A stretch of DNA of 36,284 nucleotides from contig CAYRTQ010000001.1 of NCBI GenBank assembly GCA_964426865.1, positions 32,513 through 68,796 of the forward strand. The letters are read 5' to 3'. The position numbers and the translations under genes are program-made. A model generated the notes under the pieces. That model did no database searches. It was not told the DNA's origin and saw only the letters and a list, made by a program, of their open reading frames with translations. Position 1 is the stretch's first letter. Each line of letters begins with the position of its first letter. Origin of the DNA: an uncultured bacterium (GTDB lineage Bacteria; Latescibacterota; Latescibacteria; Latescibacterales; Latescibacteraceae). Shown one piece after another: positions 1 through 36,284 of the stretch.

Positions 1-598
1 CTGTTTCCGCGATATTCCCCAACTGGTCCCCTATATCGACCTGCCGCTCCAGCACATTTCCGCCAACGTTCTCCAACGCATGGGCCGTTTCACCACGCCG
101 GAAGATATTCGGGCCCTCATCGCGAAAATCCGGGAGCGCATTCCGGGAGTGGCGCTCCGTACTTCGCTCATCGTGGGTTTCCCCGGCGAGACGGAGGAGG
201 ATTTCGGGGAACTCCTCGATTTCATGGAGGAAGTGCGTTTCGAGCGGCTCGGAGCGTTCGTTTACTCCCGCGAGGAGGGCACCCGCGCCGCGCTCCTGGA
301 GAATGCTGTCCCCGAAGAGGTCGCCGCGGAACGCTACGACGAACTCATGCAGCTCCAAGCCGGGATCACGGAGGAATTTCAGCAGTCTCTCGTCGGCCGC
401 GAATTCGACATGATCGTGGACGAGATCGACCCCGACACCGAGGATGTTTTCGGGCGCTCCTACATGGACGCCCCGGAGATCGACGGCGCCATTTCCGTGG
501 GCGGCGGCATCGACCCCGACACCGAATTCTGCCGGGTCCGCATCGTGGACTCCGGGACCTATGACCTGGTGGGGGAAGTGATCGAGGAAGAAGAATAG
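1..598 (+). CDS. rimO: Ribosomal protein S12 methylthiotransferase RimO, C-terminal part (5' end lies outside the window; codons start at nt 2)
   Basis: The frame is open from the window edge. MiaB/RimO-type radical-SAM C-terminal motifs are present: YIDLPLQHIS..VLQRMGR and LRTSLIVGFPGETEEDF. A TRAM-like end follows (GREFDMIVDEID..GRSYMDAPEIDG). A strong terminator lies downstream. Confidence 0.85.
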   Translation, partial: CFRDIPQLVPYIDLPLQHISANVLQRMGRFTTPEDIRALIAKIRERIPGVALRTSLIVGFPGETEEDFGELLDFMEEVRFERLGAFVYSREEGTRAALLENAVPEEVAAERYDELMQLQAGITEEFQQSLVGREFDMIVDEIDPDTEDVFGRSYMDAPEIDGAISVGGGIDPDTEFCRVRIVDSGTYDLVGEVIEEEE

Positions 599-686
599 CT
601 GAAAGTCCAATGCCCAATGTGAATGATAAGAAATAATCCGTCGCTCCGGCACATTGGTACTTTAGCCACACTCCGTTTCCGTATTT

Positions 687-716
687 CAAAACCGGGTGCG
701 CCTGCACCCGGTTTTT
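687..716 (+). terminator. Rho-independent terminator after rimO
   Basis: Perfect 8-bp stem CCGGGTGC (692-699) pairs with GCACCCGG (704-711) around loop GCCT. TTTTT follows at 712-716 and an A-run precedes it. Confidence 0.8.
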
Positions 717-986
717 CATGCCCGGATGATGAGCATGTAACCGCGATCCGCCATCAAAAACATGTACACCAGTATTTTATTCCTCAATCCAATTCTCTAT
801 TTGATCCTATGCTCCGATACCGAGAGGCGGATATCGCGAGACCCCACACCTCTATTCTTCTATGGGGGTAAACTTTTTTCGCAAACCCCTTGATTCCCAT
901 CCCGAATCCGTGTATCTTGCCAAAAATAATGCTGCTACAAAATACAGCACTGACCGAATCTGACCACGGGAAAGGAATCGATCCCA

Positions 987-2324
987 ATGAATAACCTCGG
1001 TATGGTTGCAGTCCTGCTCTTTATCCTCTCTGTTTTCCCCCGTATCGCTCCCGCCCAAGGCGTCTGGACAAGCTACCCCGACACCCTCGAAATCCGGGAC
1101 ATGACCCTCCGGGGCGACTATCTCTGGTGCGCCACCAATGGCGGCATCGTACGCTACGACACCCGCGACATGTCCAGGCGGGTATACACAACCGCCGACG
1201 GTCTGCCGGGGGAGACATGGTCCATCACCGCGGGACGGGACGGAACGATGTGGGCGTCGGCGTATGGCCCGATGGGTCCGTCATCTGAATGGATACTCTG
1301 CCGCCTTCAGGATGAACGATGGGAACCCCACCGTACTCTTGATACCAACTCCTTCCCATGGAACGCCATCTCATGGCATTGCGGTCCCCGGCATATTGAA
1401 GCGGATTCAGGCGGGAATCTCTGGATGGGAAGTGTCTGGGGAATTCGTCCGAACGACAGTCTTTTTACAGTGAATGCTCCCTCGGTGGGATCCATCGCTG
1501 ATGAGTATTTATGGTATCTTCAGTCCGACCGATTCGGAACCCTGTGGGCGGGCACGCTCTATGCCCATCACAGTTATCGCCATTCATATTTCTTTCGCTT
1601 CAACGGGACCGGGTGGGAGAATTATTTCTTCTACACAAACCTGTGGGCGGATATTATTGTACCCGTGGTCGCCGGACTGGGCGGTGTTGTGTGGTTTTAC
1701 GAGCATTACGAAGTGCTGGGCGAGGGAATGAACGAGAGACTGGTGAGATTCGATGGACGGGAAACGGTTTACTTCCCCTATTCGGAAACGGGTATCAGCG
1801 GGAAAACGGTATGCGGCAATTATGGCCCCGGGGGTATGGTCTGGTTCGGGACGGATGCCGGTGCGGTGTATCTCTTCGACGGGGGGGGCTGGAAAGGATA
1901 TACCCCCGCTTCGGACCACCTCTTCGAAAGCGCGGTAAAGGCCATCGAAACCGCCCCGAACGGCGTTGTCTGGGTTGGCACGGACCGGGGGATATCCCGC
2001 TTCGTTCCGGAATTCCTTTCCGTAGGTGAAACCGTCGCCCGCCCCGTGGCGGTCCGTATCGACGGGAACATCCCCAACCCGTTCAACCCTTCCACCACCA
2101 TCACCTTCTCCCTCCCCTACCCCGGACGGGCGGAACTTTCGGTCTATTCCATCACCGGCCAGCGGGTCCGCACGCTCCTCTCCGTACCGATGGACGCCGG
2201 GACTCACTCCGCGGTGTGGGACGGACGGGATGACAGCGGGAAAGCGGTGAGCTCGGGAGTTTATCTCACGCAACTCCGTTCCGGGAAACAGGTTTCCAGC
2301 GGCAAGATGCTTTTGATGAAATAA
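987..2324 (+). CDS. Secreted beta-propeller repeat protein (two-component-regulator-propeller-like repeats) with T9SS-type C-terminal sorting domain, paralog 1
   Basis: Signal-peptide-like N-terminus MVAVLLFILSVFPRIAPAQG. Repeated 'LW..T..G(I/V)..(Y/F)D' propeller motifs. C-terminus NPFNPSTTITFSLP..AELSVYSITGQRVRTLL..GTHSAVWDGRDDSGKAVSSGVYL is typical of T9SS/FlgD-Ig-like sorting domains. Confidence 0.8.
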   Translation: MNNLGMVAVLLFILSVFPRIAPAQGVWTSYPDTLEIRDMTLRGDYLWCATNGGIVRYDTRDMSRRVYTTADGLPGETWSITAGRDGTMWASAYGPMGPSSEWILCRLQDERWEPHRTLDTNSFPWNAISWHCGPRHIEADSGGNLWMGSVWGIRPNDSLFTVNAPSVGSIADEYLWYLQSDRFGTLWAGTLYAHHSYRHSYFFRFNGTGWENYFFYTNLWADIIVPVVAGLGGVVWFYEHYEVLGEGMNERLVRFDGRETVYFPYSETGISGKTVCGNYGPGGMVWFGTDAGAVYLFDGGGWKGYTPASDHLFESAVKAIETAPNGVVWVGTDRGISRFVPEFLSVGETVARPVAVRIDGNIPNPFNPSTTITFSLPYPGRAELSVYSITGQRVRTLLSVPMDAGTHSAVWDGRDDSGKAVSSGVYLTQLRSGKQVSSGKMLLMK

Positions 2325-2373
2325 AAATGCCTGACGGCCCCGGAATCAACCCCCGCAAATAAGAGGGTTCCTC

Positions 2374-3660
2374 ATGAACAGCACCATATGCGCAACCATA
2401 CTGGCGGCTCTACTTCTCGCCGGGAGCCTGCCCGTTCTCGCGCAGGGGACCTGGACCCACTTCGCCTTCGACACGCCGGTCGTCGATCTCGCGATCAGCG
2501 GGGACAATCTCTGGTGGACTTCGGGAACCGGACTCCATCGCTGCCGGATGAGCGACATGAATCCCACGCTTGTTCTTCAGGACAGCAGCATCGCCGAGGT
2601 GGAACCGGGACCGGACGGCAGGATATGGATCATACGGAACGGTGGACTGACGGTTCGGGATGGCCAATCCTGGGTCGACGTCACCCGGAACGGACTGACC
2701 GCCCCGATACGGAAAGCGCTGAAAATCGATGGACGGGGAGTGGCATGGGCCCTCACCGATGATCGCAGAATCGCGTGGCTTGATGGCGAAACGTGGAATA
2801 CATTCCAGGTAAACACCGATGGCTGGAACACCCACGATCCCGGAGAAATGGTGTATCCTGAAATGGGAGATATCGCAGTCGACCGGGAAGGCGAACCCTT
2901 TATTCTGGTGGACATAGTAAAATCCTTCAGCGGAAACACCCGGTTTCACAATTTAGTTGTCCTGAAACAGGATGGCGGCAAGTTTGCCCAAACGGCTCCA
3001 ACCATTTCCTTTCCAACCAGCGGCTACGGTTCGGCATTTTATGAGGCCCTGCACCTTCATGTCGTGTCGGACCAGCTCATGTGGGTTGGATCCATCGACG
3101 GAATGATTGCCCAATATGATGGACAGGCGTGGACACGCCTGGGATGGAATCACAATGGCTGGACAACCAATTTCTTTCCGGAATCGTCGGGAAATCTGTG
3201 GGTGCTGGAATCCTCTCCCATTCATATCGACGGTGACGGCCAAACCGATTATTCCATTCCCGGAAGTTCACTGACGATAACCGTTTCTTCCGATAACACG
3301 GTGTGGATCGGAACCACCGCCGGGATATCACAATTCCGTCCGGATACGCCATCGCCGGTTACCACCGGGGCCGGCATCCCCGCGCGATTCGCCATCCGGG
3401 GGAATTCCCCCAATCCTTTCAATCCCTCCACCACCATCTCCTTCACCCTTCCTTCCTCCTCCCGCGCCGAACTCGCGGTATACTCCATCACCGGGCAGCG
3501 GGTCCGCACCCTTCTCTCCGGGCCAATGACCGCCGGGACGCACTCCGCGATGTGGGACGGTCGGGACGACTCCGGGAAGGCGGTAAGCTCGGGAGTGTAT
3601 CTGGTCAGGCTCCGGGCCGGGAAGACGGTATCGAGTCACAAGATGCTTTTGATGAAATAA
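2374..3660 (+). CDS. Secreted beta-propeller repeat protein with T9SS-type C-terminal sorting domain, paralog 2
   Basis: Signal peptide ILAALLLAGSLPVLAQG. Propeller-like repeats (NLWWTSGTGLHR, RIWIIRNGGLTVRDG, VWIGTTAGISQF). The C-terminal ~85 aa are almost identical to those of paralogs 1 and 3. Confidence 0.8.
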   Translation: MNSTICATILAALLLAGSLPVLAQGTWTHFAFDTPVVDLAISGDNLWWTSGTGLHRCRMSDMNPTLVLQDSSIAEVEPGPDGRIWIIRNGGLTVRDGQSWVDVTRNGLTAPIRKALKIDGRGVAWALTDDRRIAWLDGETWNTFQVNTDGWNTHDPGEMVYPEMGDIAVDREGEPFILVDIVKSFSGNTRFHNLVVLKQDGGKFAQTAPTISFPTSGYGSAFYEALHLHVVSDQLMWVGSIDGMIAQYDGQAWTRLGWNHNGWTTNFFPESSGNLWVLESSPIHIDGDGQTDYSIPGSSLTITVSSDNTVWIGTTAGISQFRPDTPSPVTTGAGIPARFAIRGNSPNPFNPSTTISFTLPSSSRAELAVYSITGQRVRTLLSGPMTAGTHSAMWDGRDDSGKAVSSGVYLVRLRAGKTVSSHKMLLMK

Positions 3661-3697
3661 CCATTCTGAAACCGGGATCACCGAAAAGGAGCATTGA

Positions 3698-4921
3698 ATG
3701 AGATCACTGTTTCTCGCTTGTGTCGTTTCTGTTTGTATGATCATCGGCAACTCAACTGCTTCCGCTCAGACTGTTGTGGGAGTTTATGAAAATATCAATA
3801 TGTGGGTGAGTGTCTCTCCGAGCGGAGAAGTATGGAGTTTTTTACGGCAAAGCGGCTCTTACTGGTCGCCGGTTCGATTTGACGGCCACGCGTGGAATGT
3901 GGTAACGGATGAGAAAGGGAATGCCCCGAAGTTCATGTTTGCGATGACACCGTATGTATTTGATGCGGCAGGGAATGTTCTGGCCGGATTTGATGGAGGA
4001 GTTGCCAAATTTGATGGCCGGAACTGGACGATCTACAATGAAAGCCCTACGGGAAATGCCTATTCCCTGGCTATTGCTCCCAACGGTGATCTATGGTACG
4101 GCTCGGATTATGCCATGATATTCAGGATGCATGATGGTGTCTGGACGCAGTTTAAAATGGACGAGGTATTCAACTGGGTGCAATCGATCGCTGTCACGTC
4201 TGATGGTACGGTCTGGGCCGGATTGACCGGAGCCGACTGTTACCGGTTTGATGGCGCTTCGTGGAGTAAACGGGGTCCCCAGGGAGGCCACTCCATGATT
4301 GTTGACCGGGATGGTGTGTTGTGGGCCGCGGTGAACGGGGGAATCGCCCGGTTCGACGGTACCGCCTGGGTTACCAACCAGCCTGCCGATCCTCCTGAAA
4401 ACATGTGGATACAAAGCCTTGCCGCCGGCTGGGATGATGCGATCTGGGTGGCCACTTCCGCCGGTGCATACCGCTTCCGGGATGGGGAATGGACACACTA
4501 TACCACCGATAACGGGCTTCCTTCCAATACCGTCCGGCATATTGCCGCCTCCTCGAACGGACAGGTCTGGTTCGCTACGGATAAAGGATTGGTTCTGATG
4601 GATACCCGTGCAACCTCGGTCGAAGAAAAACAAACCGCGCCTATATCATTCTCTATCCGGGGCAACGCCCCCAACCCGTTCAACCCCTCCACCACCATCT
4701 CTTTCTCCCTCCCCTCCCCCGGGCGGGCGGAACTTTCGGTCTATTCCATCACCGGACAGAAGATCCGCGCCCTTCTCTCCGGGCCGATGACCGCCGGGAC
4801 GCACTCCGCGGTGTGGGACGGACGGGATGACGCCGGGGAAATGGTTTCCTCGGGAGTTTATCTCACGCAACTCCGTTCCGGGAAACAGGTTTCCAGCGGC
4901 AAGATGCTTTTGATGAAATAG
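3698..4921 (+). CDS. Secreted beta-propeller repeat protein with T9SS-type C-terminal sorting domain, paralog 3
   Basis: AAGGAG RBS upstream of the ATG. Signal peptide SLFLACVVSVCMIIGNSTASAQ. Reg_prop-like repeats (VWAGLTGADCYRFDG, LWAAVNGGIARFDG, IWVATSAGAYRFRDGEW, VWFATDKGLVLMD). Same sorting-domain tail; the last ~70 nt match paralog 1 exactly. Confidence 0.85.
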   Translation: MRSLFLACVVSVCMIIGNSTASAQTVVGVYENINMWVSVSPSGEVWSFLRQSGSYWSPVRFDGHAWNVVTDEKGNAPKFMFAMTPYVFDAAGNVLAGFDGGVAKFDGRNWTIYNESPTGNAYSLAIAPNGDLWYGSDYAMIFRMHDGVWTQFKMDEVFNWVQSIAVTSDGTVWAGLTGADCYRFDGASWSKRGPQGGHSMIVDRDGVLWAAVNGGIARFDGTAWVTNQPADPPENMWIQSLAAGWDDAIWVATSAGAYRFRDGEWTHYTTDNGLPSNTVRHIAASSNGQVWFATDKGLVLMDTRATSVEEKQTAPISFSIRGNAPNPFNPSTTISFSLPSPGRAELSVYSITGQKIRALLSGPMTAGTHSAVWDGRDDAGEMVSSGVYLTQLRSGKQVSSGKMLLMK

Positions 4922-5077
4922 CGATGGGGTCCGCACGGATTTCGAAGGAGGCCGGGCGCATTCAACCGGCCCCTTGCATTTTTGGGGAATTGCGGTATAT
5001 TGAATATATTCAGTCAAATACACGCATATTCCCTTGACCGGTTCTCCACCAGCGACCGGACGTTCCCGGAGGTCACC

Positions 5078-5380
5078 ATGCCCGAGATGCACCTGTCCAT
5101 CCCCCATTTCCTCACCAAGGAAGAAGCCCTCTACCGTATGAAGCGCCTCATCGCCGACCTGCGGATACGCTATTCCGAACAGATCGCGGATGCCCATGAA
5201 ACCTGGACGATGAGCCGGGCGCACTTCGATCTCACCGTTCAGGGCATTACGGTCACCGGGAGCCTGGCGGTGGAGGACACCGAGGTGCTCATCGCCCTGG
5301 AATATCCGTCCATTCTCTCCCCATTTAGTTCCCGTATCGAGCGGTCCATCCGCGAGGAAGCGGAAGCGCTCCTGCGATAA
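5078..5380 (+). CDS. Small polyhydroxyalkanoic-acid-system-like protein (PHA_gran_rgn-like, ~100 aa)
   Basis: GGAGG at 5068-5072 precedes ATG 5078. Length and pattern fit my memory of the PHA-system protein family: 'hl..PH.Lt.EEA..R...L...L', then 'W......F.L...G..v.G.l.V' and 'RIE..I..E...LL'. The ORF-track start at 4982 adds an implausible leader. Confidence 0.5.
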   Translation: MPEMHLSIPHFLTKEEALYRMKRLIADLRIRYSEQIADAHETWTMSRAHFDLTVQGITVTGSLAVEDTEVLIALEYPSILSPFSSRIERSIREEAEALLR

Positions 5381-5411
5381 ACCGGGGCGGACAGTATCCC
5401 GGTCCCCCGTC

Positions 5412-5444
5412 TTTCCACCCCGTTCCCCCGGAACGGGGTGGAAA
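5412..5444 (+). terminator. Very strong GC hairpin downstream of the PHA-like gene (no T-run)
   Basis: TTTCCACCCCGTTCC (5412-5426) pairs perfectly with GGAACGGGGTGGAAA (5430-5444) around loop CCC. There is no U-tract, so it may act as an RNA-stability element or a factor-dependent stop. Confidence 0.4.
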
Positions 5445-5640
5445 AGGCCGCTGGAAAATTCCGCACCGCCCGTCGTCCCCTCCCTCCCGCGCCCCCTCTC
5501 CCGCCCCGCCACTCCATCCTTCTTTCCATTCTCTTTCTCCGCCCCACCGTGAAGGGCATCTTTAGCCTTTTTCCTTGATTCCGAAGGGGTAATTTCATAC
5601 CTTGCATATCTTTGAACCGTCTTCAGAAAAGGGGAATCCC

Positions 5641-5886
5641 ATGGCGAAAGAACGGACCATCGAGATATATGTGAACGATACCCTGTGCAAGGGAACGGAC
5701 GGCTGCGGGATCTGCATGCATGTCTGCCCGAAGGATGTGTACGCGCGGTCGAGCCGCCTCACGCCCAAGGGCATCCGTCCGCCCGAGCCGGTGCATGGAG
5801 AGGCCTGCACGGCGTGCATGCGGTGCATGATGTACTGTCCCGATCTGGCGATCGTGGTGGAAGCGAAGGAAAAGGGTGACGATTGA
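5641..5886 (+). CDS. korD: 2-oxoacid:ferredoxin oxidoreductase delta subunit (2x[4Fe-4S] ferredoxin)
   Basis: Two cysteine clusters, CKGTDGCGICMHVCP and CTACMRCMMYCP. About 81 aa, located directly upstream of the alpha/beta/gamma subunit genes. Confidence 0.8.
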   Translation: MAKERTIEIYVNDTLCKGTDGCGICMHVCPKDVYARSSRLTPKGIRPPEPVHGEACTACMRCMMYCPDLAIVVEAKEKGDD

Positions 5887-5963
5887 AGGCTGAGGCATGG
5901 AATCCGGAAGCGTGGGCGCGGTTTCCGCTTCCTTTCCGGTTCATGAGTCCCGTGTGATTATTA

Positions 5964-6078
5964 CCTTGTCAAGTCGATAGTGTCGGGTGTGGCGCTTCGA
6001 CAGGCTCAGCCCCCGCTGGCTGAGCTTGTCGAAGCCAGCCAGCCAAAGATTACACCCTGCATTTTCTGGTTGACAGAG
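5964..6078 (+). repeat. MITE-like dispersed repeat, copy 1 (between korD and korA)
   Basis: Shares the termini TGTCAAG...GGTTGACA and an identical 28-nt core CGCTGGCTGAGCTTGTCGAAGCCAGCCA with the copies at 26221-26359 (reverse orientation) and 32957-33239. Internal long stem: GCTTCGACAGGCTCAGC pairs with GCTGAGCTTGTCGAAGC. Confidence 0.75.
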
Positions 6079-6133
6079 TACTATTGCTCCATGCTCGAGC
6101 CTTCATATTTCATACTTCACAAAGGATACTGTT

Positions 6134-7291
6134 GTGAAAAACGAACGGATTCTCACCGGCAGGCATTTCATGCAGGGGAATATCGCCTGCGCCGAGGGGG
6201 CGCTGGCGGCCGGGTGCAGTTTCATGGCCGGATACCCCATCACGCCCGCCACGGAAATAGCGGAGCGCATGGCGCAGCGGCTCCCCGCGCTGAAAGGTGA
6301 AGACGGCGTCTTCATCCAGATGGAGGACGAGATCAGTTCCCTCGCGGCGGTGATCGGCGCCTCCTGGACCGGGAAGAAAGCCATGACCGCCACCAGCGGC
6401 CCCGGAATCAGTCTCATGGCCGAACACATCGGGTTCGCGGTCGGAACCGAAACCCCCTGCGTCATCGTGAACGTCCAGCGCGGCGGCCCCACCACGGGCA
6501 TCCCCTCGGTGGAGCTCCAGGGCGACATGCTCCAGGCGCGTAACGGCTCCCACGGCGAATACCGCCTGATCGCGGTGGCGCCCTCCTCCGCCCAGGAGAT
6601 GTTCGACCACACCGTTCTGGCGTTCAATCTGGCCGAACAATACCGCACCCCGGTGCTGGTGATGGCGGACGCTTTCATCGGCCACATGCACGAGCGGGTG
6701 GACATCCCGGAACCGGACGCCATCGGGATCGTGAACCGCCGTATTCCCGGCCCGGGATTCAACAGCGAGAAGGACCAGGGATTCCTTTCCGTGGATGTGG
6801 CTCCCATGCCGGTGTTCGGACACGGATTCAGAACCCACGTGACCTCCTCCTGCCACACCGAGACCGGCGGGCGGAATGTCACCGACGCCTCCGCGCTCGA
6901 CAATTTCATCCGCAAGCTCGCCGCGAAGATCGACACCCATCGCGACGACATCGTGAGGGTCGAGGACCATACCGAAGATGCGGACATCGTCATCTTCTCC
7001 TATGGCAGCATCCACCGGGTGGCGCTCACAGCCGCCGAGGCCGCCAACGCGGACGGGCTGAAAGTCGGCACATTCCGCCCGATAACCGTCTGGCCCTTCC
7101 CGGATCGTGAAATCGCCGCGATCTCCCGGAGGGCGAAAGCCATCCTGGTGCTGGAAAACAATCTCGGGCAGCTCTTCCATTATGTCCGGGCGGAGGCTTC
7201 CTGCCCCGTGCACTTCCTCGAACCGGAAATTCTGGGGACGCTCCACAGCGTGGACCGCGTGGTCGCAAAACTGAAGGAGGTGGCCCGATGA
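6134..7291 (+). CDS. korA: 2-oxoacid:ferredoxin oxidoreductase alpha subunit (probably 2-oxoglutarate-specific)
   Basis: GTG start. GNIACAEGALAAGCSFMAGYPITPATEI and MTATSGPGISLM..NVQRGGPTTG are hallmark KorA/PorA motifs. The stop overlaps the korB start (ATGA). Confidence 0.9.
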   Translation: MKNERILTGRHFMQGNIACAEGALAAGCSFMAGYPITPATEIAERMAQRLPALKGEDGVFIQMEDEISSLAAVIGASWTGKKAMTATSGPGISLMAEHIGFAVGTETPCVIVNVQRGGPTTGIPSVELQGDMLQARNGSHGEYRLIAVAPSSAQEMFDHTVLAFNLAEQYRTPVLVMADAFIGHMHERVDIPEPDAIGIVNRRIPGPGFNSEKDQGFLSVDVAPMPVFGHGFRTHVTSSCHTETGGRNVTDASALDNFIRKLAAKIDTHRDDIVRVEDHTEDADIVIFSYGSIHRVALTAAEAANADGLKVGTFRPITVWPFPDREIAAISRRAKAILVLENNLGQLFHYVRAEASCPVHFLEPEILGTLHSVDRVVAKLKEVAR

Positions 7292-8130
7292 GCCTGACCC
7301 ATCCACTCCATACATACGTCCGCCCCTCGGCATTGCGCACCGCCAACTGTCCGGGCTGCGGCAACGGCATTCTCGCCTCGGCCATCCTGCGCGCCATCGA
7401 TGAGGAACAGCTCTCCCTGGACGACTTCACGTTCGTTTCCGGCATCGGGTGCGCGGCCTGGATTCCCAGCCCGTTCGTCTATTCCGATGTCCTGCACACC
7501 ACGCACGGCCGTCCCATCGCCTTCGCCACCGGGGTGAAACTGGCCGCCCCGGATCGCCGGGTGATGGTGGTTTCCGGTGACGGCGACCTTCTGGCCATCG
7601 GCGGCAACCATTTCATTCACGCCGCCCGGCGCAATATCGACATGACCGTGATCTGTGTAAACAACGGCATCTATGGCATGACCGGCGGCCAGGCCGCCCC
7701 CACCACGCCGCTTGGGCTGAAAACCGCCACCACGCCCTATGGGAGCGTGGAGAACACGTTCGATATCTCCGGGCTGGCCATCGCGGCGGGCGCGACCTTC
7801 GTGGCCCGCTGGACCGTGTACCAGACCCGGCAGATCACGCGGACCATCCGCAAGGCGTTTTCCCATAAAGGCTTCTCCCTCATCGAGATCATGAGCCAGT
7901 GCCCGGTGCAGTTCGGCAGAAAGACCGGACGGGGCAGCGCGGTGAAAATGCTCGATTATTTCAAGGATCAATCCGTGCCGCTGGCGAAAGCCGCCGGGAT
8001 GACCCCGGAGGAACTGGACGGGAAAATCGTGGTCGGGGAGCTGCTCGATATCGAGAAGCCGGTGCTGGATGTGGAACTGGCGCGCCTGCGGGAGCGCCTG
8101 AGAAAGGAGGCGGGGAATGCCGAGAACTGA
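7288..8130 (+). CDS. korB: 2-oxoacid:ferredoxin oxidoreductase beta subunit (TPP-binding)
   Basis: CPGCGNGI motif. TPP motif SGDGDLLAIGGNHFIHAARRNIDMTVICVNNGIYGMTGGQ. The 280-aa size fits Kor-type beta subunits. Confidence 0.9.
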   Translation: MSLTHPLHTYVRPSALRTANCPGCGNGILASAILRAIDEEQLSLDDFTFVSGIGCAAWIPSPFVYSDVLHTTHGRPIAFATGVKLAAPDRRVMVVSGDGDLLAIGGNHFIHAARRNIDMTVICVNNGIYGMTGGQAAPTTPLGLKTATTPYGSVENTFDISGLAIAAGATFVARWTVYQTRQITRTIRKAFSHKGFSLIEIMSQCPVQFGRKTGRGSAVKMLDYFKDQSVPLAKAAGMTPEELDGKIVVGELLDIEKPVLDVELARLRERLRKEAGNAEN

Positions 8131-8659
8131 GATCCGTTTCGCGGGCTTCGGCGGACAGGGAGTGGTGCTCGCGGGCATGCTCCTCGGCGAGGCGGCGGTC
8201 ATCCGGGAGGGCATGCACGCCATCCAGACCCAGACTTACGGCGCGGCGGCGCGGGGCGGCGCGGCGCGATCCGACGTGATCCTGAGCGACACGCCCATCG
8301 TGTACCCCCAGGTGACCGCGCCGGACGTCATGGTGGCGTTCACCCTGGAAGCGCTGAACAAGTATATGGGCCAGTTGAAGGAGGGCGCGCTCCTCATTGT
8401 GGACAGTTCCCTGTTCACCCCGCCGGACGGGCTTCCTTTCCGCGTTCACGTCTGTCCGGCCACCCGCACGGCCTCGGATGAACTGGGCAAGGGCATTGTG
8501 GCCAACATGGTCATGCTCGGATTCCTCACCGCGCTCACCGGTCTGGTCAGCGCGGAGGCTCTGGAAAAGACCATCCGCGGCAATGTCCCCAAAGGCACCG
8601 AGGAACTGAACCTCACCGCGTTCCGTCGGGGAATGGAACTGGCGAAGGCGCGGGAATAA
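8117..8659 (+). CDS. korC: 2-oxoacid:ferredoxin oxidoreductase gamma subunit
   Basis: The N-terminus IRFAGFGGQGVVLAGMLLGEAA is typical of the gamma subunit. 180 aa. Overlaps korB by 14 nt. Confidence 0.85.
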   Translation: MPRTEIRFAGFGGQGVVLAGMLLGEAAVIREGMHAIQTQTYGAAARGGAARSDVILSDTPIVYPQVTAPDVMVAFTLEALNKYMGQLKEGALLIVDSSLFTPPDGLPFRVHVCPATRTASDELGKGIVANMVMLGFLTALTGLVSAEALEKTIRGNVPKGTEELNLTAFRRGMELAKARE

Positions 8660-8751
8660 AAATATTGAGCGCCTGAATGCTTCCCTGCATGCGGGCGGTG
8701 CTTGTCTGAAAGAATGAGCGGTCAAACGAGCAAGGAATGATTTTGAGACCT

Positions 8752-8855
8752 GTCTGAACCGGTGATTCGCATGATTCACATGATGAAGAATGATGAAAAG
8801 AAATGCCTTTATCAATCTTTTATCATTTTCAATCATTCGCATCACCGGTTCAGAC
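8752..8855. repeat. AT-rich long imperfect inverted repeat (hairpin or MITE-like) downstream of korC
   Basis: GTCTGAACCGGTGAT (8752-8766) is the perfect reverse complement of ATCACCGGTTCAGAC (8841-8855). The arms extend inward to ~26 bp with 3 mismatches. The ~52-nt AT-rich loop has further self-complementarity (GATGAAAAGA / TCTTTTATC). Confidence 0.6.
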
Positions 8856-9119
8856 CATCTGTTGGTTCGCCGGGCCGTATACTCATCCCGCGAAACCATT
8901 CTTACTCGCTTGCATTGATTTTCGTCTGAAACCGGCGGTACACCCGGTGAACGGAAACGGAACCATGTCCAGACGGATCGGGAAAAACGTACGGAATCCC
9001 CGGAGGCTCCGGTGAACGGCGGTTTCATCCCGACGGTACCGGCGGATGCAAACGAACGGACGAACGCGCTTCCCCGTCCGGAAACGTCACGACAGACGGG
9101 CGGGGGATTCGGCGTGACC

Positions 9120-10841
9120 ATGGAAAGCGATCCGCTGGGATGGGACCTTCGCGAAGGCTTCCGCAAGCGGTTTCCCTTCCTCGCGCTCCCTTTCCAGGTG
9201 GTCGACCGGCGCACCTTCGGGAACCCCGATATGGAGCCGAACCGTCTCATCCTTGGCGACAACCTGCATGTCATGCGCCAGCTTCCGGACGAAAGCATCG
9301 ATCTCATCTACATCGATCCGCCCTTCTTCTCCGGCCGTCACCACCGGGCGGTTTCCGGCGATCGCACGGAACACCGGTCCTTTTCCGATGTCTGGGATGA
9401 CGGCCTGCCCGGCTATCTTGTCTGGCTCAACGCCCGTCTCTTCGAGATGCGGCGTCTGCTGAAAAAAACGGGCAGTCTGGTCGTTCACTGCGATCATCAC
9501 GCCAACCATTACATCAAGGTCGAACTGGACAAAATTTTCGGCCCCGGTCATTTTCGCAACGAGATCGTCTGGTCCTACGACAGCGGGGGAAGGTCGCGGA
9601 ATTCCTACCCGAGAAAGCACGATGTCCTCCTCTGGTTCGCGAAACGGCGACCGTTCTTTTCCCCCGAGGCGGTCGGCATTCCCCGCAACGTGTGCCCCCG
9701 GTGCGGACGGGTCCTGGAGAAGTGGAACAACCTGAAGAAATGCGCCGATGAAACCGGACGGACGTTCCGTACCATACGATCGGCGGGGAAAGTGTACCGG
9801 TATTACGACGACGACCGTGTATGCCCGCCGGATGTCTGGCTCGGCATCAACCATTTGCAGCAGAAGGATCCCGAGCGTATCGGATATCCCACCCAGAAAC
9901 CGGAACAACTGCTCGAACGGGTGATCCGGGGATGGTGTCCGGAAGGGGGAACGGTCGCGGACTTTTTTTGCGGCGGGGGGACAACCCCGGCGGCGGCGCA
10001 CCGGTTGGGAAGACGGTGGATCGCTTGCGACCGGTCGAAAGAGGCGGTGGATGTCACCCGCGACCGTCTGACGCGTCTGGCGGTGGTCCCGGACGACGAG
10101 TCATCCCCCGCGCCGGATTTCACCCTGGAACGTTGGGGCGTCTATGAAACCGCCGATGTTCCGCCCGGAGAACTCCGCGCGTTCATCCTTTGCGCCTTCG
10201 GAGCGGACCGGACGGAAAGCGCGGGGGGCATCGACGGGTTCACGGGCGCTACCCCGCTCTGGCTCGGAGACCCGGACCGGGAAGCAGGGGTGACCGCTTC
10301 GGAGGTGCTGGCTTTCGCGGACGCGGTGCGAAAAACGACGGATGCCGCGCGGAATCCCATGCGAGAGGGTGTCATGCTGGCCCGTGAGTTTCGGGAAGAT
10401 GCGGTCGAAACGGCGGAACGGCTGCGGCTGACTGCCCCGGACAGTCCCGGATGCATGCGGCTGGATCTGGTGCGTGTCGTTTCCCCCCGTTTCGGGGAGT
10501 CCGCCGCCCATGACGGGGATGGGAATTTTCTAACATTTGTTTTTCCCCCGATCGTAGATGTCGAATATGCACTATCCGGCCCCCGCACATTCCGGTTCGA
10601 CGCGGGGGGGACATCGGTCCGGAATCCCGGGGCGAAAATCGTCGCGGTGGCATGGGATTTCGATTATGCCGGGAGCTTCTCCGGCGCTCACCGGCATTCG
10701 TTCGTGAGCGGAAGCGAAGGAGAAGCGGCGGCGGTGGTGGAGCATACGTTCCCCTCGTCCGGAAAGAAACGCTTCGCCTGTCGGGTGCGTGACGATATGG
10801 GCGGCGAGGGAATCCATACCGGGGAAATCGAAGTGAATTAA
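9120..10841 (+). CDS. Site-specific DNA methyltransferase (N4/N6, PF01555-like, beta-class motif order) with long C-terminal extension ending in a PKD-like domain
   Basis: IDLIYIDPPFFSG (motif IV, DPPF) lies upstream of VADFFCGGGTTPAAA (motif I), and PTQKPEQLLERVI is present. The C-terminus VAVAWDFDYAG...VEHTFPSSGKKRFACRVRDDMGGEG..GEIEV looks PKD-like. The start is uncertain: GTG 9012, ATG 9120 or ATG 9231. Confidence 0.8.
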   Translation: MESDPLGWDLREGFRKRFPFLALPFQVVDRRTFGNPDMEPNRLILGDNLHVMRQLPDESIDLIYIDPPFFSGRHHRAVSGDRTEHRSFSDVWDDGLPGYLVWLNARLFEMRRLLKKTGSLVVHCDHHANHYIKVELDKIFGPGHFRNEIVWSYDSGGRSRNSYPRKHDVLLWFAKRRPFFSPEAVGIPRNVCPRCGRVLEKWNNLKKCADETGRTFRTIRSAGKVYRYYDDDRVCPPDVWLGINHLQQKDPERIGYPTQKPEQLLERVIRGWCPEGGTVADFFCGGGTTPAAAHRLGRRWIACDRSKEAVDVTRDRLTRLAVVPDDESSPAPDFTLERWGVYETADVPPGELRAFILCAFGADRTESAGGIDGFTGATPLWLGDPDREAGVTASEVLAFADAVRKTTDAARNPMREGVMLAREFREDAVETAERLRLTAPDSPGCMRLDLVRVVSPRFGESAAHDGDGNFLTFVFPPIVDVEYALSGPRTFRFDAGGTSVRNPGAKIVAVAWDFDYAGSFSGAHRHSFVSGSEGEAAAVVEHTFPSSGKKRFACRVRDDMGGEGIHTGEIEVN

Positions 10842-10906
10842 CCCGCCCGGCTGGTGTAGTCCCGAACCTGACCGGAGTTGATCCGAACGACAGGAGAATT
10901 CAGCCG

Positions 10907-12019
10907 GTGAACGCCCGCCTGCACTATCTCGACAACCTCCGCACCTTCGCGGTCATGCTGGTGCTCCTGCACCACACCGCGATCACATACGGCGCTTCCG
11001 GGTCCTGGTATTACAGCGAGGTGAGCGGGGTTTCGCTCACCGCCGTGATCCTGACCCTGTTCTGCGCGGTCAACCAGGCGTTCTTCATGGGCCTGCTGTT
11101 CTTCATCTCCGGATATTTCACCGCGCCGTCATATGACCGCAAGGGGACGCTCCGGTTTCTCCGGGACAAGCTGGTGCGGCTGGGGATTCCGCTTCTCTTC
11201 TATGCGTTCGTGCTGGGTCCGGCGATGTCCTATTTCCCCCATCACCGGGACTGGACGGTTTTTCTCGAGTATTACCGCACCCGGATACTGACCTTGAAAA
11301 ACATCGGTTTCGGGCCGTTGTGGTTCGTGGAAGCGCTGCTCATTTTCAATTTCGCCTATGTCATCTGGAAGGCGGTTTCCCGGAGCGGAGCGGACGCCCG
11401 GCATAAAGCCTTTCCCTCCAGCCGGTCCATTCTGGCCGCCGCGGTTCTCACCGGGATCGGGGCGTTCTGCCTGCGGCTGGTCTGGCCGTGCGGAGTGAAT
11501 GTCCTGCAAATGCAGCTCGGATATTTCTCGTCCTACGTGGTGCTGTTCGCGCTCGGAATCGCGGCTTTCCGGTACGGGTGGCTGGAGGAAATCCCCGCCC
11601 GGACGTCGCGGACCTGGTCACTCCTCGCCCTGGCTTCGATACTGCTGCTGCCGGTCATACTCGTACTCGGCGGGGCGCTCTCCGGCAATGTCGAACCGTT
11701 CATGGGCGGAATGCACTGGCAGGCGGCGGCCTATTCCCTCTGGGAGCCGTTCGCGGCGTTCGGAATCATCCTTTTCCTGCTGACCCGGTTCCGGAGCTAT
11801 CTGAACCGGGCCGGGGTTCTCCTCCGGGCGCTCTCGGAAAGTTCCTACACCGCGTATATCATCCATCCGCCGGTCATCGTGGGGGTCAGCCTGCTCGCGC
11901 GCGAAGCGTCCGCGCCTCCGATGCTCAAGTTCATGGCGGTCGGAACGTCCGGGGTTGCGCTCTGCTTCGCGCTGAGCTATCTTGTCACCCGTATTCCGGG
12001 GGCCAGACGGGTGCTGTAG
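10907..12019 (+). CDS. Acyltransferase family 3 membrane protein (O-acyltransferase)
   Basis: The N-terminus RLHYLDNLRTFAVMLVLLHHTAITYG is the typical acyltransferase_3 signature. Roughly 10 hydrophobic segments. GTG start. Confidence 0.8.
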   Translation: MNARLHYLDNLRTFAVMLVLLHHTAITYGASGSWYYSEVSGVSLTAVILTLFCAVNQAFFMGLLFFISGYFTAPSYDRKGTLRFLRDKLVRLGIPLLFYAFVLGPAMSYFPHHRDWTVFLEYYRTRILTLKNIGFGPLWFVEALLIFNFAYVIWKAVSRSGADARHKAFPSSRSILAAAVLTGIGAFCLRLVWPCGVNVLQMQLGYFSSYVVLFALGIAAFRYGWLEEIPARTSRTWSLLALASILLLPVILVLGGALSGNVEPFMGGMHWQAAAYSLWEPFAAFGIILFLLTRFRSYLNRAGVLLRALSESSYTAYIIHPPVIVGVSLLAREASAPPMLKFMAVGTSGVALCFALSYLVTRIPGARRVL

Positions 12020-12146
12020 GGGTACGGATAAAGGGACAAAGGGGAAAGAGCCGGACCGGGATTCTGGCCGGGATGGAAAGGGGGCCGGAGAAGGGAATGA
12101 GACCCGGCGCGGCAAGCAACGAAAATATACCCGGAGAGAAAACGGC

Positions 12147-12947
12147 ATGCATGGAATCATGAGAACAACCGGTGTTTTCCTTCTCGCGGCGGCGTTCGCG
12201 TTCGGAGTCCGGGCGGAAGGCAAAAACGGAACCGCTCCGGCGCGGACCGGGACAAAACCGGAAAATACCGCGATCATTCCCGTTCCCAAGCTGGAGAACG
12301 ATTTTTATGACTGGTATCAGCGTCATGAACAGGTGAAGGAGCAGATCGGGAAACAGTCGGTCGATCTCGTTTTCATCGGCGATTCCATAACCCACATGTT
12401 CGGGGGAACGCCGCGCTCGGATATCGTCCACGGCGGAGCGGTATGGGACAAGTATTACCGCGGGCTGAACGCGGTCAACATGGGATTCGGATGGGACCGC
12501 ACCCAGAATGTCCTCTGGCGGCTCGAAAACGGGGAATTCGAGGGGATTCAGCCGAAAGTCGCGGTGCTCCTGATCGGTACGAACAATCTCACCGGCACGG
12601 AGAACGCCCGCGAGAATTCTCCCGCCGAAATTGCGGAAGGGATCGAGGCGATCTGTGAGACCATCCACGCGAAAGCGCCGGAATGCCGCATACTCCTGCT
12701 CGGAGTGCTCCCACGCAGCCCGGTTAAGTTTGTCCGCCCGATACGGGACATCAATCGGCGCATCGCCCGTCTGGATGATAAGGATTACATCACATTCCTG
12801 AATTTCGGCGGGAAGATCGCCGCCCCAAACGGCCTTCCCCGGAAAGAATTCATGTTCGAGGACGGCGTGCATCCCAACGAAAAAGGCTACCGGATATGGG
12901 CGGAATCGATGGACGCCACGTTGAAAAAGCTGCTCTCGGGGAAGTGA
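12147..12947 (+). CDS. Secreted SGNH/GDSL-family hydrolase (esterase/deacetylase-like)
   Basis: Signal peptide MRTTGVFLLAAAFAFGVRA. Block I FIGDSITH, block II-like GFGWDRT, block III LLIGTNNL, block V DGVHPNEKGY. A GGAGAG RBS precedes ATG 12147. The upstream part of the tracked ORF (from 11982) is low-complexity and overlaps the previous gene. Confidence 0.8.
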   Translation: MHGIMRTTGVFLLAAAFAFGVRAEGKNGTAPARTGTKPENTAIIPVPKLENDFYDWYQRHEQVKEQIGKQSVDLVFIGDSITHMFGGTPRSDIVHGGAVWDKYYRGLNAVNMGFGWDRTQNVLWRLENGEFEGIQPKVAVLLIGTNNLTGTENARENSPAEIAEGIEAICETIHAKAPECRILLLGVLPRSPVKFVRPIRDINRRIARLDDKDYITFLNFGGKIAAPNGLPRKEFMFEDGVHPNEKGYRIWAESMDATLKKLLSGK

Positions 12948-13007
12948 CCCGGCCCTGATCCCATCGTATAGACCGAAACCAAACCATCGCACCAATGGGG
13001 GAGTTCC

Positions 13008-15182
13008 ATGCGGCCAAGCATTTTTGCCTCCAACGCACTCATCTGTCTGGCAGTTCTTTCTCTGACCCTCGCGACCGGCGGTTCCGCTTTCGCCCAAAAG
13101 ACGGATATGGACACCATCACCTGGCGGGCGGATGCCGAAAAGATATACGACACCGGGTTCATGCACATGGTGCGGAAAAACCCGGAAGGGGGAATCTGCC
13201 TCTGGAACGCCGAAGTGGTGGAGAACGACTCCCCCGGCGCGGGATACAGCCAGAAAGGGGTATACGAGGATGCGGTCTGGGGATCCAACCGGGCGCGCAA
13301 GATTCTCACCCTCGACGATCCCCGCGCCCACAGGGCGGCGCTCTATGTTTTCCCGGACCGCCGTAATCCGTCCAATCCTCTGACCATCTCGGTGAACGGG
13401 CATCGCGGGAAGGTGGACAACAATCCGCTCCAGGGCTGGGAGAACGCGCGCTGGACCGATATCCCCCCCGAGTGGCTGAAGAAGGGGGAAAACGTCATCG
13501 AACTTTCCTGCCCCGAGGCGCAGAAGGAAGGTGACGGCTGGAATCTCCAGATCGCCCGCGCCGACGAGTACGCGACTGGCGGCGGCGATCCGAAAGATGT
13601 GGGGAAAACCTCGTTCAAATCCACCGACAACGGCAAATCATGGAAGGAAAGCCCCTTCGGCCCGGAGGGCAGGGACCGCGCCGAATACAGCGTACGGCTG
13701 GGGCTGGAACGCTCCGTGCGCTCGGGATGGCTGGCAAGCCCGGTCATCGACCTCTGGCGCGGGGACCGCGACGATCCCATCGCCCGGGCGCGCACCATTC
13801 GCGCTTTCCGCTTCTCCGCGCTCTCCACCGTCCCCCCGGGAACCTCGGTGCAATGCTATATCCGCAGGGGTTCCAGCCCAAACCCGTATTCGGATGAATG
13901 GGAGGCCTACGAACTCGCCGGAAGCGGCCCCTCGATCAATGTCGCGGTCGATGGCGCGAAATTCAACCGCCGCTTCTTCCAGTTCAGGATGGAACTCTCC
14001 ACCGGGGACCCGCTGGTCACTCCCACGGTCAAATCCGCCGAGCTTTCCGCCGATTTCCGCGAGGATTTCCCGGTGCCGCTCCACGGCAACCTGTTCGTGA
14101 CCGAGAGTTACAACCCGACAGTGCGGTATCCCTCGGTGAACTGGGAATGGGAAAAGTGGGACCGTCCGGAATTCGCCCGTCTGCGCGCCCAGGAAAACCT
14201 GGACGCCCTGGTGTCCGGCTGCCGCACCGAGCTGGAGGCCCAGATGAAACTCCTCGATTACGCCGCCAAGCGCTGGCGCTGGACGAACCCCAACATGGAA
14301 TATCCGGGATGGGACGCGCTCTCCATCGTGAACCGCATCAACAAGGCCGGCGGGGGCGGTATGTGCATCCAGGAGAACCTGTTCCTGGTGGGGATGTGCA
14401 TGGCCTACGGCTGGCAGGGACGGCTTATCGGGGTGGACGCCCACGAGGTCTGCGAAATATGGAACGACGAATACGCCAAGTGGATCTATTTCGACGCCTT
14501 TTTCCCCAACCACATCCTCTGCGACCCGAAAACCGGTGAACCGCTCAGCTTCCTCGAAATCCACGACCGGTACATGGACTATTTCTATCCGGACACGGCC
14601 ATGGACTGGGCGACCACGTACCGGCTCGGGACGGAGGCGTTCAAGGATCGCGCGGACAAGCCCCCGGTGATACGCAGTTCGCTCACCTACCACGACCATG
14701 CCCAGAACGCCTACACCGGGTTCATGGAGTCCCGCATCATGCGCATGCTTCCGAGGAACAACTTCTACGAAAAGCCGACTCCCCGTCCGCTGGCCCACGA
14801 CCGCGGCGGGTACCTGTGGCAGGGCTATGTTTCCTGGTATGACGCGAAAACCCCGCCCCGCGGCTGGTATCGTGAACACACCGACCGTTCCCGCGATCTC
14901 TGGCCCGACCTGAACACGGTGCATATCACCACCACCCAAGGTTTCGGCAACGAGAACCTGTTTCTCGAATTCGAAACCTACGCCCCAAATTTCAGCCACT
15001 TCGAGGTGAATACCGACCATACCGGCTGGAAGAAAACCGAGGAACGCTGGACCTGGCGTCTGGTCCCGGGCCGTAACGAGGTCGAGGTCCGCGCGGTGAA
15101 CAAGCTGGGAGTGGGCGGAAAGCCCTCGCGGCTGGTGGTGAACAACGTGGCGATGCCGTTCCAGGAATGGGATATCAAATAG
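13008..15182 (+). CDS. Secreted 724-aa protein with transglutaminase-like cysteine-protease core and one BNR/Asp-box
   Basis: Signal peptide ICLAVLSLTLATGGSAFAQ. Asp-box STDNGKSW. Transglutaminase-like Cys..His..Asp arrangement: GGGMCIQENLFLVGMCMAYGW...VDAHEVCEIWNDEYAKWIYFDAFF. Confidence 0.6.
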   Translation: MRPSIFASNALICLAVLSLTLATGGSAFAQKTDMDTITWRADAEKIYDTGFMHMVRKNPEGGICLWNAEVVENDSPGAGYSQKGVYEDAVWGSNRARKILTLDDPRAHRAALYVFPDRRNPSNPLTISVNGHRGKVDNNPLQGWENARWTDIPPEWLKKGENVIELSCPEAQKEGDGWNLQIARADEYATGGGDPKDVGKTSFKSTDNGKSWKESPFGPEGRDRAEYSVRLGLERSVRSGWLASPVIDLWRGDRDDPIARARTIRAFRFSALSTVPPGTSVQCYIRRGSSPNPYSDEWEAYELAGSGPSINVAVDGAKFNRRFFQFRMELSTGDPLVTPTVKSAELSADFREDFPVPLHGNLFVTESYNPTVRYPSVNWEWEKWDRPEFARLRAQENLDALVSGCRTELEAQMKLLDYAAKRWRWTNPNMEYPGWDALSIVNRINKAGGGGMCIQENLFLVGMCMAYGWQGRLIGVDAHEVCEIWNDEYAKWIYFDAFFPNHILCDPKTGEPLSFLEIHDRYMDYFYPDTAMDWATTYRLGTEAFKDRADKPPVIRSSLTYHDHAQNAYTGFMESRIMRMLPRNNFYEKPTPRPLAHDRGGYLWQGYVSWYDAKTPPRGWYREHTDRSRDLWPDLNTVHITTTQGFGNENLFLEFETYAPNFSHFEVNTDHTGWKKTEERWTWRLVPGRNEVEVRAVNKLGVGGKPSRLVVNNVAMPFQEWDIK

Positions 15183-15206
15183 CATTACGCCGTACCTCAT
15201 CCCCGT

Positions 15207-15230
15207 CCCTTCTCCTGGTCAGGAGAAGGG
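15207..15230 (+). terminator. Perfect 10-bp hairpin after the transglutaminase-like gene
   Basis: CCCTTCTCCT (15207-15216) pairs with AGGAGAAGGG (15221-15230) around loop GGTC. No clear U-tract. Confidence 0.45.
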
Positions 15231-15491
15231 TGACTCGTTCGGAGCGGCGGTTGCACAAATCAAGAAGCTTACTGCGACACAGAGTATTACCTTTTTCTTA
15301 ACGTACAAGGGCGGCCGTGGGTCGGGTGAGGTGAGCGCTCATGAGTCGCATACGTTCGAATGTATACCGAACGAGCAACTCCCGGCAGTATATTCCGGGC
15401 GAACCAGGAGAAAAGGCTGTTTCTTTCTCGCCGGAGCAATAACTCGGGCGCTTTGGCATTCAGGCACTTATTTATCCAAACGGACCTATTC

Positions 15492-16631
15492 ATGAAACTT
15501 TTCGAACACGAAGCAGCGGACATTTTCGCGGGAATGGGCATCCCCGTTCCCGAACGCATGATCGCGCACACCCCCGATGAGGCGAAAGCCGCCGCGGCGC
15601 AGCTCGCCGGGCCGGTGGTGGTGAAAGCCCAGGTGCTCTCCGGCGGGCGCGGACTGGCAGGCGGAGTGAAACCCGCCGCGGACCCGGAAGAAACGTACGC
15701 GGTCGCGGAACGCATCCTCGGGACGAGCATACGGGGCCTTCGGGTAAACAAGGTTCTGGTGAGCCGTCGGGTGGAATTCGATACGGAACTCTACCTGGGC
15801 ATCACCGTGGACGGTTACGCTGGAAAACCCATTGTGGTGGCGTGCAGCGAGGGCGGCATGAGCATCGAGGAGGTGGCGAAGCACTCCCCGGAGAAAATCG
15901 CCTCCCTGCATGTGGACGTGAACCGCGGACTTTTCGCCTACGAGGCCCGGAAGCTTCTCAAAAACGCATCCTTCCCCGCGAAACAGATTCCCGCCTGCGC
16001 GGATATCCTGGTGAAACTCTACCGCACCTTCCGTCGGCTGAACGCTCTCATCGCGGAAATCAATCCGCTGGTGATCGGCTCCGACGGATCCCCGCTGGCG
16101 CTGGACGCCAAGCTGGAAGTGGACGATTCCGCCCTTTACCGCATGGAGAACCGCTTCCCGAAGGAACGGGCGAAGGAGCGCGACGAAAGCCCCCTGGAGC
16201 GACGGGGCCGCGAAATCGGCGTAACCTATGTTGAACTGGACGGCGATATCGGGCTCATTTCTTCCGGCGCCGGGCTGGGCATGGCCACCATGGATATCAT
16301 CGGGCGGAAACTCCGTCCCGCGAACTTTCTGGAAACCGGCGGCGGCATCACCGCGGACCTTCTCTACAACACCATGGACCTCATGCTCTCCAAACCGGGG
16401 CTGCGCGCGGTGTTTGTCAATCTCTACGGCGGCATCAACCCCATCCACGAGGGGGCGAAAGGTATCGTGCGCTACATCCAGGAGCACAATGTCTCCATTC
16501 CCATCGTGGCCAAAGCCCTGGGGAACCGTCAGGAGGAAACCTGGGAAATTCTCCGCTCCGGAGGCGTCCATGTGGTGACCGACGTGGCGACCGAGAAGGC
16601 GGTGGAGAAGCTCTTCGAACTGGTGGAGTGA
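15492..16631 (+). CDS. sucC: Succinyl-CoA synthetase (ADP/GDP-forming) beta subunit, ATP-grasp
   Basis: The N-terminus MKLFEHEAADIFAGMGIPVP..VVVKAQVLSGGRG matches the canonical SucC start (MNLHEYQAK..GVPVP..VVKAQV..GGRGK). The 380-aa length fits. The tracked ORF start at 15360 adds a non-homologous leader. Confidence 0.85.
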   Translation: MKLFEHEAADIFAGMGIPVPERMIAHTPDEAKAAAAQLAGPVVVKAQVLSGGRGLAGGVKPAADPEETYAVAERILGTSIRGLRVNKVLVSRRVEFDTELYLGITVDGYAGKPIVVACSEGGMSIEEVAKHSPEKIASLHVDVNRGLFAYEARKLLKNASFPAKQIPACADILVKLYRTFRRLNALIAEINPLVIGSDGSPLALDAKLEVDDSALYRMENRFPKERAKERDESPLERRGREIGVTYVELDGDIGLISSGAGLGMATMDIIGRKLRPANFLETGGGITADLLYNTMDLMLSKPGLRAVFVNLYGGINPIHEGAKGIVRYIQEHNVSIPIVAKALGNRQEETWEILRSGGVHVVTDVATEKAVEKLFELVE

Positions 16632-16918
16632 GGAGCCGTAGCACCGCCATCGCGGCCCTACCGCTCACCGCCGCGGCGAAGCATTCAGGTTCTCCCGTCG
16701 CGAACACCGGGCCGGGAGACGAGCCGAAACGGCTCTCTCCAGTACATGGGCACATCCTCCATGCTGGAACGCCGGGAGAGAAGTTTGGAGACCGCGCGCA
16801 CAATGGGGTATTGAAAAGGGCTTCCCAAACAGATATCACCGAAGCATATTATCCGTAAAGCAACGGATCGAATGTTCCTATCGCGCCCTTGAAATGAAGC
16901 GGCAGACAAGGTTTTCCC

Positions 16919-18010
16919 ATGAGTACGCTGACTCGCATATCCATTGAAAACTTCAAGTCGATCAAAATACTCACTCTCGACCTGAAACCCATGAATATCC
17001 TGATCGGGGCGAACGGCGCGGGAAAGTCAAACTTCGTCGGAGTTTTCAAATTCCTCAACGAACTGGTGGAAGGGAACCTTCAGACCTATACCGGCAGACA
17101 GGGGGGGGCGAACAGCATACTGCATTTTGGGCGGAAGCAATCAGAAAGCCTGTCAATACAGTTAAGTTTCGATGAAAAAATAGAGTATGACTGTATCCTC
17201 GCACCAACTGTCGCAGACAGTTTCGTGTTTCATAATGAAACGGTTTATCGACCGAATACTGATACTGGTGGGAAAGACTGCCATGTATATCATTCAGGAA
17301 ACGGATATCTGGAATCGGAAGTTTCACTCGATACGCAATGTGACCCCGATACCAAATATATTCGAGCATATTTAAAAAGCTGGAAAATCTTCCATTTCCA
17401 TGATACAAGCGAAAGCGCCACCATAAAACAAACCGGCGGCATCGAAGATAATCACTCCCTCCGTCCCGATGGCGGCAATCTGGCGGCATTTCTTTACATG
17501 CTCTCCAAACGATATCCCGGACAGTACGAAAACATCCAGGATTCCATTCGCCTTGTTGCACCATTCTTTGACCGTTTTGTTCTCGAACCTTCCCGGTTGA
17601 ACCCGGACAAGATACGGCTTGAATGGAAACATAAAGGGACGAGCGATTATTTCAATGCCTCTTCCCTTTCGGATGGCACGCTTCGTTTCATGTGTCTTGC
17701 CACGCTCCTTTTGCAGCCGGAATTGCCCTCGATCATTCTCCTGGATGAGCCGGAACTTGGACTTCATCCATATGCGGTGAACGTCCTCGCAAGCCTCTTG
17801 CGGTCTGCATCGAAAGATTCACAAGTTATCGTCGCGACACAATCCGTTACCCTGGTGAATCAGTTCGAACCGGAAGATATCGTTGTTGTGGATCGCGACG
17901 AAGAGCAGAGCACGTTCCGCCGTCTGGAGAAATCTCAGATATCCGAATGGCTTGAGGAGTATGGCCTCGGCGACCTTTGGGAAAAGAACATCCTCGGAGG
18001 GCGTCCCTGA
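16919..18010 (+). CDS. ABC/SMC-like AAA ATPase (AAA_21/AAA_15-like), part of a low-GC inserted cassette
   Basis: N-terminus ISIENFKSIK..LDL..MNILIGANGAGKSN (Walker A). LSDGTLRFMCLATLL (signature-like). IILLDEPELGLHP (Walker B/D-loop). VIVATQS (H-loop region). GC is markedly lower than in the flanks. Confidence 0.85.
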   Translation: MSTLTRISIENFKSIKILTLDLKPMNILIGANGAGKSNFVGVFKFLNELVEGNLQTYTGRQGGANSILHFGRKQSESLSIQLSFDEKIEYDCILAPTVADSFVFHNETVYRPNTDTGGKDCHVYHSGNGYLESEVSLDTQCDPDTKYIRAYLKSWKIFHFHDTSESATIKQTGGIEDNHSLRPDGGNLAAFLYMLSKRYPGQYENIQDSIRLVAPFFDRFVLEPSRLNPDKIRLEWKHKGTSDYFNASSLSDGTLRFMCLATLLLQPELPSIILLDEPELGLHPYAVNVLASLLRSASKDSQVIVATQSVTLVNQFEPEDIVVVDRDEEQSTFRRLEKSQISEWLEEYGLGDLWEKNILGGRP

Positions 18011-18013
18011 ATC

Positions 18014-18667
18014 ATGAAAAAGGTGTTGATTCTTGTCGAAGGGCAAACGGAAGAAACCTTCGTGAATTGGGTCCTTTATGAACATCTTTATGGTCGAGAT
18101 ATACTTATTCTCCCGATAATCGTGACGACAAGGAGAGATGTCGACGGAGTGAAACATAAAGGCGGCTATATAAAATACGGTACAGCAAAAAAAGAGGTCC
18201 TGAGATTGCTTGGTGACAGCAGCGCCGACCTCGTGACAACCATGTTCGATTATTATGGACTTCCCGACGATTTCCCCGGTCGCACGAACATCGTCGGTGA
18301 TCCACACGAGAAAGTGTCAATAGTCGAGACCGGATTTAATCAAGATATCAACAACCCCCGTTTTTCCAGTTTTTTCTTCCTGCATGAGTATGAAGGATTG
18401 CTGTTTTCTTCACCGCCGGTTATCGCACAGGTCATGAATGAACCGAACAAAGAGCCGATTCTGAACTGCATCAGAGCATCTTTCCGGACTCCGGAAGATA
18501 TCAATGACAGCCCGGAAACCGCGCCCTCAAAGAGAATACGCAAAGAATTTCCAAAATATGAAAAGATTTTTCACGGAGCGACTATCGCCAGCCGCATCGG
18601 GCTTTCCACCATTCGGAAGGAATGCCCTCACTTCAACGAGTGGCTGAATCGAATTGAACGCCTGTAA
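18014..18667 (+). CDS. DUF4276-like protein (putative Toprim-like nuclease partner of the ATPase)
   Basis: The ATG lies 3 nt after the ATPase stop. 217 aa. N-terminus KKVLILVEGQTEETFV, then TTMFDYYGLPDDFPG and FFLHEYEGLLFS. This fits my recollection of the DUF4276 family, which is about 190-220 aa with a conserved Glu. Confidence 0.6.
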   Translation: MKKVLILVEGQTEETFVNWVLYEHLYGRDILILPIIVTTRRDVDGVKHKGGYIKYGTAKKEVLRLLGDSSADLVTTMFDYYGLPDDFPGRTNIVGDPHEKVSIVETGFNQDINNPRFSSFFFLHEYEGLLFSSPPVIAQVMNEPNKEPILNCIRASFRTPEDINDSPETAPSKRIRKEFPKYEKIFHGATIASRIGLSTIRKECPHFNEWLNRIERL

Positions 18668-18700
18668 ACTATAACATAAATCGGGAACTGAAGCCTTCTC

Positions 18701-19561
18701 ATGTCCATACTTCTCAATCGCAAGACCAAGGTCCTCGTGCAGGGGATCACCGGAAAGATCGGCAGCGTCCAGACCCACTGGATGAAGGAATACGGCGCCA
18801 ATATCGTGGCCGGGGTCACCCCGGGCAAGGGCGGCGGCGAAATCGAGGGCGTCCCCGTGTTCGACTCGGTGGACGAGGCAGTGCGGGCCACCGGAGCGGA
18901 AGCGTCCGTGTTCTTCGTCCCGGCCTCGGGCGTGCTCGATGCCTTCTTCGAGACGGTGACCGCGGGCGTCGGGCTCATCGTGGTGGTGCCGGAGCATGTG
19001 CCGGTGCACGATGTCATGCGGATGCGCGCGTTGGCGGAGGATATGGGGGTGTTCGCCCTCGGCCCCACCACGCCGGGCATCCTCACCCCCAACGAGGCCA
19101 AGATGGGCATCATGCCCGCCTCCCTCTTCACCCCGGGACGCATCGGCATCATCTCCCGGAGCGGAACCCTGGCCTACGAAATGGCCGGAATCCTCAGTGA
19201 TTCCGGGTACGGCCAGAGCACGGTGGTGGGAATGGGCGCGGACCCGGTGTCCCTCACCACGCTCACCCACATTCTGGAACTCTTCGAACACGACCCGGAC
19301 ACCGGTTCCGTGGTCATTGTCGGCGAGGTCGGCGGCGCGCAGGAAGAGATTGCGGCGGAGTACATCTCCAGCCACATGACCAAGCCGGTGGCGGCCTATA
19401 TCGCCGGACGGTTCGCCCCCGAGGGCAAGCGCATGGGCCACGCCGGAGCCATCGTCCGGGGGAATGCGGGAACCTACGCCGGGAAATGCGCGATACTCGC
19501 CGAAGCAGGGGTAAAGGTGCTGGAAACGCCGATGGATGTGGTGGAGTGGGCGGCGTCATAA
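18701..19561 (+). CDS. sucD: Succinyl-CoA synthetase alpha subunit
   Basis: MSILLNRKTKVLVQGITGKIG, SRSGTLAYE, and the catalytic His motif GKRMGHAGAIV. Confidence 0.9.
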   Translation: MSILLNRKTKVLVQGITGKIGSVQTHWMKEYGANIVAGVTPGKGGGEIEGVPVFDSVDEAVRATGAEASVFFVPASGVLDAFFETVTAGVGLIVVVPEHVPVHDVMRMRALAEDMGVFALGPTTPGILTPNEAKMGIMPASLFTPGRIGIISRSGTLAYEMAGILSDSGYGQSTVVGMGADPVSLTTLTHILELFEHDPDTGSVVIVGEVGGAQEEIAAEYISSHMTKPVAAYIAGRFAPEGKRMGHAGAIVRGNAGTYAGKCAILAEAGVKVLETPMDVVEWAAS

Positions 19562-19562
19562 G

Positions 19563-19695
19563 CGCCTGCGGCGCGTCATATGCGCTTCGCGCGTCAGTAG
19601 GGGCTTCGCCCCGTCATTGGCGCTTCGCGCGTCAGGTGCGCCTGCGGCGCGTCATTGGCGCTTCGCGCGGGATTGGCGCCCTGACGGGCGCGTGA
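19563..19695. repeat. Left arm: tandem array of 7 GC mini-hairpins spaced by GTCAnnn (alternating 18/20-bp period), inverted copy of 20254-20407
   Basis: Units GCGCC-TGC-GGCGC, GCGC-TTC-GCGC and GGGGC-TTC-GCCCC are each followed by GTCA(nnn). Core 19590-19670 is the reverse complement of 20292-20372 at 80 of 81 positions. Confidence 0.85.
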
Positions 19696-19796
19696 GAACC
19701 GTGGGAGATACGGCGGATTTCCCTTTCTCTGCTAAAAAGGCCGGTGATTTCATCCACTTTTTCCCAAGAGCATCCACTCATTCCCGAGAGCGCGAT

Positions 19797-20192
19797 ATGG
19801 AAATCGGCAAGAAACTGGATGATTTGCAGGTCTACCGGCTCTCGCTGGAAATCGGGGAATCGATCTGGCGCATTGTCGCCCGCTGGAGTTACTTTGAAAG
19901 GGACACCATCGGCAAGCAACTGGTCCGCGCGGCGGATTCCATCGCGGCGAACCTGAGCGAGGGATATGGGCGTTTCCATTACAAGGAAAACAAACAGTTT
20001 TGCTACTACTGCCGCGGGTCGATCTTCGAGACGGTCACATGGATCAACAAGGCGCGCCGCCGCGGTCTCGTTTCGGAAGACGAATACATCGACATCCTTC
20101 AGAAACTCCGGTCCCTCACGATCAAGGTGAACCGGTATATTCAATCCATCGGACGGGAATCGGGGAAAACACCTGAACACTTTCCCGGATAA
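19797..20192 (+). CDS. Four-helix-bundle protein (23S rRNA intervening-sequence protein / Avd-like family)
   Basis: DLQVYRLSLEIGESIWRIV.....FERDTIGKQLVRAADSIAANLSEGYGRFHYKENKQFCYYCRGSIFETVTWINKA is the characteristic pattern of this family. 131 aa. Confidence 0.8.
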   Translation: MEIGKKLDDLQVYRLSLEIGESIWRIVARWSYFERDTIGKQLVRAADSIAANLSEGYGRFHYKENKQFCYYCRGSIFETVTWINKARRRGLVSEDEYIDILQKLRSLTIKVNRYIQSIGRESGKTPEHFPG

Positions 20193-20253
20193 TCGTTTCC
20201 AAACCTGAAACACATGACAGAAGCCGCCCTTCATAACCGCGCCGAAACCTCTT

Positions 20254-20407
20254 CTGACGCGAAGCAAATGACGCGTCGCAGACGCTTATGACGCGCGAAG
20301 CGCCAATGACGCACCGCAGGCGCACCTGACGCGCGAAGCGCCAATGACGGGGCGAAGCCCCTACTGACGCGCCGCGGCGCTTCTGACGCGCGAAGCGCTC
20401 ATGACGG
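20254..20407. repeat. Right arm: inverted tandem array of 8 GC mini-hairpins (TGAC-spaced)
   Basis: Its reverse complement reads GTCAnnn plus hairpin, eight times. The 81-nt core 20292-20372 matches 19590-19670 with one C/T difference. It ends about 30 nt before the next gene's ATG. Confidence 0.85.
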
Positions 20408-20435
20408 TTCACGTTCCTTGCAACAGGAGTTGTAC

Positions 20436-21659
20436 ATGTCCTTTCCCAGAATGGTCAAAATCCGTCAAATCTTCGACCGGACCCGCATCGAGGATATAGA
20501 AGGCGAACTCACTTCCCGCATCGTGGCTTCCGGCCTGCTTTCCCGGGTCCGGCCCGGCATGCGGGTAGCGGTCACCGCGGGCAGCCGGGGCATCGACCGT
20601 ATCCCCCGGATATTGAAAACGGTGATCGGGCTGCTCCGGGAGGCCGGAGCGACCCCCTTCATCATCCCGGCGATGGGATCCCATGGCGGCGGCGCCGCAC
20701 AGGGACAGATCGAGATGCTGGAGAGTCTCGGCATTACGGAAGCGGGCATGGGCGTTCCGATTGTATCGTCCATGGAGACGGTCATCCTGGGCGAGACTCC
20801 TTCCGGCGCGCCGGTGCACCTGAACCGGGTCGCGATTGAGGCCGACGGCATCGTGGTGATCAACCGGGCGAAACTGCACACCGCGTTCCACGGCCCGGTG
20901 GAGAGCGGGATGTGCAAAATGGTGGCGGTGGGCCTGGGCAAGAAGAACGGCGCCGAAACCATGCACAAGTACGGCCTCGGGGGGGTAATCACCGAAACGT
21001 TCCGCACGGTCCGCGACACAACGGGCAAAATCCTTTTCGGCGTGGGCATCCTGGAGAACGCGTTCGATGAGACATTCGACATCCGGGTGGCCGCGCCGGA
21101 AGCGTTCGAGGAGGTGGATCACGCCCTGCTGGAGCGCTGCCGCGAGCTCATTCCGCGCATCCCGGTGCGGGAATTCGATATCCTCATCGTGGACGAGATG
21201 GGGAAAAACATCTCCGGAACGGGAATGGACACCAATATCATCGGGTTCTGGCGACGTTTCGGCGGTGAGAAGATCCCGGATTACAAAACCCTCATTGTCC
21301 GCGATCTCACCGAAGCGAGCCACGGCAACGCCATGGGTATCGGGTTCGCCGATCTCATCCCCCGCCGACTCTTCGAAAAGATTGACCTGAAAGCCACGTA
21401 CACCAACGGCATCGCGTCCAATACCTGGTCCATCGTCCGCATTCCCATCACCCTGGAAAACGACCGCGAGTGCATCGCAGTCGCGCTGGAAAAGCTCTCT
21501 TCCGGCCCGGCGAGAGTGATTCGCATCCGTAACACCCTCGCCCTCGATGCATTGCAGGTTTCGGAGAGTCTGCTCGACACGCTTTCCGGAAGGCCGGATA
21601 TCGAGGTTCGGGGAGAACCGGAAGAGATGACCTTCGATTCCGGGGGGAATCTGATCTGA
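20436..21659 (+). CDS. Conserved protein, possibly LarA-N/DUF2088-like domain protein (function unknown)
   Basis: AGGAG lies 6 nt upstream of ATG 20436. Coding-like composition and conserved-looking blocks (VAVTAGSRGI, IIPAMGSHGG, IVVINRAKLHT, ILIVDEMGKNISGTGMD). The family assignment comes from memory only. Confidence 0.35.
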   Translation: MSFPRMVKIRQIFDRTRIEDIEGELTSRIVASGLLSRVRPGMRVAVTAGSRGIDRIPRILKTVIGLLREAGATPFIIPAMGSHGGGAAQGQIEMLESLGITEAGMGVPIVSSMETVILGETPSGAPVHLNRVAIEADGIVVINRAKLHTAFHGPVESGMCKMVAVGLGKKNGAETMHKYGLGGVITETFRTVRDTTGKILFGVGILENAFDETFDIRVAAPEAFEEVDHALLERCRELIPRIPVREFDILIVDEMGKNISGTGMDTNIIGFWRRFGGEKIPDYKTLIVRDLTEASHGNAMGIGFADLIPRRLFEKIDLKATYTNGIASNTWSIVRIPITLENDRECIAVALEKLSSGPARVIRIRNTLALDALQVSESLLDTLSGRPDIEVRGEPEEMTFDSGGNLI

Positions 21660-21680
21660 CCTTTCGACGCGTAAAAAAAG

Positions 21681-21714
21681 TCCCCGCAATCTCGGAGAGA
21701 GAGCGGGGATTTTT
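21681..21714. terminator. Bidirectional rho-independent terminator between convergent genes
   Basis: TCCCCGC (21681-21687) pairs with GCGGGGA (21703-21709). TTTTT follows and AAAAAAA precedes. Confidence 0.7.
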
Positions 21715-21775
21715 ACGTTCATGGAAGCAGCCTGGCTCCCCAAATGACTTCTCGTATTCCCGTTTGTCCATTCAT

Positions 21776-22381
21776 CTATCGGGGACTGGTGGCGCCACCG
21801 GCGCCGGTGGTATCCGACCCGGCGCCCGATCCCGTTCCGGGGGTGGTCCCGCGGGTCGCGCCGGTTCCGGTCCCTCCGGGGGTGGTTGTCCCCTCGCCGC
21901 TGGCGATGAACTGCTGCATGTAATTCCCGAGATACTGGCTGGCCAGTTGCTGTTGACGCGCATCCAGAACACTCTGGGCCTCAATATGGGCGTTCACGGC
22001 CCGGACCAGCAGATCGGCGAGCATGGCGCTGGTATCCTGAATACGGCTGTCCAGTTGATCCCGGTTGACATTCGGATCACGAAGCATGGTCTGAATTTCC
22101 TGCATCGCGGTCTGCAACGAATCACGCGTACCTTGTGTTTCGCTCAGGAACTGTTCCCTGCGGGTCTGCAGTGCCTGACGCTGCTCTCCGGTCAGCCTCA
22201 ACTGGGTGGCGTGGTCAAGGTAGAAGTGGAAATAGTTCCCCAGAGTCTGGGTTTTGCTCTTCTGCGTTGTTGTCGTTTTGGATTTCCCGGTGCTTCTTTT
22301 CGTCTGGGCATAGCTTATCCCAATCAGGCTTGCCATGACGAGGATGAACGCAAGTATGGATAGTCTTCTGAGTATTTTCAT
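21776..22381 (-). CDS. Periplasmic Spy/CpxP-family (LTXXQ-type) protein with Gly/Thr-rich C-terminal tail
   Basis: Signal peptide MKILRRLSILAFILVMASLIGISYAQ. LRLTGEQRQALQ and DARQQQLASQ match LTXXQ-like helices. Low-complexity tail TTTPGGTGTGATRGTTPGTGSGAGS. Confidence 0.65.
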   Translation of the reverse strand: MKILRRLSILAFILVMASLIGISYAQTKRSTGKSKTTTTQKSKTQTLGNYFHFYLDHATQLRLTGEQRQALQTRREQFLSETQGTRDSLQTAMQEIQTMLRDPNVNRDQLDSRIQDTSAMLADLLVRAVNAHIEAQSVLDARQQQLASQYLGNYMQQFIASGEGTTTPGGTGTGATRGTTPGTGSGAGSDTTGAGGATSPR

Positions 22382-22449
22382 GGGTATTCTCCTGTGATTG
22401 CACTCGATCGGAATGGTGCGTCGCACCCTGTCTTCCGGGTGATCCCCGG

Positions 22450-23109
22450 TCAGTACACGCCGCCGGTATCGCTCGGAGCGGTATTCCGCTGGTTACGGCG
22501 CATCAAGTTGTCATCGATGCCCATCATGGCGCAATAGCCGGTGGTCTCATACTGCATGGCCATTCTCCGTTGATCCGGGGTCAGGATGTTCCGGGCGTCG
22601 GCCTGAGCCTGAACGGTTTGGATCAGGAAGTTGGTGGTCGCATCCTGGCTGTCCCGTATCCGGCTGGTGACCTGGGAAACATTGATGGCGTCCTGGTCCA
22701 GCAACTGACAGATATCCACCATGTTGGTCTGCATTTTGGCGCGGGCGTCGATGGTGTTCTTCATGAATGCGGCGCGACGGTCCTTGAGTTGGGCGACCTG
22801 CTGGTCGGTGAGATTGAGATCCCGGGAATGCATCAGATACAGGTTGATATTGTTCAGATACATCATGCCGAGATTCATCATTCCCGGCCCCATGCCCATC
22901 ATGTGTCCCATCATCATGCCGCTGCTGTCCGCCATCCCCCTCCCCATGCCCATCATGCCGGTGGTGTCGCCCGGGGTTACCCCCCTTTCCGTCCGGGGCA
23001 TGGTTCGCGGCGCCGGTCGCCGGGTCTGTGATGTCGCAATGCTTACCGTGGTAATCGCAGTAAAGAGTATCAGCAACAGGAAGACAAGTATTCTGTTTTG
23101 CCGTTCCAT
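22450..23109 (-). CDS. Periplasmic Spy/CpxP/ZraP-like protein with Met/Gly-rich metal-binding-like segment
   Basis: A GGAGG RBS precedes ATG 23109. Signal peptide ILVFLLLILFTAITTVSIATSQ. Met-rich stretch GMMGMGRGMADSSGMMMGHMMGMGPGMMNLGMM. LTXXQ motifs LNLTDQQVAQL and LTPDQRRM. Confidence 0.7.
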   Translation of the reverse strand: MERQNRILVFLLLILFTAITTVSIATSQTRRPAPRTMPRTERGVTPGDTTGMMGMGRGMADSSGMMMGHMMGMGPGMMNLGMMYLNNINLYLMHSRDLNLTDQQVAQLKDRRAAFMKNTIDARAKMQTNMVDICQLLDQDAINVSQVTSRIRDSQDATTNFLIQTVQAQADARNILTPDQRRMAMQYETTGYCAMMGIDDNLMRRNQRNTAPSDTGGVY

Positions 23110-23795
23110 GGTTTTTCCTCCTTGCCTGTGAGCGCGTGTCATTCCCGGGATCATGACAGGGCGGGCAATCATCCCGTCCGCCGCTGCTTTTTCCGCCCGT
23201 CCCGTTCCCGAACGGGCCTCGCCCGGTGGTTTGCCTCCGGGGGATGGCGGCACACCGGCGGGCTTCACGCCTGATCCCGTCCCTCCTCGATTCCACCGGG
23301 CCATGGATGCCCCGCGGACAGGGTTTCAACAACATAAAGGACCATACCCGTTCAGAAATGCTCAACCGGGTAATCAGGGAGATACCAGAATAAGGGCATT
23401 TATTCTAGTATCTTAATATTATAATTTAACTCCGTGCCGCCGCCCCTGTCAAGCTTTTTATCCGGCCGCAATCCTTCAAGGCGTGAATAAAAGATCAATG
23501 GCGCCCGGCTATCCCCCGTTCCCCCGCATCCACGGGATACGGAACGGAGAACGGTTTATCACTCCCGCCGGCTTCGACTCCGCAGAGGACGGAGGCCGGA
23601 GCGGCCTTTTTCCCGACGGGGCGAACGCGTCCATTTTTCCCGGTTTTGAAGGGGCGGCGCATGACCGGCGCGTTCCGTCCCCTTCGCCGTTCACCGCACG
23701 GCAGGTGCTTCCGATATATTACTCTGGAAGCTGTATCGAAATTTGTGTATATTACGCGGGAAGGATATAAAAGAAGAAAGGGGTTGGAGAAATAT

Positions 23796-24581
23796 ATGGA
23801 TTCCGCGAAGATAGATCGTAAACTGGGCGACGAGTGGGAGGACTGGACCGGCGAACTGGACGAGAGCGTCTCGTACCATGAAACCACCGGCCTCTTCGTA
23901 CTGTATGCGTCCCTGGCGTTGCTTTTCCTGATGGCGGGGCTGGGATTCGCCCTGTACATGGTGGAACCGAGGCTGGCGCTGGTGCATCCCCTGCTCGTAT
24001 ATGCGGCGAGAGGAGCCGCCATCCTGTTCGCGCTCATCTCCCTGGGGCTGGCGGTCATCGTGGCGGTCAGCGCTTTCACCGGGAAAAATCTCCTGTTCAA
24101 CAGCCGTATCGGGCAGGTGGCGACTTCCCGCATTCTCCCGCTGGCTCTGGCTCTGGCCCGATGGGTCGGCATCTCGAGGGATCGTCTGGGCAATTCCTTC
24201 GTGTGCTTTTTCAATGCCGTGGTGCGCGCCAGCCATCGTCCGGGGAAAGGGAAAACCATCATCCTGATTCCCCGCTGTCTTGAGGCGGAGATGCGGAAAT
24301 CCGTGCAGGAAATGGGCGCCCGCGCCGGAGTGAGCGTCTTCGTGGCCACCGGCGGCGGCGAGGCCCGCAAAGCCATTCACAGGGAACGCCCCTCCGCGGT
24401 GATTGCCGTGGCCTGCGAACGCGATCTTGTCAGCGGCATCCACGATGTGGCGCCCAAGGTCACCACCCTGGGAGTGATCAACCAGCGTCCCGAGGGACCC
24501 TGCAAGAACACCCTCATCGACCTGGGGGAGCTTCGCACCGCGATTCAGACCCTGACGGGAGTCAATGTTGAGCAATCATAA
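23796..24581 (+). CDS. DUF116-family membrane-anchored protein
   Basis: N-terminal hydrophobic helices (LFVLYASLALLFLMAGLGFALYMV; AAILFALISLGLAVIVAV). C-terminal ILIPRCL...VIAVACERDLVSG...GPCKNTLID matches my memory of DUF116 conserved blocks. Confidence 0.55.
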   Translation: MDSAKIDRKLGDEWEDWTGELDESVSYHETTGLFVLYASLALLFLMAGLGFALYMVEPRLALVHPLLVYAARGAAILFALISLGLAVIVAVSAFTGKNLLFNSRIGQVATSRILPLALALARWVGISRDRLGNSFVCFFNAVVRASHRPGKGKTIILIPRCLEAEMRKSVQEMGARAGVSVFVATGGGEARKAIHRERPSAVIAVACERDLVSGIHDVAPKVTTLGVINQRPEGPCKNTLIDLGELRTAIQTLTGVNVEQS

Positions 24582-25614
24582 GCACAAAGTCGTGGGGATG
24601 TTTTCCGGCGGCCTCGATTCCATCCTGGCGCACCGCATCATGGTTCTGGAAGGGTTCGAAGTCATCGCGCTCCACTTTTATACCGGTTTCAACGGCGTAC
24701 TGGCCCGCGAGATTGGAGAGACTCCCCCCTGGAAGTGGAATCCCCCGCCGGAAGTGGTGGAATCCGCCCTCCGGGCGGGGGCGCGTCTTCTTCCCATGGA
24801 CGTGGGCGGTCAGGAATACCTGGACATCCTCTCCAACCCCTGTTACGGCTATGGTTCCGCGGCCAATCCCTGCATCGACTGCCGGATATACCTGCTCAAG
24901 AAGGCGAAGGAGGTTATGGAGGAAGAGGGCGCCATCCTCGTGTTCACCGGGGAAGTGCTCGGCCAGCGCCCCATGTCCCAGATGCGCTCTTCCATGAACC
25001 TGGCGCTGAAAAAGAGCGGGCTGGAAGGCAGACTGCTCCGTCCCCTCTCCGCCAAGCTGCTGGATCCCACCATTCCGGAGCAGGAAGGCATCGTGAACCG
25101 CGACCACCTCTACGGTTTTTCCGGACGCTCCCGCAAGCCGCAGCAGGAACTGGCGCGTCAGTTCGGCATTGACACCTACCCCTCCCCCGCGGGGGGGTGC
25201 CTGCTCACCGATGTGAGTTTCGGGAACAGGTTTCAGGATCTCCTGGCCCACCTCGGCGACCATCGCCTGTCCCTGACCGACCTGAATTCCATCAAAACCG
25301 GACGTCACCTCCGGCTTCCCAGCGGAATCAAAATCATCGTGGGACGCACCGACCAGGAGAACCGGTATCTGGAGGACCTCCTCCACGGGAGCGCATGGAT
25401 GTTCGACGCCCGCGATTATTCCGGCGCCACCGTGTTCATGCTCGGCGAGCCGGCCCCCGGGGACTTTCTCCGGGCGGCCTCCATCACCGCCCGCTACAGC
25501 AAGGGCAGGGACCGGGAGAGCGTCGTGGTCATCGCCCGAGGGGACCGCGAAACCCGTGAATTCACCGTGACACCGGCTTCCCAGGAAGAAATCGATCCGC
25601 TGTTGATCTATTGA
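24565..25614 (+). CDS. PP-loop ATP pyrophosphatase, ThiI/MnmA-like (adenine-nucleotide alpha-hydrolase superfamily)
   Basis: PP-loop VVGMFSGGLDS. CIDCRIYLLKKAKEVMEEEGAILVFTGEVLGQRPMSQ resembles the ThiI block C..CK......A......GA..IVTGESLGQVASQ. The start overlaps the DUF116 gene by 17 nt. Confidence 0.65.
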   Translation: MLSNHKHKVVGMFSGGLDSILAHRIMVLEGFEVIALHFYTGFNGVLAREIGETPPWKWNPPPEVVESALRAGARLLPMDVGGQEYLDILSNPCYGYGSAANPCIDCRIYLLKKAKEVMEEEGAILVFTGEVLGQRPMSQMRSSMNLALKKSGLEGRLLRPLSAKLLDPTIPEQEGIVNRDHLYGFSGRSRKPQQELARQFGIDTYPSPAGGCLLTDVSFGNRFQDLLAHLGDHRLSLTDLNSIKTGRHLRLPSGIKIIVGRTDQENRYLEDLLHGSAWMFDARDYSGATVFMLGEPAPGDFLRAASITARYSKGRDRESVVVIARGDRETREFTVTPASQEEIDPLLIY

Positions 25615-25711
25615 AAGAAACGGAACCAGATATCCATACATCCGGAGGACCACGGGGAAAGCATCTCGTCTTTCCCCTCATTTTCCATTTTTTCACGAAG
25701 GAGTGGCGGTC

Positions 25712-26104
25712 ATGCCGATTTTGAAGTTTGGAGAATTCACCGGCGCCATGCAGGGGAACTCGGTATTTCTCTCCGCGGGTCCGGACGGGAAGTCCAATCT
25801 GACCCCCGAGGCGAGCCTGAGTTACATTGAAATGAAACCCGGCGACGAGGTCAAGCCGCATACCCACAACCGGGTCGAGATGTACGTTTTCCTCACCGGA
25901 CGGGCCAAGGCTCTGGCCGGAGACGTCATCACCGAAGTTACCACCGGCGATGCGCTCATCGCCCCCATCGGAACCCCTCACGCCCTGAAAGTCATCGGCA
26001 ACGAACCGCTCCGGTATTATGCCTTCAACTCGCCGCCGGCTTCCTCCTGTCCCATGATCCCCGCTCCGGAGGAAGTGCTCTGGAAGTGGAATCAGCCCCG
26101 CTGA
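25712..26104 (+). CDS. Cupin-domain protein
   Basis: AAGGAG lies 9 nt upstream of ATG 25712. Cupin motifs G(D)EVKPHTHNRVEMYVFL.G and GDALIAPIGTPHAL. Confidence 0.7.
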   Translation: MPILKFGEFTGAMQGNSVFLSAGPDGKSNLTPEASLSYIEMKPGDEVKPHTHNRVEMYVFLTGRAKALAGDVITEVTTGDALIAPIGTPHALKVIGNEPLRYYAFNSPPASSCPMIPAPEEVLWKWNQPR

Positions 26105-26130
26105 ACGGGTTTCGCGCCCGCGGACAAATG

Positions 26131-26177
26131 AAAGCCCTCAACTCCCGTGAAAACAGGGGTGAGGGCTTTTGTGTTTT
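26131..26177 (+). terminator. Rho-independent terminator after the cupin gene
   Basis: AAAGCCCTCA (26131-26140) pairs with TGAGGGCTTT (26160-26169), with an inner CCC/GGG extension. TGTGTTTT follows. Confidence 0.75.
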
Positions 26178-26220
26178 GAGCGGCGGAGAGGGGGAGAAAA
26201 TACCGTCCGCACATATGGCA

Positions 26221-26359
26221 CCATGTCAACCAGAGAATATGAGGTATAATCCTTGGCTGGCTTCGACAAGCTCAGCCAGCGGTGAGTGCTGAACCTGCGG
26301 ACACTGAGCCTGTCGAAGTGTCGAAGCGCAATCCACTCAAAACCACCCAGTTGACAAGG
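26221..26359 (-). repeat. MITE-like dispersed repeat, copy 2 (reverse orientation)
   Basis: The reverse complement starts CCTTGTCAAC and ends GGTTGACATGG. It contains the identical 28-nt core CGCTGGCTGAGCTTGTCGAAGCCAGCCA. It sits 2 nt from the S8 protease stop codon. Confidence 0.75.
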
Positions 26360-26361
26360 CA

Positions 26362-29300
26362 CTATTTTACCACCAGAATTTTTCCGGTGCGGATCAGGGT
26401 TCCGGAGCGGAACCGGTAGATATAGACTCCCGAGGCATATGGTGAGCCGTCGAACGAAACCGTGTGCGTTCCCGCCCGCAGTGGGGCGTCCACCAGCGTG
26501 GCGACTTTCTGGCCGGTGATGGAATAAACGGAGAGCGTTACCCGCGCGGGACGGACGATCACAAACCGTATGGAGGCGGAGGGATTGGCGGGGTTGGGGA
26601 ATGCCGAGAGCGACTCGAGAAGGGCTTCCCCATCGCCGGAGGCCGGACCGGGACCTTTCGTTTCATCGCGCCGGAACCGGGGCGGATCATACCCGGTTCC
26701 CGCCGAATCGTACGCGAGACGGAGCGTTCTTTCCCCGGGATCGAGCGCGGCGGCGCGATCGGCGAATTCCCTCGCCTTGACCGTATCGCCCAGATACTCG
26801 CCGTATATGCGGGCGGCCCCCGCCAGGAACGCCGCTTTCGACGCCCCGTTTCCGCAGTTTTCCGCCGATTCGAGCAACACATCCCCCGCCGCTTCGTACC
26901 GTCCCTCCCGCAGCAGCACACCACCGCGGATATGTTCGAGCCACTCCCGGTATGTTCCCTGTCCGAGAGCAAGTTCCCCGGCGACCATGCGGGCGGGTTC
27001 GCGGTAGTCCCGTCCGCTCCGGTCCTGAACACGGATCAGGGCGGCGATGATCTCCCGCTTTTCGCTTTCCGCTCCGGAGGGTGAGAACCGCGAGAGATAC
27101 ACGTCCCGCGCACGGCTCCATTCCCCGGAGTCTTCGAATTTCAACGCAAGCGCCCGCCATCCATCCCGGTCGCGCGAGTCCGGCTTTGCCGCCCGGTCAA
27201 TCCCATCGAACATGGTCGTGACATACCCGGAGGGATCAACCATCGCGGGGAAACTGAACAGGAAGTTGAAATCGGGATTCTCCCCCCAGTAGTTGTTCCC
27301 CGCGTCGATCCTTCCCGAGGGGGAATTGTTGATCGCCCGGCGTCCCGGTGCAGGACAGATATTGTTCGCGCCGTTCAGATTGATTGACGATCCCTCGACG
27401 ACCTGGATGCAATCTCCGGCGCTGTTCCGGATGTCGCTCGAATCCATCAGCGCCGAAGAGAACCCGCACACCAGTATTCCATGGTACGAATCGGCGACTT
27501 TCACATTGCGCAGACGGGGAAAGGCGGATGCTCCGGAAACGGAAATCCCGCCGTTCTGGAAATCACGGTCGGAAGTGCGTTCGCAAACGATGTTGCGGAG
27601 AAACGGCGAGCAGTTGTCGATCCATATTCCCGCCTGACGACAGTTGCGGATGGTAATTGTGTGGACGCCATTGGATATCCCGTTGGAATCCAGGAGATCG
27701 ATCCCGCAGTCGGCGTATTCGATGGTCAGGTCTCCCGCGGCTTCCAGCTTTCCTCCCGGCCCGATGTCGATCCCGCTCCAGTATGTCCCCCTTTCCGTCC
27801 GGGTGAACCGCGCGCCCTCGGAGACTTTCAGAATGCCGGATACCCGGATTCTCTTTCCGTCCGCGATCCGCAGAGTCGCCCCGCTCCCTATTTCCAGCGT
27901 GCGGCCGGAAGGGATGACGATATCTCCGGTGACATCCATGTTCTGACGAATGGTCAGGTCTGTCGCCACGGTCCCGCGTCCGAGCGCATGGAAAAGAGTG
28001 TTGAACGCATTCACCCTTCCCCGCCCCATTTCCCTGCACCGTCCGCCGGAATAGTCGTACCCGCCGACCGGGTCCGCACCCATGCGGATATAATCCATCA
28101 CCTGCGCAACGTTCAGTTCCGGACGGATGGAGAGCAGGAGCGCCGCCACCCCGCTGACATGCGCCGCCGCCATGGATGAGCCGGACGATAGCCCGTAATC
28201 GCGGGCGCACCGGCTCACTATCTGGTCCTCAAGGTAGAATGTCCCGTTCATGGGGGTGGTGGAATAGATGTTTTCCCCGGGAGCGGCTACATCCACCCAA
28301 TCGCCAAAGGAAGAAAAGGAAGCTTTCACCTGATACCGGCTGCTGGCCGAAACCGCCAGCACTTCCGGGTATGCCGCGGGATACCGGGGGGAATCGTTCC
28401 CCGCGTTTCCGGCGGAAGCGACCAGCACCATCCCCGCGCGGTAGCTATCGAGAATGGCGGCATGGAGCAGGGTATCCCCCTCGGAACCGCTGAAACTCAT
28501 GTTGACCACCCGGCACCCGGCCTCGCGCGCCCGGTCGAGCGCCGCGATGATGTCAGCCATGTTTCCCCGGGAAAGGTGGTATCGCGGAGCCAGCGACATT
28601 TCCAGGGAATAGATGGCTCTCAAAGGCATCAGCTTCACATTCCAGGCGATTCCCGCGATTCCGGTGGCGTTGTCCCCCTTCGCGCCGATGATTCCGGCCA
28701 CATGCGTCCCGTGTCCGAATTCGTCGAAGGGAAAGGGGTCGCGGTCCGCGTAATCGCCGACAGGACGGAACCAGTATCCCCCGGCGTCGAGCACGGAATC
28801 CGCCTGGCTGGCGTTGCAGAAATCGAATCCGTTGATGAGGTTCTGTTTCAGATCGGTATGGGTGGTATCGATTCCGGTGTCGATGACCCCCACCAGCACC
28901 GAGGACGCTCCCCTGGTGACGTCCCAGGCGGACTCGGTGTCGATATCCTTGTCCGGGGGGGCGTCACGCACCGACCACTGCTCCGGATACTCCGTGTCGT
29001 CCGGAGTGAGATCGGCGGAAAACAGCAGGTTTCGCGAGACATGGACGATCCCGGGACTGGCCCGCAGGGAAGAGATCGCCTCATCGGGATCGGTCCCTCT
29101 TGGTATTTTCAGGACCGCCATTTCACCTCCCAGCGCCGCACGGAGACGGACGGAGATGGGGATTTTCCGGAAACCTTCAACGGTTTCCGTGGTTCCGGCG
29201 ATTTTCAGCCGCCCTTCGGAGGGCGGGATATCCCTCAAGATGACCACGATTTCATCCGATACAGACGGAGAAAGGGCATGCGGGATCGAGACGGGGGGCG

Positions 29301-29376
29301 ATTCCCCGGCGGTTACGCCGCAGAGGAAGACGGGCAACGCCAAGGCCGGGGCTATCCGTAAAATTGGTATGCGCAT
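26362..29376 (-). CDS. Secreted subtilisin-family (S8) serine protease with beta-helix-like repeats, helical-repeat region and T9SS-type C-terminal sorting domain
   Basis: Signal peptide IAPALALPVFLCGVTAG. Catalytic triad motifs VGVIDTGIDTTHTDL (Asp), HGTHVAGIIGA (His) and GSSMAAAHVSGVAALLL (Ser). C-terminus FPNPANPSASIRF..VTLSVYSITGQKVATLV..GTHTVSFDG..ASGVYIYR. Confidence 0.9.
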   Translation of the reverse strand: MRIPILRIAPALALPVFLCGVTAGESPPVSIPHALSPSVSDEIVVILRDIPPSEGRLKIAGTTETVEGFRKIPISVRLRAALGGEMAVLKIPRGTDPDEAISSLRASPGIVHVSRNLLFSADLTPDDTEYPEQWSVRDAPPDKDIDTESAWDVTRGASSVLVGVIDTGIDTTHTDLKQNLINGFDFCNASQADSVLDAGGYWFRPVGDYADRDPFPFDEFGHGTHVAGIIGAKGDNATGIAGIAWNVKLMPLRAIYSLEMSLAPRYHLSRGNMADIIAALDRAREAGCRVVNMSFSGSEGDTLLHAAILDSYRAGMVLVASAGNAGNDSPRYPAAYPEVLAVSASSRYQVKASFSSFGDWVDVAAPGENIYSTTPMNGTFYLEDQIVSRCARDYGLSSGSSMAAAHVSGVAALLLSIRPELNVAQVMDYIRMGADPVGGYDYSGGRCREMGRGRVNAFNTLFHALGRGTVATDLTIRQNMDVTGDIVIPSGRTLEIGSGATLRIADGKRIRVSGILKVSEGARFTRTERGTYWSGIDIGPGGKLEAAGDLTIEYADCGIDLLDSNGISNGVHTITIRNCRQAGIWIDNCSPFLRNIVCERTSDRDFQNGGISVSGASAFPRLRNVKVADSYHGILVCGFSSALMDSSDIRNSAGDCIQVVEGSSINLNGANNICPAPGRRAINNSPSGRIDAGNNYWGENPDFNFLFSFPAMVDPSGYVTTMFDGIDRAAKPDSRDRDGWRALALKFEDSGEWSRARDVYLSRFSPSGAESEKREIIAALIRVQDRSGRDYREPARMVAGELALGQGTYREWLEHIRGGVLLREGRYEAAGDVLLESAENCGNGASKAAFLAGAARIYGEYLGDTVKAREFADRAAALDPGERTLRLAYDSAGTGYDPPRFRRDETKGPGPASGDGEALLESLSAFPNPANPSASIRFVIVRPARVTLSVYSITGQKVATLVDAPLRAGTHTVSFDGSPYASGVYIYRFRSGTLIRTGKILVVK

Positions 29377-29770
29377 GATGAATCCTCTCGAGTAAGAAGC
29401 TGGAGAGCATTGCCGGGCGGAGAACGGGATATCCGGTCCGGTCGGGCAGGAATGCGGGTTGCTCGGGAGCGGGGAGTGTGCATGGGGGTGGAAACAACGT
29501 TTTTCATGAATTGGGAATGGTCACGAGGATGAACCGGAAATGAAATATTTTAACATAATATACTAATAATATAATCTATCCTCCCGGATTGCCAACGCGG
29601 AAAGTTGGACATCAATCCCGGCGATCCGTTCATTCTCCGGCAAAATGTCGTCCGGATGATTTCACCTGAAAAATTTCGCCTGAAACATGCGGGGATGACT
29701 TCCCGCCGGCACCGTGTTTCTTATCACATCGACAATTCGGAATAACCCGAACACTTTCCGGAGGAAGCTC

Positions 29771-30061
29771 ATGGATACCCTGTTGGAAATGGCCCGCGCC
29801 TGCATTCAGAATTTTACCTGGCAGAGTCCCGTATCGTTTGCCATCATCGCGGTCGCCCTGCTGGCGTTGACCGGACGATGGGGGTCCGTACTCCTCGTGA
29901 TTGCCACGGCGGTTCTCGCCGCGGTCGCCCAGAATCTCATTGTCATGAACATCCAGACCGCGCGGGAAATCGCCACGGTGCCCGTGGTCATCTATTGCAT
30001 CGGCGGCATTGCGGTCGGGATTATTTTCGTGGTATCCTTCGTGCGGTACATGATCTCCTGA
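29771..30061 (+). CDS. Small hypothetical membrane protein (about 3 TM helices)
   Basis: A GGAGG RBS precedes ATG 29771. Hydrophobic segments VSFAIIAVALLAL, VLLVIATAVLAAVA and VVIYCIGGIAVGIIFVVSF. I recognise no family. Confidence 0.5.
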   Translation: MDTLLEMARACIQNFTWQSPVSFAIIAVALLALTGRWGSVLLVIATAVLAAVAQNLIVMNIQTAREIATVPVVIYCIGGIAVGIIFVVSFVRYMIS

Positions 30062-30141
30062 TCCGGGGAGATTTTTTCCCCTGTTCGACGGCGCCCGGCA
30101 CGGTCAAGAAATATGGCTGGAGATATCCATCAGACAGACAA

Positions 30142-30180
30142 AATCCCGAAGCGGGTTTCCCCGTTCCGGGATTGTTTTTT
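30142..30180 (+). terminator. Rho-independent terminator after the small membrane protein gene
   Basis: AATCCCG (30142-30148) pairs with CGGGATT (30167-30173). GTTTTTT follows. Confidence 0.6.
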
Positions 30181-30209
30181 GCCCGGACTTTTTTCCCGCG
30201 TTCCCCGCT

Positions 30210-30243
30210 CCATTGTTGACAATGGACTCCTGGTCACTATATT
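30210..30243 (+). promoter_or_regulatory. Sigma70-like promoter with palindromic operator overlapping the -35 box, upstream of doxX-like gene
   Basis: TTGACA (30216-30221), a 16-nt spacer, then TATATT (30238-30243). The palindrome CCATTGT-TG-ACAATGG (30210-30225) covers the -35 box. Confidence 0.45.
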
Positions 30244-30403
30244 ATGACATTCGGTGTGTGGGGCGCACCGTGCCTTGTCCGCCCTTTACCGGGAATTCCC
30301 CCGTGATTGTACCGGAAAGCGCGACCCGTTTTCTGCGCCCGAAGCCTGTCGCCTGACGCTTTTGCGCCCGTTCTTTTCATCACGTTTCCGAAAGAAAGGC
30401 TGC

Positions 30404-30916
30404 ATGATGAACAAGTCTGTCACCCTGCCGCAGTACTCCACCCTGCAACTCTCCACGCTCGTTCTTCTCCGGGTGCTCATCGGCTGGCATTTTCTCTATG
30501 AGGGAATGGTCAAATTGATGGACCCCGCCTGGTCCTCGGCAAGTTTCCTCCTGGAATCAAAGTGGATATTCGCGCCCATATTCCATTTCATGGCCACCAC
30601 CCCGGTCATCCTGGGATTTGTGGACTTCATGAACATGTGGGGGCTCACCGCCATCGGGCTCGGTCTCATCGTGGGATGTTGCTCGCGGATCGCCTCAGTC
30701 GCGGGAATGCTCATTCTGCTGCTCTACTATGTCTGCACTCCTCCGCTCATCGGGATGACCTATTCCGTACCCACCGAGGGGAGCTATCTCATTGTGAACA
30801 AGAATCTCATCGAGATGGTTGCGCTCGGAACGCTCGCCCTGTTTCCCACGGGAAACATCATCGGTCTGGACCGTCTGCTGGGTATGATGAAAATACCCGC
30901 GCGGAAAGCGGCCTGA
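30404..30916 (+). CDS. DoxX-family membrane protein
   Basis: LLRVLIGWHFLYEGMVKL and four hydrophobic helices match the DoxX pattern. Start chosen at MMNKS; the upstream part of the tracked ORF is non-hydrophobic and has non-coding composition. Confidence 0.65.
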   Translation: MMNKSVTLPQYSTLQLSTLVLLRVLIGWHFLYEGMVKLMDPAWSSASFLLESKWIFAPIFHFMATTPVILGFVDFMNMWGLTAIGLGLIVGCCSRIASVAGMLILLLYYVCTPPLIGMTYSVPTEGSYLIVNKNLIEMVALGTLALFPTGNIIGLDRLLGMMKIPARKAA

Positions 30917-31125
30917 AGCGCGCTTTCACGCCACGGTCCGAAGGCAAGGAACCGGCTGGATCTCCCGTCATCGTCGCTGGAACGGCGAATTCGCGCGGCA
31001 CACTTCCGTATTGACTTCCAGGCCGCATCGGCGGGCCGTTCGGCAGGGCGATACCGGAATCCCGCGAATCGGGTTCGGATGGAAAATCAGGCATTTTGGC
31101 ACTCTCTATTTTCAGGAGATGAATC

Positions 31126-32736
31126 ATGAGCGAAGAAATAAAAGATTCCGGCGGGCAGACCCCCTCCGGCAAGACTCCCTCCGGCAACGGCAAGCGCGGA
31201 TATTTCGACCGTCGCGACATGCTGAAAGGGCTGGCCACCGTTCCGGTGCTCGGCGTGTTCTTCTACAAGCTGGGCCGTAAGCAGGCGGTGGACGAGTACA
31301 AAAAGAACCAGATACTGGCCGAGTTGGGGATGGACAAGAAAGCCCCGGCGGTTCTGCCCAAGACCACCATGAAGAAGGCCGGGCAGCTCGTCCGGGTCGG
31401 GATCATCGGATATGGCGGACGGGGCGAAAATGTCGTCCGCGCCGCCGGGTTCGCCCATCCCGAATGGATAGAGCAGAAAAAAATGGCGGAAAAGGATACC
31501 GGTGAAACCTCCCTGAAGGATTATCTGGACCAGGAAGACCTGAACATCGCCATCACCGGCGTATGCGACGCGTTCGATATCCGGGCCGACCGCGGAGTCG
31601 CCGCCTCCGAGGTGGAGCCGCGGGCGGGCGGGGGAAAGAAGCTGGCCGCCGCGGAAAAATTCCGCACCTACCAGGAACTCCTCGCCAGTCCCGACATCGA
31701 CGCCGTGATCATCGCCACCCCGGAGCACCAGCACGCCCAGATGGTCATCGACGCGCTCGCCGCCGGGAAGCATGTCTACTGCGAAAAACCCATGACCAAG
31801 ACGTTCGATGAAATCGCGCTGGTGGAGGATGCGGTACGCAAGAGCGGCCTGGTATACCAGCTCGGCCACCAGAACCGTCAGGTGGAGAGCCACATCAAGG
31901 CCCGCGAGATGATCGAGAAGGACCTCCTGGGCAAAATCACCCTCATCGAGACCACCACGAACCGTAACAACCCCAACGGCGCCTGGGTGATGAGCATCCA
32001 CAAGGACGCCAGCCCGGAAAACATCGACTGGAGAGGGTTTCTCTTCAACGCCACGCCGCGTCCGTTCAACCTGGAACGGTTTTTCCGCTGGCGCTGCTGG
32101 TACGATTACGGCAACGGGCTGGCGGGGGACCTCCTTTCCCACGAGTACGACGCGGTGAACCAGATCATGCATCTGGGCATTCCCAAGACCGCTTCCGCCT
32201 CGGGCGGCGTCTATTTCTACAAGGACGGCCGTGAGGTGCCCGATGTTTTCAATGTCACCTTCGAATACCCGGAACGGGAGCTGACTCTCGTGTACAGCGC
32301 CACGCTCGCCAATGGACGCGACCGGGGCATGGTGTTCATGGGCCATGACGGCTGCATGGAAGTGGGCGGCGGCATTACGGTCACCGCGGACCCGGAGTCC
32401 TCCCGTTACAAGCAGAAGATCGAGAACAAGGTCATCAATCCCTCCATGCCGCTCTTCGCGTACACCCCCGGGGGATCGGGGTTCGACGCGGTGACCTCGG
32501 CCACCGCGAAGTATTTCGCCTCCAAGGGGCTGATGTACACCTATCGCGACGGCAAACGGGTGGACGCCACCAACCTGCACATCAAGGAATGGCTGGACTG
32601 CATCCGTAACGGCGGCACGCCCTCCTGCGGCATCGACCGCGCCATTGAGGAGGGAATCACCTGCCAGATGGCCACCATTTCCTATCTGACCGGACGCAAG
32701 GTGACCTGGGACGCCGCGGCCCGCAAGATTGTCTGA
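31126..32736 (+). CDS. Gfo/Idh/MocA-family NAD(P)-dependent oxidoreductase with twin-arginine (TAT) signal
   Basis: A CAGGAG RBS is present. TAT motif FDRRDMLKGLATVPVLGVF. Rossmann motif VRVGIIGYGGRG. Also AVIIATPEHQHAQMVIDALAAGKHVYCEKP. Confidence 0.8.
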   Translation: MSEEIKDSGGQTPSGKTPSGNGKRGYFDRRDMLKGLATVPVLGVFFYKLGRKQAVDEYKKNQILAELGMDKKAPAVLPKTTMKKAGQLVRVGIIGYGGRGENVVRAAGFAHPEWIEQKKMAEKDTGETSLKDYLDQEDLNIAITGVCDAFDIRADRGVAASEVEPRAGGGKKLAAAEKFRTYQELLASPDIDAVIIATPEHQHAQMVIDALAAGKHVYCEKPMTKTFDEIALVEDAVRKSGLVYQLGHQNRQVESHIKAREMIEKDLLGKITLIETTTNRNNPNGAWVMSIHKDASPENIDWRGFLFNATPRPFNLERFFRWRCWYDYGNGLAGDLLSHEYDAVNQIMHLGIPKTASASGGVYFYKDGREVPDVFNVTFEYPERELTLVYSATLANGRDRGMVFMGHDGCMEVGGGITVTADPESSRYKQKIENKVINPSMPLFAYTPGGSGFDAVTSATAKYFASKGLMYTYRDGKRVDATNLHIKEWLDCIRNGGTPSCGIDRAIEEGITCQMATISYLTGRKVTWDAAARKIV

Positions 32737-32818
32737 GACGGTTTTTCGTCCACCCGGAACCGGGGGAAATATTTTGAAACCATCCGCGGTCTCATGGCGT
32801 GAAACTTAATAGAGAGAC

Positions 32819-32940
32819 GGTGAATGTTTTTTCTTGAACCGGGGAATCGCCCGTAAAAAAGAAAAGCATTCACCAAAAAACGGCCCCTGCAAGTAAATAT
32901 TGCTGTAAAAAGCATTATTGAAAACAGGGGCTAATTTTTT
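32819..32940 (+). terminator. Two consecutive long hairpins; the second is a bidirectional rho-independent terminator
   Basis: Hairpin 1: GGTGAATG(T)TTTTTCTT (from 32819) pairs with AAGAAAAGCATTCACC (to 32874). Hairpin 2: GCCCCTG (32883-32889) pairs with CAGGGGC (32925-32931), with an inner AATATTGCT/AGCATTATT stem. It is flanked by A6 upstream and followed by TAATTTTTT. Confidence 0.55.
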
Positions 32941-32956
32941 GCACCCCGGAACAGGG

Positions 32957-33239
32957 GATGTCAAGTCAATACAGTTGGGTGGTCTGGGCTTCGACACTTC
33001 TACAGGCTCAGTGTCCGCTGGTTGAGCTTAGTCCCAATACCGTTCATGTAACCACGAAAGACACGAATCACACGAAAAATGAGTGCTTCACAGGAGAAAT
33101 TTCGTGATTTTCGTGCCTTTCGTGGTAGAAAGTTTTTCTCTTTTCGACTAACACAAACCGTATTAAGCTTAGCCCGCTGGCTGAGCTTGTCGAAGCCAGC
33201 CAACCCAAGATTACACCCAAGGGTTTCTGGTTGACAGAG
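32957..33239 (+). repeat. MITE-like dispersed repeat, copy 3, split by a nested insertion
   Basis: Starts GATGTCAAGTC and ends TTCTGGTTGACAGAG, as copy 1 does. It carries the GCTTCGACA..GGCTCAG left module and the identical 28-nt core. About 150 nt of extra sequence, including a CACGAAA-type hairpin, sits between the modules. Confidence 0.7.
33051..33125. repeat. Nested CACGAAA-repeat hairpin inside MITE copy 3
   Basis: ACCACGAAAGACACGAATCACACGAAA (33051-33077) is an imperfect inverted repeat of TTTCGTGATTTTCGTGCCTTTCGTGGT (33099-33125). The loop is 21 nt. Confidence 0.6.
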
Positions 33240-33349
33240 CAATCCGCGCTGTAAGGGAGAAGTTTCCCCCCGATGCGCCTTTTTGGTACGGTTCCCGGTT
33301 ACCCGGGAGAGCCGATGGAACCCGCCGGGACCGAATTCGATAAACGGCA

Positions 33350-33378
33350 TTGCTCTTGTATGTAATCTGCTATATATT
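33350..33378 (+). promoter_or_regulatory. Candidate sigma70-like promoter for the histidine kinase gene
   Basis: TTGCTC (33350-33355), a 17-nt spacer, then TATATT (33373-33378), inside a local AT-rich island. Sequence match only. Confidence 0.3.
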
Positions 33379-33628
33379 AAACTCATACATTCGCATGGCC
33401 GTGGCGTGGCGGGGCGCATCCGGGGACGCGGGATTCCGCGTGGACAGCGGGGAACCGGACATGTCCGGGGGGTTTCTTTTTTTGGATAATATCCCCCGCA
33501 TGCCCGGCGCCAGGGAACGAAACGGAAAGGGGAGCGTCTCAAATGTCTGGCGGGGAGATGGTGGGGAATGGCGCGTATGGACGGCTCTTCATGGGCGAGT
33601 TTTTGAATCGGGCGTTAGCCGGGAGCGA

Positions 33629-36241
33629 ATGGTGGCGGAATTGAAATTTCTCATTATCGGAAATGATCCGGAGTCACTCGAGCCGGTCGGATCGGCGGTG
33701 GACCATCTCGGGTATGAATCGACGGTCGCCTCGACAGTCGATCTGGGCGTGCAGCTCGCCCATACCGGAGAGTACGATATCGCCATGGTGGATATCACCG
33801 GGCCGGACGAGGGGATCATGAATGTCCTGAAGGATATCCATGACATGCGGACCTTCAGCGATCTCGTGGTCATCGCCGACCGGGAACGAAAAAAACAGTC
33901 CATCCACCTTCTGAACAGCGAGGTGTGGGCGTATCTGGAAAAGCCGGTGGATGAGGAAGAGCTGAAAGTGGTGGTGGATCGCATCGACGGTTTCACCTGC
34001 CTGCGGCGAGAGGTATCCAACAAATCGCGTCGGCTCTCCCATCTGGAGGTGCTCAACGAGATCACCCGGGAAACGCTGCTCTCCCAGGAGAACGACACGC
34101 TTCTGTGGTATCTTGCCCGTCTCATCAATGAAAAGTTCAATTACTACAATGTGAATATATTTCTCATGAACGCCACCCGGGACCGTGCGGTGCTCCGGGC
34201 GTTCGCGGGGGGATTCGGCGACGATTTCGTGGTGGGCTACAGTCTCGCGCTGGGCGAGGGCGTGGTGGGCTGGGCGGCCCAGAACCGTCAGAGCCTCCTC
34301 ATCGGCGATGTGCGGAAGGATTCCCGTCGGATTCAGGGATTCGCATTCGAGGAGCATGTCCTTTCGGAACTCGCGGTCCCCATCATGTTCGAGGACAAGG
34401 TGCTGGGGGTTATCCACACCGAATCGGTGGAACTGAACGCGTTCACCCGCGACGATGTCATGGTGCTGGAAACCATCGCCGACCAGATTGCCCTGAGTTT
34501 CGAGAAATCCCGGCTCTCCAAGGAACTGGTCGAGGCGCATCAGCTCAGCGCCGCCATCAACGACTCCCTGCCGGTATCCATTGTCATCGTGGACCGCGAA
34601 CTGAAAATCGAGTACGTGAACCGTACCTTCTTCGACATGTACGGGCTGCGGCGCGAGGACTTCCTGCACCAGCCGGTGCAGCGATTTTTCTCCCGCGATC
34701 TCACCACCAAGTTCATTCTGGACCAGGAACTCGCCCATGTTCTGGAGACCGGCAATCCGGTGACCCACAGCAACATCCGGTACACCTCCCCCGAACATCC
34801 GGAGAAAGTGATCACCGTTTCCTTCTTCCGGGTCCATGCGGGAGTGTTTCCCCGGGTGATGATCCTCATCCAGGACGTGACCGATTTCACCAAGAAGGCC
34901 TATCAGCTTTCCCTGTTGCGCGAGATTTCCATCGCCATGCAGGGCGTGTTGGAACGCGACAAGCTGCTGCACCTCATTCTCACCTGCGTGACCGCGGGAT
35001 TCGCCATCGGGTTCAACCGGGCGTTCCTGTTCCTCGTGGAGCGCGGGGCCAACGAGCTGCGCGGAATCATGGGGGTGGGGCCGACCTCCCAGGAAGAGGC
35101 TTACCGGATATGGAACGAACTCTCCAGCAAGGCCCTGACCTTCCAGGAATACCTGGACAACGTCAACCGGGGATTCATGGTCAAGGGCGGCCTCCAGTAC
35201 CTGGTGGAGAACATCGTGGTCAGCATGGACAAGGCCAACAACGTTCTGACCGAAACGGCCTCGAAGGGGACGGTTTTCCATGTGACGAACGCATGGGAAA
35301 ACCCGCTCATGGACGAGGCGATGAAGAAGATCATCATCTCCAAGGAATTCGTCTCCGTCCCGCTCATCGTGAAAAATCAGGTTATCGGGGTGCTGCTGGC
35401 GGATAACGCGTTTTCCGGGCGGGCCATCACCGGGGACTCCATCGAGGTTCTCACCATGTTCGCCGCCCAGGCCGCCATCGCCATCGAAAACGCCCAGATT
35501 CTCTCCGATCTGGAAGAGAAGATTCAGGAACTCCAAAAGGCCTACCAGGATTTGGAAAAGGCCCAGGACGCCCTGATCCGCAACGAGAAACTGGCCGCCA
35601 TCGGAGAGGTGAGCGCGCGTCTGGCCCACGAGATTCGTAATCCGCTGGCCACCATCGGCGGTTTCGCCAAGTCCATCCAGAAGAAGTACGACGACCGCGA
35701 GCGCACCATCCGCAACGCCAATATCATCGTGGATGAGGTCCACCGGCTGGAGCACATTCTCTCCAATGTCCTCGATTTCACCAAGTCCGGGACGCCGAAG
35801 AAGACTCCCGGGGATGTCAACGAGCTCATTCGGAAAACGTTGAGCATCATGGAGGCGAATATCTTCTCCAAGGGAGTGGTCGTGGTGCTCGATCTGGCGG
35901 AGGGACGGCTGGATGCCGAGTTCGACGAGCCGCAGCTCAAGCAGGTGCTGATCAATCTCATGCAGAATGCGATCAACGCCATGCCCGAGGGCGGCGCCAT
36001 CGAGATACGCTCCCTGGAGTTGAACGGTGATATACAGATCGACATACGGGACACCGGGGTCGGCATCCCCCAGCAGTATCTCGACATTATTTTCGAGCCG
36101 TTCTTCACCACCCGGGGCAACGGGACCGGACTGGGGCTCTCCATATCCAACCGTATCATCCAGAATCATGGCGGACGGCTGGAGATCGCGAGCAAGGAGG
36201 GCGCCGGCACCACGGTGTCCATCTTCCTCCCGAAGAGCTGA
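33629..36241 (+). CDS. Multidomain sensor histidine kinase (REC-GAF-PAS-GAF-HisKA-HATPase_c)
   Basis: N-terminal receiver-like domain KFLIIGND..YDIAMVDITGPDEG..YLEKP. GAF-like blocks (GEGVVGWAAQNRQSLLIGD; VPLIVKNQVIGVLLADN). PAS-like block IVIVDRELKIEYVNRTFFDMYG. H-box ARLAHEIRNPLATIGG. N-box LINLMQNAINAM. G-boxes DTGVGIP and GTGLGLSIS. The start is approximate (ATG 33629). Confidence 0.85.
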   Translation: MVAELKFLIIGNDPESLEPVGSAVDHLGYESTVASTVDLGVQLAHTGEYDIAMVDITGPDEGIMNVLKDIHDMRTFSDLVVIADRERKKQSIHLLNSEVWAYLEKPVDEEELKVVVDRIDGFTCLRREVSNKSRRLSHLEVLNEITRETLLSQENDTLLWYLARLINEKFNYYNVNIFLMNATRDRAVLRAFAGGFGDDFVVGYSLALGEGVVGWAAQNRQSLLIGDVRKDSRRIQGFAFEEHVLSELAVPIMFEDKVLGVIHTESVELNAFTRDDVMVLETIADQIALSFEKSRLSKELVEAHQLSAAINDSLPVSIVIVDRELKIEYVNRTFFDMYGLRREDFLHQPVQRFFSRDLTTKFILDQELAHVLETGNPVTHSNIRYTSPEHPEKVITVSFFRVHAGVFPRVMILIQDVTDFTKKAYQLSLLREISIAMQGVLERDKLLHLILTCVTAGFAIGFNRAFLFLVERGANELRGIMGVGPTSQEEAYRIWNELSSKALTFQEYLDNVNRGFMVKGGLQYLVENIVVSMDKANNVLTETASKGTVFHVTNAWENPLMDEAMKKIIISKEFVSVPLIVKNQVIGVLLADNAFSGRAITGDSIEVLTMFAAQAAIAIENAQILSDLEEKIQELQKAYQDLEKAQDALIRNEKLAAIGEVSARLAHEIRNPLATIGGFAKSIQKKYDDRERTIRNANIIVDEVHRLEHILSNVLDFTKSGTPKKTPGDVNELIRKTLSIMEANIFSKGVVVVLDLAEGRLDAEFDEPQLKQVLINLMQNAINAMPEGGAIEIRSLELNGDIQIDIRDTGVGIPQQYLDIIFEPFFTTRGNGTGLGLSISNRIIQNHGGRLEIASKEGAGTTVSIFLPKS

Positions 36242-36284
36242 ACCGTGGCGCGGCCCCGGCGGGGATCCGGGATTGACAAGAAAA

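Follow-up and report, generated by a model that had tools for sequence, protein, structure and literature searches.

The closest described counterpart of the locus analysed here is HEC-01 (Hma-embedded candidate 01, PADLOC-DB v2), which pairs an ABC ATPase with a small downstream TOPRIM-like protein whose metal site is conserved (Payne et al. 2024, 10.1101/2024.01.29.577857). In that study no defence was seen for a HEC-01 representative in E. coli, whereas a 2026 cold-seep study reports, from a single plaque assay, that another representative shielded E. coli B from one or more of T7, T5 and T4 (PMC12881386). Modules homologous to HEC-01 are also part of MADS, Menshen and Hma, whose defence function is proven. 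In MADS, the DUF4276 homologue Mad4 is found alongside Mad3, which HEC-01A resembles (PMC12065111), and deletion of mad5 is possible only together with deletion of mad2 or mad3. DUF4276 and RloB have been described together as members of the Toprim superfamily and predicted effectors, with the catalytic residues stated to be present in DUF4276 (PMC12065111). PARIS likewise consists of two genes, an AAA_15/21-type ABC ATPase (AriA) and a separate small Toprim-family nuclease (AriB), and DUF4276 is among the partner domains annotated on the PARIS ATPase tree (PMC11464382). Both activities, ABC ATPase and Toprim nuclease, are also present in OLD and in GajA of Gabija, and in Menshen DUF4276 forms the C-terminal domain of NsnC variants. 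An experimentally defined mechanism for the pairing of an ABC ATPase with DUF4276 was not found in the literature examined, in agreement with the first-pass annotation of this DNA.

Here we describe a pair of this kind in the window, the whole stretch of 36,284 nucleotides from an uncultured member of the Latescibacterota that was analysed. While HEC-01 as described sits inside the Hma system, the copy in the window lies in a TCA-cycle operon, between sucC and sucD, of a Latescibacterota host. Its two products, HEC-01A (the ATPase) and HEC-01B (the DUF4276 protein), differ from the other systems in several respects. AriA chains have 464 aa and HEC-01A is approximately 100 aa shorter; AriB is a DUF4435 protein, whereas HEC-01B belongs to DUF4276 and has no match to any AriB model. 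No further MADS-type genes adjoin the pair, which is flanked by sucC and sucD, and HEC-01A scores 122.5 bits against the MADS3 NCBIfam equivalog (antiphage_MADS3), far under its cut-off of 420. The DUF4276 protein of the window stands alone and has no Menshen or type I restriction-modification context; its best viral fold match is RloB-like. A MADS-like link to the window's only DNA methylase gene (9012-10841) was considered and rejected, as three unrelated genes and a distance of 6 kb separate this upstream gene from the pair and the MADS3 score is so low.

A two-gene block separates sucC from sucD

The gap between sucC and sucD is occupied by a block of 2,069 bp (16632-18700) holding two co-oriented open reading frames (Table 1). 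Across several phyla, approximately 20 fetched loci have the two genes roughly 0-120 nt apart, consistent with the earlier statement that the two genes normally abut and are here about 2.07 kb apart. The upstream host flank, sucC, stops at TGA 16629-16631, and its product is 76% identical to SucC of lineage L013. The ATPase gene stops at TGA 18008-18010 and the nuclease gene starts at ATG 18014, leaving them 3 nt apart on the same strand and confirming the gene coordinates and tight coupling first reported. The 3-nt gap or overlap between the ATPase and nuclease genes is likewise seen in 10 other loci, and in most lineages a GGAGG lies 11-13 nt upstream of the HEC-01B ATG, within conserved GGRP codons of the ATPase gene. 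HEC-01A and HEC-01B are translationally coupled.

The GC content of the block is 48.9%, while the remainder of the window has 59.6% and every other 2-kb interval in it at least 55.1% (sd 2.1%). GC3 is 0.51-0.53 for the two cassette genes compared with 0.61-0.85 for the window's other probable genes. Hand counts of GC in the first-pass annotation held up on recounting (41.7% for 17161-17220 and 71.7% for 15541-15600). The drop in GC starts only at approximately 16790-16830, not at the sucC stop.

Table 1. Features of the sucC-sucD interval and its flanks (positions in the window)
Feature	Coordinates	Strand	Evidence or remarks
sucC, succinate-CoA ligase beta subunit	15492..16631	+	Pfam ATP-grasp_2 3.6e-58, Ligase_CoA; NCBIfam PRK00696 9e-107
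GC-rich part of the spacer	16632..16760	.	65-75% GC, host-like (GC in 40-nt steps); starts with GGAG
Remnant: final 17 codons (MLERRERSLETARTMGY*) of a gene, which in L041 is intact and lies upstream of the ATPase gene	16761..16814	+	DNA alignment with L041
AT-richer leader of the ATPase gene	16815..16918	+	Alignment of upstream regions
HEC-01A, 363-aa ABC-type ATPase	16919..18010	+	PADLOC, Pfam
HEC-01B, 217-aa DUF4276 protein, putative Toprim-like nuclease	18014..18667	+	Pfam, PADLOC
HEC-01B-sucD spacer	18668..18700	+	Homologous in all cassette-bearing lineages (AACATAAATCGGGAA...)
sucD, succinate-CoA ligase alpha subunit	18701..19561	+	NCBIfam PRK05678 2e-107; downstream host flank

Profile matches identify the pair with HEC-01

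HEC-01A matches the PADLOC HEC-01A model PDLC04175 at 8e-148 (residues 2-363 on model positions 4-362 of 363), and HEC-01B matches the HEC-01B model PDLC04188 at 6.2e-78 (residues 1-217 on model positions 12-226 of 230). Judged by these profile matches, the cassette is a two-gene HEC-01 module, an already catalogued candidate anti-phage system, and therefore opens no new class. The full-length matches support the proposal that the ATPase and Toprim-like pair is a defence candidate, while correcting its description as an uncharacterised module, since HEC-01 has been tested twice in the literature with one negative and one positive outcome.

A search of Pfam models with HEC-01A returned AAA_21 (1.1e-28), AAA_15 (1.6e-16) and SMC_N (2.1e-14), consistent with the earlier description of a 363-aa ABC/SMC-like ATPase, and its motifs were located as described: GANGAGKSN at residue 30, LSDGT at 250, ILLDEPELGLHP at 273 and VATQS at 305. 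Within the Walker A (G30-N38), signature and Walker B motifs, residues K36, S251-D252-G253 and D276-E277, respectively, are invariant across eight homologues. Gln308 of the ATQS motif is also invariant across these eight, at what we take to be the position where the H-loop His is expected in related ATPases, and the hydrolysis cycle may therefore differ. Between lineages the N-terminal 145 aa are 54-65% identical and the C-terminal 218 aa 79-88%, with residues ~95-150 being variable. In L041 the ATPase gene is frameshifted, reflecting either decay or an assembly error.

Other PADLOC models matched by HEC-01A include mad3 (3.7e-31), AriA (4.7e-28, limited to the ATPase core), and Old and GajA (both approximately 1e-20). 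Among solved structures its best sequence match is the OLD-family ATPase 6p74 (4e-7).

HEC-01B as a putative Toprim-like nuclease

HEC-01B matches Pfam PF14103 (DUF4276) along the entire profile (positions 1-192 of 192; 1.6e-52, 179 bits, cut-off 30.2), so the earlier assignment of the 217-aa protein to DUF4276 stands, and the motifs were again located as described (KKVLILVEGQTEETF at residue 2, DYYGLP at 79 and HEYEGLLF at 124). The protein matches DUF4276 alone in Pfam and HEC-01B models alone in PADLOC. Across 68 sequences residues E9, G10, E13, H124, E125 and E127 are invariant and D79 is nearly so. In an AF2 model (pLDDT 90.1) a strand formed by residues 2-8 is followed by E9-G10, which places a Toprim-type Glu directly after the first strand. 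Strand 73-79 ends in D79-Y-Y-G, with no second Asp and no literal DxD after the third strand; behind the strand-like stretch that comes next lies H124-E125-x-E127, from which the acidic pair may stem.

The top three PDB fold matches of the model are all OLD C-terminal regions, the best being from Xanthomonas (prob 0.96-0.97, TM 0.37-0.40, E 2e-3 to 4e-3), and the best viral match, the RloB-like protein, has a TM of 0.48 (prob 1.00). Overall, the model resembles Toprim folds weakly (TM 0.37-0.48, E ~2e-3 to 5e-3), and a sequence-profile search of DUF4276 against solved structures returned nothing meaningful, with no Toprim chain found in the PDB. The Toprim-like resemblance noted at first pass thus agrees with the published assignment, while the fold searches support it weakly, and on this basis HEC-01B is considered a putative Toprim-like nuclease.

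These matches also bear on an alternative in which the ATPase and the Toprim protein form a constitutive, nucleotide-regulated complex of the OLD/Gabija kind, which would bind invading DNA and nick or cut it directly, with no trigger-released nuclease cutting tRNA. OLD Toprim regions being the best solved-structure matches of HEC-01B would agree with this, as would 6p74 and the Old and GajA models among the matches of HEC-01A. However, the OLD and GajA model matches to HEC-01A are partial and confined to the ATPase core, and the pair is encoded as two polypeptides from separate open reading frames, as are AriA and AriB and unlike the OLD and GajA models, which are single polypeptides of 536-623 positions. 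Moreover, among the open reading frames of the window no gene for a helicase partner such as GajB adjoins the pair. We regard a constitutive complex of this kind as unlikely.

Spacers and expression signals

The 287-nt spacer upstream of the ATPase gene has nothing similar among the fetched loci apart from the match to L041, and its GC-rich part (16632-16760) shows no similarity to any of them. By tblastn the L041-like remnant (16761-16814) is 70.6% identical over 17 residues (E 0.023), a match that is weak alone. RNA folding of the 287-nt spacer was not significant (z = -1.9), and a Rfam scan of 15000-21000 with E up to 1 gave no match in the cassette spacer. The only Rfam match, snoRNA-like and at 19626-19700, was dismissed as chance; with 24 bits it stays below the gathering score of 40, and it lies inside an inverted-repeat arm of the element after sucD.

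Of the four lineages aligned, three share an ATATTAT-like motif upstream of the ATPase gene, which in the window lies in the leader of that gene (16846-16852); it reads ATATTAT in the window and in L031 and ACATTAT in L013, and L032 has no clear equivalent. This leader, 16815-16918, is a possible candidate for a cassette promoter. A scan with the sigma-70 consensus gave no match within it. Over 15200-20500, promoter and terminator consensus matches were not above the shuffled expectation; the block itself contains just a weak 7-pair site at 17206-17222, inside the ATPase gene, and, on the + strand, two promoter-like sites (9 of 12). The same scan detected no terminator-like site from the sucC stop to the ATPase start, nor from the nuclease stop to sucD, indicating that the cassette can be read through from the sucCD transcript. 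It may in addition have a weak promoter of its own.

A GGAG at 16632-16635 had been interpreted as the orphaned ribosome-binding site of sucD. As a 4-mer it is not distinguishable from chance, and this interpretation was abandoned, because sucD has no Shine-Dalgarno sequence in the window or in relatives with and without the cassette.

The cassette ends carry no terminal direct or inverted repeats, and no integrase or transposase genes are present in the window. A 17-nt repeat (D1; 16611-16627 and 17054-17070) was rejected as a cassette boundary and treated as chance because its copies are not at an edge. A tRNA gene as the integration target was likewise discarded, the window having no tRNA genes. 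Phase variation via a G8 tract in the ATPase gene (17101-17108) was also considered and rejected, since the tract is limited to this genome and G7-G8 runs are found elsewhere in the window.

Distribution and age of the cassette

The pair is found directly upstream of sucD in six lineages of one Latescibacterota clade, where the right-hand spacer is homologous as well, making linkage to sucD a conserved feature of the cassette. SucD is 84-90% identical between the five of these lineages whose contigs cover enough of the gene, and SucD of the window is likewise 84-90% identical to that of L002, L013, L030, L031 and L032. In the more distant Latescibacterota relatives L003 and L015 the site is empty and sucC abuts sucD; this comparison, which the first-pass annotation had proposed, supports its view of the block as an insertion. 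L002 is a cassette-less counterpart of L031 and its sucD is intact, so that loss is possible. In a search for an excision scar the spacers of L002 and L031 did not align, and the mechanism of loss or gain is therefore not readable. From these comparisons we infer directly that the cassette was inserted at the base of this Latescibacterota clade, has been kept upstream of sucD since and has been lost at least once (L002).

The low GC of the block had been taken as a sign of foreign origin, which implies that low-GC DNA from elsewhere entered the otherwise intact sucCD operon of this one genome horizontally and recently. The strong contrast in GC and GC3 and the empty site in more distant relatives would be expected in that case. 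Against it, the pair and a homologous spacer precede sucD in six diverged lineages, and synonymous sites are saturated between cassette lineages, yet the GC deficit persists; the deficit is long-lived and low GC does not date the insertion. Furthermore, cassettes at the sucD address form their own subfamily, with nucleases 62-67% identical to that of the window compared with at most 57% outside it, and the window offers none of the integrase, transposase or tRNA genes or flanking repeats described above. A recent insertion is thus largely refuted, and we consider it very improbable. The same genes found in relatives at host-like GC would, according to the first-pass annotation, have marked ancestral operon members; relatives do carry the pair, upstream of sucD, but not at host-like GC.

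Homologous pairs were also found beside argJ or a RACo gene, downstream of aconitase genes and together with TIR, PycTM and VapBC genes in one block, and the ATPase and DUF4276 genes are adjacent in every other full-length context looked at. Phage carriage of the pair was considered and set aside, as homologues were present on only two viral contigs and are distant (nuclease 42-43% identical). The unrelated gene neighbourhoods from argJ to VapBC argue against the notion that the pair represents domesticated operon genes with a housekeeping role, either together with succinyl-CoA synthetase or in RecF/SMC-like DNA maintenance, rather than in defence. Conserved linkage to sucD across the clade and the SMC_N/RecF-like signature of the ATPase could be accommodated by such a role, but the close relative L002 and the outgroups are without the pair and its composition is still atypical; we find this reading hardly credible.

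Comparing the window with L041, the ATPases are 90% identical and the nucleases 67%, with a sharp drop in identity near 18050. We infer directly that the ATPase and nuclease alleles are mosaic between the window lineage and L041, via recombination.

In this lineage, junctions within the kor-suc TCA cluster repeatedly host small accessory genes, which include HEC-01, an RNase HI gene, MNT/HEPN and PDDEXK_3 genes and an IVP-type four-helix-bundle gene, the last flanked by inverted repeats. In L013 it is small, low-GC MNT/HEPN and PDDEXK_3 genes that are also wedged into the kor-suc gene cluster.

Discussion

The explanation that we favour, and consider somewhat probable as a whole, is that the block is a HEC-01 module within sucCD, that it stems from an old insertion at the base of the clade and that it encodes an ATPase-gated Toprim-like nuclease. 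Such gating is proposed by analogy with PARIS or OLD. In PARIS, as in OLD and Gabija, an ATPase oligomer holds or gates the nuclease. By analogy with PARIS, an oligomer of HEC-01A would hold or gate HEC-01B, and the variable insert of HEC-01A (residues ~95-150) would sense a phage cue. ATP binding or hydrolysis would then free or activate HEC-01B, which would cut nucleic acid (tRNA or DNA), halting infection. Catalysis would take place at a metal site to which E9 and E13 contribute together with D79 and/or H124-E125-x-E127.

Long retention at one address in a housekeeping operon is less typical of defence genes, and for this reason it was counted against a role in defence. Further points that weigh against the favoured explanation are the negative test by Payne et al., the positive report being one plaque assay on a different representative, the weak Toprim fold similarity, the missing literal DxD, Gln308 in the ATPase and the frameshift in L041. 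The single address kept across deep divergence would instead agree with a selfish addiction module, similar to a toxin-antitoxin system, that toxicity and a trapped position keep in sucCD with little or no anti-phage benefit; here the pair would be retained since removing it would in most cases harm expression of sucD. The negative outcome of the first defence test (10.1101/2024.01.29.577857), the MNT/HEPN and PDDEXK_3 genes similarly lodged in the kor-suc cluster of L013 and the Pfam text on AAA_21, in which it figures as a putative AbiEii toxin belonging to a type IV toxin-antitoxin system, are consistent with this. Nevertheless, the pair was lost in L002 with sucD left intact, one HEC-01 representative was positive in a plaque assay (PMC12881386), homologous modules reside inside MADS, Menshen and Hma, and the variable ATPase insert and allele shuffling resemble the evolution of an immune sensor. 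We therefore judge an addiction module to be quite improbable and retain the ATPase-gated nuclease as the preferred explanation.

For the most part, the result corrects the record by identifying the pair as an instance of HEC-01. It also supplies natural, diverged HEC-01 alleles from an uncultured phylum, in which the variable ATPase segment (~95-150) and the shuffling of alleles can guide mutagenesis and the search for a trigger. Because a strong GC deficit survives saturating synonymous divergence at this locus, low GC alone should not be read as recent acquisition.

A wider reading, which we offer tentatively and hold to be doubtful on balance, is that HEC-01 forms a fixed-address immune locus, anchored in an operon of central metabolism across deep divergence, and that Latescibacterota exchange its sensor and nuclease alleles through homologous recombination. 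If so, operon transcription and essential flanks would serve as a safe harbour, and allele exchange would also account for the persistently low GC. On this view, defence genes would persist by residing in a housekeeping operon, a strategy comparable to the embedding within defence systems that has already been published.

The pair between sucC and sucD corresponds to HEC-01

A two-gene cassette separates sucC from sucD, and the coordinates and motifs that the first-pass annotation gave for sucC, both open reading frames and sucD were all correct on recheck. Its observation is thereby confirmed, while its interpretation, that of an uncharacterised foreign defence module, is partly supported.

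Features of the sucC-sucD interval (window coordinates)
Feature	Position	Strand	Assignment
sucC	15492-16631	+	upstream flank of block
ATPase ORF, 363 aa	16919-18010	+	HEC-01A
DUF4276 ORF, 217 aa	18014-18667	+	HEC-01B
sucD	18701-19561	+	downstream flank of block

Pfam searches recovered both predicted domain families, matching the first protein to AAA_21 (1.1e-28), AAA_15 and SMC_N, and the second to DUF4276 (1.6e-52, entire profile covered). Against PADLOC-DB the ATPase matched HEC-01A (PDLC04175, 8e-148) and the putative nuclease matched HEC-01B (PDLC04188, 6.2e-78), the components of Hma-embedded candidate 01. Because both proteins match these models end to end, the pair is an already catalogued candidate defence system, the pairing of ATPase with DUF4276 being in PADLOC-DB as HEC-01. 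The ATPase also gave weaker, partial matches to mad3, AriA, Old, GajA and PtuA, which reflect the shared ABC ATPase core; it differs from MADS in scoring 122.5 bits against an NCBIfam MADS3 cut-off of 420.

[quoted passage not shown] A 2026 cold-seep study reports that E. coli B carrying one HEC-01 representative was protected from at least one phage among T7, T5 and T4 (PMC12881386). The HEC-01 literature cited here defines no biochemical mechanism.

The cassette is an insertion shared by several lineages

In two more distant relatives of the source organism, a Candidatus Latescibacterota bacterium, sucC and sucD overlap or abut (L003 and L015, SucD 73% identical), and gaps of roughly 0-120 nt were found at about 20 loci from other phyla. 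Since the two genes abut or nearly so in these genomes, as the annotation had stated, the block is an insertion when compared with the usual arrangement.

Five other lineages (L013, L032, L030, L031 and L041) have the pair immediately before sucD, with sucC on the cassette's other side in L013, a Candidatus Latescibacter MAG, and in L032. SucD is 84-90% identical among the window, L002, L013, L030 and L031, 82-87% for L032 (68 residues available only) and 76% over the first 91 residues of L041. Within the cassette-bearing clade identity is 68-90% for the ATPase and 62-71% for the nuclease, or 62-87% when P0004, a nuclease counted by sequence whatever its context, is added. The pairs of L014 and L033, which lie in other contexts, diverge further than those adjacent to sucD, and in a large protein database seven nuclease relatives at 62-67% identity are followed by a fall to 57% or less. 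The nuclease-sucD spacer (27-35 nt) is recognisably homologous in all six cassette-bearing lineages. The simplest reading of these comparisons is that one insertion occurred at the base of the clade.

The closest relative by SucD, L002 (90%), has no cassette, and a DUF362-like gene precedes its sucD. In L031 the order is a DUF362-like orthologue (76% identical to that of L002), ATPase, nuclease and sucD. Because both carry this gene on the upstream side of sucD, L002 corresponds to L031 without the cassette; their spacers did not align with one another. A rival reading, in which the pair has a housekeeping role, is favoured by the retention of the pair in the other lineages but made unlikely by this cassette-less one.

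Base composition does not date the insertion

The block (2,069 bp) has 48.9% GC against 59.6% in the remainder of the window, where the lowest value of any other 2-kb window is 55.1%, and its two genes have a GC3 of 0.51-0.53 against 0.61-0.85 in the other probable genes. The fall does not begin directly at the sucC stop: the first 120-130 nt (16632-16760) are host-like at 65-75% GC, and the drop begins only near 16790-16830. Such a deficit had been taken as a sign of foreign DNA and would favour a recent insertion. However, cassette GC3 is 0.35-0.55 against 0.63-0.86 in flanking host genes in every lineage, and at four-fold degenerate sites most lineage pairs agree in only 32-58% of codons, and the closest in up to 71-73%, host and cassette genes alike; synonymous sites are therefore largely saturated between lineages. 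HEC-01 pairs at other addresses are likewise mostly lower in GC than their surroundings. On these sequence comparisons, the deficit is not usable as a clock for the cassette's arrival.

Either some process maintains the AT-richness of the cassette genes, or a circulating pool continually supplies new alleles. The latter option has direct support in a mosaic between the window and L041: the ATPases are 90% identical and the nucleases only 67%, and at about 18050 nucleotide identity drops from 86% to 47%. In the window's left spacer, 16761-16814 corresponds to the final 17 codons of a gene that in L041 precedes the ATPase gene.

Conserved features of the ATPase and the nuclease

Across eight HEC-01A homologues, Walker A K36, signature S251-D252-G253, Walker B D276-E277 and Gln308 are invariant, the last lying in the VATQS motif at what we take to be the expected position of the H-loop His. 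Residues of about 95-150 are poorly conserved in the same set, and identity between lineages is 54-65% over the N-terminal 145 aa but 79-88% over the C-terminal 218 aa. A G8 homopolymer inside the ATPase gene (17101-17108, codons Q61-G62-G63-A64) is probably not a phase-variation tract, being unconserved in homologues and having G7-G8 counterparts elsewhere in the window. In L041 the ATPase gene (443-1533), the closest to the window's, is broken in two by a frameshift at about codon 117, through decay or an assembly error, whereas the nuclease gene there is intact.

DUF4276 is a large family (4,998 clusters at 50% identity, E up to 1e-3), and among 68 homologues E9, G10, E13, H124, E125 and E127 are invariant and D79 nearly so. 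The AlphaFold2 model is confident (pLDDT 90.1, pTM 0.86); in it, helices alternate with strands (residues 2-8, 30-36 and 73-79) and with short strand-like stretches (117-122). The top three Foldseek matches in the PDB were C-terminal (Toprim) regions of Xanthomonas OLD (probability 0.96-0.97, TM just 0.37-0.40), and the best viral match was an RloB-like protein (TM 0.48, probability 1.00). A sequence-profile search for solved relatives found none, and the protein lacks a literal DxD motif. The Toprim-like reading of the annotation is thus plausible: it agrees with the Menshen analysis, which placed DUF4276 and RloB in the Toprim superfamily and made Mad4 of MADS a DUF4276 homologue (PMC12065111), and the modelled fold lends it weak support.

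Expression and possible mechanism

The cassette lies on the strand of sucCD. Terminator-like sites were absent from the sucC stop to the ATPase start and from the nuclease stop to sucD, with one weak site within the ATPase gene. An ATATTAT-like motif that precedes the ATPase gene in three of four aligned lineages could be a promoter. In most lineages GGAGG lies within conserved GGRP codons, 11-13 nt ahead of the second ATG, a placement that would fit translational coupling of the nuclease to the ATPase gene. A Shine-Dalgarno sequence before sucD is absent throughout the clade, with or without the cassette, and from several empty-site relatives, so the proposal that the insertion had orphaned the sucD ribosome-binding site carries no weight. 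Genes for integrases, transposases and tRNAs are lacking, as are repeats flanking the cassette.

By analogy with PARIS, an ATPase oligomer would gate the Toprim-like nuclease; OLD and Gabija offer further models for such gating. The variable ATPase segment may act as the sensor, and a metal site could be formed by E9 and E13 together with D79 and/or H124-E125-x-E127. DUF4276 is among the domains annotating the AAA15/21 ATPase tree of the PARIS paper. In MADS, mad5 is deletable only when mad2 or mad3 is also deleted, and the authors infer that loss of mad5 alone is lethal. Rival readings are that the pair cleaves DNA directly or that it is a selfish addiction module.

Other accessory genes around the kor-suc cluster

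The sucC-sucD junction is variable within the phylum. Another Latescibacterota-like metagenome contig (L016) has a 153-aa RNase HI gene there (7543-8004, Pfam RNase_H 8e-45), its stop overlapping the sucD start. In L017 a 245-nt spacer (430-673) contains repeats that are rich in G/C and resemble hairpins (ccccctttcc...gggggggcaag; ccttccccctctgggggaagg), perhaps a small repeat element. In L013, low-GC (40-43%) PDDEXK_3 and MNT+HEPN genes (1508-1909 and 4836-5557) have ferredoxin/kor genes on one side and sucC on the other.

Downstream of sucD, an element (19553-20407) carries a 23S_rRNA_IVP/four-helix-bundle gene (19794-20192, PF05635, 1.2e-24) between two 90-nt inverted-repeat arms (19589-19678 and 20283-20372) that are 94% complementary and separated by 604 nt, each comprising three 38-nt tandem units, a layout that recalls rRNA intervening sequences. 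The element begins 9 nt upstream of the sucD stop codon and reaches to about 10 nt from the next gene; the site has no room in L013, where sucD overlaps the next gene, and spans only about 60-130 nt in L002 and L003. By these comparisons, it is a second insertion, independent of the cassette.

About 6.8 kb (8660-15491) lies between korG and sucC, whereas in L003 the kor genes adjoin sucC. This block holds a 609-aa N6/N4 DNA methyltransferase (9012-10841, PADLOC MTase_II 9e-58) that lacks a neighbouring restriction gene, acyltransferase and GDSL lipase genes, and a 724-aa protein with no Pfam match (13008-15182). Elsewhere in the window, three paralogous genes in a row (987-4921) encode proteins of 445, 428 and 407 aa, all with a FlgD Ig-like domain at the C-terminus; Reg_prop propeller repeats also occur in two.

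Small accessory genes at junctions of the TCA (kor-suc) cluster seem to be a recurring pattern. The pair itself is a further copy of the known candidate system HEC-01, at an address inside the sucCD operon that is unusual and long-held.
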